Shown here: in pieces, positions 1-64,000 of the stretch
Position numbering within the stretch: position 1 is the first letter of the stretch
Layout: each line of letters begins with the position of its first letter
Origin: Paragordius varius
Lineage: Eukaryota > Animalia > Nematomorpha
DNA: 64,000 nt
NCBI GenBank assembly: GCA_964247055.1
Contig: OZ176053.1
Span: 11,780,001-11,844,000, forward strand
Reading direction: 5' to 3'
Program-made: the position numbers and the translations under genes
The notes under the pieces: generated by a model
Told to the model about the DNA's origin: nothing
What the model saw: only the letters and a program-made list of their open reading frames with translations
Database searches by the model: none

Positions 1-120
1 ACCACCATAATTACTAAAGAAGAAGAGGAACGCATATCATATTCGAAAAGACCGCTATTTATCACTGAACTCAAGGATGTCCATGCCAAGATTCATAGCA
101 CTGTACGGTTGGAGGCTAAG
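1..120 (+). CDS. Exon (5' truncated): linker and start of Ig domain, TTIITKEEEERISYSKRPLFITELKDVHAKIHSTVRLEAK
   Basis: Open frame 1; donor aag|gtaaaa at 121, phase 0. Confidence 0.85.
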
Positions 121-3100
121 GTAAAATATATCGCTTTAAATGATTTATCTAATCATTAGATTATCAAATTTTTTTATTATAAACATACATAATGATCTAC
201 CCATAATTTAGATCTGTTTTAAATGTTTATTATAATATGATTTTGAAAGATTGAACCAACACAAATCGAAGACAATACAATACAGGTAGGCTGGTATAAA
301 GATGGAAAACTCATTATAACAGATGAGACCAGAACTACGGATCGTTTTAGGACATTTGTTGATTCTCAAACTAAATCAACCATATTGGATATCTCTGATG
401 CACAAACAAGTGATTCTGGCGAATATGTATGTGTTATTCGAAACTCAAATGGCCAGGCACTTAGCAAATGTCGAATTGTTTGTGAAGGTACTTGATAATG
501 GTTAAAAATTATAATCTTCCGCTTTGGATCATTAATGGCATAATTTGATATTTAAAACTTTAAGGCCAAGGAGCTATTAAAAATATTGAAATTTCGGCTT
601 TTTAATTTTTATTAGCCCTAATCATCCATACAGTAAATTCAAACAAATCAATATCATTGTCGGGTCTTTGTATAATTTAAAATAAATTATTATAACTTAA
701 TTATATGTTTTGTCTTTAGACTTTGGCCAACCACCACACTTTGTGAATCGTTACATGAGGTTAGATAATTTGAATGAAGGCGATACCGCGCATGTAGAGT
801 TTAAGTTGGAGCCAGCCAGTGATCAATCTATGAACATTGAGTGGTTTTTTAACGGACAACCACTAAGAAATGGTAAATGTCTTCAATCGAATCGAAATAT
901 ATATATTTTAATTTACTCCTTATATATTTTTATAATAATAATATCTTACGCATTTCTAAAATTCCTATATTATTACACTAAATTTGGAACCCAGTAAAGG
1001 GTTGCAATCACACTTTGAAGTGTTTATAGAAAACCACAAATATAACATTATCTTTATTACATAGGATATCGTACGAAAACTACTCATGAGTTTGGCTATA
1101 CGATACTAGATATTTCATCGATACAATCCGAAGATTCTGGAGTCTATGAGTGTAGAGCTACCAATAATTATGGATCAAAAACGGCCGTTGCTGTTATCGA
1201 ATGTCTTAGTAAATATTTATTTTTAATATTTTTATAAACTTAATCATCAAAAAGATACTCAGACACTGCATAATTGCCATCAATGTTTTTGGGGAAAAAT
1301 TTGTAGAACTTTTTAATTTTCGTTCCTAAACATTCTAGAATAGTAATAATATATTTTTAATAATAATTGAAATTTAATTAATAAATATAATCTTATATTG
1401 TCTTAAAAAGGGGTTATTTGAATATTACCAATTTTTTCCCACGATTGCATATGGACGTTTCATGTAATATTGCTTAATTATAAATTGTATGCTAACTTAT
1501 TCTATTTAGAACCAAGAAGCTCTCACACCTCACCAACCAAAACCAATAATTTTGAGACTTACGTAAGGAAAGAAACTACCGAGGATACTGTTAGCAGTCT
1601 TCTTAAAGGTGTGCCAATATCAATGTTTTAATGATTCCTTAATGACTTATTGTATTTTAACCTAAACAATAGATTATTTACATGAATATAATATATATAA
1701 AAGCATGAATCTAGTGTGTGTGTTTTTGATGTGTTTTCATCCGTTCATATCGATGTCCTTATTTTGTTAGCGAAAAATAGCATTATAATTGCTTTATTTA
1801 TTAATGGATACATTTTGCAATTAAATTGGTTTCGATAGAAAACGCACTTTATTCATGCTTCATATATTTGTATTCTGTAAATAAATTTATTAAACGATCA
1901 CATCAATTTTTCGAATTTTTAAAGTTTTTTCACCTTTGTTTTTCAACTTCATATAACCATTTTAAATTCCTTAAAAAGATATAAAATTCCGAAAATTGGT
2001 ATGATATTATAATTACCAGGCAACAAGTACTCTGTCATTAAATTAATGAGTTGCTTGACTTTATTACTAAGAGGGTATTAAGTTCTAATCATTATAACAC
2101 TAGGAGACAAATATAAGCATTCCATTATTTTCTAGTTATTTCATAAAGAAAAGTCATGAAAAAATAATTGAATGATAAACGAAATTAATTAGTCTATCAA
2201 AGGCATAAAATTTTAGTAAAACTAAAACCCTGAAAAATCCATATCTATATCCGATTAATATATCAGGACTGGGACTTTTGGTATGGCTGAAGGGGCTGTT
2301 AGTAGAGATATATACACTTTTTTGTTTTTAGCCAAAATTAAAAATCACATCATTGTGCACATTAAAGATCAAAAAATTTTGTTGGGAGATAAATGCTCAA
2401 AAAATGTCATATTCTTGAAAATCGTATATATTAACTTATACAAGGTTTATTTATAAGTTTTTAACGGTTTTAGGTAAAAATATGTTTTTTAATTATTTAT
2501 TTGATGGCTTTTCCACATTATGCACATCTCAGAAATTATATCGTGCTAAAAAACTGATATCATTTTCGGAAAACAATTAATTAAGCTGTTTTCTAACGCC
2601 GTTGATAGTCGAGCGCTGCTCTGCGATGGTAAGCCAATTTGAAGTTGTATTAATCCGATGGAGCCAGGTCAGGCGAGGGGAAGCGAAAAAAATTTCCATT
2701 GAAGCGATTTTAAAGAGTCGTTAACTGGTTTGCTCTATCAGACATAGAAATGTAAATACTTTGTCTTCTGGGGAATTCTGGTCGTTTTTCGATTTTTTCA
2801 TGCTTTAAATTGATTATTAGTTGGCGATAGGGTTGTAATACTAAGTTTTAAAACAGAATACAGAATAATAGCTATGGTCTCATCTGACATGGGGCCCGCT
2901 CCCTTTCCAAGGAGGCGATTTCGCATTGGTATTGATGGATCGAATTCGCTAGGTCAAAACTTCGATTTTTTTTGGTTATAAAAAAGAGCTATTTCTCGTC
3001 CCCTGTTAAAAATCGATGCAAAATTATATATTTTAGTTCAGATGCAGGAATAATAAGTCACTTTGCGTTTGATTTGACATTCACTCGTATTGTATGGGAA

Positions 3101-3820
3101 CCTTTTTTGGTGAGATATCTATTGATTGTTATAATACCTTTATGCCCCATTCGTTGTTTATTTTTTGTGGGTTATTCTTTAATTACTCTTGCACGTTAGT
3201 TTCGTAGCTGTTGTGTGATTACCAGAGTACCCACTTTCACATAAAATCACACCATGTGTAATCGATAAGCATGTTCACCATATGCTTCTGCCAGCAAACG
3301 ATCTTATTCAGCTGCATTTTTATAATGGAAATGCGTAATATTATTTTGCATTCACAAAACTCAAAATATTGAATGATAAAATTAGACGCTAGTTTTTAGC
3401 TAACTCAACTTGATTGTGTTTGTCGTTGAACGGAATGGGGTCTGTAATAATTAATTACTTTTCATTTATGTCTTTTCTTAGTTTAACTGGTAATTTCTTA
3501 TGTCTGCACCTGGTATTTACTGATCTTTCAAAATTTATATCAAAGAATCGGTTGTGATTTTCCTACTTTAAAATTTATGCAAAAAAAGATTAGGCAATGA
3601 AAAGTCTTAAATATGAGATTTCCGAATAATAATTACAACGCCACTTGTTCTAATCCGTCATATTTATTCTGAAATTTATCCGTTTTAAGGATAATAGTGC
3701 ATACCACTCCTCAATACATATCGAAGTTATCAAATATTTGTTTAAATTTTAAAAACAATTTATTTTAGACACCCCAATATGTTTTCCACAATAAATAATA
3801 GCTTAAAAATCATATTGTTG

Positions 3821-3858
<38 letters not shown>

Positions 3859-4354
3859 TAGCGCAACTGCGGTTTTACCCTGTGTTAAGGTCTATAAACA
3901 TATTTTGTTTAAAATCGGAGACTTACAAATTTCGAATACACAAAAAATGGCATTAAGTTACTACTAGAGTTTAAACTAAAAACACTTCATCTGTTAATAT
4001 ATATCTTCTAACATAAAAAGTTTTAAATGTCATCAGTTAACAAAGTTGATAAAAAGAATCCGTTAAAATTAATTTATAGATATGATCATAAAATTTATCT
4101 GATTGTTTTGCGAAACAATAATAGTATTGTGAGTCTGTTATTAAAATTTATAATTTCGATTGACATAATGTTAATATTCAATTTTTTAAATGTGTGTATT
4201 TTATATAATTTATTTCCAAATAAATTAATTATCACATATTAGATGGCGTAATAGAAATATTACCGCTCCAAATAACAAAAAGCACTTTTAAAATTATCAA
4301 ACATACTGTAAACAATTTTAATATCCATTTATTTGATGCGTTGACTAAAGTGAT

Positions 4355-4386
<32 letters not shown>

Positions 4387-7300
4387 AAATATCAAGTATT
4401 GGAAACAATTGAAGAACCACCGGCCTTCAAAGTTCCTTTAAAAAATCTTGAAGTTTTTGAAGGAGAAACAACCCATTTTAAAGCGACTTTTGATTCTACA
4501 TCACACACTAATCTCAAAGTCGAATGGTTTTTTAACGATGAACCGCTATTGGGTATTTTTCATTATATTATAAATTCTATAGTTTTTAACCTTATTTTAC
4601 AGTTTAAAAAATTTTTTGTACACGATTAGCGTCCACAAGGTTTCGCCCAAATTTGGATGGGAATGTGGCCAGTCTGGACATAACACCGACATATAAAGAG
4701 GATTCTGGAACATACAAAATAGTAGCAAGTAACTCAGATAACCGACAAACTGCAATCAGTACAGCAACTCTCAAATGTTACCCTAAACCTATCATCCCAG
4801 CACCCAAATTTATTAGTCCTTTAACTTTGGCTGCCCCTTCAAGTGGATATTCTTCAGAAACGACTACTAACATAACCACAACCACAACAACAACAACAAA
4901 TAAAATGAGATCGGGTTCATCATCTGTGATAGAGGCCAAAATAAGCCCTGGATTGCCTGAAGATCTTGAGATTGAATGGTTTCACAACGGACGCTCCTTA
5001 ACGAAAGAATCGGCTTATAGCAGTATAGCTAGGTCCAAATACCGATTTGTTCGTGACCTTAAAAGTGGATACATTGGTTTACACAATTTGCAAGTCATAG
5101 TAAATGATGCCGGGCGCTATACCGTGACAATTAGGAATCAAAGTGGCTCAGATCAAGTAAGCGCTGATTTTGAAGTAGATCAACCGGCGGTATGTCATTC
5201 ACCGGTTCAAAGCAACTTTGTCACTCGATTTCAGACTGAAATAATTCCGGCCAAAAAGTTACCTATTTTTTGAATATTTGTTTATAATTAATTTTTATAC
5301 GAGAGATAGCTAATTCATCTATTTTACCCTATTATATATTCAACTTTCTAGATAAAATTAAGCTAAAAATTTTTTTAGAACTTCCTGACCTATACTAAAA
5401 TTCTAGATTATTTTTTGTATAGAATTGAGACTACGATTGAAACCAAAAATGATTTGGAAGTTATAAAAACTATTGAATCTGAAACATTGACAAGTTCTCC
5501 GCGTATATTACATCCTTTACGAGATTTCATCACTACCCAGCGACAATCTGCATATTTTCAATGTACGATCAGTGCACATCCAGGTTTTTAAAATACTTTT
5601 TACTTTCTTTGTTTACCTATATTGAAAGAATTAATTTCTATATTAAATGTAAATTTTAGAACCAACCATCGAATGGTATAAGGATGATAAATTACTTGCA
5701 ACAACAAGTGAATCCGCCCTTAAACCCCCTTACATAAGCACGACTGTAATGAAATCGACAGAATCCCCAGGAACCTACACGTATACACTTAAATTGGCCG
5801 AATGCTTTTTGGAGGACGAAGGTATGTATACTGCACAATTGACCAACTCAGCTGGTACCATAAGGTCAAGCGCAAAATTAACGGTTCAACAAATTAGACC
5901 TGATATAGAGGGCCCGTCATTTGTACGATCGATTGATAGCACAAGAGTGACCGAGGGCCAAACTATGTCATTCGTATCCAAATTAATCGGTAAACCACGC
6001 CCAACTGTACATTGGTTTAAAGATAATGTGGAACTGGTATCATCAAATAAATATCAGGTACAACGGTTTTCAGGTATCTAAAATTCGGAAATTAAATTTA
6101 ACTATCAATATCTATTTTACGTGATTAAATATTTAATGCAGCCGTTGATTGATCTGGAAATTATAATCGATTCCAAAGAGGTATTTAAATAAAATACATG
6201 TGCTTTACTTGTTTACAAATAATCAGTGCGGCTCAAAATTTACAATACAGTATGTACATTTTTGTTGGCCAATTCAGATTAATTTTGGCTTGGCAAAACA
6301 GTACTGTGTGTTTTAAAAAGGAGAATGTCAAAATTTACATTCTATATTATTTAATTATGGATAATTTCTTTTATATACGCTACTGTATTGCCAATAGGCT
6401 AACAAAAATTTGAATTGACTAGCATAAATGTGCATATAGTAATTAGTATTGCTTTCGGTCTGGTCTTAGAATCAATTTTATTAAAAAGTTATTAAAGGCC
6501 TTTTGTATTTTGGATGATAGCTGATTTTTAATTTGACCTTGATGCGGATGTTTTGATCGATAACTCAGTGCATTTTTTGTTACCAATTATTCGTACATGT
6601 AATGGCTTACTGTATTAATCTTAATATATAAATTAATATATAATTAATAAACATATTGTGCCAAGAATTGGGTAAAAATATAGCTTTGAAATTTTGATAA
6701 ACCGACAATTTTGGGTGAGGATATATTTTAAGCCATTCACTATTATGATTTTTAGCTATCTACTGTTATGTATAATATTTACAAAAATGTTATAGGAAAA
6801 TACCATAAGCTCAGATATTTAAAAGAACACTTTATATGGGATCGAATGACAAAATTATATAATTTTAAAAAGTGTATATGTATTTTGATGGAAATGTCAA
6901 TATTATTAGTTTTTGGATTTAATTACTTTTTTAAATAAAATATAGCTTCTTGGGTAATGTATGGATTTAAGAAAATTAATAGTTATCAGTTACTTCTAAA
7001 ATTAACTTTTTTGGTTCTAAAATATTACAGTTATATTTTTATCGAAAGATTTTATATTTAATTAATCTCAGCACAAGCCTAATAATTATGTTTATTTCAA
7101 AGGAAAGGTGTTTGTCGGGTGTAAAATACATATATTAAGAAAATATTGTATATAAATTTATTAACAAACAAACCTTCTGACAAATTTACCCATTTAGGGT
7201 TAAAAGTTAATTTTTAAAAGGTAATTTTAACACGAGCCCAACTTTTTAGATAAAGGTAATTTAATTAAAATTGTTTGAAATTTATTATTTTGTGTCATTT

Positions 7301-10300
7301 ATTGTTTTCGGAACTTTTTTCTCTGGTAAAAATTAGTTTTTTGCTTTTATTAGTCCCAATGCAATCATCTTGGCTATTTTGAATGTTAGCGGTTTTTCTT
7401 AACAACAATGTCTTTTCTAAACTTTTTTTGCGATAAAATTTGACTTTTCTTTTTTCTTAGATAAGTTTTTCGGGTTCAACCTGCAAGCTAACCATCACGA
7501 ATTGCACGCAAGAGGACAATGGAACGTATGTGTGTAAGGCAGAAAATGTGGCTGGGAAGGCGGAATGCACGGCGGCCCTTGTTGTGGAACGTAAGAAAGA
7601 ACCTGAATCATATATTGCACGCACGGATGTTGATACGCTTGTAACAACAAGCATAACAACTTTTAACAATGATTTTACTAACGCAAATACTAATGAAAAA
7701 CAAAACAACCGTGATCAAATTGATAAGGCTACTGAGGATGATGATGCATCCAAGCATATAAGCATCGAAACTAGCTATTTTACTAATAAAATTCTGAACA
7801 ACGAATAATGATAGAATTGGAATGTTTTATATATATTATCATGGCAGATGCAGCTTTATCTTTTTCAAAAAACCTTTTACCGCATGATTGACATATTTTA
7901 TATAGTTATCAGTAATACTATTGGTTATAAATGTATTTTTGTGGATAAAGAAAATAAATGTTGCGATCAACTGATTTTTGCAAAAACATCCCATTTGCAA
8001 TTACGCTGAAATTAAAAGGGCTTTATAACCAAAACTATTGCTGTTGACTGTATTAGTTAGCATGCTGTTCTTATATTTTAAATATAGTATTTTTGCATCA
8101 TAATCTCATATATTTAATTTTTGCTTGAGAGCATATTAAATTTATCAGTTATGCATCCATTATTTTTTTGTTAAAAGATTACTGACCAACATCTATGAAA
8201 TATTATTTATTTTGGCATTCCATCGATATATCTATAAGTAGTTTGTCATGTTAATTTATATTACATAACAGCACGCATTAATTACATCTCTAGTCTTACA
8301 TTCCAATATGTTGTTACATTAGTTCATATTGCTAAATTATAAATTTGAAATCTTTTTAGAAATACAATAAATTTAAATTATACACCAAAAGTTTATTATT
8401 AAACGTAGTATATTGTTACTCAAATACCAAATAAAATTTTTAGGACCAATTCAAAAAACCACGAGTAGCCAAACGTCAGATGAAACAACGGTTGAAATTA
8501 CAGAAGCGAGCACAACAAAACAATTTAGTTCTCAAGAGACACCTCATATAATTACACCGTTAGTACCTTTACGCGTATCTGAGCGCAAAACGATTGAATT
8601 AAGTTGTCAATTTTCTCCGTTCCCTTACCAAGAATTAGTTTGGAGCAAAGATGAAAAGGATTTATCTTCTAGCACAAAGCATGAGATAATAACTGAAAAC
8701 CAAACGTATCAATCAACTCTGCGAATATATAATGTTAGTCGAGAAGATGAAGGTGTTTACACCTGTAAAGCAGTTAGCCCTGATTTTGATCTCATAACTG
8801 CAGCTAGTGTACAAGTTATCCCTGGTATTGTTTAATAAAAATTCTTAAAAAACAATATAAAATTGATCTTTGACGCCTGAATCGAGTGTTGCCTTCGACA
8901 ATTATTTGTTTATTTTGCCATTATTTTATCGTCATCAGGGTTGTAGATTAAACCACTTTTTCAAAACCGGTCGTCATAAGTCATGACCATTATTCCCCCT
9001 TCTCAAAGATATGTTTGACTGTCAAAAACAAATGTAAACACTTATAATAGTAAAAACTTAAAAAAATTGATTTATCTAATAAGAAATAGGGATTAATTTT
9101 GTGAGTTACGCCCTGTGCTACTGCCATTTTAACATTTTTGGGGTTATTATATGATTGAAAAATATAAGAAAACTTTGGTTTTATAAAACATTAAAATCAA
9201 TAGCTGAACCAAGATGTTTATTCATCCTAAGTCTCACTGTTTGTCTATCATATCATGAAGGAAATTGTATTTAATAGACAATAGTTTAATTCTTGCATTA
9301 CCGAATGGATTCATTAAAGGTTAATATATTTTCGCATCCAAACGGCAGCGGGTGGAAGCAGCAATTATTAAGTTGCTGCACAAAATGGGATAAATTTTTA
9401 AAGTCAGTTTTTCTAAACGGCCCTAAACTTGTATATTTATATACCTAGGCCCATTGTACTATAAAAACTAAATTGTAGGTAATATTCAATGGTTTAGATT
9501 GAACTATGTTAAACTGCAAAAGAGGATTTCTCGCTTATCAAACATTTATTGAACCATTTAATAAATAAGGTAAATGCCTGAATTAGTCTTAGCTTGCTCC
9601 ACTATAAATATCCTTGATAGTTGTTTTTTTAAATAACTATTGACCAGGTCTGTGGATCGTTTACAATTTATCAGAAATTCAGCGTTTGATTTGAGTCGCT
9701 TAACAATATTACGTGAAGACGCTTTAGCTGCCAGATTTTTTTTGACTCTCTTTTAGTTCAAATTAATTATCATGGTTTTTAGAACGGTTATGATTTTTTA
9801 GCTGTGCCGCTGTTTTTAATAACGGGTGCCAAATTTTTTTTATAAACCATAGCATTATGAATTTTTTATCTATTGTTGAGAGAGATTGTAAAACGAACCA
9901 CCATCGAACATTTTCAGAATATGGCATAATCTCTATCCAATTATAACTATCTCTGGTACTTTGTAAACATATTTATTGAATCTAAGTTATTAGTCTCCTT
10001 TGTAATTAAAATTATGAATAAAGAAGCAAATATTAAGTAACCAATCGGGATATATAAATATTGATTCAAACTGGTTAACGATATGAATTAAGTCATAAAA
10101 CCAAAAATCTTTGACTGATTTTTATTATAGGGCACATATTAATAATTCGTTGCATTTTTGTTATGTTTACTATTAAAGAGAAATTAATCAATATACTGAT
10201 AAAAGTGTTAGCTTTGAGACAATTTTGGAAACACTTGTAAGCCCATTTAAATTTAAAAAGGAAATTTTTTGATTTATAAATTAGCCGAGAGGGAGTTAGC

Positions 10301-13300
10301 CGTTTATTTTAGCCCTCAGGTTTGCCTACCCTGAAAAAACAAGCACTAAAAATTCAGAGTTGAAGCACGTTTCCAAAAGAACATGTAGGCCAATTTAGTT
10401 TCAATAATGTTTTTTCATTGTTTTTACAGACGCACCGGTGACTTGAAGGTTTTCTTTCAATTTAACCCTCGGTTTTCCTCACTGTTATAATTGTTTTTTG
10501 GAAATTTGATAAATTGAAAGCAATGTTATAGAAAACATGGAAGTTAAGGAATTTTACTAATACAATTGAATTGTTCCATCAATGCTCCGACGTTGACTGA
10601 GCAATTTACGGAAAACATGTGGGCTTGTTCCAATACAAAGTGAAATTTCTGAATTCATTTTCAAATGGGCCAATCATTTTTCGAATAAGCCCCCCATCCC
10701 CCCATCACTATCCCTTTGTAAATGGGCTTTTAAACAATATTAGTTTTAAAGCTATTTTCCAAAAAATGTGTAGGCCCATTCAATTTCAAAAAAAACTATA
10801 TATTCATTTATAACGTGACAGAGCTATTTTTTATATTATTTTCTTAGTTACTCTCCATCCTTCTAAAAATGGGGTTTCGGAAAACCAAAATTGGTAATAA
10901 AAAAAGATTTCAGGAAAACGTATAGGCCAATTCTTATTCAACTTTATTTTTTCATATTGTAATAAAGGTGGCTCACAGTCATTCTTTTAAATTTACCTTT
11001 TACAGCTCCTCCTGTGTGAAAATGAAACTTTGAAAAAAAAACAATAGCTCTACAGCAATTTGCCGGAAATGAATAGACCATTTGAATTCAAAATTGGAAT
11101 TGATTAATCTATAAATGCAGATGGTGACTGAATCATTTTAAATTTTCCTTTCGGTTTTGCCCCATCATCCTCGTGTATGGTTTTTTATAAATAATGGTTT
11201 GGAGGCGATTTTGTAGAAAACAAGGCCGATTTTCAAATTTAATTGATTTCGAATTTCCTCACTTCAGCGCCGTAGGTATTAAAAAGGTTTATTAAAAATA
11301 TAGTTCGGTTTGAAATAATTTCAGATAAACTGAAAGAAAATTTTTTAATTTTATTATAAACGCCCCACGAGTGACTAAGCATTTTTAATTTTACAGCTAC
11401 TTTTATTTAATGATTAAAAATTAAGATAATTGCAAAATACAGTAACCCGCTCTTATCCGCATAATGAGTTTTTAGGCATCACTTATTAATTATGATATAT
11501 CTTTTCGAATTTTTAGTTAGGTGTTAGTTTGCTAAATCTATTCTAAACCCACTATTTTGTGGATATTTTTGAAGCCCTCAAGCTAAAAACGATAAAAAAA
11601 AAATTTTAAAAAATAAAATATAATTATGATTACTAAAACTTATTCAGATTTAATAAACCAATCGTTACTCAAAAAGGGGTCTTGATGCGTTTTAAAGCCA
11701 TATATAATCAATGGGTATGAGGAGTTATAAAGTATTAAAAGTGTTTAAAATAGAAGATAAATTATATTTTTCATTAGGTTGTAAGTCACACCTCTATAAG
11801 CTAAAAAACCTTTAATTTCTAATCTTTATTAATTTGAATTTTGAAATTATATTTATAATTAATAGCTATAAAAGCAACCATTACACATAAAGAAGAGTCT
11901 AATGAATTTACGAATTATGAAGAAAGAGTTATACCAGAATTAATATCTCCGATAGCCCCTGTATCGGTTAGTTATTTTATTGATACTGTTAAATGAAGAT
12001 TTTCCTACAAAGTTTTTATACTTTTCATTTAGTATTGAAAATGTTTCATAAACATTTTATTCATATAAAATAGGTTCCGCAAGGAGAATCTGCCACACTG
12101 ACTTGCATAATAAAATGTAAACGAGCCCCAGATATACGTTGGTACCATGGACCTAACCCAATTAACATAACAACGACAGAAACGTACACAACTTACGAAT
12201 CGGAATATAGGGAAACATATGAAAAATATGAAATGAACTATGACACCAGAGATGGCAAAGTAACGTTGCATATTCGAAACGTTCAGCCAGAAGATCAAGG
12301 CGTGTACACATGTAGAGGTCTTAACGAAAATGGTGAAGTTTCAACATCCTCCTATCTTCATGTGTTTGGTATGAAAGCATTATCTGTTTTAGTGTATAAT
12401 TTTAAAAAAGCTCTATTTTTACCTGTTAATTATAAAATTATTGTATGTTATTTTCTGATTTAGAAACCAAGACAAAAGAAATAAAAAACATTGAGGAAAC
12501 TAAGAACCTTTTTGTTAAAGAGGAACATTTTATGCCAGAACTTGTGAGCCCTTTGCCACCCATATTGGTACTAAACTATTTTTACCTATAAATTAACCAA
12601 TCTATTAGGGCTTAATTTTTATTTTCCCAAAGAGATTAATAAATTATTCTTATTTTATTAAATATTACATCGTATGTAAGGCTAAAAAGGGGGAAACAGC
12701 TACCCTAACATGCGTAATAAAGAGCAAGCGTCAACCACAGATCCGGTGGTATCATGGGACAAAGCCAATTATTATTGAAGAAAGTAGGACAATTCATACG
12801 ACCCAACATATCGAAACGTACGAAAAATATGAATCAATTTATGAAAAGTCTAATGGTAAAATAATTCTACGCATCCGCAATGTACAACCAGAGGATCAAG
12901 GCTTATATACATGCAAAGCGGTTACTGAAAATGGCGAAGTCTCTACGTCGACCCAACTTCAAATCGAGGGTTTGGTTTTCACGATAGCTATATTCTTTAA
13001 TTGATTGCATTGCTTCCGATTCTGGCCCGACATTTTTTAATAAATATTCTTATATATTAAAGATGATTTTTCTTATATCTATTTTTATTTTATAATCTAA
13101 TATTTAGAATCAGTTAACATCCGTTTAGATATTTAAATTAATCACTATTTTTAATAATTAATAAACACATTTGCAAGTTTAAAAACTATTTATTGCACAA
13201 TGAAAGCTAGAAAAACTTTTTTTAATATTTCAGAAATTAAATATATTTACTAAATTGATTGACGGCAAACTATCTACTAATAAATGAACTGAGTAATAGA

Positions 13301-16300
13301 AACATTTGGCATTTATATTTTGACATATTTTAAAACCCTTAAGAAAACGCATCAATACCATAATAACGATTTTGAATAATCTTGCTTAATTTTTTGAAAG
13401 TATAGGTTGTAAAATATTTTGCTGTTAGGGCCGAGGTATGACTTTTAATTTTATATTTTCAGTTTAAAAAAATGTTTGGGGGGATGTTTAAAGACAAAGT
13501 TAATTACCGTTTTGTTTTATAATTTAAATAAAAATAATAACCATAATTTTGGTTAGGAATTCATCTGATATTTAAACATTTTATCATAACTTTAACCAAA
13601 TTTTTTGAACATTTATGATAAAAGTTTATATATTTTGACCGACTAAGCCCCAAAACCACCATACAATTCATTATAAATTATTCCAAATGTGTGATATAGA
13701 TGTTAAAGAAGAAACCTCTATGATTAATGAAGAGCACGAAACAATTATTGAAGAAAAAATGCCAAAACTTGTTAGTCCGCTACCACCTATATCAGTATAT
13801 TTTCATTTTTTTAATTGATTTAGATAATTATGAAGTATTCTTATCGTTTATCAATAAAATATTATATTTAATTCCAATATTATAGAAATATATATTCATA
13901 TAAATGCGCTAAATCTATAAAAATTTATAAATAATAACCAAACTTTAAAACTTTTCTTTATTAAAAGCACCAATATCAACTTCAGTTGAACACAAAAAAT
14001 ACAATTTACATTAAATTACAATTTTTTTAATCAATTAGATAATAATTAATATTTTTGGCTATGTCTCTCAGGTTTCTACGGGTCTAACTGCAAAGCTAAG
14101 TTGTGTAATTAGATCTAAGCCTCCAATCCCTCAAATCCGTTGGTATCGGGATACCCAACCAATCGTTGTTAAAGAAAGCTCAAGTGAAACTACCACAACA
14201 ACGGAAACTACGCTAGAAGAAGAACATACATTAGTTTATGAGAAGTATGAAATGGATTACGAGAAACCAACAGGGAAAATTACGTTATACATCAATGATG
14301 TGCAACCTGAAGATCAAGGCTTATACACATGTAAGGGTATAAATGAAAGTGGAGATGTGTCCTCCTCCACATACCTTCAAGTTCATGGTAAATATATTTT
14401 TTGTTATAAAAAAAGAAAGATATTTAAAATTAATTATTTAAATTATATCTCTGCACATCTTTAATTGCTTGCTTAACATCAAACCCTAAAAATGTATTAT
14501 TATTTACATAATAACTTTTGCTATCATATAACGTAAAAAACGGTAAATTTAAAATCTACATACGAAGTTCAAACTTGGGGAAATATTTGCATAAAGGCCA
14601 TAATTTAATGAAATTGAGGTATATTGTCCTATAAAAAACCAGAGTCAATAAAAAATCGATTAAATATAAAAATCGATCCATGAATCCTATTGCAAAAAGG
14701 CTTTGTCTTTTGCAATAACAAAATTTTTATTTCAAAAAACTCTAATGATAATTAAAAAAAAATATTATTATATTAAATTATGGGTAATTTTGGTCTGCCC
14801 CGTAATGGATCCTATCTTTTTTGAAAAATGCGTTTGAACAGTATTATTTTAAGTCATAATACCCCCGTCACATGTTGAAAATTTATGAGTAAAATATTGA
14901 AATACACTCATATGTTTAACCGCATATTTTATTGCATTCTAATTATTTATTACGATAAATGCAGAAATAAACACATAAAAACCATTTTTGACTGAAACTC
15001 TGGCGAGATATTTATAACTTGGTGAGGAATGTTGCAGACTCTAAATCTATTATGTTTACATTTTTTATTGAAATATATGCTTATTTAAAGTAGGCTTATC
15101 CAAATATATATTTAATATTACGGTTGTGCATTTGACTATTTTTCAAAAAAGTCCGGTCAAGACCGTGGTCATGACCACTTTTTACTTAAGAATATATCAT
15201 GTGATATTGGAGATTGTGAAAATAATGCTGAAACTTGCATTTCACTAATAATGTCATATTTTATTTTAAAAGTTTATATTATACATATTTTATATGTATT
15301 ATTTACAAATATATTGACTCAAATTTATTTGTTTTTGCCACATGTTTGTGGCCTTTTAAATCTTCAAATACATACTTTTATTACCGGATATTCAAAAAAA
15401 AATTACCTAGTTTGCGTTGCACTTTCTTTTATTAATGAATTAATATTCAAATATAAGATGTTTTTCATTTTATTGGTTCACTTATATGTGTGACATATTT
15501 TGCACAGGCTTGATTTTACGAAATAATTGGATATGCTTTTAAATGCTAAAGTTATAAGGATGCATGTTAACAATTTTCAATATATTGTTATATAAGCATA
15601 TTTAAATATCGATTATTTAATATATTTAAATATTTAATTTAATATAAAAAACAATAAAATCTTACTATCTCTCTTTTAAAAAAATTACTTGCAATTTTTC
15701 AAAAAAAAGCAGGTTTTTTTTAATGACCATGGTCAAAAAATAAATAGTCACTGACCTGGTCATGACCCGGTCAGCACAACCCTATTTAATATTAATTATA
15801 GTTAATCATTAAATAAATTTTGCGTTTATTACTAAAGATGTTCATACTCAAACGGAAAATATCATAGAAGACAAGAAAATAGCGCCTTTTTTAGCGGAAG
15901 AAAAAATACCAAAACTGATAAGCCCATTACCACCTATCACGGTATGTATGTTAAATTTCGATGTAACTAATATGTGGCATGAAGATTAAATTACTCTGTG
16001 TTAAGCTGGTTACATTGGCTATTTATATTTATATTAAAACAATAAATCCTATACATTTATACGATCATTTTTCAAAAAAGGTTCTCTGTATTAATGACTT
16101 TTAGGTTCCAGAAGGTGAAACGGCAAAACTTACATGTATTATAAGGAGCAAACCACCCATTCCTCAAATTCGGTGGTACCATGATTCCCAACCCATTATG
16201 GTGAATGAAACAACTAAAACAACTAACGAGGAAACGGTAATGATAACTACGGAAAAATATGAAATGGGATATGATAAACCCAGTGGAAAAATAACTCTGT

Positions 16301-19300
16301 ACATACATAATGTTCAACCGCAAGATCAAGGACTTTACATCTGTAAAGGAGCTAATGAAAATGGGGATGTTTCCTCATCTACTCACTTACATGTCGAAAG
16401 TATGTCCTTTGTGATAAGACGAATAAATAATATAAAGAATTTTAGTTTGGTGGCAAAGTTCAAAAGGCTATGTGAGGATATATTTGTTAGTCATAGGGCT
16501 AATTAAATTTGATTGATTCGAGAATTTAATGGTTATATTTGAAAAGTTGGATACATTCCAATCTTAATCACTTGGGTAAACAATTTGAAAAGCCTATATA
16601 AAACAATTACAGTAGCGTGGTAAAAAACAACAAATGGTTGTAAATAACCATTTTTTCCCTATAATTTCATTTGTGTGATTAATTTTCGACTAACATTGCT
16701 TTTTACCATACGCCACTGTATTACATACTAATTGTTATAAATAACTATAAATATTTTTGATATAACATTCATAATTTAAAATACGACAGTAGATTAAAAT
16801 TTATCTAGTTTCCAGCATTCATTTAGCTATTCAAAAAAATAAATATTGATTATATTATTTAAGTACATTATATAGCATTATAACGACAAGAGATGCCATG
16901 TAAAAATCAAATCAAAATTTCAATCTAAAATTTAATTATTAAAGGTGATAACTTCTTATAAAAAAATTATTTACAAAATTTTATGTAAATAATATAGAGA
17001 AACAAACCATAACAACCATAGACGAAGAACTTGAGTCTAAAATGGATGAAGTTATTGTTTTGCCCGAAGAAAAAATGCCCAGATTAATTAGCCCTTTACC
17101 ACCAATTACAGTATATCAAACAAACATTTTTTATATTATCAAAAACCTAAACTTTTTAGCCGTTTTATGTTATGTGATGATTAAAGGTTTCGGAAGGAAA
17201 GACCGCCACGCTAACTTGCGTGATAAAAAGCAAATCGGCTCCACAAATACGATGGTATCATGGCCCAAGGCCCCTAAATTTGTCGGAAAGAACGATCGTC
17301 GAAACGGCTGAAAATACTGAGGAAACATTTTACAAATATGAAATGGATTACGATATGACAAGTGGAAAAACCATACTCTACATTCGTAACATACGACCGC
17401 AAGATGAAGGTTTATACACATGCAAGGGCGTCAATGAAAGCGGTGAAGTCACTTCAACCACCTACCTAACTGTTACAAAAAGTATATTTCTCTTTTAAGC
17501 GCGTAATTGACATTCACACATGTATAATAAATTGACAATATTAAAGATGAATTCAAAATACTGTTATAATTTTGAAATATATTATTTTTTTGCACAGATA
17601 AAATTGAAGAGACAATCATCGAAGAATCTGAATATAGTGAGATTATCCGAGTAAGTTCAGCTTAAATATCCTAAATTAAGAGTTTCTTTCAAATTACTGT
17701 TTTCTTACTAAACAAAAGGATTAATTATAATTAATTATTTTTAAAATATTTACAATCTATTTATTTAGTTATAAAAATTATTTAACCAATTCCAAATGGT
17801 TAAAAATCATTGTAAAATATAAAAATTAGAACGAATCATCTAGCCCGGATGTTGTTGATAGTTATCATCAAATTTCCTCGCCAGAGACCCCGCGAAAAAA
17901 GTTGCGTGGAGATTTGGAAGTGACAGTGGTTATTGAACCGACTGAAACGGAACTCATATATGAAAAACCGATTTCCCCTCAATTAATAACGCCTTCTCCA
18001 ATACAAAGCCTTGTTGAAGAGACTATTACGGAATCTCATGAGAAAAAACATCAAAATTTTGTTGAAACGATTTTGGTAGAAAAATCGAGTTTACCTTCCA
18101 TACCAATTGAATATGTGACTTATACGGAGCCTGAACCGATAAATGTGCTAACGAAACAAATTACTGAAGAAACACAATATGTAATTGAACGACATGTACC
18201 AGTGGTATATAAAACACATTTTAACCATTTAATAGCCAAGATTAATGTGACCAGATAGGATGTTTTTCGCAGTACAGTACTGGGTTTTCAGCCTGTATAG
18301 CGCCCACTATTGTACTGCTTTTTGAAATTGAAAAAATTTAATTTTTTAAAAATATTCATTAATTACCTTTTATTTGAAATTCATTTTAGAATTTAATATA
18401 GGACCCTTTGTAAAAATAGCCCCATAATTTGTAAAGAAATGGTTCATTTTACGGTAAAAACTAAGATTGGCCTATTTTTAATTGGTTAATAATTTATTTT
18501 CTGCTCGAATTATACATATTGGGTTTTGGATCGGTCAAACTGCTTAGGATTGCAGCCTTTCGTGCAGTGGCGAAACTATAAATCCCCACTTCACCGTAAG
18601 ATTCAGGCTAAAGGCTTTTTCACTCATGGCTTTCGCAAAAAGAGACCTAAAAATTCAATATTAATAAAATTAATTTATGATAGTTTAATAAATATTTGAT
18701 CAGGTTAAGAAAGTTCATTTTTTGTTTAAATTATCAAATGGGAAATAGAAAATTGTATTCCCGCATATTATTCAAAATTTATTACATATGGCATATGATT
18801 TTGAAATAACGTGTTTTCGTATTAAAAAATTAGTTTTTTACGTTTTCTATACTAATTTGGTGGTAGAGATGATATTTCTTATTTTTTTCCTAAACTTTAA
18901 TTTTTATTAGTTTTCTTATTTTTTACATAAACAAATTTGAGATACTTTGTTGAAGCGTACTTCAAACTTTTTGAAGAATGATGGAAACGGTATAACGCTA
19001 TAATATATAATTAAACCCTTTTTCTAAATAATTCGATGATGTTGAACATTACTATAGGTAATTTAAAGGTTTGCTTTCTTGCATTTAAAATTTTTTGTAA
19101 AACACAATAATTCTGAGTGAGGAAACCGTTTATATCGTTTCCATCATGCTGAAAATAGTATGAAGTATGCTTCAACAAAATTTTGTTAAAAAATAGATTT
19201 AAGTATGCATTTTTTAAAAATATAGATATCAAAATTTAGCTTATATTTAAAATTATTACACAATGTCGGAATTTTTGCGTTTTCTTTGGAGAACAGTTCA

Positions 19301-22300
19301 TTTTAAAAAAGCTAAAAAATTTGGGACTTTCAGAGCTTACATCCAACAATTTAAAAAATTTTAATATAGTTTTGCTTTTTATGTATGGTTTATATATTTT
19401 AGTGATATTTTTTGAAATAAAGCACTTAGCTTTCACCAAAAAATATATATGAAAAAATTGCGCACCTTTTGCAATTTTATACGGAGCACCTACCACAAAA
19501 GTGTAAATAATTTTCTTTAATAACTCGTAAAGGTTAAAAGCGCCATGATAATCCTGATATTTTCCTATCATATATATTTCATCAGGATATTTTTTTGTGG
19601 AAACTTTGTAATATACCACACCGATGGTGTAAAAACAGGCAAAGTATGTTTTAATTTTGTACTGCGTCCTTAAAAATATCTGGTCACATTAGCCAAGATT
19701 ATTTGATATATTATAACAAAATTTTAATATAACAAAATTAAACAAAATCATATTGTTTAAACATGGTATTTAATCCGTTTAAAAACTAAAATTTTTAAGG
19801 AATAGGCTAAATTAGTAAATACATATCTATTATGCATATTTTTTATATATCTTCAAGGAACGGGAATACGCTGTTCTGCATTCACCGTATGTGGTGAAAC
19901 CATTACAAAACATAAAAGCAATGGATGGACATTCGGCATGTTTTGAATGCGTAATTATTGGCCGTCCTGTCCCACAAATAACATGGTACCATGGGACTAA
20001 ACAGATAACTGAATCTAAGGTCATATATTGATTAATAAATAGCAAATTTATATAGCCCAAATCTGATATAATATAAATATTTGCCCTTAAGTGGTCTGAT
20101 TTGGGCGATCTTATAATTTAATATGGTATCCATGGGTCGGTGTTTAGCGTTTAATTTTTGTCTTACAAATAATTTTTCGTAGTAAGCCGTAATATATAAG
20201 TGAGAGAAGTTTATTACAATTATAAATTATAATATAACTAACTCATTTCTATTACTCAAAATAATTGTTAATTTTTAGACTATGATATATTACTAAATTT
20301 TTATTTTTTTCGCAACAAACCATATCATTTACATATGTTAAATTTTGAACTGGTATTAGGTGACAGTGGGATTCAAGAATTAGACCTTAAAATATCTACT
20401 ATTTAATATAATTTTATCTAAAACAGGATATATAATTTAATTATGTAACCGGTTAAAATGTGAATATGAGTAGTTCTAATTAAAAAAACTATTAATAGGA
20501 ACTAATGATCCGTTTATTTCAGATAATATTCCTATAGTATCAATATTATATTTTCATCTATTTCCAGATTATTGATTTAATATTTGAAAATAGGAATTTC
20601 AAACGTTGCAAAGATCTGATGGAACATGTCTGTTATTTATACCTGAAGTATTTCCTGAAGATGAAGGCGGGTATACATGTCGCGCAGAAAATAGCGAAGG
20701 ATTTACGGAAACCTCGGCAACTTTGAAAGTTGAAAGTGAAAATTATCCTTTTTACTCATTTATTAAAAAATTAAAATATAATGTAATATTTACTTGTCCG
20801 GGGATGACAGTTGATCAAAATATGCAGCTTAGTAGCATAAATCTACGCTTAACATACGACGACCTAACCATTATGCTACCACGCTTTAATTTAGAAACAC
20901 CAATTAAATTATTATTATCTATTGTTTTATGTAGGATAATGTGTTATTCTTTAATTGTTGTTCGTTTTAATCTACTAAAATCTGGATGAAAATTGATATT
21001 ATTCGTTAACTTATTAAAGAAATCAAAACCATTATCAAACACAGCGACAATTAGTTTCATTTTTAAATAATGGGTAAAAAAAGCTTATTTGAGTTCAATT
21101 ACATGCGCATTGTAGGAACTTTGGTGTTTGTTATATTTTTACTTAGATTATATAAACACTTAACTAACTCTAAATTAATAGAATTTTCATACCTGGCTGA
21201 TCGTGAAGAGGCATCCACAACTCAAACATACACGCGGTCTAAACGGTCAAGAGATTGGTCCGATGAAGTCGAAATACCAATTTATTCCAAACGAACTGAA
21301 GTTAGCTACGAGGATAATACCTATGCCCAAGTATCTGAGGAAGAGTTAATCAAAGACACGGAAGAAAAACATTTACCCGAATTACCTAAGTCTGTTTGAT
21401 TTATAATAGAATAAGGGCTTCAGTTGTATATAAAATTTTAGTAAGAAACATTTTAACTTTTCATCGACGATAATATATTAAAGTCTGCCTTGATTGAAAA
21501 ATTCATAATCTTTAAATTTATATTTATCACCATTACTTCCACTATGTGTTAAAATCTTATATAATTTCTCTTATCTAAAATTTGGTGTCGCCTTAATGGC
21601 TAACCTACCTCAGAATTTTATTAAATGAATGGGGTTAAAACTTAGATATGGATTAATTCTTAAATTGTTTTATGTTTAATGAATATCAGTAGGTAAACCA
21701 TTATATTTTCAAAAAAATTATTACATAGTTATATTTTACACAAATAAAAACACGTTTATTTCGATGTTATAGAGACACTTATCTTCCTATTGTAATCAAA
21801 ACAATCTCAGCCCCTAAAACTGAATTCGTATCATCTTCAACAAGCGTAGCTGAATCAACTTCAACCACGAAAACGTACCAGGATGAAATCTATGAAACAC
21901 ATATTGAGCGCAGACCTTTGAGATTTTCGCAACCTCTTCCGACTCATATCATTGCACGAGAGAAAGATACCCTAAAATTTAGAGTTGTGTGTCCTTCCGA
22001 TCATGGACCGCTAATTCAGATAACTTGGTACAAGGACGGCAAATACATTCAACCTGATCAAATTTTAAGCGAGGCTGAGGAACGTAGTCCTACAACCTCT
22101 CCATTCCCTACCCGGGATATGTCGGAAAGGAACAAAGTCATAATGAAAACTATTGTTAATGTACACAATGAAACTGAAACAGTATCAGAATTGGTTGTTC
22201 GAAATATCGACACTATGGCTCAAGGATATTATGAATGCCAGGCGGAAGATGGATTTGGAGAAAAGGCGACCACTGGGACACATCTTACAGTGTTTCCTGA

Positions 22301-25300
22301 GGAATCCTACATAAAAGGTAAGGTGATCATTAAAAAAAATTGTAAATCTTCCCCATTATGTGAATCAGATGGTGGAAACCTGAAATTTAAAAGTTATTCT
22401 GAGTGCAGTTTTATCGTAAAAGATAATGATTACAATAAAAAGAATTCCCTCCTAACGACACACGATATTGTGGAAGTTGTTGACTCACCCGAGTCCTATT
22501 TATCGTCTGTCAAGTTGGTTAAAGATTTGCCTAAATTTAACGAAGAGGCATCAGAACTTTCGGATGCAACGATGTTTGAACCCAAATTTACAATTATAAA
22601 AGCACTAATTATTTTAAGCTTAAGTGTTGCTCTTTATTTATTTTACGCTTATGTACCGCCAAAATTGGTTTAATTACCAGATATTTGACATATGTTAAAT
22701 CAACAAATATAATTTATTTGATGCTTTTTGAGATCAATACAATCACAATTTCAAAAATAAACATTATTTGCATGTATAACGATTTGATATATGTAATAAA
22801 AATTGTAAGTAGGGTTATAGGTTTAGCATTGAGATGAGGAATTTAAATATTTCGCATAAAATGAGGTCCAATTATGCTCTTTTTAGGAATCGAAGTGATT
22901 GATTTAAGCTTAAGTTACCTATATAATAAATAAATATTATTAGATATTATGTTTTTTGAATGCATTAAGGACAAAAGTGTCCAACACAAATAGGTTCATT
23001 CAAAAAATAAATGGGCATTAAAACATAGTGTATTAGTTTTCAAACATAAAAATTACTAACACAATTAAAAACTATTTTTTTACCAATTTTTGTTAGTTCA
23101 CGCCAAAATTAAAGTACAAATGTTTGCGAAATATCAATTTTATTAAGATTCATATAATAAATAGCAAAAGAATAGAATTTACTATTTTAGTTTCACAATT
23201 TTTCCTGAGCCGCACAAAATATATCGGGCGCTTACCCCTGATTCAGGATGAGTTTTCCTAGTTTGTACGCTGTTATCGGCATTATTTTCCCAAATATTTA
23301 GATAATAAAAAGGGCAAATTTTGGAAAAAATGTACAATTTTTTGAATATTATTTTATGTAGAAACTGTCCAAACAGTGGAAGAAGGAATGGATGTTGAGA
23401 TAAGCATTTTTCTAAGCGATTTCAATCACATATATTTGCCCGTTGAATGGACATTTAATGATAAACCATTATCATCGGATTCCAGCGTTACACCAAACAT
23501 TGAATATGTTGGCCTGCCAGGTGACAGCTCCCCTGAAAGAAAACTTGTAATACGATCCGTACGTCAAGAAAACTCTGGGGTATACAAATGTACCATAGGA
23601 GATATCACCACTCAAGCCACTTTAGATGTCATCCCATGTATGAAATAATCCATTTTTTATTTTTGGACCTATTTATTAGAAGTATAAAATAGGAAAGACT
23701 TATATTTCATTTCAATATGACAATAAAACCATCATCAGCTTATCTATTATGTATTAAAAAAGTTGTAATATTTAACAATGTAAATTTTAATATGTTGGTT
23801 TTAATCTGTTTTATTCGTTTGATACTACATGACTAATGGTTCAACATTATTGTAATATCGATACGTTTACTAACAACTTATTTTCAAAATGAATAGCAAA
23901 AAAGTTATAATTTTGATTTTACGCTAAAATATGCAACCATTCTAATTAAATATACGATAATAGAGGTATTTAAAATATTTGGGTGCTATATGATCTTTTT
24001 CTTACTGACATTTTCCAAATTTTAAAATAAACTCTTTATTTAACTACTTTATTTAACATCCATATTTTAATAATATCAAAATATAATTGGTCTTTAAATA
24101 TATGAAGGATTTACCAGTCCCTCAAAAAATGTTCCGCGTGTTACTAAAAAAAAGGCATATTTTATTGTTAAATAAAAAAAATTATGGTTTCCCCCGTTCC
24201 ATAGTTTATAACCGTAGTAATAGAATTTTAACATTTATATCCAAATATATCCATTTTTCAAATATATTAATTTTAACCCCAAATATAAAAAAGTCAACGC
24301 TTCCAAATAAATTTGAATCATGGCTACACCTCGGAAAATTTAGTTAATTAATGCCCGTTTATGCCGCTATAATTTTGTTATACTTAGCATACAGACCATA
24401 TATTGTTTTATTATTTGATTTTCAATGCATATCCCATAGAATATGGCATCCACCATTTTTTAAATTATAAAACAATAGAAAGTTATGATTTCATTTTTAA
24501 ATATTATTTTTTGTTTCACACCAGGCTTGCAAACAACTACTGGTACCGATGAATATAGCTCCAATGAAATAAGGAGAGATATAGAAATTGGTAAAGATGT
24601 TGAAATTACACTCTATTTTTCGAATCGATCTCAAACCCCAAATTTGCGATTAACCAAAAATGGCGTTCCTCTCGTAACAGAGGTTGTGTCCCAAGCCCCA
24701 TTGAATGCTCACACTTATATGTTAGCTTCTTCAAATTATCAAGAAAATACTGTCAAAATTTTTATACAAGATTTCAATGAATCCAAACAAGGGATTTATG
24801 AAGTATTTGATGAGCAGGAATTTACACTGGACCAACGTAAACCAATTAAATCCACTCAACCAGTCCTAACATTGCATTTATATGTTGATAAGGGTATGTG
24901 TGATGCCTTGATATTCATTATATTTTAACAAATTTTTTACTTGTGTTTTTTTTAACTTGGTTATTCTCAATCCTAATGGATTCGAATGAAATAATAAATA
25001 TGGTTTATATAAACTTTAAGCGACATATTAGCCCCCTTTTGTGCGACAACTTTTATTGCAAAAAATTCGCCGAATATATAATCAAATCATAAGCAATATA
25101 TATTTAAACAACCTTCAATATCACAAAATAGGTTAGGATAAAGCTCATGCAAATTATTAGTATTACAGTAAAAACCAATGTAAATTGGGGCCACAATTTT
25201 TTCTATGCGCCAAAAAGATGTTTAAGCTAACATATTCCTTTTAAATTATATCTCTGCCTTTAATATTAATTAAGAATCAAGGATAATGTAATGAAGGCAC

Positions 25301-28300
25301 CCGTTTCTTTGAATAGAATAGAATTATTTATTCCAAATTTTTCGAATATTAATCGATCTTTAAAAAAGTATAAAATAGTTGAGTTTCAATAGTTTGTATG
25401 TATCTTTTTTCTTAAAAAATACAAAAATAATAAAAAATGACCGTATCGATTACAATATAAAATCGATTTGTGTATAAAAACATATATTGGATTATGTGGT
25501 ACAAGGTCAATCAATCAATTCAATGCATGTTTTGACTGTAGTTTTATCCTTGACCATTCAACATATATTAATTAGTTAAAAACTTGGCTAAATGAATATG
25601 TTTATTTCATTTTTTATGGGTTAAGTTACATTACAATCAATGTTAATATAGACTTAAATTTTTAGTTTTTAATCAAATAAAAATGGCTACACGGGAATAA
25701 CTAATTTTAATTTTTGCAATCATTAATTAAGATGCGAATTACTTTATTTCTATTTCTACTGTGCACTCCTACAATCAAAAAATTATTAGATGCAACAAAA
25801 CAACTAAAAATCAATAAATGTATATTCGTTGGGATTATTTAACCTGAAAGATTTATTTATTATGTTGCATAAAATACTCTCTTCCTATGAATCATGTTTT
25901 TGAATATATTTTTTTCATTATCTCAAATTTTGCATTGTATTTGTTTTTTGTTTGTTTTTGGCGTAAATTTATTTTAAAAAAATTAAATCAGAAAAAAATA
26001 AAATATTATCAGGATCTTTGATTAGGCGTCCTAAAATTGAATGTGTCCCCAAAAGCCACATATATGAAAAAGTTCATGCTAAGATATGGGAAATATATGA
26101 TAATTAATTATTATATATATTTAACGAAAATCGTTCTGTTAACAAGGTTAAATTTTAAACAAAATATATAATATACTCTTGGAAAAAATGAAAAAAAAAT
26201 CATTAAATGTTGTTCAATAAACATGATTGGGAAACACCCGATGTTTATCTGAAAATTAATATTTTTTGTAATGTTATGTGAATATATAAAATAATAGAAT
26301 TAAGTTTATATATTTTTCATTTAATTTTATGTGTGAAAATTTTACACCAATTTTAATCCGACACTTCCTGCAAAAGTAATTTATTTATTTAAATTTCTTT
26401 TGTTTTAAATCAATTTTGGAGTTTTATTATCAAGCATATTTTTGTTGGCCTTTTTATTTTTAAAAATATTATATTAATTTAATACTTTTAGATAACTTTA
26501 TACATGGCTTTAGGTTGACAATAATAATTACGAATTTTGCAATTGTGTAAAATTTGTGACAAGAGCAACTATATTTCCTGTTTTTTATTATATTTTTTTA
26601 TGAGACTTAAAAGTTTTGAGATTAACTAAAACAAAATTTTGCTTAAAACAATAGGGATTAATTTTTAAAACCTTCGTTTAAATTCAATAACATAGATTTG
26701 ATGAAACTTCCCAATATTATCAACATATATTTATTGGTAACAGAACAATTTCGGGCTTTAATCGCACAAACTTTTAAACCTAAAACATGTATGTATGTTT
26801 CATTGTATTTATATGTTAGATATTAATGCACATGTATGTATATATATATATATATATATTTGTAATAATATTTAATTGATCTAATATTTATGAATATCAG
26901 TAGTTTTTTATTGGAATATGTGGAGATAATATTATTTATATAAGTTTTGAAAACCAATCAATATAATTAATTAATTGCATTACATTGTATTTTGGTACTA
27001 AATTCAACTATCTCTAACTATACTAATGTTTGGACATTTTCCATTCCTTCCAAACTATCAAATGCATACACATAGTCTTTAAATACATTCCGCCTTTCAA
27101 AAAAAAACCCCTTATAAATAGTCATTTGACGAAAACATGAAATCGCGACAGGAAGGGTCTTTGGCCAAACGTATGAGGCCCATTCCATTAAATGAAATAA
27201 CAAACCTATCAAATTATTTTACCGGACAAAGTTTTCAACTTCCAGACAATAGCCTAATAATGACAGATAATGCCACGAATATCAATGGCCAGTTATTAAA
27301 GGATGATCCTGAAAAGATTACTGCTTACATTTTATCCAATGAGATAGCGGGTCAAGATCCACAAACTGAACAAAATAGTTTATATAATGATAAGGAATAT
27401 GTTGGACCCATTTCCATATTCACCTTTCACGAAAATATATTTGACTGTAAACCAAACAATGACAGCTTTACGGCAAAAGAATTTCCGTTTCCCTATCATG
27501 CTGCCACAGAAAAGGCTCAAACCAGCGAATTGTTTGATGATTTTTTTACAGCCGATACATATGATGCCTATAATAATGCGAGCCATGCATATAACATTGC
27601 CCATGAGCGACCAATTTTGCAACCGACTGCGCAAAAAATCAATGAAATTAAAGTCCAATTTGATTCGAACAATCCTAACACACACATCGAAGGGTATGAG
27701 GGCATGGAAAATTCGATAATTGAAAGTATTGAAGAAAGTATGAAAAAATATAAGGAAGCTTCAATGCCGGAAGATGGTTCATCCTATCCTCCCTACTTCA
27801 CACGTGTCCTTCTGCCACAATTTGTGCATGAAAGTTATGAGAGTAAATTTTGGTGTGAGCTTAAAGGCCATCCCAAACCATACGTCGTTTGGACAGCTGG
27901 AGGTGCAGAAAAAATTAAAAGCTTTGGGCAAAATAATAGCCCACCACCACCTAATCAAACTACAGTTTTGCATACAAACTTTGGTAGTTCTCATTTCCAT
28001 CGTGAAAGCATAGAACTAGCATTGGGTGAGAAAACACGATTCTCCATAACTTATGATTATCCCAGGAGTGAGTTAACAATTTTTAAGACAAAACTTAGTG
28101 ATGCAAATATCTACACCTGTGAAGCAATAAATGAAATAGGTAATGCATTGACATCAACCTCATTAAATGTGTGGCCTTTAAACAATGACATAATCGGAAT
28201 CAATGGTTTACCGTTGAATGAAAATGAAAATAAAAACCAAAAAAGAAAACACCGAATTCATCGAACAACTAAAATTACAAATATTATCCAGGAAATTCTT

Positions 28301-31300
28301 GCGGATCAAACTATTTTGGAGGATGATAGCATGGAAACGGATGCGGCAGAAGAAGAAGAATTAACAAACATTGCAATAAATGAAATAAAAATTGATTTTG
28401 ATGAAAATGAAATGAACTCAGAACTGCTTGCATCATTATTACAAAATATTGAACAAGATATTCCATCTTGTCCTGAAATATTAACAAAACCAAAAATTAA
28501 AAAGAAAAAACGAACTACCCCCTATAATTCTAGCACGGATACATCATCGGACGAAGAAACAATGGGTAAAAAAATTAAGACGGAAATTATGTTAGATAAA
28601 ATACCATATGGATCTCTTGATACTGATGAAATAACCCTAGCAAATAAAACTGATATTGTCAAATTTTCGGAAGAGATAAAAGATGCCGTAACTTTAAAGT
28701 GTTTGGAAGAAATAACAAAAAGAAGAGTTGATTCAAATAAATTTTCTGATATTGATATTAAAGTGAATGTTGAAGAGAGTGACGGAGACGATCAAAATCC
28801 ACCAAGGTTTGTTCAATCACTGAATCCAATATATGGTCAAAAAAATAAAAATATTATTATGAAATTGAAAATAAAAGGGAATCCCCCACCTCAAATTAAT
28901 TGGTATAAAGGGCCGGATCAAATTTTAAATGATCACATTGTATCGATCGGTGAAATGGAAAGCATTATTGAATCAGCAATTGCAAGCTTTTCTTTAACAA
29001 ATAATATGGCAGACGTTGAAAACAGAGGCGACAATCTGTTGACAAAAAAAATTTTATATTCATATAAATATCCGGACATTTTATTGTTCATACAAAATGT
29101 TGAAGAGTCGGACGAAGATGTATACACATGTGTGGCACATAATGATTTAGGCAAAGCTACCACATCGGCTTATCTAAAATTGGCTGGAGAAGGTTGGTTT
29201 ATGCATTTATAAAATTAAAGACGCGACTTTTTATATAATAAAGTAAGGATTTGGCATTGGATTAGTAAATAAATTTATGTCTTTTAAAGACCAAATTATG
29301 TGGATTCTGATAAATTCAATAATAGCCGATAAAAACATGATAAAAATATATTTATAATTTTTTCGATAAAAAATGAAAATGATTATGCAAAGTCTTTCAA
29401 GGCAAACATACTCAAAATTTGATGTATAAACACTGATGTTTAAATTTTTATAACATCATTCTTAATCAGACTATTGGCACATTGTATTTTTGCATATATT
29501 TTCGATTATAGACACGAACATATTCTCGAACTTAAGATTAAATAAATTAATTATGTGTGTATACCTAGCATGAAAGGTAATATTTTATCATTAATCTTAT
29601 CACCCCACACCGTTGTTTAATAGTTTGATTATATATTTATATAAATATTTTGCTTTTTGTAGGAACACAGCCGGATACCACAACTGATGAAATTAGGATG
29701 AGAACTTCAACCATTGATGAATCCCGGTTCTCTGAAACTTCTATCATACGTCGGAATTCAAGAGATGACACGCTATCCTCACCCCAGTTGACAGGGGCAC
29801 CTATCATTCTTTCCCCCTTGAAAGATGGACACTTGGTGTTAGATGCATCAAAATTGCGTGATCAGGATATTATAATTCGTTTGGAGACTTGTATTGGTGG
29901 CCAGCCCAGACCAAAGGTCACATGGTACAAAGACGGGAAAAAAATTGAAACTTTAATACGTAGCTCCGAAGAAACGTACAAACAATTGTTTGACATCTAT
30001 GAAGAGCAGCAAGACAATAAATACATATTGGAGATTAACTTATCCCACATTTTGGACAGCCCAAGAGTGTTGGGTAATATAAATGGCACTTATACTTGTG
30101 TAGCCACAAATTACTATGGCGAATCATCCACTTCCTCAAAAATAATTATTCAAATCGGTATGTTTACCATTCGTTTTACATAGTTATATTATGCTATAAA
30201 TATAAAGAAGCTTTCCAGTATTTTTGCTATAAAGACACAAATCAAATGGTTTTTTATTTCTCTAGACACAAGCACTCACCCGGAAACTACATTAAAAGTA
30301 ACTATTGATAAAGATCAACCAGATGTCACATTTGAAGAAAAACAAGGGGCTGATAAAATTTGGGCTTCAGATTCAGAAAAAATCGAAGTTAAAGAGGAAA
30401 AGCTATATACTTCTCCGGATCATGGAATTTCGCCTACAAAAGCTCCAATATTTACAAAACCTCTTGGTAGCCAGGTAAATTTGATTGTATAATAACTCTT
30501 AAAGCATACCTCGTAAGTTCATAACTTATGATATAACCAATGATATCAGTTTAAAATAAAAAACTTTTACCTTATAGTTGATAAATCAATTTCTATAAGC
30601 CATATTAATCTATGAATCAGTATTTCGATTTTAGTATTGAAATTTTTAATTATCATTATTTAATATATTATTAATGACCAAATTTTTGAATAGAGGACAA
30701 TGATATTATCAAAAATCGCATAAAACGATTATAGGTTGCGGCTTTTGCCCAAATTTTAATCAATATTAAAATTTTTGAATATTTGGATAAGCCAAAAAAC
30801 TGGGAATTAATTAGCAATTACCGGATTATTTTTCCAACATTTGTATAAATAAACATATGTAGTTATGACCGACCTACATGTTCATCGGTTTATAATCTAA
30901 TAGCGAAGTTATTAGTAAAATTGGCTATTTAAGATTAGCCCTAAATTTAAGTAATGAATTTTTCATTTATTTTTATCAAAGATCGAGACTAAGATTCACT
31001 CGTAAAAAATTGTTTTTATTATTGTATATTAAATTTTAATTATTTTGCATTTTGATTGAATTATTTTATAGAAATTTCGACTCGTTGCCAAATAAAATGC
31101 ACAGATTATATGAGTCAGATTAAAAATCATAAATAATATTTTGTATTTTGTTATAATAAGTGTAAACGGATAATAAAAAAATTATTTGAAAAAGCGAATG
31201 ATGTCTATAAAAATACAAGAGCTATCTATTATCTGTAATTACTTCGCCCTAGTTTCTATAAAAGAATATTTGGCCCCAAGTTTAAAACAATAAGTTTTAA

Positions 31301-34300
31301 AAATCGATTCTCTTCGATTAAAGGTTATCGAAGTCAAAATTGATGAAAATGGGAGGCCCATATACCCAGAAGATATTGTATTAGAATGTCAAACCGAATC
31401 TGAATCCCAGTCAGAGGTCAAATGGTTTTTTGAAAAATCACATAGGCAGGATCATGAAAGGCAACCGGCCTCAACGACTCAAATACATGAAATGTTTGAA
31501 GAGAGTCCAGGTCCGCGGAGAAAGATTCTCACTAAAACTAGCATAACAAAAACTACGACTATCACAGAAGAATCGACTACAAGGCGAGAAATATTGGATG
31601 AAACTGAGACATATGGCGAATCACGCTATCACAAATATTATTCCCCAAAGGATGGCAAGTAAAAATATTAATCTAAAAATTGTTTAACGTATATTATAAT
31701 TTGAACTAATTTATTCGCAAAAATTATTACAGAATATTGTTATACATAACTAATGTCGGACCCCAAGATGAAGGCACATATACGTGTGAAACAAAAAATG
31801 AATTGGGCCAATCCAGCACTTCAGCAACCATCACATTTAAAGGTATCCAATTTAACCGATTTAAATGAGAAAAGGAATGGAAAATTTTATGTATTGCGAT
31901 TTATGTCTTTGAATATTTTTTCTCAAATTTAGTTTGTATAATAATATGTTTAAAATTTATAATAACAATAACAAATTATCTATCAGTGAGTGTCATTTCA
32001 ATTTTAAAAATATTTAAAATAATAACATAAAATTAAAGACTATATTTTATGGTATATAGAAACAACCAGTGAGCACGAATATGAAGAATCGTCAAATAAA
32101 ATTACCGAACATCGGCAATTTCGTAATTGATTTTACATTGTTTATTTAATACGCTCATGTGAAGAGACATACTAGTGTTTGAAAAATATATTTAAATTGG
32201 TTTATAAAGGTAAAGTAATTGTATGCCAAAAGAATGAAAATCTGTTGTTGTTTTTAGAGAAAGGAAATTTAACAATTATTTCCAAAACTATTTTGTACCA
32301 AAATTAAATTTTAATTCCTTGATAATAGAAATATTTTTTATATTTTTGGAGCAAATTCGTATCCAATAATTTTTTGTAGTTTTATGATGTTTTTACGGTT
32401 TCTCTTAATTATAACAAAAAGCAAATATCTTAATATTTAAATATATGGAACCGATATCTAATCATATAATCAAAAAAGGTGGAACTGATACTATAATATT
32501 TTTCGCCATAGAATTTTTTAAAACCAAAATCATTTCGTCTGGGTGGCTTCAAAAAATTTGCGTCAGATACAAAAATAGAACACCTCAATAGGGCGGTTTC
32601 ATTAAAGGCAAAATGCATTTGATAATCAAAAAATAAAGGGGAAAGCTAACTTTGTAATATGGAAAAAATTTAATTGGTTAATGATTTTAAATTGTTTTTT
32701 TGGTACACATTGGATATTTAATTTTTGCTTCCTATATTTGAATATACCAGTGTATGATTATGGGTTTTTAATTTGGAACGATTTTATGCAATTTACGACC
32801 CAAAAAAACACTCTATCAAGTATTTATTTTTTAAAACAAATAACTTAGGCAAAATTCCATATTGAACCAAACAAAAGACTGACTGGACCACTGTTAAACT
32901 GAAATTATTAAACTCAATATTTGCAATTTTTTTATGATTTTATACAGTGTGTAATGCACTTTTATAAAACTTTCCAGCATATTTGTTTTAACTTTTATCC
33001 AATACTTTTTAAACTTATTAGCAAAAGACACATCGCCTTCCTATCCAATTATAGAGGAAATCCGTCATATACCCACTACCTATGAAGGTAATTTTAATTT
33101 TTCAATATCTCTAAATTATTTTTTGACTACATATAGCTCAAAAAGTTTAATAATAAAAAATATATACCAAATCAGGTTTTAAATGCTGGTTTAAGTTTTA
33201 TTGCAATTGCCCAAGATATACAAATATTTGGTGTTTTGGCTTAAAGAAGAAGTTTACAATTCTATCCGAAATCGATAGATAATTTCTTTTGAAACGAGAT
33301 AAAGTTAATTAACCCAAAAACTATATTTTATTTGCTCTTTAATTTGAACTAATGCGCCAGATCCTTAAATATTTAGTAGTTTTCAACTATGGCAATGCAT
33401 GATAGGGCACAGCTAGTGATAGATAAAATAATATCTTTTTTAAAATCTTTCAATATTTAAGCATATTTATAATAAGCGAATTTCATAAGTAAACCTAAGA
33501 ATTAACGAGGTATTATGCATAAGTACATAATATATAGATTTTATTATAAATTTTAACCAGAGCTTTTCTGATTAAACTAACCCTTTTTGTAATTAAAATT
33601 GTTGGAGCTAGTGCGTAACTATAAATGCGTATCTAATTAAAATATATTCAACTCATAAGATTTTACTTTATATTTTAAAAGGTTAAAACCAATATACTAG
33701 TAATCAGCTGTTTGTATGCATTTTAGTTTTTGTATCTATTTCTTTTATATTGCGCTTAAACCCCTCCCAAAAAGTACGAGCGCAAACATTATATAAATAC
33801 ATATAATATATTTAAATCTTAACCAATTTAAAGCAAACACCCTTATATTACAACTAGCTTCTGTCCTAAAAATGGTGCCGGACCGAGAAAATGTGATCGA
33901 AAGCGAGGCTGGAGACGATATTGAAATTATTTTAGAATTTCCCGAAAGTGAACGAACCTTCCGCCCATTATGGACTAAAAATGGACAAGAAATAAACATG
34001 TATGAAGATAGGGAACATAAGATAGAAACATTCGTCGAAAACAGAAACGTCACCTTAAAGATTGACACAATAACGCTAAGTGATGCAGGCCATTATGTTT
34101 GTCATTACGGTCCAAGGCAAATATCCATTAATATTATTGTGAATCAGAGTAAGATTTACTAAAATAGATAAAAAATTAATAAAATATTGTTCCATTCAAA
34201 AATTGATGGCAAAAAATTTGTATATTACTATTTTGTGTTATATCCCAATGATATTTAAATTTTCTGTTGCATTTATTTTCATATTATTATATAGAACAAT

Positions 34301-37300
34301 ATCCAACGTTAATACGAGAAAAAGAAATTACTACCAAAGAAACTTTTGAAGAGACGCAAAATACCATAAATAAATATCTTTTGGAAGAATCTTTAAGTCA
34401 CACAGGTAAAAACTAATAACTACAAAATGGTTTTTGGTATTAAGCAGGGATGTCTAACATGCGGCCTTCCGAGACATTATGTGCGGCTCGCGAAAGAAAT
34501 AAAATACAATATTTCAAAAATATGCTCCCAAAATCTTAATAAAAATTATGTTATCAAATTTTCTGAATGATTATATATAACTGGCAACAAACTAGAAAAA
34601 ATGTTAAATTTTGTTTGCATTTTTGATAATTACGTTCGAAATCTAAGATATTTATTAATGCATAATATTTCGGATGCGGCTTTCCGAGTTTTTCAGTGAA
34701 AATGCGGTTCCCCAGTCTATTTGTGTTGGACACGCCTAGTATTAAGGACAATTGGGTAGAATTTACCCATCTATGTAACGATACTTAAGCTATTAAGAAT
34801 TTAACCATTTTAAGGTCTTTTAATAAATTTAAAAATTTTTGCTGTAAATGGTATGCTTAATGAAGATTGTTGTGATTGAATATATGTACCGTTTATTTAT
34901 TATATATTTTGTCAAAATTTTTATTTTTCGCCAATGTTAAAACTAAAATAAATTATAATAATATTATTTTGTGATATTTTAACTTCAAATTAATTTATGA
35001 CCACAATTTTTTATTGGCTAGACTCTTTTAGAAAAGAACCACAATTAGAAATACACAGAGAAAAACCTCACCTAGAACATGAGATAATTCTTCATGAACA
35101 TCCTAAACCAAACATTACAAGTTATCATTCTTTTATTGTATTTTGAGAATATATCGTTAAAAAGGATCAAAAGCTTATAAATTATATATCTATAAATTCT
35201 TATCTTTATAAAAACTATTTATATAATTACCTATTAGTTGATGCAACAATAGAGCATCCGACAAAACCGTTAATTAATGTTGACTACAAAGTTACAACCG
35301 AAACTAAAGAAGACACCGCAGTTTCTGTTAAAAGGTATCATGAATTTTGTAAGCAAGCCATTAAATTTTTGAAGCATTAATTTTTTTATACGATTATTAA
35401 ATTTAAATAGAAACAAACCCATAGAAACCCATACAACCGTGCTCATTGAAAAAATACCCCAATTTCAAAGGCATAATATTATTTTAATAAAAAAAATAAT
35501 GAAAAACGTCGTATTATTGTTTTAGTTATAAATATTAGTTTTATCTAGATTAATTAATAAATATTTTTTTAGCGATCGCGAGCATATGGAAATTTCTGAA
35601 AACGAAGAAATATATAAGGGTGAGTTTACATATATTTTTAATAAATTTAATGTAATCTAATGGTTTATAATATTTAGAAATTCATACGCCACCACCATCC
35701 AAACCGTTATATCTTGTGCCCATTAATACCGGTAATTTTATCATTAAGTGTGCAGATGATATGCATGAATTTATAAATTATAAAATTGAAACCGAGATTG
35801 GGTCAAACCTTGTTATAGAAATTACAAATCTTAATCCTAAAAGAGTTATGTTATACAAAGATCAAAAACCTATTGTTTCATCGAAAATTATTATTGAACC
35901 CAGCGAAAATGGCATATTTATATGTTTCAACGATATCACAGAAACTGATATTGGCGTTTATGAGTTAAAAACAGAAGATCGTGACTATTTTTTTGAATTA
36001 GTTGTAAAAGATCATATAATGAGTGCTAATAAAATAGATAAAATGATTATTGAAAGTTGTCTGGGAGATACTGTGGAAATTTCTTTGAATGCCGATAAAC
36101 CTCTAAAACAATGGGATTGGTATAAGGATAATAAAAAATTGGTGAATACAGACAAATATCAATGCGATGTCATAGATAAAAATTATATAATAGTGATACA
36201 TAATGTGGATTTTGAGGATCAAGGATTTTATAATTTAAGGCATGAAAGAGGAAATATTTTAGTAGAATTAGTTGTAAATGAAATCCCTTTAACCGACCAA
36301 ACAAAAGAAGTGGATGTCAAAGTATTGTCCAAAATTTATGAATCGGAAAATTTAAGTAATGTATGGCAATCGGAAAAAAAGGAAGTAATTGAATTGACTT
36401 CAGAAAAAACCATATTTTGCCAAAAGCAGAAAACTGAATACGGTTATAATAAGAATCTAACCTATCTGCATCATAATGAAGCAGCAATCTCCGCGGTTAA
36501 ATATTTGAATCAAATGGAACTTGTTAATGGAAATTTTATAGATAAGAATCAACAAATTAATATCAATGAAAGAGGTTTAGATCAACTTTAATATATATAT
36601 AGAAGAGAAAAATGAATTAAAGAAAGTAGAAAAAATAAATGCCTACTTAGGCGATACGGTTGAGATATCTGTTAGTCTGTCTCGCTATATCGAAGATGTC
36701 AAATGGCGCAAGGATAATATTGAGATATTGGAAGATGAACGGGTTAGGTTTGTACAGGAAGGCCTTGTTTACAAATTGGTAATTGGCAAGGTAGATGTAG
36801 AAGACAAGGGCGTGTACAGCCTTGAATTCGAAGGTCAACAAGTGAAAACAGAGGTGGTGATCCACGGTATCCATAAATGTTCTTATAATAATAATTAGAA
36901 GTGCCGGTCGAAAAGATGGAAGAAATTAATGTAGTCGAAGTTGAGGAGGGTGGCCGACTTGATTTGACAGTCACCTTGCCTCACATAGTCGACAAGGTGA
37001 TTTGGAAAAAGGACGAAACTGAGATTTTGACGGATGAACGCATCTTGTTTCGTCCTGAAGGTGTTACGCAAAGATTGGTGATATCCAAAGCTACTCACCA
37101 CGATTCCGGTGTCTACACGCTCGAGTTTGAGGGCGAAGAGGTCAAAACGCACGTCAAAATCAAAGGTTTTATCGTTCACGCTAATGTTTTATTAGAAATA
37201 TCAGTCGAAAATTTGGAGGAAATTCAAGTCATCGAAGCTGATGTCGGTGCTACGCTCGAGATATCCGTTACTCTGTCTCGCGATATCAAAGATGTCAAAT

Positions 37301-40300
37301 GGCGCAAGGATAATATTGAGATATTGGAAGATGAACGGGTTAGGTTTGTACAGGAAGGCCTTGTTTACAAATTGGTAATTGGCAAGGTAGATGTAGAAGA
37401 CAAGGGCGTGTACAGCCTTGAATTCGAAGGTCAACAAGTGAAAACAGAGGTGGTGATCCACGGTATCCATAAATGTTCTTATAATAATAATTAGAAGTGC
37501 CGGTCGAAAAGATGGAAGAAATTAATGTAGTCGAAGTTGAGGAGGGTGGCCGACTTGATTTGACAGTCACCTTGCCTCACATAGTCGACAAGGTGATTTG
37601 GAAAAAGGACGAAACTGAGATTTTGACGGATGAACGCATCTTGTTTCGTCCTGAAGGTGTTACGCAAAGATTGGTGATATCCAAAGCTACTCCCCACGAT
37701 TCCGGTGTCTACACGCTCGAGTTTGAGGGCGAAGAGGTCAAAACGCACGTCAAAATCAAAGGTTTTATCGTTCACGCTAATGTTTTATTAGAAATATCAG
37801 TCGAAAATTTGGAGGAAATTCAAGTCATCGAAGCTGATGTCGGTGCTACGCTCGAGATATCCGTTACTCTGTCTCGCGATATCAAAGATGTCAAATGGCG
37901 CAAGGATAATATTGAGATATTGGAAGATGAACGGGTTAGGTTTGTACAGGAAGGCCTTGTTTACAAATTGGTAATTGGCAAGGTAGATGTAGAAGACAAG
38001 GGCGTGTACAGCCTTGAATTCGAAGGTCAACAAGTGAAAACAGAGGTCGTGATCCACGGTATCCATAAATGTTCTTATAATAATAATTAGAAGTGCCGGT
38101 CGAAAAGATGGAAGAAATTAATGTAGTCGAAGTTGAGGAGGGTGGCCGACTTGATTTGACAGTCACCTTGCCCATAGTCGACAAGGTGATTTGGAAGAAG
38201 GACGAAACTGAGATTTTGACGGATGAACGCATCTCGTTCCGTCCTGAAGGTGTTACGCAAAGATTGGTAATATCCAAAGCTACTCCCCACGATTCCGGTG
38301 TCTACACGCTCGAGTTTGAGGGCGAAGAGGTCAAAACGCACGTCAAAATCAAAGGTTTTATCGTTCACGCTAATGTTTTATTAGAAATACCAGTCGAAAA
38401 TTTGGAGGAAATTCAAGTCATCGAAGCTGATGTCGGTGCTACGCTCGAGATATCCGTTACTCTGTCTCGCGATATCAAAGATGTCAAATGGCGCAAGGAT
38501 AATATTGAGATATTGGAAGATGAACGGGTTAGGTTTGTACAGGAAGGCCTTGTTTACAAATTGGTAATTGGCAAGGTAGATGTAGAAGACAAGGGCGTGT
38601 ACAGCCTTGAATTCGAAGGTCAACAAGTGAAAACAGAGGTCGTGATCCACGGTATCCATAAATGTTCTTATAATAATAATTAGAAGTGCCGGTCGAAAAG
38701 ATGGAAGAAATTAATGTAGTCGAAGTTGAGGAGGGTGGCCGACTTGATTTGACAGTCACCTTGCCTCACATAGTCGACAAGGTGATTTGGAAGAAGGACG
38801 AAACTGAGATTTTGACGGATGAACGCATCTCGTTCCGTCCTGAAGGTGTTACGCAAAGATTGGTGATATCCAAAGCTACTCCCCACGATTCCGGTGTCTA
38901 CACGCTCGAGTTTGAGGGCGAAGAGGTCAAAACGCACGTCAAAATCAAAGGTTTTATCGTTCACGCTAATGTTTTATTAGAAATACCAGTCGAAAATTTG
39001 GAGGAAATTCAAGTCATCGAAGCTGATGTCGGTGCTACGCTCGAGATATCCGTTACTCTGTCTCGCGATATCAAAGATGTCAAATGGCGCAAGGATAATA
39101 TTGAGATATTGGAAGATGAACGGGTTAGGTTTGTACAGGAAGGCCTTGTTTACAAATTGGTAATTGGCAAGGTAGATGTAGAAGACAAGGGCGTGTACAG
39201 CCTTGAATTCGAAGGTCAACAAGTGAAAACAGAGGTCGTGATCCACGGTATCCATAAATGTTCTTATAATAATAATTAGAAGTGCCGGTCGAAAAGATGG
39301 AAGAAATTAATGTAGTCGAAGTTGAGGAGGGTGGCCGACTTGATTTGACAGTCACCTTGCCTCACATAGTCGACAAGGTGATTTGGAAGAAGGACGAAAC
39401 TGAGATTTTGACGGATGAACGCATCTCGTTCCGTCCTGAAGGTGTTACGCAAAGATTGGTGATATCCAAAGCTACTCCCCACGATTCCGGTGTCTACACG
39501 CTCGAGTTTGAGGGCGAAGAGGTCAAAACGCACGTCAAAATCAAAGGTTTTATCGTTCACGCTAATGTTTTATTAGAAATACCAGTCGAAAATTTGGAGG
39601 AAATTCAAGTCATCGAAGCTGATGTCGGTGCTACGCTCGAGATATCCGTTACTCTGTCTCGCGATATCAAAGATGTCAAATGGCGCAAGGATAATATTGA
39701 GATATTGGAAGATGAACGGGTTAGGTTTGTACAGGAAGGCCTTGTTTACAAATTGGTAATTGGCAAGGTAGATGTAGAAGACAAGGGCGTGTACAGCCTT
39801 GAATTCGAAGGTCAACAAGTGAAAACAGAGGTCGTGATCCACGGTATCCATAAATGTTCTTATAATAATAATTAGAAGTGCCGGTCGAAAAGATGGAAGA
39901 AATTAATGTAGTCGAAGTTGAGGAGGGTGGCCGACTTGATTTGACAGTCACCTTGCCTCACATAGTCGACAAGGTGATTTGGAAGAAGGACGAAACTGAG
40001 ATTTTGACGGATGAACGCATCTCGTTCCGTCCTGAAGGTGTTACGCAAAGATTGGTGATATCCAAAGCTACTCCCCACGATTCCGGTGTCTACACGCTCG
40101 AGTTTGAGGGCGAAGAGGTCAAAACGCACGTCAAAATCAAAGGTTTTATCGTTCACGCTAATGTTTTATTAGAAATACCAGTCGAAAATTTGGAGGAAAT
40201 TCAAGTCATCGAAGCTGATGTCGGTGCTACGCTCGAGATATCCGTTACTCTGTCTCGCGATATCAAAGATGTCAAATGGCGCAAGGATAATATTGAGATA

Positions 40301-43300
40301 TTGGAAGATGAACGGGTTAGGTTTGTACAGGAAGGCCTTGTTTACAAATTGGTAATTGGCAAGGTAGATGTAGAAGACAAGGGCGTGTACAGCCTTGAAT
40401 TCGAAGGTCAACAAGTGAAAACAGAGGTCGTGATCCACGGTATCCATAAATGTTCTTATAATAATAATTAGAAGTGCCGGTCGAAAAGATGGAAGAAATT
40501 AATGTAGTCGAAGTTGAGGAGGGTGGCCGACTTGATTTGACAGTCACCTTGCCTCACATAGTCGACAAGGTGATTTGGAAGAAGGACGAAACTGAGATTT
40601 TGACGGATGAACGCATCTCGTTCCGTCCTGAAGGTGTTACGCAAAGATTGGTGATATCCAAAGCTACTCCCCACGATTCCGGTGTCTACACGCTCGAGTT
40701 TGAGGGCGAAGAGGTCAAAACGCACGTCAAAATCAAAGGTTTTATCGTTCACGCTAATGTTTTATTAGAAATACCAGTCGAAAATTTGGAGGAAATTCAA
40801 GTCATCGAAGCTGATGTCGGTGCTACGCTCGAGATATCCGTTACTCTGTCTCGAGATATCAAAGATGTCAAATGGCGCAAGGATAATATTGAGATATTGG
40901 AAGATGAACGGGTTAGGTTTGTACAGGAAGGCCTTGTTTACAAATTGGTAATTGGCAAGGTAGATGTAGAAGACAAGGGCGTGTACAGCCTTGAATTCGA
41001 AGGTCAACAAGTGAAAACAGAGGTCGTGATCCACGGTATCCATAAATGTTCTTATAATAATAATTAGAAGTGCCGGTCGAAAAGATGGAAGAAATTAATG
41101 TAGTCGAAGTTGAGGAGGGTGGCCGACTTGATTTGACAGTCACCTTGCCTCACATAGTCGACAAGGTGATTTGGAAGAAGGACAAAACTGAGATTTTGAC
41201 GGATGAACGCATCTCGTTCCGTCCTGAAGGTGTTACGCAAAGATTGGTGATATCCAAAGCTACTCCCCACGATTCCGGTGTCTACACGCTCGAGTTTGAG
41301 GGCGAAGAGGTCAAAACGCACGTCAAAATCAAAGGTTTTATCGTTCACGCTAATGTTTTATTAGAAATACCAGTCGAAAATTTGGAGGAAATTCAAGTCA
41401 TCGAAGCTGATGTCGGTGCTACGCTCGAGATATCCGTTACTCTGTCTCGCGATATCAAAGATGTCAAATGGCGCAAGGATAATATTGAGATATTGGAAGA
41501 TGAACGGGTTAGGTTTGTACAGGAAGGCCTTGTTTACAAATTGGTAATTGGCAAGGTAGATGTAGAAGACAAGGGCGTGTACAGCCTTGAATTCGAAGGT
41601 CAACAAGTGAAAACAGAGGTCGTGATCCACGGTATCCATAAATGTTCTTATAATAATAATTAGAAGTGCCGGTCGAAAAGATGGAAGAAATTAATGTAGT
41701 CGAAGTTGAGGAGGGTGGCCGACTTGATTTGACAGTCACCTTGCCTCACATAGTCGACAAGGTGATTTGGAAGAAGGACGAAACTGAGATTTTGACGGAT
41801 GAACGCATCTCGTTCCGTCCTGAAGGTGTTACGCAAAGATTGGTGATATCCAAAGCTACTCCCCACGATTCCGGTGTCTACACGCTCGAGTTTGAGGGCG
41901 AAGAGGTCAAAACGCACGTCAAAATCAAAGGTTTTATCGTTCACGCTAATGTTTTATTAGAAATACCAGTCGAAAATTTGGAGGAAATTCAAGTCATCGA
42001 AGCTGATGTCGGTGCTACGCTCGATATATCCGTTACTCTGTCTCGAGATATCAAAGATGTCAAATGGCGCAAGGATAATATTGAGATATTGGAAGATGAA
42101 CGGGTTAGGTTTGTACAGGAAGGCCTTGTTTACAAATTGGTAATTGGCAAGGTAGATGTAGAAGACAAGGGCGTGTACAGCCTTGAATTCGAAGGTCAAC
42201 AAGTGAAAACAGAGGTCGTGATCCACGGTATCCATAAATGTTCTTATAATAATAATTAGAAGTGCCGGTCGAAAAGATGGAAGAAATTAATGTAGTCGAA
42301 GTTGAGGAGGGTGGCCGACTTGATTTGACAGTCACCTTGCCTCACATAGTCGACAAGGTGATTTGGAAGAAGGACGAAACTGAGATTTTGACGGATGAAC
42401 GCATCTCGTTCCGTCCTGAAGGTGTTACGCAAAGATTGGTGATATCCAAAGCTACTCCCCACGATTCCGGTGTCTACACGCTCGAGTTTGAGGGCGAAGA
42501 GGTCAAAACGCACGTCAAAATCAAAGGTTTTATCGTTCACGCTAATGTTTTATTAGAAATACCAGTCGAAAATTTGGAGGAAATTCAAGTCATCGAAGCT
42601 GATGTCGGTGCTACGCTCGAGATATCCGTTACTCTGTCTCGCGATATCAAAGATGTCAAATGGCGCAAGGATAATATTGAGATATTGGAAGATGAACGGG
42701 TTAGGTTTGTACAGGAAGGCCTTGTTTACAAATTGGTAATTGGCAAGGTAGATGTAGAAGACAAGGGCGTGTACAGCCTTGAATTCGAAGGTCAACAAGT
42801 GAAAACAGAGGTCGTGATCCACGGTATCCATAAATGTTCTTATAATAATAATTAGAAGTGCCGGTCGAAAAGATGGAAGAAATTAATGTAGTCGAAGTTG
42901 AGGAGGGTGGCCGACTTGATTTGACAGTCACCTTGCCTCACATAGTCGACAAGGTGATTTGGAAGAAGGACGAAACTGAGATTTTGACGGATGAACGCAT
43001 CTCGTTCCGTCCTGAAGGTGTTACGCAAAGATTGGTGATATCCAAAGCTACTCCCCACGATTCCGGTGTCTACACGCTCGAGTTTGAGGGCGAAGAGGTC
43101 AAAACGCACGTCAAAATTAAAGGTTTTATCGTTCACGCTAATGTTTTATTAGAAATATCAGTCGAAAATTTGGAGGAAATTCAAGTCATCGAAGCTGATG
43201 TCGGTGCTACGCTCGAGATATCCGTTACTCTGTCTCGCGAGATCAAAGATGTCAAATGGCGCAATGATAATATTGAGATATTGGAAGATGAACGGGTTAG

Positions 43301-46300
43301 GTTTGTACAGGAAGGCCTTGTTTACAAATTGGTAATTGGCAAGGTAGATGTAGATGACAAGGGCGTGTACAGCCTTGAATTCGAAGGTCAACAAGTGAAA
43401 ACAGAGGTCGTGATCCACGGTATCCATAAATGTTCTTATAATAATAATTAGAAGTGCCGGTCGAAAAGATGGAAGAAATTAATGTAGTCGAAGTTGAGGA
43501 GGGTGGCCGACTTGATTTGACAGTCACCTTGCCTCACATAGTCGACAAGGTGATTTGGAAGAAGGACGAAACTGAGATTTTTACGGATGAACACATCTCG
43601 TTCCGTCCTGAAGGTGTTACGCAAAGATTGGTGATATCCAAAGCTACTCCCCACGATTCCGGTGTCTACACGCTCGAGTTTGAGGGCGAAGAGGTCAAAA
43701 TGCACGTCAAAATCAAAGGTTTCATCGTTCACGCTAATGTTTTATTAGAAATACCAGTCGAAAATTTGGAGGAAATTCAAGTCATCGAAGCTGATGTCGG
43801 TGCTACGCTCGAGATATCCGTTACTCTGTCTCGCGATATCAAAGATGTCAAATGGCGCAAGGATAATATTGAGATATTGGAAGATGAACGGGTTAGGTTT
43901 GTACAGGAAGGCCTTGTTTACAAATTGGTAATTGGCAAGGTAGATGTAGAAGACAAGGGCGTGTACAGCCTTGAATTCGAAGGTCAACAAGTGAAAACAG
44001 AGGTCGTGATCCACGGTATCCATAAATGTTCTTATAATAATAATTAGAAGTGCCGGTCGAAAAGATGGAAGAAATTAATGTAGTCGAAGTTGAGGAGGGT
44101 GGCCGACTTGATTTGACAGTCACCTTGCCTCACATAGTCGACAAGGTGATTTGGAAGAAGGACGAAACTGAGATTTTGACGGATGAACGCATCTCGTTCC
44201 GTCCTGAAGGTGTTACGCAAAGATTGGTGATATCCAAAGCTACTCCCCACGATTCCGGTGTCTACACGCTCGAGTTTGAGGGCGAAGAGGTCAAAACGCA
44301 CGTCAAAATCAAAGGTTTCATCGTTCACGCTAATGTTTTATTAGAAATACCAGTCGAAAATTTGGAGGAAATTCAAGTCATCGAAGCTGATGTCGGTGCT
44401 ACGCTCGAGATATCCGTTACTCTGTCTCGCGATATCAAAGATGTCAAATGGCGCAAGGATAATATTGAGATATTGGAAGATGAACGGGTTAGGTTTGTAC
44501 AGGAAGGCCTTGTTTACAAATTGGTAATTGGCAAGGTAGATGTAGAAGACAAGGGCGTGTACAGCCTTGAATTCGAAGGTCAACAAGTGAAAACAGAGGT
44601 CGTGATCCACGGTATCCTTAAATCTTCTTATAATAATAATTAGAAGTGCCGGTCGAAAAGATGGAAGAAATTAATGTAGTCGAAGTTGAGGAGGGTGGCC
44701 GACTTGATTTGACAGTCACCTTGCCTCACATAGTCGACAAGGTGATTTGGAAGAAGGACGAAACTGAGATTTTGACGGATGAACGCATCTCGTTCCGTCC
44801 TGAAGGTGTTACGCAAAGATTGGTGATATCCAAAGCTACTCCTCACGATTCCGGTGTCTACACGCTCGAGCTTGAGGGCGAAGAGGTCAAAACGCACGTC
44901 AAAATCAAAGGTTTCATCGTTCACGCTAATGTTTTATTAGAAATACCAGTCGAAAATTTGGAGGAAATTCAAGTCATCGAAGCTGATGTCGGTGCTACGC
45001 TCGAGATATCCGTTACTCTGTCTCGCGATATCAAAGATGTCAAATGGCGCAAGGATAATATTGAGATATTGGAAGATGAACGGGTTAGGTTTGTACAGGA
45101 AGGCCTTGTTTACAAATTGGTAATTGGCAAGGTAGATGTAGAAGACAAGGGCGTGTACAGCCTTGAATTCGAAGGTCAACAAGTGAAAACAGAGGTCGTG
45201 ATCCACGGTATCCATAAATGTTCTTATAATAATAATTAGAAGTGCCGGTCGAAAAGATGGAAGAAATTAATGTAGTCGAAGTTGAGGAGGGTGGCCGACT
45301 TGATTTGACAGTCACCTTGCCTCACATAGTCGACAAGGTGATTTGGAAGAAGGACGAAACTGAGATTTTGACGGATGAACGCATCTCGTTCCGTCCTGAA
45401 GGTGTTACGCAAAGATTGGTGATATCCAAAGCTACTCCCCACGATTCCGGTGTCTACACGCTCGAGTTTGAGGGCGAAGAGGTCAAAACGCACGTCAAAA
45501 TCAAAGGTTTTATCGTTCACGCTAATGTTTTATTAGAAATACCAGTCGAAAATTTGGAGGAAATTCAAGTCATCGAAGCTGATGTCGGTGCTACGCTCGA
45601 GATATCCGTTACTCTGTCTCGCGATATCAAAGATGTCAAATGGCGCAAGGATAATATTGAGATATTGGAAGATGAACGGGTTAGGTTTGTACAGGAAGGC
45701 CTTGTTTACAAATTGGTAATTGGCAAGGTAGATGTAGAAGACAAGGGCGTGTACAGCCTTGAATTCGAAGGTCAACAAGTGAAAACAGAGGTCGTGATCC
45801 ACGGTATCCATAAATGTTCTTATGATAATAATTAGAAGTGCCGGTCGAAAAGATGGAAGAAATTAATGTAGTCGAAGTTGAGGAGGGCGGCCGACTTGAT
45901 TTGACAGTCACCTTGCCTCACATAGTCGACAAGGTGATTTGGAAGAAGGACGAAACTGAGATTTTGACGGATGAACGCATCTCGTTCCGTCCTGAAGGTG
46001 TTACGCAAAGATTGGTGATATCCAAAGCTACTCCCCACGATTCCGGTGTCTACACGCTCGAGTTTGAGGGCGAAGAGGTCAAAACGCACGTCAAAATCAA
46101 AGGTTTCATCGTTCACGCTAATGTTTTATTAGAAATACCAGTTGAAAATTTGGAGGAAATTCAAGTCATCGAAGCTGATGTCGGTGCTACGCTCGAGATA
46201 TCCGTTACTCTGTCTCGCGATATCAAAGATGTCAAATGGCGCAAGGATAATATTGAGATATTGGAAGATGAACGGGTTAGGTTTGTACAGGAAGGCCTTG

Positions 46301-49300
46301 TTTACAAATTGGTAATTGGCAAGGTAGATGTAGAAGACAAGGGCGTGTACAGCCTTGAATTCGAAGGTCAACAAGTGAAAACAGAGGTCGTGATCCACGG
46401 TATCCATAAATGTTCTTATAATAATAATTAGAAGTGCCGGTCGAAAAGATGGAAGAAATTAATGTAGTCGAAGTTGAGGAGGGTGGCCGACTTGATTTGA
46501 CAGTCACCTTGCCTCACATAGTCGACAAGGTGATTTGGAAGAAGGACAAAACTGAGATTTTGACGGATGAACGCATCTCGTTCCGTCCTGAAGGTGTTAC
46601 GCAAAGATTGGTGATATCCAAAGCTACTCCCCACGATTCCGGTGTCTACACGCTCGAGTTTGAGGGCGAAGAGGTCAAAACGCACGTCAAAATCAAAGGT
46701 TTTATCGTTCACGCTAATGTTTTATTAGAAATACCAGTCGAAAATTTGGAGGAAATTCAAGTCATCGAAGCTGATGTCGGTGCTACGCTCGAGATATCCG
46801 TTACTCTGTCTCGCGATATCAAAGATGTCAAATGGCGCAAGGATAATATTGAGATATTGGAAGATGAACGGGTTAGGTTTGTACAGGAAGGCCTTGTTTA
46901 CAAATTGGTAATTGGCAAGGTAGATGTAGAAGACAAGGGCGTGTACAGCCTTGAATTCGAAGGTCAACAAGTGAAAACAGAGGTCGTGATCCACGGTATC
47001 CATAAATGTTCTTATAATAATAATTAGAAGTGCCGGTCGAAAAGATGGAAGAAATTAATGTAGTCGAAGTTGAGGAGGGTGGCCGACTTGATTTGACAGT
47101 CACCTTGCCTCACATAGTCGACAAGGTGATTTGGAAGAAGGACGAAACTGAGATTTTGACGGATGAACGCATCTCGTTCCGTCCTGAAGGTGTTACGCAA
47201 AGATTGGTGATATCCAAAGCTACTCCCCACGATTCCGGTGTCTACACGCTCGAGTTTGAGGGCGAAGAGGTCAAAACGCACGTCAAAATCAAAGGTTTTA
47301 TCGTTCACGCTAATGTTTTATTAGAAATACCAGTCGAAAATTTGGAGGAAATTCAAGTCATCGAAGCTGATGTCGGTGCTACGCTCGAGATATCCGTTAC
47401 TCTGTCTCGCGATATCAAAGATGTCAAATGGCGCAAGGATAATATTGAGATATTGGAAGATGAACGGGTTAGGTTTGTACAGGAAGGCCTTGTTTACAAA
47501 TTGGTAATTGGCAAGGTAGATGTAGAAGACAAGGGCGTGTACAGCCTTGAATTCGAAGGTCAACAAGTGAAAACAGAGGTCGTGATCCACGGTATCCATA
47601 AATGTTCTTATAATAATAATTAGAAGTGCCGGTCGAAAAGATGGAAGAAATTAATGTAGTCGAAGTTGAGGAGGGTGGCCGACTTGATTTGACAGTCACC
47701 TTGCCTCACATAGTCGACAAGGTGATTTGGAAGAAGGACGAAACTGAGATTTTGACGGATGAACGCATCTCGTTCCGTCCTGAAGGTGTTACGCAAAGAT
47801 TGGTGATATCCAAAGCTACTCCCCACGATTCCGGTGTCTACACGCTCGAGTTTGAGGGCGAAGAGGTCAAAACGCACGTCAAAATCAAAGGTTTCATCGT
47901 TCACGCTAATGTTTTATTAGAAATACCAGTCGAAAATTTGGAGGAAATTCAAGTCATCGAAGCTGATGTCGGTGCTACGCTCGAGATATCCGTTACTCTG
48001 TCTCGCGATATCAAAGATGTCAAATGGCGCAAGGATAATATTGAGATATTGGAAGATGAACGGGTTAGGTTTGTACAGGAAGGCCTTGTTTACAAATTGG
48101 TAATTGGCAAGGTAGATGTAGAAGACAAGGGCGTGTACAGCCTTGAATTCGAAGGTCAACAAGTGAAAACAGAGGTCGTGATCCACGGTATCCATAAATG
48201 TTCTTATAATAATAATTAGAAGTGCCGGTCGAAAAGATGGAAGAAATTAATGTAGTCGAAGTTGAGGAGGGTGGCCGACTTGATTTGACAGTCACCTTGC
48301 CTCACATAGTCGACAAGGTGATTTGGAAGAAGGACGAAACTGAGATTTTGACGGATGAACGCATCTCGTTCCGTCCTGAAGGTGTTACGCAAAGATTGGT
48401 GATATCCAAAGCTACTCCCCACGATTCCGGTGTCTACACGCTCGAGTTTGAGGGCGAAGAGGTCAAAACGCACGTCAAAATCAAAGGTTTCATCGTTCAC
48501 GCTAATGTTTTATTAGAAATACCAGTCGAAAATTTGGAGGAAATTCAAGTCGAAGCTGATGTCGGTGCTACGCTCGAGATATCCGTTACTCTGTCTCGCG
48601 ATATCAAAGATGTCAAATGGCGCAAGGATAATATTGAGATATTGGAAGATGAACGGGTTAGGTTTGTACAGGAAGGCCTTGTTTACAAATTGGTAATTGG
48701 CAAGGTAGATGTAGAAGACAAGGGCGTGTACAGCCTTGAATTCGAAGGTCAACAAGTGAAAACAGAGGTCGTGATCCACGGTATCCATAAATGTTCTTAT
48801 AATAATAATTAGAAGTGCCGGTCGAAAAGATGGAAGAAATTAATGTAGTCGAAGTTGAGGAGGGTGGCCGACTTGATTTGACAGTCACCTTGCCTCACAT
48901 AGTCGACAAGGTGATTTGGAAGAAGGACGAAACTGAGATTTTGACGGATGAACGCATCTCGTTCCGTCCTGAAGGTGTTACGCAAAGATTGGTGATATCC
49001 AAAGCTACTCCCCACGATTCCGGTGTCTACACGCTCGAGTTTGAGGGCGAAGAGGTCAAAACGCACGTCAAAATCAAAGGTTTCATCGTTCACGCTAATG
49101 TTTTATTAGAAATACCAGTCGAAAATTTGGAGGAAATTCAAGTCATCGAAGCTGATGTCGGTGCTACGCTCGAGATATCCGTTACTCTGTCTCGCGATAT
49201 CAAAGATGTCAAATGGCGCAAGGATAATATTGAGATATTGGAAGATGAACGGGTTAGGTTTGTACAGGAAGGCCTTGTTTACAAATTGGTAATTGGCAAG

Positions 49301-52300
49301 GTAGATGTAGAAGACAAGGGCGTGTACAGCCTTGAATTCGAAGGTCAACAAGTGAAAACAGAGGTCGTGATCCACGGTATCCATAAATGTTCTTATAATA
49401 ATAATTAGAAGTGCCGGTCGAAAAGATGGAAGAAATTAATGTAGTCGAAGTTGAGGAGGGTGGCCGACTTGATTTGACAGTCACCTTGCCTCACATAGTC
49501 GACAAGGTGATTTGGAAGAAGGACGAAACTGAGATTTTGACGGATGAACGCATCTCGTTCCGTCCTGAAGGTGTTACGCAAAGATTGGTGATATCCAAAG
49601 CTACTCCCCACGATTCCGGTGTCTACACGCTCGAGTTTGAGGGCGAAGAGGTCAAAACGCACGTCAAAATCAAAGGTTTCATCGTTCACGCTAATGTTTT
49701 ATTAGAAATACCAGTCGAAAATTTGGAGGAAATTCAAGTCATCGAAGCTGATGTCGGTGCTACGCTCGAGATATCCGTTACTCTGTCTCGCGATATCAAA
49801 GATGTCAAATGGCGCAAGGATAATATTGAGATATTGGAAGATGAACGGGTTAGGTTTGTACAGGAAGGCCTTGTTTACAAATTGGTAATTGGCAAGGTAG
49901 ATGTAGAAGACAAGGGCGTGTACAGCCTTGAATTCGAAGGTCAACAAGTGAAAACAGAGGTCGTGATCCACGGTATCCATAAATGTTCTTATAATAATAA
50001 TTAGAAGTGCCGGTCGAAAAGATGGAAGAAATTAATGTAGTCGAAGTTGAGGAGGGTGGCCGACTTGATTTGACAGTCACCTTGCCTCACATAGTCGACA
50101 AGGTGATTTGGAAGAAGGACGAAACTGAGATTTTGACGGATGAACGCATCTCGTTCCGTCCTGAAGGTGTTACGCAAAGATTGGTGATATCCAAAGCTAC
50201 TCCCCACGATTCCGGTGTCTACACGCTCGAGTTTGAGGGCGAAGAGGTCAAAACGCACGTCAAAATCAAAGGTTTCATCGTTCACGCTAATGTTTTATTA
50301 GAAATACCAGTCGAAAATTTGGAGGAAATTCAAGTCATCGAAGCTGATGTCGGTGCTACGCTCGAGATATCCGTTACTCTGTCTCGCGATATCAAAGATG
50401 TCAAATGGCGCAAGGATAATATTGAGATATTGGAAGATGAACGGGTTAGGTTTGTACAGGAAGGCCTTGTTTACAAATTGGTAATTGGCAAGGTAGATGT
50501 AGAAGACAAGGGCGTGTACAGCCTTGAATTCGAAGGTCAACAAGTGAAAACAGAGGTCGTGATCCACGGTATCCATAAATGTTCTTATAATAATAATTAG
50601 AAGTGCCGGTCGAAAAGATGGAAGAAATTAATGTAATCGAAGTTGAGGAGGGTGGCCGACTTGATTTGACAGTCACCTTGCCTCACATAGTCGACAAGGT
50701 GATTTGGAAGAAGGACGAAACTGAGATTTTGACGGATGAACGCATCTCGTTCCGTCCTGAAGGTGTTACGCAAAGATTGGTGATATCCAAAGCTACTCCC
50801 CACGATTCCGGTGTCTACACGCTCGAGTTTGAGGGCGAAGAGGTCAAAGCGCACGTCAAAATCAAAGGTTTTATCGTTCACGCTGATGTTTTATTAGAAA
50901 TACCAGTCGAAAATTTGGAGGAAATTCAAGTCATCGAAGCTGATGTCGGTGCTACGCTCGAGATATCCGTTACTCTGTCTCGCGATATCAAAGATGTCAA
51001 ATGGCGCAAGGATAATATTGAGATATTGGAAGATGAACGGGTTAGGTTTGTACAGGAAGGCCTTGTTTACAAATTGGTAATTGGCAAGGTAGATGTAGAA
51101 GACAAGGGCGTGTACAGCCTTGAATTCGAAGGTCAACAAGTGAAAACAGAGGTCGTGATCCACGGTATCCTTAAATCTTCTTATAATAATAATTAGAAGT
51201 GCCGGTCGAAAAGATGGAAGAAATTAATGTAATCGAAGTTGAGGAGGGTGGCCGACTTGATTTGACAGTCACCTTGCCTCACATAGTCGACAAGGTGATT
51301 TGGAAGAAGGACGAAACTGAGATTTTGACGGATGAACGCATCTCGTTCCGTCCTGAAGGTGTTACGCAAAGATTGGTGATATCCAAAGCTACTCCCCACG
51401 ATTCCGGTGTCTTCACGCTCGAGTTTGAGGGCGAAGAGGTCAAAACGCACGTCAAAATCAAAGGTTTTATCGTTCACGCTGATGTTTTATTAGAAATACC
51501 AGTCGAAAATTTGGAGGAAATTCAAGTCATCGAAGCTGATGTCGGTGCTACGCTCGAGATATCCGTTACTCTGTCTCGCGATATCAAAGATGTCAAATGG
51601 CGCAAGGATAATATTGAGATATTGGAAGATGAACGGGTTAGGTTTGTGCAGGAAGGCCTTGTTTACAAATTGGTAATTGGCAAGGTAGATGTAGAAGACA
51701 AGGGCGTGTACAGCCTTGAATTCGAAGGTCAACAAGTGAAAACAGAGGTCGTGATCCACGGTATCCTTAAATCTTCTTATAATAATAATTAGAAGTGCCG
51801 GTCGAAAAGATTGATTATATTGAAAATGAATATAACATCACTGATTTATCCAATTCAACGAATCCATCGATCGTTCCAACACCTCTCACGCCTGTCACTA
51901 ATGTTTCTTCATACTTGCTGGATTATTATGGTTATATTATTTTTTAGTTTAGATGTTGAACTTCCCTCTTTGATAACCACTCAGGGAGGTAAAATTCAAA
52001 TCACGATACAATCCCCGCTTAAGTTAGCCGATGTTAAAATTTATAAAAACAACTATGAGATTTTTCAAAATACGCATAACCATTTTTATGCAAATGATAC
52101 GGAATATTATTATGAGATACCTCATATGATTCCTACTGATCGAGGGTTTTATACCTTTTCAGTTAATGGTTTCAGAATTAGAACTAACATACTATTAAAC
52201 GGTTTTTTAAAATAAAATATAATAGAGCTATATAAAAATATATCTGATGAAAAGTCTTATACTATGATTGCAACTAAACATTCCAAAATAAAAGATATTA

Positions 52301-54278
52301 TTATTACAACCAAAATAATAAACCATTCCTGCATATCTGATGCACTAGGTATCGTAGGAATATTTATTTAACGTGTGAAAATATTGTATTTTTTGGTAAA
52401 TGATTATATCATATATTAGCATCTCAAACTATCCAAACGATTGAGGCTGAAGAGGGATCAACTTTGGAACTCACTATAAATCTCTCTCATGCGCCATCAC
52501 AAATTCAATGGCGCAAAGATGACAAAATCATAGAACACGATCACAGATATGAAATCATTAATAAAGGTGTTCACCAGGAATTCATTATTCATGATGTTAA
52601 TAAAAATGATGAAGGGACATATGACATGGAGTTTGATGGACATAAAATAACAACTAGAGTGGAAGTCCTTTGTAAATATTATACTTTAGTCAATAAATTT
52701 AGGTAGCTCTCATTATATCTTTTTGTCAAATATATGTGCTAATAGAAACTATATAATTTAAATTTTTATATATTCAAACAACCTAAAAACTCGAATAATT
52801 ATTACGTTCTAGTGATAATAGTTATATCGTTTGAATGCATACTATATATATATATATATTATGATTAATTTATCCGCTATCCAAAAAATTATATGCAAAA
52901 TATTATTATGGGGCAAATTTTGTGGTTAAAAACTTTTGATAGATCGAATGATTAGATTTTAAAAACTTAAAAAAAATATTTTTGATTAAGGCCATATAAT
53001 AATAGTATTATTAAAAGGTACAAATGTAGACTGACAAATATCAGTTTTTTTTCACCGAATACATCCCTTTTTAGTCAAAAATATTTTTGTTGAACGTATT
53101 AATAAATTAGTAGGTTATTTAAAAGTAATTTTGCTAACCTACTGTATATATGTACACATATATATTTACTCTTAAATAACTACCATATTGATCAAATATA
53201 TAAAATTTATTTCAACATTCTCTGGCTAATACATTGTTTCATAAAATGCATAAAACCATTAAAACTTATCACTTAAATTTTCGAAATTATAGTCTTGTAA
53301 TTCATTTTTTATAACTAATTAAGTAAATATCTAATTTTTTTAACTAAATCCATAAAGTTTAAGGATTTACTCTCTAATCCCCTAATACGATCATTTACCC
53401 TAGCAGTCTATTATTATGTTAAATAAATTTTACTGAATTTGCAAACACTTTTATCCTTTAAATTTTTATAACAAGAATGTATTTCGGAGTAAGTTTTATT
53501 TTGAAAGCCTAAATTTAAAATATAATTGTAAAAGTGCTAAATATATGTATCAAACGGATATTTTTATATTAAACAAAATAACATTAATTTTTAACAGTTT
53601 TGTAACTTCTCCAACCTAAAATTCGCGTAACTCCTAAATCGATTCAAAAATTGTTAAAAATTTACTGTGTCATGTTTAAATTCATTTAAAGTTCTTGATT
53701 TTTTAATTATAGTATGTTTGTCCAAAAAATCATAAAGTGCTAATATAATAAAATCAAGAAAGGCTCACATATAGATGTTACATTTCAAATATTTTTATTA
53801 CATATTTTATATGATTTAAATTATCCCAATTTATCCTACAAATAACTTAATTATAAGCCTTTAACTGTTTATAATTTTTTAAATGTTATTTATTGTCAGT
53901 TTGTTGTTTACCCTATAATGACTATAATAACTTATCACCGTGATAGCTCCACCACAACCCCAAACTACTGTAACAAAAACTGTAGAAGTTGAAGAAGATG
54001 AACGATTAGAATTAAGCGTAATATTGCCCCGTCCAACCCCAACACAATGGAAAAAAGATAATGTCCCCATTGTCGAGAGTGTCCATGTTTATCCGAAACG
54101 TGAAGGATTGACGGAAAAATTGGTTATAGAAACTGTTAGGTCGGCGGATAGTGGCATTTATACATTGGAGTTCGAAGATAAAAAGATACCCACCCATGTG
54201 AATGTTATCAAACGCGAAGGTAATTTCAATATAAATTCATATTATGTTTTTACAACAATCACATCAATACTTTTTAAA

Positions 54279-54319
<41 letters not shown>

Positions 54320-57300
54320 CTATTTTGGGTCCTTCAAGAAGAGAATTTTTAAAAATTATGAAGATTCAGAAGCAATATTATGTGCAATTAAAGTTTTCAA
54401 AAAAATGAGCTACATGTTAATAAGTACATTTTGGGTCTTTAAAACTATAGTCAAAAAACATTCAAAAAAACTATTTTTCGCATTTAGTTTTTGTTCTTAT
54501 TTTACTTATATGACGTTTGATTTATTTCTATATAAAAACCCATAACGTTTGTTTTCCTGTTTAGTATAGAGCCGAAATAATGTAAATTCACCACTCATTG
54601 TAAAAAGGACTCTATCATGAAAATCCTTTATTTTAATCAAACAGCGTTAAAAAAATAATAATAATGTATATTTTTCCGACATTTTTATTTTCATTTTAGG
54701 ATAAAACCGTTAAAAGTTGGATTCACTGTCACATGTTTTTTATATAGCTATAGGTTATTTAAATATTTTTTACAAAATTTTGACCTTATTGAATTTACCA
54801 TTTTTTATAAAATTATGTTGTGGATAATGAGCTTTGTATTTGTCTAACAATTAGGGATTGGTTCTAATTTATTTATAAGATTGATTGTAAAATAATTTCT
54901 TGTTGATTTAAAGATAAATTCATTTGAATCCAAAATATTACCCTAAATGCTTTGTTGTCATGATAGCTCCAACACAACCCCAAACTACTGTGACAAAAAC
55001 TGTGGAAGTTGAAGAAGATGAGCGATTAGAATTAAGCGTAATATTGCCTCGTCCTACCCCAACACAATGGAAAAAAGATAATGTCCCCATTGTTGCAAGT
55101 GTCCATATTTATCCAGAACGTGAAGGATTGACAGAAAAACTAGTTATAGAAACTGTTAAAACGGAGGATAGTGGTATATATACCTTGGAATTCGAAGATA
55201 AAAAGATACCGACCCAAGTGAATGTCATTAAGCGCGAATGTAAGTTAAAATTAATCAATTTATTTATGTAAAATATTAAAATTGCATTTTCCAATGTAAT
55301 CGCGGATATTTATTGCGTGTTTGGTAATTTAAAACGTATTTATAGTTCTAAGATTTAATTAAAATGGCCTAACTTTCAATGCGACACTTTGTCTTCCGGC
55401 CTGTTTTATTTGTTATTAAACATTTAAGAAAAAAGTTATTTCTCAATGATTGCAGGTCATGATCTTTCAATTGGTGATAGATAAAAAATGACTTTCTGCC
55501 ATTTAATATTTACTCTGTGTTCTCCAATTAGACCCTTATAACCAATTAATGATATTGGCGTTTAATTCAATGACATTTATTTAGCACCAAAGCCCCAAAT
55601 TTCTGAAAAACAGACCGTAGAAGTTGAGGAAGGTGAGCAAATGGAACTTTCTGTTATATTATCTCGCCCGGTTCCTGTTGAATGGAAAAAAGACCAAACT
55701 CCTATTCTTGAAAGTCCAAGGATTCACGTAATAAATCAGGGATTAACGCAAAAAATTGTTATTGATAATGTGGAACAAGAGGATAGCGGGACATACACCA
55801 TACAATATGAAAAAAATATAATACCCACCGAAGTCATTGTTCGGCCAAAGACTTCACGTATTTTAGAACTAAAAAAATATTTTTAATCAATAGAAATGCA
55901 ATTTTTAATCTCTAAACAGATTTTGTTAATCAACTCAATATACTTAATTATAATTTTTAAATAGCATAATAGATTAATTATTTATGCATTTTTTTTAAAC
56001 ATTATGTAATTTACTATTTTTTCTTATAACCAATTTAAAAGGTTAAATTTATTTTACAAGGTATTGGTTGTTGAGAACATGACATAATGATTTTGATCTG
56101 GTTATTGTTAGAATTTCTGTATCGCTTATAATACTATATATATAATTATATAGAAAGGATATATCGCATTCGGCCACAAATTACACCTAAATTTTAAGGA
56201 CAAATTATTTATTTGTACTAAAACATAAGCTTTACTTAGTAGTGAATATACTTGTTCTTAAGTTTTATATAATATAATAAAAAATTAATCTTCTGGCTGT
56301 TTAGCAGAAAAACCACAAACAGTTCAAACGATAGAAGCTGAAGAGGGTTCAACCCTAGAAGTAACCATAAATCTTTCACATTCACCCACACACGTTACCT
56401 GGTATAAAAATGATCGTCAACTTTACCAAGATGAACGACACACCTTTATTAATGAAAAAACTTTGCAACAACTTATCATTTATGAGGTCAGAAAATCTGA
56501 TGCTGCATTGTATCAACTGGAGGTAGATGGACAAAAGATATACATCAAAGTCATTATATTACGTAAGTCTCAAATTTTTTCACATATTTATGTTTTAAGC
56601 AAAGATTTTTAATATGCATAACATATATAAGATAAATATTTATTATGATTAAAATTAAATTGTGGTATATTCTTATGGTAATAAATTCTCGATTATGGGG
56701 CGCTGATTCAGAAATCACTTCAATGAATCAAAACCTTATAAGTCCATAATTAATATCGTAAAAAGACAACAGACCCATTCTATAAAATTAATTTTTAAAT
56801 GCTCATCTAGCAGGCTTTAAGTTTAAAATTAATATTTATGATATTATTTTTGTTTTTTAAACTTTAACTTTTTCTTGTATGATTGCTAATATTATTTTAA
56901 CCGTCATATTGAATATTTTATAATCTATTAATAAATTAACATTATGATAATAAATATATTGGTATTATATTACCAGTTTATGATAGTCTAATGTTATAAC
57001 TCATAAATACATAATCATCATGAGTCTATACGCGTCTTTTTATTTTTGTTATTCCATGGGACAATGAGAAAATTTGATCGATAGATTAATATTTAATGGA
57101 TTCGTATTCACATGCAGATCGTCGAATTTTGATATTGAGTAAGTTATATCCCTTCTTCGTTCCCTTGCCATTTCTAAAATACAATTCTTTTCTTGGGCAC
57201 TAACTTATTGTTTGATAGTCAATATTATCAAAATTTCATAAATTTAATGTTTTTTTATAAATTAAAAACAAAATTTTTATTTATATGAATAATAAATAAA

Positions 57301-58920
57301 TATTAGCACCGACTAAACCTGTGTCCGAAACCAAAACCATAGAAATTGATGAGGGTGAAACACTCGAATTAACTGTTGATTTGCCCCAAAGAGTATCAAC
57401 AGCCAGTTGGAGGAAAGAAAATACTGAATTGTTAAGTGATGATCGAATACACATAGTAAGAGATGATGTTACATACAAATTGGTTGTGGAAAGAATCAGA
57501 AAAACCGATGAAGGGACATATACCTTAGCCTATGACAATGAACAAATTAATACGCATGTTATTGTTCATGGTAATATATTTTCAAAGATGTTTAAAGTGT
57601 AAAATCATGTGAAATTTTTCGTTTCAGCAGCTACTGACAACAGTGGTAGCTAGGGGGAAAGCGGGCTGATGCACCGAGCGCCATAATTAAAGGTGCGCCG
57701 AATTTTAAATTTTTTTGATTTTATTTCAAAAAAATAGGTTATTAAAAGTAAGTAATTAAATAGTACATGAAAAATCATCCATTTATGAGTGGTCATGCCT
57801 GTTTGAATTTGATTATTGTTTTAAAGGGTGTTGCATGGATGGGGAGGGGCGCCATCACGGTTTCATTCACTGGGTGCCAGAAATTCAAGCTACGCCTCTG
57901 ACTGATAAACTAAATTCCTTAAATGATTATTTTTATGTGTCAAAAAATGATATTGTCGAATTTTCCTAAACAAAAAAATATTTCTATTCCAATTTTAAAT
58001 TCTCATCAATTTACATATGTGATATATTAAAAAATATAATTTTTGCATAAATAATTATAGAAAAACCGGAATCCACTATACAGACTATAGAGGCAGAGGA
58101 AGGGTCAACGCTAGAAATAAGCGTTAACCTTTCCGAATTCCCTAGACAAATTAAATGGTCGAAAGAAACAACTCCATTGTATGAGAACGAAAGGGTCAAA
58201 TTCTTTGATAACGGAACTCATCAACAATTAATGATTACCAATGTTGTAAAATCAGATGAAGGTCTTTATCAAATGGATTTCGATAATCACAAACTCTTGA
58301 CTCGTGTTATAGTAACACGTAAGTTTTTAATTTAAAAATGAGGATTTTTGTTTGATTTGGATTATATAAGTTGAAATCATACAAGCAAAACGCAAAAATA
58401 TAAAGACAAATATTTTCTAAAAAAACATATTTTAGACCATGATTTTTAAATATAAATCATCGTTTATGTGTTGCATAATAAAGGATAGAGATATTGATTG
58501 GTAAAGAACAAATTGTATATTTAGGAAATATCGTGGTTTAGATGGTATGCTTGTCGATTTAAAAATATATTTGTCTCTTAGTTTTATTTTTTGACTGTAT
58601 AATTTTAATTCTTACTGTAAATATTGAAATCAATATAGCTGTATCACAACCCCAAATTTCGGAAACAAAAACTGTCGAAGTTGAAGAAGATGAACGTTTG
58701 GAGTTAAGTGTTTTACTCCCACGCCCAACACCTACTCAATGGAAAAAAGATGATGTTCCCATTGTGGAAAGTGTCCATATTTACCCAAAACGCGAGGGCC
58801 TCACAGAGAAATTAGTTATAGAAAGCGTAAAATCGGAAGATAGTGGAATTTATACGTTGGAATTTGAGAATAAGATAGTACCCACACAAGTCATTGTCAT
58901 TGAACATGAGGGTATTTTAT

Positions 58921-58958
<38 letters not shown>

Positions 58959-61900
58959 TCATGTGCCCTGTAACATTGGTTATATTTGATGAAAAACAAT
59001 ATTTACATTAGCACCAAAGCCCCAAATTACTCAAAAACAGGTGGTGGAGTTGGAAGAAGGAGAACAAATGGAACTTTCTGTTACATTATCCCGACCGGTC
59101 CCCGTTGAATGGAAAAAAGACCAGGTTCCAATCGTTGAAGGCCCAAGAATTCACGTGGTGGATCAGGGATTAACACAAAAGATTGTGATTGAGGATGTGG
59201 AACAGGAAGACAGTGGGACCTACACGATTGAATATGATAAAAAGATTGTTCCCACCGAAGTCATTGTCCATCCCAAAATTAAAAGTAATCAATTAAAATT
59301 AATATAATATAAATACTAATAACACAGTGCATAATTTATTATTATTATTATTATTATGGGGCTTTGATAGGTTTGGATAAACCTAGCCTCTTTTCTTATA
59401 TATTTTCATTAAAAACACCCATAAAAATATTGGATTATAAAATTGGCATGCCTCTTTTTAACTAGTTAGTGTATAGGTTTTAAGCCTATATTATTAAAAA
59501 TAATAATAAAAAATTATAGTATTTAATTTTTGAAAAAATTAATTTATTTAGCACCAACGCATGTTACCGAAACACACACCGTTGAAATTGAAGAAGGGGA
59601 AAAATTGGAATTGAGTATCACTTTACCGAAACCTAAAACATCCGTAATTTGGAAAAAGGATGAAACGCCCATTACAGAGACTCCCAGAATACAACCAGAA
59701 AATCTTGGAACAGTGCAGAAAATTGTAATAGAGAGCGTGGAAAAAGAAGATAGTGGGACCTACACAATAGAATACGATAATGTTAAGATTCCTACACAAG
59801 TTATTGTTCACGCCAAAACTCAGGGTAATATTAATAATAATGTGAATGCATAAATTTTTCCATGAATTTTTGTAAAGACTCTAGTATAATTAGATTTTGT
59901 AAAAGGAATTGATATGATATGTTGATGTGTTATATTTTAGCAATATAATTAAGATATTAAAATATTAATCATGTACTTTACCTCAAAGTAACGAGAATGT
60001 TAACGTTAGTTTTAACTTGTGTAGTGTAGGGAGGTTAGATAATTTACACTTTTATTACAATATTTTCTAACAATTTACGATTTTATCAAATTTTATGTTA
60101 ATAAGTATATTAATATGCAGGCAAAAAGCCCCAAGAAATTATTCGTAAACCTGCTGTAGTGATAACTGAAGGTCAACCCCTAGTATTGAGTGTCCAGGCC
60201 ACAACTAGTAAACAACCGAGTGTATGGAAAAAGGATGGAGAAATTATTAGGAAATCAACACAAACCGAATTAACAGAAGATGAATGGACTCATACATTAA
60301 CGATTCACAAATCCAAATTAACTGATACGGGCGAATACACGTTAGAAGATGAAGATCGCAAAGTTGTTACTGAAGTCACTGTTCTGCGTATGTTTTCTAA
60401 ATAAAGATTGCAAATAATAAGTTTAAAATTTATTTTAATATGTCAATAATTTAGACAAAAAACATTGTTGAAACTTTAAATTGCGATTTTTTGCACTTAA
60501 ACAATATATTGTGTTTTAGCCGCTAAAGATGGATTTGAAATCCCCTTGAAGGACATAAATATTGTTGAAGGCCAAAACCTTAAATTGTTGGTTAAAATTT
60601 TGCGACCCGTATCGCCTAACGAAATTACATGGAGAAATAATGAAACAATTTTAACCGAAACTACCACAGATTTTGAACGTTATGTTTTCGACCATAAAGA
60701 TGATATATATTATACATTGATCATCAAGGAAATTAAGAAATCCGAAGAAGGGACATATACCTTCACATATAAAGACCAGGAAACCAAAGGATATGTCAAA
60801 GTTTTCAGTAAGTTAATTTTCAAACACTGATATATATTAAGTTTTAATCAAGCCAAACAATTAATTTATGCTATGTGTTATGCAGGCGTTCCTTCCCAAC
60901 CCACTAATCTTGAACTCGAGCATCAAGGTACGAATATAGTATTCAAATGGAATCAACCAGATTCTGAGGGTGGGTCACCAATTACAAGTAATGATTATTT
61001 TTGCACAAAAATTATAAAAATATGGGAAAAATATAATTATTTATAAGAAACGATAATATATTTGAGTAGGCCTATATAAAAAACTTATTAATCAATAAAA
61101 CAATCAATAGGAATTATTTTATAAATACCGCATAATATTTGGCTAAGAAAAAAATTTTTTTTCTCTTTTAAGATGTTTTATTGCTATTTATCAATCCTAT
61201 ATGCCATTTATCATATAGATTATACAATTGAGATTCGAGACAAAAGCAAAGAAAATTGGATTCAAATTGCAAATGTGGATTCAGAAACATATTCCATCCT
61301 CCTTACAGATTTGTCAGATCAGAAAACTTATAGAATTCGCGTGCGGGCCATAAACAAGGTTGGACCAAGCAAACCGGCAGAACTTGGACAGGATTTGAAA
61401 ATTACTGTTACAACTAAATCAGGTTATACTAACAATTCATCAGAAGGATTTAAGTTTGATGCTTAATATTGTCATTGTATATGTTTGTAGAGTGATCAAA
61501 ACATAAAACTTTTATACTCTATAATAAAGTTAAATTGCACAATTTTTCGACACCCAATTTATATCAGCTTTTTTTGAAATAAGAAAAAAAGAGTCTATAT
61601 ATATACCGTTTTATTTTTTGTATCCAGTTCCTTCACCACCAAGGAATCTCAAAGCATATCCCAAAATTGAACAAAATGAAATCCAATTAACATGGGATAT
61701 ACCGGAAACGGATGGTGGTTCCCCCTTAATTGGGTACATTATTGAACAAAGATCCGCAAACAGTCAACAATGGAAATCTGTTACGACGATAGAAGAGCGC
61801 TTAGATCAAACTCACATAGAGTATTCAATTGATAGAAACATTGAAAGAGATGCAGAATATTATTTCCGTGTATTTGCTTACAATGATGTAGGAACAAGTT

Positions 61901-62804
61901 ACCCTGCTGTAACTACAACCTCTGTCCGAATCCCTTCACAACTGAGTATATTTCGATTGAGTTTTACAGATTTAAAAATGATTATTTTATTGTGATCGCA
62001 TTTTTTTAGATATTATTAAATATAGTTTAAGGTTTTTATGTTCAATCAATTAACTCATCCGGTTGCTGGTTTAATTTGACAATAATAATTTCTTTCTTTG
62101 TTGAAAAATTAACTTAGGTCCACCATCTAAACCTCGCAATATTCGTGTCACTGAAACCCGTGAAGGTAGTTGTGAATTTAGAATTGTATGGGAGACTCCG
62201 GAATGCGATGGTGGTTCGCCTGTTAGGGTTTACAATCTCGAATTGTCGTCAAACAATGAATTAACCTGGGAACGCATTGTTTCCATAGATAGTGAATCCG
62301 TGAGAGAAACTATTATTCGCGGACTAAAACCCGAAATTTCTTATGTTGTCAGGATACAAGCAGAAAATGACATTGGTGCTAGTAGTTTCGAAACAAGTGC
62401 TCCTTTCAGATCTCGGGGTATATTTACTTATCAATTTTTTAATGGCAATCATGCATTGTAATTGCAGATAAAATATTTTAATATTATGGAGATATCAGTT
62501 ATTTTTTGATAAATATAATAAATATTACGGATTAATTTATCATATGTAATAAATAAAATACATTTAATTTTAATTCATATAATACACCAATTATAAAAAA
62601 ATGGTTTTTTTATTATAAAACTCATATTTTTTTCGTTATAATATGTTAGGTGAAGAATTGATCCCTGAAATAACTTCAGAAACGGCCAACACCTCTGAAA
62701 TAAGTGAATATTTCTACGGATTTATATTGTATTCAGAAGATATTCCAATACCTCCTAATCATAACCCAAATCTTTTTGATGACGACCCTAACTCGAATAA
62801 TTAG
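1..62804 (+). CDS. Giant titin-like multi-Ig/Fn3 muscle protein gene (sallimus/kettin-type); 5'-partial, ~113 exons, ~10,000 aa in window
   Basis: Repeated I-set Ig motifs (PPxF...W-[YF]-K-D/N-G...D-x-G-x-Y-x-C-x-A-x-N-x-x-G) in GT-AG-bounded exons with matching phases; three C-terminal Fn3 domains (PxPPxNL...WxxPxxDGGSPxxxY). Orthology is inferred from motif recognition only. Confidence 0.9.
250..487 (+). CDS. Exon: Ig domain remainder, IEPTQ...VGWYKDGK...DSGEYVCVIRNSNGQALSKCRIVCE
   Basis: aag acceptor at 247-249, donor g|gtac at 488; Ig Trp and DSGEYxC motifs; not in the ORF track in this frame. Confidence 0.85.
720..872 (+). CDS. Exon: kettin-type Ig N-half, DFGQPPHFVNR...EPASDQSMNIEWFFNGQPLRN
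   Basis: tttag acceptor, g|gtaaat donor; overlaps ORF 710..997. Confidence 0.88.
1065..1208 (+). CDS. Exon: kettin-type Ig C-half, GYRTKTTHEFGYTILDISSIQSEDSGVYECRATNNYGS
   Basis: catag acceptor, a|gtaaat donor; DSGxYxCxAxNxxG motif. Confidence 0.88.
1510..1608 (+). CDS. Linker exon, KPRSSHTSPTKTNNFETYVRKETTEDTVSSLLK
   Basis: tttag acceptor, g|gtgtgc donor; 99 nt, symmetric phase 1. Confidence 0.7.
3268..3345 (-). mobile_element. Degraded mariner (Tc1/mariner) transposase N-terminal fragment in intron
   Basis: Minus strand reads HFHYKNAAE*DRLLAEAYGEHA, resembling the mariner N-terminal HTH motif (KxAAExHRxLxEAYGExA); in-frame stop; similarity lost afterwards. Confidence 0.55.
3824..3854. 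repeat. (AT)n microsatellite
   Basis: ~15 uninterrupted AT units. Confidence 0.95.
4355..4386. repeat. (TA)n microsatellite, one interruption, directly upstream of a splice acceptor
   Basis: tatatata...tatgtatatatata ending ~10 nt before the acceptor at 4395-4396. Confidence 0.9.
4397..4552 (+). CDS. Exon: Ig N-half, VLETIEEPPAFKVPLKNLEVFEGETTHF...EWFFNDEPLL
   Basis: caag acceptor, g|gtattt donor; ORF 4399..4629. Confidence 0.88.
4630..5257 (+). CDS. Exon: Ig C-half plus one full Ig with a Ser/Thr-rich insertion
   Basis: ORF 4653..5273; DSGTY and DAGRY motifs. 3' end placed at phase-2 donor aa|gttacc to match the acceptor at 5422; the gtatgt donor at 5190 is an alternative. Confidence 0.75.
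5423..5583 (+). CDS. Exon: linker and Ig start, IETTIETK...SPRILHPLRDF...YFQCTISAHP
   Basis: gtatag acceptor, g|gttttt donor; open frame. Confidence 0.75.
5660..6057 (+). CDS. Exon: Ig C-part and next Ig N-half (DEGMY; GPSFVRSI...GKPRPTVHWFKD)
   Basis: ORF 5749..6081; ttttag acceptor; cag|gtacaa phase-0 donor. Confidence 0.88.
7461..7590 (+). CDS. Exon: Ig C-half, ISFSGSTCKLTITNCTQEDNGTYVCKAENVAGKAECTAALVVE
   Basis: Long polypyrimidine acceptor ttttcttag; strong donor c|gtaaga. Confidence 0.9.
7591..7808 (+). CDS. Possible alternative terminal exon extension (read-through of the 7591 donor to a stop)
   Basis: 72 further sense codons of hydrophilic, coding-like composition (RKKEPESYIARTDVD...KILNNE*). 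Confidence 0.45.
8444..8824 (+). CDS. Exon: linker plus full Ig (TPHIITPL...WSKDEK...DEGVYTC)
   Basis: ORF 8413..8835; tttttag acceptor; g|gtattg donor. Confidence 0.9.
11866..12368 (+). CDS. Cassette 1: linker exon 11866-11966 plus Ig exon 12074-12368
   Basis: PELISPIAPVS|VPQGESATLTC...RWYHG...DQGVYTC; phases 1-0-1. Confidence 0.85.
12464..12969 (+). CDS. Cassette 2: linker exon 12464-12567 plus Ig exon 12681-12969
   Basis: PELVSPLPPIL|AKKGETATLTC...RWYHG...DQGLYTC; phases 1-0-1. Confidence 0.85.
13700..14387 (+). CDS. Cassette 3: linker exon 13700-13794 plus Ig exon 14072-14387
   Basis: PKLVSPLPPIS|VSTGLTAKLSC...RWYRD...DQGLYTC; phases 1-0-1. Confidence 0.85.
15121..15782. mobile_element. 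Putative TA-flanked MITE with GGTCA/TGACC palindrome-rich ends
   Basis: ta|cggttgtgc at the left end, gcacaaccc|ta at the right end; both ends carry ggtcatgacc palindromes; related end sequence at ~8938-8992. Confidence 0.5.
15838..16399 (+). CDS. Cassette 4: linker exon 15838-15941 plus Ig exon 16105-16399
   Basis: PKLISPLPPIT|VPEGETAKLTC...RWYHD...DQGLYIC; phases 1-0-1. Confidence 0.85.
16610..16718. mobile_element. 109-bp mini-MITE, TA-flanked
   Basis: Inverted ends cagtagcgtggtaaaaaacaa and ttgctttttaccatacgccactg; ta on both sides. Confidence 0.6.
16998..17481 (+). CDS. Cassette 5: linker exon 16998-17110 plus Ig exon 17187-17481
   Basis: PRLISPLPPIT|VSEGKTATLTC...RWYHG...DEGLYTC; phases 1-0-1. 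Confidence 0.85.
17598..18204 (+). CDS. Two low-complexity E/T/P/I-rich linker exons (17598-17650, 17830-18204)
   Basis: Donor cga|gtaagt at 17651; ORF 17902..18258; gtg|gtatat phase-0 donor matches the next exon. Confidence 0.75.
19858..20735 (+). CDS. Canonical titin/sls-like Ig split over exons 19858-20019 and 20594-20735
   Basis: SPYVVKPLQNI...FECVIIGRPVPQITWYHG|EFQTLQRSDGTCLLFIPEVFPEDEGGYTCRAENSEG. Confidence 0.9.
21182..21389 (+). CDS. Acidic linker exon, FSYLADREEAST...EEKHLPELPK
   Basis: Part of ORF 21070..21399; phase-2 donor aa|gtctgt matches the acceptor at 21772. Confidence 0.7.
21773..22317 (+). CDS. Exon: S/T-rich linker plus Ig with a long C-D insertion (WYKDGK...AQGYYECQAEDGFG)
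   Basis: ORF 21918..22673; strong donor g|gtaagg at 22318. Confidence 0.85.
22318..22673 (+). CDS. Probable alternative terminal exon ending in a hydrophobic, transmembrane-like tail
   Basis: ~118 stop-free codons past the donor, ending FTIIKALIILSLSVALYLFYAYVPPKLV*. Confidence 0.55.
23362..23637 (+). CDS. Single-exon Ig domain (EWTFNDK...NSGVYKC)
   Basis: ORF 23376..23648; symmetric phase 1, 276 nt. Confidence 0.85.
24525..24893 (+). CDS. Divergent Ig-like exon (KQGIYEV)
   Basis: ORF 24485..24928; ccag acceptor, g|gtatgt donor; 369 nt. Confidence 0.7.
26838..26858. repeat. (TA)n microsatellite
   Basis: ~10 TA units. Confidence 0.9.
27122..29192 (+). CDS. Very large exon (~690 aa): unique acidic regions plus two Ig domains with long insertions
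   Basis: ORF 27137..29212; PPYFTRVL...DANIYTCEAINEIG and PPRFVQSL...DEDVYTCVAHNDLG; 5' boundary uncertain because of a phase mismatch. Confidence 0.85.
29663..30157 (+). CDS. Exon: linker plus Ig (GQPRPKVTWYKDG...NGTYTCVATNYYG)
   Basis: ORF 29650..30183; tgtag acceptor; g|gtatgt donor. Confidence 0.9.
30266..31842 (+). CDS. Ig domain split over exons 30266-30474, 31324-31658 and 31733-31842, with a ~65-aa insertion
   Basis: APIFTKPLGSQ|VIEVK...LECQ...VKWFFEK...[insert]...KDGK|ILLYITNVGPQDEGTYTCETKNELG; phases 1-0-2-1 consistent. Confidence 0.8.
32060..33087 (+). CDS. Two short symmetric linker exons (32060-32122, 33022-33087)
   Basis: 63 and 66 nt, phase 1, gtaatt donors; E/T/P-rich. Confidence 0.65.
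33858..34148 (+). CDS. Single-exon Ig (WTKNGQ...DAGHYVC)
   Basis: ORF 33872..34162; a|gtaaga donor; 291 nt. Confidence 0.88.
34295..35619 (+). CDS. Five short E/K/T/P/H-rich exons (34295-34405, 35022-35120, 35238-35334, 35411-35470, 35573-35619)
   Basis: All open in mutually compatible phases (1-1-1-2-2-1); one junction needs a GC donor at 35471. Confidence 0.6.
34445..34738. mobile_element. Non-autonomous hAT-family element (294 bp)
   Basis: Imperfect 15-bp TIRs (cagggatgtctaaca / tgttggacacgccta) and a perfect 8-bp TSD gtattaag at 34437-34444 and 34739-34746. Confidence 0.85.
35678..36574 (+). CDS. Exon with two divergent short Ig domains plus linker
   Basis: ORF 35716..36591; DIGVY and DQGFY motifs; 897 nt, phase 1. 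Confidence 0.8.
36575..36602 (+). other. Putative 28-nt GT-AG intron
   Basis: gtttagatcaactttaatatatatatag; contains the in-frame TAA; removal restores the frame into the next Ig exon. Confidence 0.6.
36603..36866 (+). CDS. Array-boundary Ig exon (B-type 3' two-thirds, divergent 5' third)
   Basis: EEKNELKKVEKINAYLGDTVEISVSLSRYIEDVKWRKDNIE..., identical to the repeat from ~36693; 264 nt, phase 1. Confidence 0.8.
36867..36898 (+). other. 32-nt GT-AG intron (first of 26 copies)
   Basis: gtatccataaatgttcttataataataattag; its TAG ends each 197-aa ORF; length not a multiple of 3, so splicing is required for continuity. Confidence 0.75.
36899..51760 (+). CDS. 50 tandem Cys-free Ig exons alternating type A and type B (267 nt each; ~4,450 aa)
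   Basis: Unit 1: exon A 36899-37165, intron 37166-37195, exon B 37196-37462, intron 37463-37494. W-K-K-D/W-R-K-D and DSGVY/DKGVY motifs; all exons phase 1. Confidence 0.85.
37166..37195 (+). other. 30-nt in-frame GT-AG intron (first of 25 copies)
   Basis: gttttatcgttcacgctaatgttttattag; CTAAT branch-like motif; removal leaves two equal 267-nt exons. Confidence 0.65.
51793..51930 (+). CDS. Possible linker exon starting with the A-type repeat sequence, EVPVEKIDYIENEY...PTPLTPVT
   Basis: Frame stays open after the repeat ends at ~51811; the only phase-compatible donor gives a 22-nt intron. Confidence 0.4.
51953..52201 (+). CDS. Divergent single-exon Ig (DRGFY)
   Basis: 3' part of ORF 51811..52215; 249 nt, phase 1. 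Confidence 0.75.
52420..52671 (+). CDS. Single-exon Ig, type C (EAEEGSTLEL...DEGTY)
   Basis: ORF 52464..52706; t|gtaaat donor. Confidence 0.88.
53947..54219 (+). CDS. Single-exon Ig, type D (EEDERLELSV...DSGIY)
   Basis: ORF 53940..54284; 273 nt, phase 1. Confidence 0.9.
54284..54316. repeat. (AT)n microsatellite
   Basis: ~16 AT units. Confidence 0.95.
54967..55239 (+). CDS. Single-exon Ig, type D (close paralogue of 53947-54219)
   Basis: ORF 54924..55271; same 273-nt length; t|gtaagt donor. Confidence 0.9.
55585..55857 (+). CDS. Single-exon Ig, type E (EEGEQMELSV...DSGTY)
   Basis: ORF 55641..55886; 273 nt. Confidence 0.9.
56305..56562 (+). CDS. Single-exon Ig, type C (EAEEGSTLEV...WYKND...DAALY)
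   Basis: Absent from the ORF track; tagcag acceptor, c|gtaagt donor; 258 nt. Confidence 0.85.
57307..57570 (+). CDS. Single-exon Ig, type F (EIDEGETLEL...DEGTY)
   Basis: ORF 57321..57602; 264 nt. Confidence 0.9.
57641..57900. mobile_element. Non-autonomous hAT-like element (260 bp)
   Basis: Ends cagtggtagct and agctacgcctctg; 8-bp TSD actgacaa/actgataa (7/8 match); GC-rich island in an AT-rich intron. Confidence 0.75.
58061..58318 (+). CDS. Single-exon Ig, type C (EAEEGSTLEI...DEGLY)
   Basis: Absent from the ORF track; c|gtaagt donor; 258 nt. Confidence 0.87.
58639..58911 (+). CDS. Single-exon Ig, type D
   Basis: ORF 58698..58922; 273 nt. Confidence 0.9.
58923..58956. repeat. (AT)17 microsatellite inside a 100-nt intron
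   Basis: Uninterrupted AT run 11 nt after the donor. Confidence 0.95.
59012..59284 (+). CDS. Single-exon Ig, type E
   Basis: ORF 59041..59307; 273 nt. Confidence 0.9.
59552..59824 (+). CDS. Single-exon Ig, type E/F-like
   Basis: ORF 59530..59853; 273 nt. Confidence 0.9.
60121..60387 (+). CDS. Single-exon Ig (WKKDGE...DTGEY)
   Basis: ORF 60159..60404; tgcag acceptor; c|gtatgt donor. Confidence 0.9.
60520..60807 (+). CDS. Single-exon Ig (FEIPLKDINIVEG...EEGTY)
   Basis: ORF 60546..60830; a|gtaagt donor. Confidence 0.9.
60886..61422 (+). CDS. Fn3 domain 1 (exons 60886-60987, 61219-61422)
   Basis: VPSQPTNL...KWNQPDSEGGSPIT|NYTIEIRD...YRIRVRAINKVGPSKP. Confidence 0.9.
61628..61945 (+). CDS. 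Fn3 domain 2
   Basis: PSPPRNL...WDIPETDGGSPLIGYIIE...YYFRVFAYNDVG. Confidence 0.92.
62118..62417 (+). CDS. Fn3 domain 3
   Basis: PPSKPRNI...WETPECDGGSPVRVYNLE...YVVRIQAENDIG. Confidence 0.92.
62650..62804 (+). CDS. Probable last coding exon, GEELIPEITSE...DDDPNSNN*
   Basis: ttag acceptor in phase 1; 50 codons to TAG; an internal a|gtgaat donor at 62704 could let the gene continue. Confidence 0.55.
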
Positions 62805-63541
62805 CTTATATTTTTTATCACTTGATTGTATATCATCATTTTTTTATCTGATTACCCTTAATCTATTTAATGTTAATTCTTGTCCTATAAATTTCATTCA
62901 TTAGATTGGCATGTAAAATTACTTAAAATCCCATAAAATCTCAAAATTTAATTAGTTTATAATTTATTGTATGTTTCATTTAATATATTTAGTTAACTTT
63001 GACGGTTTTGAAAAACATATTATGTCTTTTTTTTATCATAACATGTCGATGATTTCAAAATAAGTTATATTAATAAATACTACATATTTTAGATTTTTTG
63101 TGATATTTACAGCTCAGAAATCAGTTCTTTTTGAGTTTTTATGGCTATTAAAATTTAAAGATATCAATTAGGATTAGAAGTAAAAATAAATAAGTCATGA
63201 AAATATCAAATTTTTTGTTTATTACTTTGTCAGAGAAATTAATTATCACTTAAATATATAACACTACTCAACAAGGTTTTGCATCACCCCCTTTTTTGCA
63301 TTTTCTGTTACCTAAGGCTTATTTTTACTTTTTTATGATCGGCTGGCGCGGAGTAGAACTTGGTATGTTTACTCCCGAGATGTGTATACCTTTTAATTTT
63401 ATAGGAAATCTTGTATTCGGTGATAAATGGATTTTATCTATTATCTTCATCAATCCATTGTCAGTTTTATCATTCGTAAGATACTGATTCTTTCTATAGA
63501 TTCTTATATCTCAGTACACCACCACTAAGCCAAATTCCTTC

Positions 63542-64000
63542 ATGGAAAGCAATAACTCTAAAATAAGCTCCCGTAATTTACCAATAAATATGGCGACTAG
63601 GAATATACGTGGCAGTTCTGATAACAAATTGGATATAATAATTCGCGAGATGAAACGTTTAAACATCCATGTGTTAGGGCTGTCGGAGACTCATATGCAA
63701 CAAAACTCACCCAAAATATACGACAATTACTCGTTTTATAACTCAGGCGGGGAGCTCAAACGAAATGGATGCGGTTTCTTAATATCGAATTATCTTGCCG
63801 AACATACCGATATATATAGACCTATCTCCGATCGAATTATATCCCTACGAATTAACACGAGACCCTAGGCTATAACAATATATCAAATCTATGCTCCCAC
63901 GAGTGTCTCACCCGAAGACAAATGCGAAAAGTTCTATAATGAGTTACAAATGGCTCTCTGTGAAACATCCAAAAAAGACATAACTTTCATCATCGGCGAT
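63542..64000 (+). mobile_element. Non-LTR retrotransposon (RTE-like) AP-endonuclease 5' fragment, inactivated; runs off the window
   Basis: ATRNIRG...VLGLSET...GCGFLI...SDRIISLRI...*AITIYQIYAPT...FYNEL...FIIGD; the same frame continues past the TAG at 63866-63868. Confidence 0.85.

Follow-up and report, generated by a model that had tools for sequence, protein, structure and literature searches.

Kettin is a short isoform of Drosophila sallimus (sls) that arises by alternative termination (PMC11081514), and Novex-3 is a short isoform of vertebrate titin generated in the same manner (PMC13649281). The candidate isoform described here resembles both of these products, in that a giant sarcomeric Ig-chain gene would yield a much shorter N-terminal isoform by termination inside the gene, and it departs from both in the nature of its end: kettin and Novex-3 have soluble ends and bind partners, with no transmembrane segment described, whereas the candidate ends in a predicted membrane anchor. 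Alternative termination is a known mechanism in titin-like genes; a membrane-anchor ending would be new. The first-pass annotation had presented such an anchored isoform as novel for the family and, in keeping with this, full-text literature searches found no tail-anchored or transmembrane titin-like isoform. Novex-3 binds obscurin, a protein with a place in the attachment of myofibrils to internal membranes.

In vertebrates, the link between myofibril and SR involves soluble obscurin, which binds the small membrane protein sAnk1.5 (PMC2172649). The job proposed for the candidate is similar, inasmuch as a giant Ig-chain protein would tie the contractile lattice to the SR membrane. However, the obscurin-sAnk1.5 link requires two proteins, whereas the candidate would combine Ig chain and anchor in one polypeptide, and no sequence similarity was found between the two systems. 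To our knowledge, most of what is understood about the register of SR and other organelles with the contractile lattice comes from vertebrates, and we know of no established account of this link for most invertebrates. The KASH proteins nesprin, ANC-1 and MSP-300, which are very large cytosolic filament-binding proteins that a single C-terminal helix fixes in an internal membrane, demonstrate that a protein of giant size can be tail-anchored; they are built from spectrin repeats and end in KASH, whereas the candidate is built from Ig domains and the KASH signature is absent. A further parallel is found in the membrane and secreted forms of the immunoglobulin heavy chain, in which the outcome at one donor, splicing or use of an internal poly(A) site, decides the presence of an anchor. 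There, however, the membrane form derives from distal exons of a type I secretory protein, while in the candidate the anchor would belong to the proximal end of a cytosolic protein.

The window analysed, a 64-kb stretch of the Paragordius varius genome, is AT-rich (GC 0.21-0.37 outside one repeat array), and its plus strand, on which all features described below reside, is occupied by one very large gene composed of Ig exons, unique linkers, an array and Fn3 exons. The array covers 15 kb in 25 two-Ig units with introns of 30 and 32 nt, and disulfide cysteines are absent from its 50 Ig domains; the Fn3 exons are found at the far end of the window (Fn3 at 61618-61992). Pfam I-set matches occur in more than 15 exons, and about 11 Ig domains in the window precede position 22317. 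These upstream domains keep two cysteines and match Robo, DCC and contactin as well. Among solved structures, those of titin, cardiac MyBP-C, obscurin and myomesin match the Ig domains of the gene best, so that its product can fairly be called a titin-like sarcomeric protein, and the identity given to the host gene in the first-pass annotation is supported. By domain make-up (I-set chains, PEVK-like linkers and Fn3), the gene belongs with the titin, sallimus-kettin and TTN-1 type. No kinase domain was found within the 64-kb window, and the N-terminus of the gene, with any signal peptide, lies beyond the window edge. Word searches with 251-aa and 691-aa pieces of the gene returned no protein match in the searched length range.

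Several other features of this gene may be recorded here. The unique exons 17902-18258 and 21067-21396 are rich in Pro, Glu, Val, Thr, Ile or acidic residues and have no Pfam match; the former is a Pro/Glu/Val/Thr-rich, PEVK-like linker, and both may represent PEVK-like spring or linker segments between Ig domains. Intron sizes span a wide range, from 30 and 32 nt in the array through about 77 nt (4553-4629) and about 109 nt (30158-30266) to much longer ones, the two intermediate introns having weak donors (G|GTATTT and G|GTATGT) and standing amid far longer neighbors. Exon 27122-29209 (2.1 kb) encodes two or three Ig domains together with long unique sequence, and contains an ATG at 27137, just five codons past the preceding stop, which may mark an internal start, or an alternative promoter product, of the giant gene. 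At the far end of the window, ORF 63542-63868 encodes an endonuclease/exonuclease/phosphatase domain (Pfam E 1.9e-04) and is probably the 5' part of a LINE-type retrotransposon, situated inside or just past the gene.

The region of interest begins at an Ig exon (21773-22317) that encodes a Ser/Thr-rich linker and one complete I-set Ig domain (Pfam I-set E 2.9e-07), with the acceptor ttatag| directly before 21773. It ends, AAAG|GTAAGG, at a phase 1 5' splice site (aag|GTAAGGT, 22318-22326, GT at 22318-22319). The consensus donor reported after this exon in the first-pass annotation is indeed present, and is the top consensus match in the window (score 7.4, the next phase-1 site scoring 5.9). 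Because this genome uses weak donors, the automatic donor map, built on a generic consensus matrix, is noisy, and it was used only to rank 22318 as the best consensus site. The next Ig exon (23360-23640 together with its acceptor AG), also phase 1, has Pfam Ig_3/I-set matches and begins at 23362, after the acceptor tttatgtag| (AG at 23360-23361). Judged from the sequence, splicing of 22317 to 23362 would keep the frame, with G(22317) and AA(23362-23363) forming a Glu codon. We therefore predict the exon at 23362 to be the splice partner of 22317 in a long isoform, and exon 21773-22317 to be the last exon common to both predicted isoforms.

Beyond the donor, the frame of the Ig exon remains open for 117 sense codons (22320-22670) before a TAA at 22671-22673. 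This agrees with the stretch of about 118 stop-free codons noted previously, and the C-terminal peptide given at that time matches the translated sequence exactly. The likelihood of 118 open codons is 1e-5 to 8e-5 when estimated from base composition, 1.5e-4 from shuffling of the stretch itself, and 1.2e-3 empirically from the minus strand of the window, so that the earlier judgement of a frame improbably long for its AT-rich background is borne out by each of the three estimates. Read-through tails past other likely donors in the window mostly run to fewer than about 40 codons, a comparison in which the automatic choice of donors is unreliable. The GC content of the extension (0.326) falls between those of the Ig exon (0.406) and the flanking introns (0.23-0.255). 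Overall, these findings confirm the extension as a real feature, beyond chance.

Two measures of coding potential were applied to this extension. In one, codon log-odds were trained on other exons against the unmasked non-coding sequence of the window; in frame, codons 1-89 of the extension score 0.27, against 0.02 and 0.06 for the two remaining frames. By this measure exon windows average 0.389 +/- 0.104 (the adjoining Ig exon scores 0.47 in frame) and non-coding windows -0.165 +/- 0.109, with 0.25% of the latter reaching 0.27. The other measure uses only base frequencies at codon positions 1-3 and assigns to 22371-22586 a frame likelihood advantage of 19.7 bits, compared with 18.65 +/- 7.56 for same-size windows of exons and -2.5 +/- 5.8 for those of introns; none of 812 intron windows, which were picked by hand, was as high. 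In a sliding profile, scores are at exon level as far as about 22275, close to zero across 22290-22400, and back at exon level at 22410-22560. The hydrophobic part that follows has an intermediate coding score and a frame advantage of +4 to +6 per 60 nt, the frame signal extending to about 22640. At the stop codon, from 22665 onward, coding log-odds drop to -9 to -12, and base composition falls to intron level at this same point. Long read-through frames elsewhere in the window (20594-20986, 701-994, 4354-4626 and 12074-12460) have non-coding scores directly after their exons. The core of the extension (about 22410-22586) thus equals true exons in the strength of its frame-specific coding signature, with the full signature at 22423-22586, the core of a unique C-terminal region in which no known domain is recognized. 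The part of the extension that precedes the helix encodes an 89-residue linker that is mildly acidic (pI 5.4) and rich in Ser, Asp, Glu and Lys. The extension accordingly behaves as coding sequence in its core, in the frame of the Ig exon, but not in the first 50-105 nt after the donor, which do not look coding.

Other sources of this coding island were considered. An antisense gene was ruled out, there being no minus-strand ORF of at least 40 aa over the tail. A transposon fragment was rejected: no repeat or transposon copy was found, and tblastn and blastn detected no second copy of the tail within the window. The extension contains a single in-frame ATG, at 22572, five codons before the helix, and the island could therefore not be a separate gene without upstream exons. 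With no antisense ORF, no other copy in the window and the sole ATG placed so near the helix, the island is best read as coding sequence of host-gene transcripts.

The manner in which such transcripts might reach the alternative end is less straightforward than the simple read-through first envisaged. The segment 22318-22422 is open and non-coding-like, and is a candidate short in-frame intron. Two acceptors would preserve the frame: cag| at 22368 (a 51 nt intron), which is the better consensus acceptor, and aaaag| at 22422 (a 105 nt intron), which is the better fit to the score profile; either one joins G to AT and so specifies Asp at the junction. Since coding signal is missing from the first 50-105 nt, and since introns as short as 30, 32, about 77 and about 109 nt occur elsewhere in the gene, the tail may form an alternative last exon of its own instead of arising by plain read-through. 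While the openness of the frame is in accord with termination by read-through, a short in-frame intron followed by a separate last exon would fit the coding profile at least as well. All three routes (read-through, 51-nt intron and 105-nt intron) lead to the same C-terminus. With plain read-through as the route, so strong a donor would promote splicing at the expense of intronic polyadenylation. A terminal exon is the consistent reading of the tail, since inner donors are poor (22624), located at the very start of the stretch, or out of phase and lead to stops. Two AATAAA hexamers, at 22756 and 22795 (83 and 122 nt past the stop), are possible poly(A) signals that count for little, because ten such hexamers occur in the 800 nt examined.

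The C-terminal end of the tail conforms to its earlier description as a run of about 22 hydrophobic residues with a short tail. The predicted transmembrane helix (22587-22655) comprises 23 residues, tail residues 90-112 of 117, with one Lys near its start followed by 18 uncharged residues; after it come only five residues, Pro-Pro-Lys-Leu-Val, and the TAA stop (22656-22673). The Kyte-Doolittle mean over 19 residues reaches 2.26 at tail residues 90-108, and sums on a Hessa-type scale, which serve only as a rough guide, are -0.95 to -0.3 for 17-19 residues. A single-sequence AlphaFold model of exon plus tail has a mean pLDDT of 40 and is poor even for the Ig domain; its sole confident element is a helix at residues 271-293 (pLDDT 75-92), corresponding to this segment. 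The sequence thus has the single transmembrane segment no more than about 30-40 residues from the C-terminus, with a short following tail, by which tail-anchored proteins are recognized. On the other hand, a hydrophobic end alone is weak evidence in AT-rich DNA: among open runs of at least 35 codons in such DNA, 8% end with a 19-residue mean of 1.9 or more and 2% attain 2.26, while three further read-through ORFs of the window have hydrophobic ends too. It is only the genuine look of the surrounding exon that gives the helix meaning. A read-through from another Ig exon (20594-20986) runs for about 80 codons into a hydrophobic stretch, yet has non-coding scores. A KASH domain was rejected for the candidate, which has just five residues past the helix, ending in Pro-Pro-Lys-Leu-Val; a terminal Pro-Pro-Pro-X is lacking, Pfam shows no KASH match up to E 10, and nothing in these features points to the nucleus. 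With a fairly hydrophobic anchor and one basic residue in the tail, ER/SR would be the default target that we infer.

Comparisons with known proteins returned no relative of the tail. Family scans (Pfam, E up to 10), a PDB sequence search and the ESM atlas gave no meaningful match, a protein word search gave none, and an exhaustive search of 1.84 billion representative proteins gave no credible relative. The single match in the last of these (P0001) is spurious, being a 5572-aa bacterial repeat adhesin for which 27 weak matches to a 46-residue stretch were summed. As a control, the 691-aa two-Ig exon of the gene was submitted to the word search and was likewise without a match; since an exon of the gene is equally blank, the blanks obtained with the tail carry no weight.

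Seven public sequencing runs contain the locus, none of them on record as RNA. Read contigs of four runs cover introns like exons and contain no exon-exon joints, as DNA would, and in runs of the same species label that were guessed to be RNA, none of the sampled locus words was present. Among the polymorphisms listed, both of the two in the tail are non-synonymous (Lys to Ile and Phe to Ile), while synonymous changes make up seven of 11 in the two Ig exons on either side of it (three of four in exon 21773-22317); the numbers are too small to decide. No indel is found among the listed variants of 21773-22673, and six are found in 22910-23012. At 20764-20831, within an intron, the contigs of four runs are broken and left with loose ends, suggestive of an insertion/deletion polymorphism or a repeat there. 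One run (X4), bearing the same species label and belonging to the same study as the likely source, is about 5% divergent over 19800-25000 with many indels, its contig over 21521-22783 showing 22 substitutions and 24 gap letters; this sample may come from a divergent population or a cryptic species. A preprint (10.64898/2026.02.03.703548) reportedly deals with misidentified species among the open data for Chordodes.

These features may best be combined if the stretch serves a giant sarcomeric Ig-chain gene of the titin/kettin-like kind as an alternative last coding segment. Most transcripts would splice the end of the Ig exon at 22317 to the Ig exon at 23362. In a second class, the sequence as far as the stop at 22671-22673 would be retained, in full or minus an in-frame intron of 51 or 105 nt, with cleavage and polyadenylation soon past that stop. 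The short product of this class would consist of the N-terminal Ig chain, an unstructured linker of 80-90 residues, one C-terminal transmembrane helix and five further residues; in a tail-anchored topology, it would be inserted after translation, leaving the Ig chain in the cytosol, a placement to which the titin, MyBP-C, obscurin and myomesin matches of the gene and the lack of disulfide cysteines in the 50-domain array lend indirect support. Expression of this product, the choice between the two ends, its membrane insertion and the target membrane are what we infer from the genomic sequence. That a real alternative terminal exon gives rise to a tail-anchored short isoform of the titin-like gene is, in our estimate, about evenly balanced between true and false. 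The broader proposition, that a giant sarcomeric Ig-chain protein anchors itself in an internal membrane (SR/ER, possibly outer nuclear or mitochondrial) by means of an alternative 3' end, is put forward more tentatively, at somewhat below an even chance.

The principal rival to this scheme holds that the extension specifies no functional product, being a frame that is open by chance or the relic of a former exon or gene end, and is represented, at most, in unspliced or unproductive transcripts. Such a reading is congenial to the absence of synonymous changes among the two listed tail variants, to the non-coding look of the first 50-105 nt and to the commonness of hydrophobic ends in AT-rich read-through, and with more than 1600 windows of the genome scanned, rare chance frames will turn up. 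It is harder to reconcile with the periodicity and codon tests, which are largely independent of openness and which place the core of the extension among true exons, at levels seen in none of the 812 intron windows and 0.25% of the non-coding windows, or with 117 intact codons whose score drops exactly at the stop; we consider it unlikely, if still deserving of attention. A less probable arrangement would divide the locus between two genes, such that an upstream Ig-chain gene always ends at 22673 with its anchor and the Ig array downstream is part of a different transcript. A signal peptide on that upstream product would make it a conventional type I membrane Ig protein whose cytoplasmic tail has five residues. 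In favour of this arrangement, the long exon at 27137 opens with ATG right past a stop, and upstream Ig domains keep two cysteines and match Robo, DCC and contactin too. However, the exons at 23362 and about 24560 start in phase 1 without a start codon, the splice from 22317 to 23362 is in frame from the strongest donor in the window, and the upstream linkers are PEVK-like, as in titin-type springs, so that we regard this division as improbable.

Two further readings retain the coding signal and differ in what surrounds it. The island might be an internal alternative or extended exon that is spliced onward, for example from the phase-1 GT at 22624, so that the hydrophobic stretch would be cut or placed away from the C-terminus and no membrane anchor would result. 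A segment 22369-22623 would indeed measure 255 nt with phase 1 at both ends, and the gene does use weak donors (G|GTTTTA and G|GTATCC). Against this, taa|GTGTTG at 22624 makes a poor donor, the remaining GTs in phase 1 are confined to the very beginning of the stretch, and donors of any other phase would meet stop codons in the following exon. The frame signal continues to about 22640, with composition shifting only at the stop; the likelihood of onward splicing is accordingly put very low. Lowest of all, and scarcely credible in our view, is that the ATG at 22572 begins a 33-codon micropeptide gene in the intron of a muscle gene, encoding a single-pass protein of the type that regulates the SR calcium pump. 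The position of this sole in-frame ATG five codons ahead of the helix invites the comparison, and a 33-codon ORF resembles that class of micropeptides in size and topology, yet the coding signature upstream of the ATG would be left unexplained, and Pfam gives no sarcolipin or phospholamban match even at E 10 (a chance TRAP_alpha match has E 0.31). With no family profile matching the 33-residue peptide, a SERCA micropeptide was rejected.

From the perspective of the titin-like family, the alternative terminal exon, if real and used as proposed, would provide its first membrane-integral member, and would extend the role of alternative termination in these genes beyond the soluble ends of kettin and Novex-3. 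It would also constitute a one-protein counterpart of the vertebrate obscurin-sAnk1.5 link and, as such, a simple and testable answer, in at least one lineage, to the question of how the SR is linked to the contractile lattice. Should this ending be private to horsehair worms, it would amount to a lineage-specific curiosity in an animal without genetic tools; if similar exons occur in other ecdysozoans, the annotated introns of sls and ttn-1 would be worth searching for them.

What the first reader, a model, noticed from the sequence alone, without database searches (positions are those of the whole stretch)
36661..51811. 15-kb homogenised array of 25 two-exon units encoding 50 near-identical Ig domains inside one gene
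Sequence: a 596-bp unit made of 267+30+267+32 nt, with exons and introns equally homogenised, adding ~4,450 aa. Knowledge: adjacent Ig domains in titins are normally highly diverged, which is thought to limit inter-domain misfolding; here every second domain is essentially identical, and A/B alternation may be what keeps direct neighbours different. Inference: a recently expanded, copy-number-variable molecular ruler or spring that could set sarcomere length or extensibility.
Basis: partly seen in the sequence, partly recalled or inferred. Interest (0 to 1): 0.9.

Follow-up and report, generated by a model that had tools for sequence, protein, structure and literature searches.

The report
Homogenised 50-Ig-domain array in hairworm titin-like gene
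A giant muscle-type protein gene of a horsehair-worm-like animal contains at least 25 almost identical copies of a two-exon unit encoding alternating A and B immunoglobulin domains; a second hairworm genus has the same array, homogenised separately, so it is old, kept uniform by recombination and conserved as protein, which makes it a natural test of the rule that neighbouring domains must differ in order to fold.

Summary
Window 36655-51811 holds 25.4 head-to-tail copies of a 596-bp unit: exon B 267 nt, intron 30 nt, exon A 267 nt, intron 32 nt. Mean pairwise identity is 99.3%. Spliced, the array gives 13,344 nt (4,447 aa) with no stop codon. Both exons encode cysteine-free I-set Ig domains whose closest solved relatives are titin, obscurin and MyBP-C.

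It is not an assembly over-expansion. Contigs of four public read sets all show the 596-bp head-to-tail joint and at least 10-31 times the flank depth.

The array did not arise recently. Gordionus, another nematomorph genus, has an orthologous A/B array of at least 27 units of 678 bp, with introns of 65 and 79 nt, 99.96% self-identical. It is only 72-74% identical in protein to this one, with saturated synonymous sites. That pattern is concerted evolution under purifying selection. A and B are the best-conserved parts of the gene; neighbouring Ig domains are 38-50% identical and Fn3 domains 50-61%.

The gene is titin-family-like, with Ig runs followed by titin A-band-type Fn3 domains. NCBI names the Gordionus piece "obscurin-like".

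Splicing, expression, exact copy number and mechanical role remain untested, because no RNA data could be laid. First readers noted the same stretch before on this same window (s1-252908, s1-253206), not on other DNA.

The parts
35671..36574 (+). Upstream exon (open reading frame from 35671) with two diverged Ig domains of the same one-exon-per-domain subfamily plus unique sequence
   Evidence: Open frame; Pfam I-set; custom HMM hits at 35773-36009 and 36025-36279
36575..36602 (+). 28-nt GT-AG phase-1 intron joining the upstream exon in frame to the first A exon
   Evidence: In-frame splice solution, with the translation continuous into the A domain
36603..36866 (+). Exon A0: chimeric first A-type Ig exon. 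The 5' ~55 nt are diverged and the rest is homogenised with the array (82% aa identity to the A consensus overall)
   Evidence: the read joint 37250->36655 marks where homology starts
36867..51792 (+). Core array: 26 copies of the 32-nt intron, and 25 copies each of the B exon (267 nt), the 30-nt intron and the A exon (267 nt). The first unit starts with its B exon at 36899 and the last A exon ends at 51760
38684..38950 (+). Representative B exon (unit 4, identical to the consensus): one I-set Ig domain, phase 1-1, no cysteine
   Evidence: Pfam I-set E=1.6e-9; PDB sequence hits to MyBP-C, myomesin, titin and obscurin
38951..38980 (+). 30-nt intron (GT..AG, CTAAT branch-like motif). It is in frame and stop-free, so retaining it would insert 10 residues
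   Evidence: The in-frame property is not shared by the 79-nt Gordionus counterpart
38981..39247 (+). Representative A exon (unit 4): one I-set Ig domain, phase 1-1, no cysteine
   Evidence: Pfam I-set E=8e-9; PDB sequence hits to MyBP-C and titin
39248..39279 (+). 32-nt intron (GT..AG). It contains a stop and shifts the frame, so it must be removed for the frame to stay open
51793..51930 (+). Exon after the array: the first 19 nt match the B exon, then a unique ~40-residue linker follows
   Evidence: a loose end in X1 reads runs from the array into this sequence
51931..51952 (+). Candidate 22-nt GT-AG intron, the only GT-AG solution that keeps the frame open into the next Ig exon
   Evidence: Enumeration of splice solutions; inferred, no RNA evidence
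51953..60806 (+). Thirteen further single-exon Ig domains of the same subfamily, diverged (22-43% aa identity to A or B) and separated by introns of hundreds of bases. They include older duplicates, e.g. 53958 vs 54978 at 90% nt identity
60831..62458 (+). Three fibronectin type III domains in four exons, closest in sequence to titin A-band Fn3 domains. The gene probably continues beyond
   Evidence: Pfam fn3; PDB titin hits; collinear with Gordionus protein P0032

Best explanation
The array is a genuine coding segment of a titin-family giant Ig/Fn3 protein gene in a nematomorph (horsehair-worm) genome. It encodes a rod of at least 50 cytoplasmic-type I-set Ig domains in strict A-B-A-B order with almost no linker between domains. 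The DNA is kept uniform by in-register unequal crossing-over and/or gene conversion with a period of two exons (596 bp). That process homogenises introns and exons alike, leaves the edge units most diverged, and lets copy number drift. The A/B pair and its tandem amplification predate the split from Gordionus. Since then each lineage has homogenised its own array (concerted evolution), while purifying selection kept both domain sequences unusually constant. The phase-1/phase-1 exons are most likely spliced one after another through ultra-short, intron-defined introns of 30 and 32 nt. The product would then carry about 4,450 extra residues, roughly 200 nm of folded tandem Ig, acting as an extensible or spacing segment of a muscle filament protein. 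Shown here: the anatomy, the Ig fold, multi-copy status in independent reads, the orthologous array, and dN much lower than dS. Inferred: the recombination mechanism, constitutive splicing, muscle expression and the mechanical role.
For: Anatomy and open frame. Ig identity: Pfam I-set; PDB sequence hits to titin, obscurin and MyBP-C; an AlphaFold2 model of the Gordionus B-A didomain with pLDDT 87.6 showing two beta-sandwiches; top Foldseek matches are titin I-band tandem Ig structures, TM up to 0.70. Reality of the array: all four read sets show the joint 37250->36655 ('goes back 596'). Array contig depth against flank is 11,159 vs ~780 in X1, 11,057 vs ~480 in X3, 107.6 vs ~3.5 in X5 and 24 vs ~2.3 in X6. 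An X1 loose end reads into the right boundary. Only 9 of the 25 assembled units carry the exact 325-nt path of the 11,159-depth contig, so these ratios are lower bounds. Orthologous array: P0001 and P0153 from Gordionus sp. m RMFG-2023, annotated as spliced proteins by two pipelines. Contig L001 consists of 27 units of 678 bp at 99.96% identity, with the introns in the same phase-1 positions but 65 and 79 nt long. Selection: A-A is 74% and B-B 72% identical in protein, against 50-58% for A-B in any combination. pS is ~0.75 (saturated) and pN 0.17. A and B are more conserved than the neighbouring Ig domains (38-50%) and the 1:1 Fn3 exons (50-61%). Recombination signature: divergence rises with distance along the array, from 3.1 differences at lag 1 to 12 at lag 24; variants are shared by neighbouring units; introns and exons are equally uniform. 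GC3 is 0.45-0.56 in the array against mostly 0.26-0.35 in paralogous exons, while minor variants run 17 GC-to-AT against 8 AT-to-GC, as GC-biased conversion would produce. Gene continuity: in-frame 28-nt and 22-nt GT-AG introns at the two flanks, and all Ig HMM hits lie on the + strand.
Against: There is no RNA evidence for this species. Splicing of the 30/32-nt introns and inclusion of all units are therefore inferred from frame logic, from the Gordionus annotations and from conservation. Contig word depth is not a copy number, and the summed values (40-64 thousand) would imply 50-130 units rather than 25. The true length is thus uncertain, and further copies elsewhere in the genome cannot be excluded. 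Variation among the units gives only weak evidence of current constraint: 15 nonsynonymous against 9 synonymous changes. Orthology to titin, sallimus, twitchin or obscurin is unresolved, and no kinase or RhoGEF domain lies in the window. The Gordionus array sits on unplaced repeat-only contigs, so its linkage to the Gordionus flank protein P0032 is inferred, not shown.
Confidence: 0.7

Rival explanations
1. Variable-inclusion cassette. The array is real, but most units are skipped or alternatively included. Every exon is phase 1-1 and all splice sites are identical, so any donor can join any later acceptor in frame. This would give a ladder of isoforms of different length, as in the differentially spliced tandem-Ig and PEVK regions of vertebrate titin. 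The genomic copy number would then set only the maximum length.
For: All exons are symmetric in phase and the splice sites are identical. The human TTN segmental-duplication exons are tissue-specifically spliced (PMC9142044). No RNA data contradict this reading.
Against: Introns of 30-32 nt favour pairing of the nearest sites (intron definition; own knowledge). Both Gordionus annotation pipelines joined consecutive exons. Strong protein conservation shows that at least some units are translated.
Confidence: 0.2
2. Assembly artefact. The assembler inflated a short repeat of one to a few units into 25 copies.
For: Near-identical 596-bp repeats are hard to assemble. The Gordionus counterpart lies on unplaced repeat-only contigs.
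Against: Four read sets from at least three samples show array-to-flank depth ratios of at least 10-31, and all show the head-to-tail joint. The assembled units carry a structured pattern of private and neighbour-shared variants. If anything, the depth suggests more than 25 units.
Confidence: 0.03
3. Neutral or selfish intragenic amplification without function. The units would be a young run of duplicated exons, tolerated or skipped and not maintained by selection.
For: Among the units, nonsynonymous variants outnumber synonymous ones 15 to 9. Introns are as uniform as exons, which shows a purely DNA-level process.
Against: The same A/B array exists in a genus so distant that synonymous sites are saturated and Fn3 orthologues are only 50-61% identical. 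Even so, A and B remain 72-74% identical with pN 0.17. Both indels are multiples of three, and no stop occurs in 13.3 kb.
Confidence: 0.04
4. The protein is not sarcomeric. The gene would encode an extracellular or other non-muscle Ig/Fn3 protein (hemicentin-, Dscam- or cuticle-associated type), and the array would serve as a spacer outside muscle.
For: Ig and Fn3 domains are widespread in adhesion molecules. Contactin, NCAM and Dscam appear among the weaker hits. Expression was not tested.
Against: A and B contain no cysteine. The best sequence and fold matches are titin, obscurin, MyBP-C and myomesin. The Fn3 exons match titin A-band Fn3 far better than adhesion molecules, e.g. E=2.9e-26 for titin A77-A78 (3lpw) against 3.7e-13 for the best contactin. 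The best full-length database relatives are obscurins and a titin.
Confidence: 0.03

Closest known systems
[quoted passage not shown]
   Same: A multi-exon block repeated head to tail inside a giant muscle-protein gene. The copies are near-identical, introns included, and are prone to recurrent copy-number change (PMC9142044, PMC9109913).
   Different: Those have 3 copies; this has at least 25 (at least 27 in Gordionus). The TTN block encodes disordered PEVK and the NEB block encodes nebulin repeats, not folded Ig domains. Here homogenisation has persisted across genera, and the introns are only 30-32 nt long.
Tandem Ig segments of titin (I-band) and obscurin/UNC-89
   Same: Runs of cysteine-poor I-set Ig domains with very short linkers and one domain per phase-1 exon. 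They are the best structural matches (7ahs, 5jdd, 9rhk) and the best full-length database hits (obscurins).
   Different: In titin, natural neighbours are diverged (I27-I28 are 24% identical, PMC4660218) and non-neighbours also differ. Here neighbours are 50% identical and every second domain is 99-100% identical.
Bacterial 'Periscope Proteins' and SasG (variable-length rods of near-identical folded domains)
   Same: Long arrays of highly identical folded domains. Their DNA identity drives changes in repeat number, and they break the rule that adjacent domains share less than 50% identity (PMC8201768). SasG alternates two module types, G5 and E (own knowledge), like the A/B alternation here.
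   Different: Those are prokaryotic, intron-less, extracellular wall-anchored stalks. This is a spliced, probably cytoplasmic animal protein. A functional role for length variation is not shown here.
Human LPA kringle IV-2 array (own knowledge, not checked here)
   Same: A two-exon unit repeated tens of times inside one gene. The copies are homogenised, introns included, and copy number varies, with each unit encoding one folded domain.
   Different: In LPA one unit is one kringle, so direct neighbours are identical. Here one unit is two different Ig domains. The LPA array is primate-specific, whereas this one is shared between nematomorph genera.

Membership tests
Titin-family giant Ig/Fn3 muscle proteins (titin, sallimus, twitchin/projectin) | Long runs of intracellular-type I-set Ig domains | tested here: met
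   Pfam I-set hits for A, B and the flanking exons. No cysteine in A or B. AlphaFold2 model plus Foldseek top hits to titin I-band tandems.
Titin-family giant Ig/Fn3 muscle proteins (titin, sallimus, twitchin/projectin) | Fn3 domains of the thick-filament (A-band) type in the same polypeptide | tested here: met
   Three fn3 domains at 60831-62458 on the same strand. The best PDB matches are titin A-band Fn3. Gordionus protein P0032 joins the orthologous Ig and Fn3 parts in one model. Continuity with the array is inferred from frame and order.
Titin-family giant Ig/Fn3 muscle proteins (titin, sallimus, twitchin/projectin) | Ser/Thr kinase domain near the C-terminus | not testable with these tools
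   The gene runs off the window. No kinase was found in the ORFs scanned, and no annotated full-length protein of this species was found.
Titin-family giant Ig/Fn3 muscle proteins (titin, sallimus, twitchin/projectin) | Expression in muscle and location in the sarcomere | not testable with these tools
   No RNA run holds the sequence.
Obscurin / UNC-89 | Tandem Ig region most similar to that of obscurin | tested here: met
   After Gordionus, the top hits among 1.84 billion representatives and among giant proteins are vertebrate obscurins at 22-30% identity. NCBI names the Gordionus fragment 'obscurin-like'. The scores are inflated by domain number, so this is resemblance and not orthology.
Obscurin / UNC-89 | SH3-DH-PH RhoGEF cassette and C-terminal kinase(s) | tested here: inconclusive
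   None was found in the ten ORFs scanned. The only related hit is a sub-threshold hSH3 match (19.5 bits against a cut-off of 25.7). The rest of the gene lies outside the window.
Intragenic tandem arrays under concerted evolution | Paralogous units within a species far more alike than orthologous units between species | tested here: met
   Units are 99.3% identical within the window and 99.96% within Gordionus, against 70-71% nt identity between the two. A and B each group across species.
Intragenic tandem arrays under concerted evolution | Non-coding parts of the unit homogenised like the coding parts | tested here: met
   Variable sites are 5 of 62 in introns and 31 of 534 in exons, Fisher p=0.41.
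Intragenic tandem arrays under concerted evolution | Copy-number polymorphism between individuals | tested here: inconclusive
   Array-to-flank word-depth ratios range from about 10 to more than 30 (up to 50-130 if summed) across four read sets. Contig depth is a poor measure of copy number, and two of the runs are very shallow.
Periscope-type variable-length rods | Adjacent folded domains with very high identity (82-100%) | tested here: not met
   Direct neighbours A and B are 50% identical (57% in Gordionus). Only every second domain is identical. This is an analogy, not membership.

The most novel reading that the evidence does not exclude
The strict A/B alternation is selected rather than accidental. 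By keeping direct neighbours at about 50% identity, it would let an animal expand and contract a fully homogenised Ig spring by recombination without long-lived inter-domain misfolds. The result would be a eukaryotic, intracellular counterpart of bacterial variable-length 'periscope' rods, whose copy number tunes the length or passive elasticity of a muscle filament protein between individuals and species of hairworms. The unusually slow protein evolution of A and B relative to the rest of the gene, together with the intron shrinkage to 30-32 nt that would enforce sequential splicing of identical exons, would both be parts of this adaptation.
Probability: 0.2. Interest if true: 0.85.

Novelty: new variant of a known kind. 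Interest (0 to 1): 0.62.

Why it matters
Protein-folding work on titin holds that neighbouring homologous domains must diverge to avoid stable misfolds and aggregation (PMC4660218). Bacterial periscope proteins are the known exception (PMC8201768). This array is an animal, probably cytoplasmic case in which every second Ig domain is identical and direct neighbours sit right at the 50% limit. It has been maintained in at least two genera for long enough to saturate synonymous sites.

That gives a natural (AB)n construct for testing the rule by single-molecule refolding against (A)n and (B)n. It is also a clean example of concerted evolution of folded-domain exons inside a giant muscle gene, with a possible imprint of GC-biased conversion.

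On the practical side, such arrays break assemblies and annotations. The Gordionus copies sit on unplaced contigs as "partial" proteins, and the 30/32-nt introns are below what most gene finders accept.

Tried and rejected
- TRF found nothing because the period exceeds its 500-bp limit; a script was used instead.
- The search for homologous proteins with the B+intron+A ORF and with the 696-aa upstream ORF returned nothing. The third search, with Gordionus P0153 residues 1-400, gave only vertebrate obscurins and a Lingula titin at 22-29% identity. No other nematomorph array and no annotated protein of the window's own species appeared.
- Both run searches found no RNA run holding the sequence. 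Reads were laid on four contig sets that behave as DNA, so the splice junctions could not be checked.
- The look-up of encoding contigs could not fetch the Gordionus chromosome locus of P0032. Linkage of the Gordionus array to its flanks therefore remains untested.
- The search of earlier findings by sequence and by array-related words was blank.
- A minus-strand gene was rejected, because there are no Ig hits on that strand.
- The retained 30-nt intron as a conserved 'linker switch' was rejected. The Gordionus counterpart is 79 nt and would shift the frame, so the in-frame property looks coincidental.
- A/B homogenisation by A-to-B conversion was rejected. Within-species A-B identity (50% and 57%) is no higher than cross-species A-B identity (53-58%).
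- A literature search for concerted evolution of obscurin or titin Ig arrays found no description of such an array. The Gordionus genome preprint does not mention titin, obscurin or tandem arrays.


Full report
**1. Observation**

A motif from the B exon recurs 25 times between 36901 and 51199 at 596-bp spacing; two spacings are 593 bp. TRF reported nothing only because its longest period is 500. Composition shows a sharp block of 43% GC and positive GC skew at 36-52 kb, inside 26-33% GC flanks.

The 25 units align over 596 columns, of which 36 vary. Units differ from the consensus at 0-6 positions, and the first and last units are the most diverged. Mean pairwise identity is 99.3%.

Each unit is a 267-nt exon (B), a 30-nt GT..AG intron, a 267-nt exon (A) and a 32-nt GT..AG intron. 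Only removal of the 32-nt intron keeps the frame open. The 30-nt intron is in frame and stop-free.

The spliced array is 13,344 nt, or 4,447 residues, with no stop. The two length variants are in-frame 3-nt deletions. Homology begins inside a first, chimeric A exon at about 36655-36661 and ends 19 nt into a B-like exon at 51811.

**2. What the exons encode**

Both exons match Pfam I-set above the gathering score. Their closest solved relatives by sequence are MyBP-C, titin, myomesin and obscurin. Neither domain contains a cysteine, as expected of cytoplasmic sarcomeric Ig domains (own knowledge).

An AlphaFold2 model of the spliced Gordionus B-A didomain has mean pLDDT 87.6 and shows two seven-strand sandwiches joined by a short low-confidence stretch. 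The best Foldseek matches in the PDB are titin I-band tandem Ig structures (7ahs, 5jdd, 2rik; 9rhk at TM 0.70). A and B are 50% identical in protein and 58-60% in DNA.

**3. Gene context**

Open frames on the + strand dominate the whole window, and every Ig HMM hit lies on that strand.

- Upstream lie classical cysteine-bearing I-set exons, including five Ig modules at 12.0-17.5 kb that are 53-71% identical to each other. A 696-residue exon carries Ig domains and acidic low-complexity sequence.
- From 33.9 kb onward the Ig domains belong to one subfamily with one exon per domain. The array is part of this subfamily, and it continues to 60.8 kb as diverged copies, some of them older duplicates (90% and about 80% nt identity).
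- Three Fn3 domains follow at 60.8-62.5 kb. Their closest solved relatives are titin A-band Fn3 domains.
- The array joins its flanks in frame through a 28-nt GT-AG intron on the left and a 22-nt GT-AG intron on the right. The latter is the only GT-AG solution that keeps the frame.

No kinase or RhoGEF domain lies in the window. The gene is therefore titin-family-like, but its exact orthology is open.

**4. Is the array real?**

Logan contigs of four public runs were laid on 33700-37250, which covers unique flank plus one unit. They cover introns and show no 30/32-nt skips, so they behave as DNA.

All four contain the joint 37250->36655 ("goes back 596"), which is the head-to-tail junction. 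Word depth compares as follows:

| Run | Flank depth | Array depth (single contig) | Summed array depth |
|---|---|---|---|
| X1 | ~780 | 11,159 (consensus-path contig) | 40-55 thousand |
| X3 | ~480 | 11,057 | 49-64 thousand |
| X5 | ~3.5 | 55.5 and 107.6 | not given |
| X6 | ~2.3 | 24 | not given |

In the assembly only 9 of 25 units carry the exact 325-nt path of the single X1 contig, so the single-contig ratios (14, 23, 31 and 10) are lower bounds. An X1 loose end reads from the array into the right-boundary sequence.

The runs differ from the window at about 1-1.5% of flank positions, so they are not simply the assembled haplotype. The array is therefore multi-copy in independent samples. 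The assembled 25 units may even be an underestimate, or the number may vary. The tool's own caveat applies: summed contig depth is not a copy number.

**5. The key comparison**

A search of 1.84 billion representative proteins gave one close hit, P0001 (73% identity). It lacks the ten residues of the 30-nt intron, so it is a spliced product.

P0001 and the 4,749-residue P0153 are "obscurin-like, partial" proteins of Gordionus sp. m RMFG-2023 (Nematomorpha), called by both the submitters' pipeline and the RefSeq pipeline. The 18.3-kb contig that encodes P0153 consists of nothing but 27 copies of a 678-bp unit at 99.96% identity. That unit is an A exon of 267 nt, a 65-nt intron, a B exon of 267 nt and a 79-nt intron, in the same phase-1 positions.

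Window A is 74% identical to Gordionus A, and window B is 72% identical to Gordionus B. Every A-B comparison gives 50-58%. Synonymous sites are saturated (pS about 0.75) while pN is 0.17.

The A/B pair and its amplification therefore predate the split of the two lineages. Each lineage has homogenised its own array, and the protein sequences are under strong purifying selection. This is concerted evolution, not a recent expansion.

A second Gordionus protein, P0032, is collinear with window 52-62.5 kb: diverged Ig domains followed by three Fn3 domains. Measured against it, the neighbouring Ig domains are only 38-50% identical and the Fn3 domains 50-61% identical. A and B, at 72-74%, are thus the best-conserved part of the region.

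**6. Mechanism of homogenisation**

Introns and exons are equally uniform (Fisher p=0.41). Differences between units grow with their distance along the array, from 3.1 at lag 1 to 12 at lag 24. Variants are shared by adjacent units, for example units 1-2, units 24-25, and an intron variant in units 12-14, 16 and 19-23. This is the pattern expected from in-register unequal crossing-over or conversion.

Within-species A-B identity is no higher than cross-species A-B identity, so exchange is strictly in register. At 58-60% DNA identity, A and B are too different to recombine with each other. The alternation would therefore persist without selection.

Third-position GC is 0.45 in A and 0.56 in B, against mostly 0.26-0.35 in the paralogous exons. 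Minor variants run 17 GC-to-AT against 8 AT-to-GC. That is what GC-biased conversion acting against an AT-biased mutation spectrum would give. This point is inference.

**7. Introns**

Earlier notes of this scan on other pieces of the same genome describe a class of 20-32-nt introns in a hairworm-like genome (s1-266886, s1-243091). The 30-, 32-, 28- and 22-nt introns found here fit that class.

The orthologous Gordionus introns are 65 and 79 nt, so the array introns shrank in this lineage. The in-frame, stop-free state of the 30-nt intron (note s1-253206) is not conserved in Gordionus and is probably coincidental.

**8. Comparison with what is known**

Human TTN and NEB carry intragenic segmental duplications, blocks of 9 and 8 exons repeated three times, with recurrent copy-number changes (PMC9142044, PMC9109913). 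These have only three copies and do not encode folded Ig domains.

Titin neighbours are diverged (I27-I28 are 24% identical), and this divergence is thought to prevent long-lived misfolds (PMC4660218). Large multidomain proteins usually keep adjacent domains below 50% identity, and bacterial periscope proteins break that rule (PMC8201768).

The present array sits exactly at 50% for neighbours and at 99-100% for every second domain. I found no paper describing such an array in titin, obscurin or nematomorphs.

**9. Verdict**

- the array is real, coding and titin-like;
- it is ancient and homogenised rather than recently expanded;
- copy-number variation, splicing and mechanical function are untested.

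It is best described as a new and extreme variant of known kinds, namely tandem-Ig segments of giant muscle proteins and intragenic arrays under concerted evolution.

Noticed in passing
window 36575-36602 and 51931-51952: The exons flanking the array connect in frame only through GT-AG introns of 28 and 22 nt, further candidates for this genome's ultra-short intron class. No RNA evidence is available.
   Followed up: partly
window 12074-17462: Five Ig modules with an unusual long insert between strands are 53-71% identical to each other. Each is preceded by a short exon ending in a similar proline-rich motif. The layout recalls the Ig-plus-linker modules of kettin/sallimus (own knowledge; not tested).
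   Followed up: partly
window 53958-54209, 54978-55229, 58650-58901; 55593-55844, 59020-59271: Older duplicates of single Ig exons lie downstream of the array (90%, 78% and 80% nt identity), so this part of the gene has duplicated repeatedly. Gordionus P0032 has its own lineage-specific triplet of near-identical Ig domains.
   Followed up: partly
window 34414-34651 and 35009-35246: These intronic stretches show 2-5 times the flank depth and many loose ends in the read contigs, probably a dispersed repeat. At 34912-34991 the reads of X1, X3 and X5 skip 76-78 nt and carry 4-6 other letters instead, an insertion/deletion polymorphism.
   Followed up: no
window 63500-63865: A + strand ORF gives a weak match to the Exo_endo_phos endonuclease domain (E=2.6e-4, below the Pfam cut-off). 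It is probably the start of a LINE-type retroelement downstream of, or within an intron of, the giant gene.
   Followed up: partly
window 36867-51792 versus the other exons: Third-codon-position GC is 0.45-0.56 in the array exons but mostly 0.26-0.35 in paralogous exons of the same gene, a possible footprint of GC-biased gene conversion.
   Followed up: partly
window 33700-36600 versus runs X1 and X3: Read contigs from two samples of the same labelled organism differ from the window at about 1-1.5% of flank positions, including 14 sites in the 918-nt ORF of the upstream exon (35671-36588). Their array consensus matches the window's consensus at every listed site. Either the species is highly polymorphic or the samples come from a different population.
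   Followed up: no
L001 and L002 (Gordionus GCA_954871325.2 contigs CATOZP020000103.1 and CATOZP020000102.1): Both contigs are pure array sequence and are unplaced, and the proteins on them are annotated as 'partial'. The Gordionus chromosome-level assembly therefore probably has a gap or collapse at this locus.
   Followed up: partly
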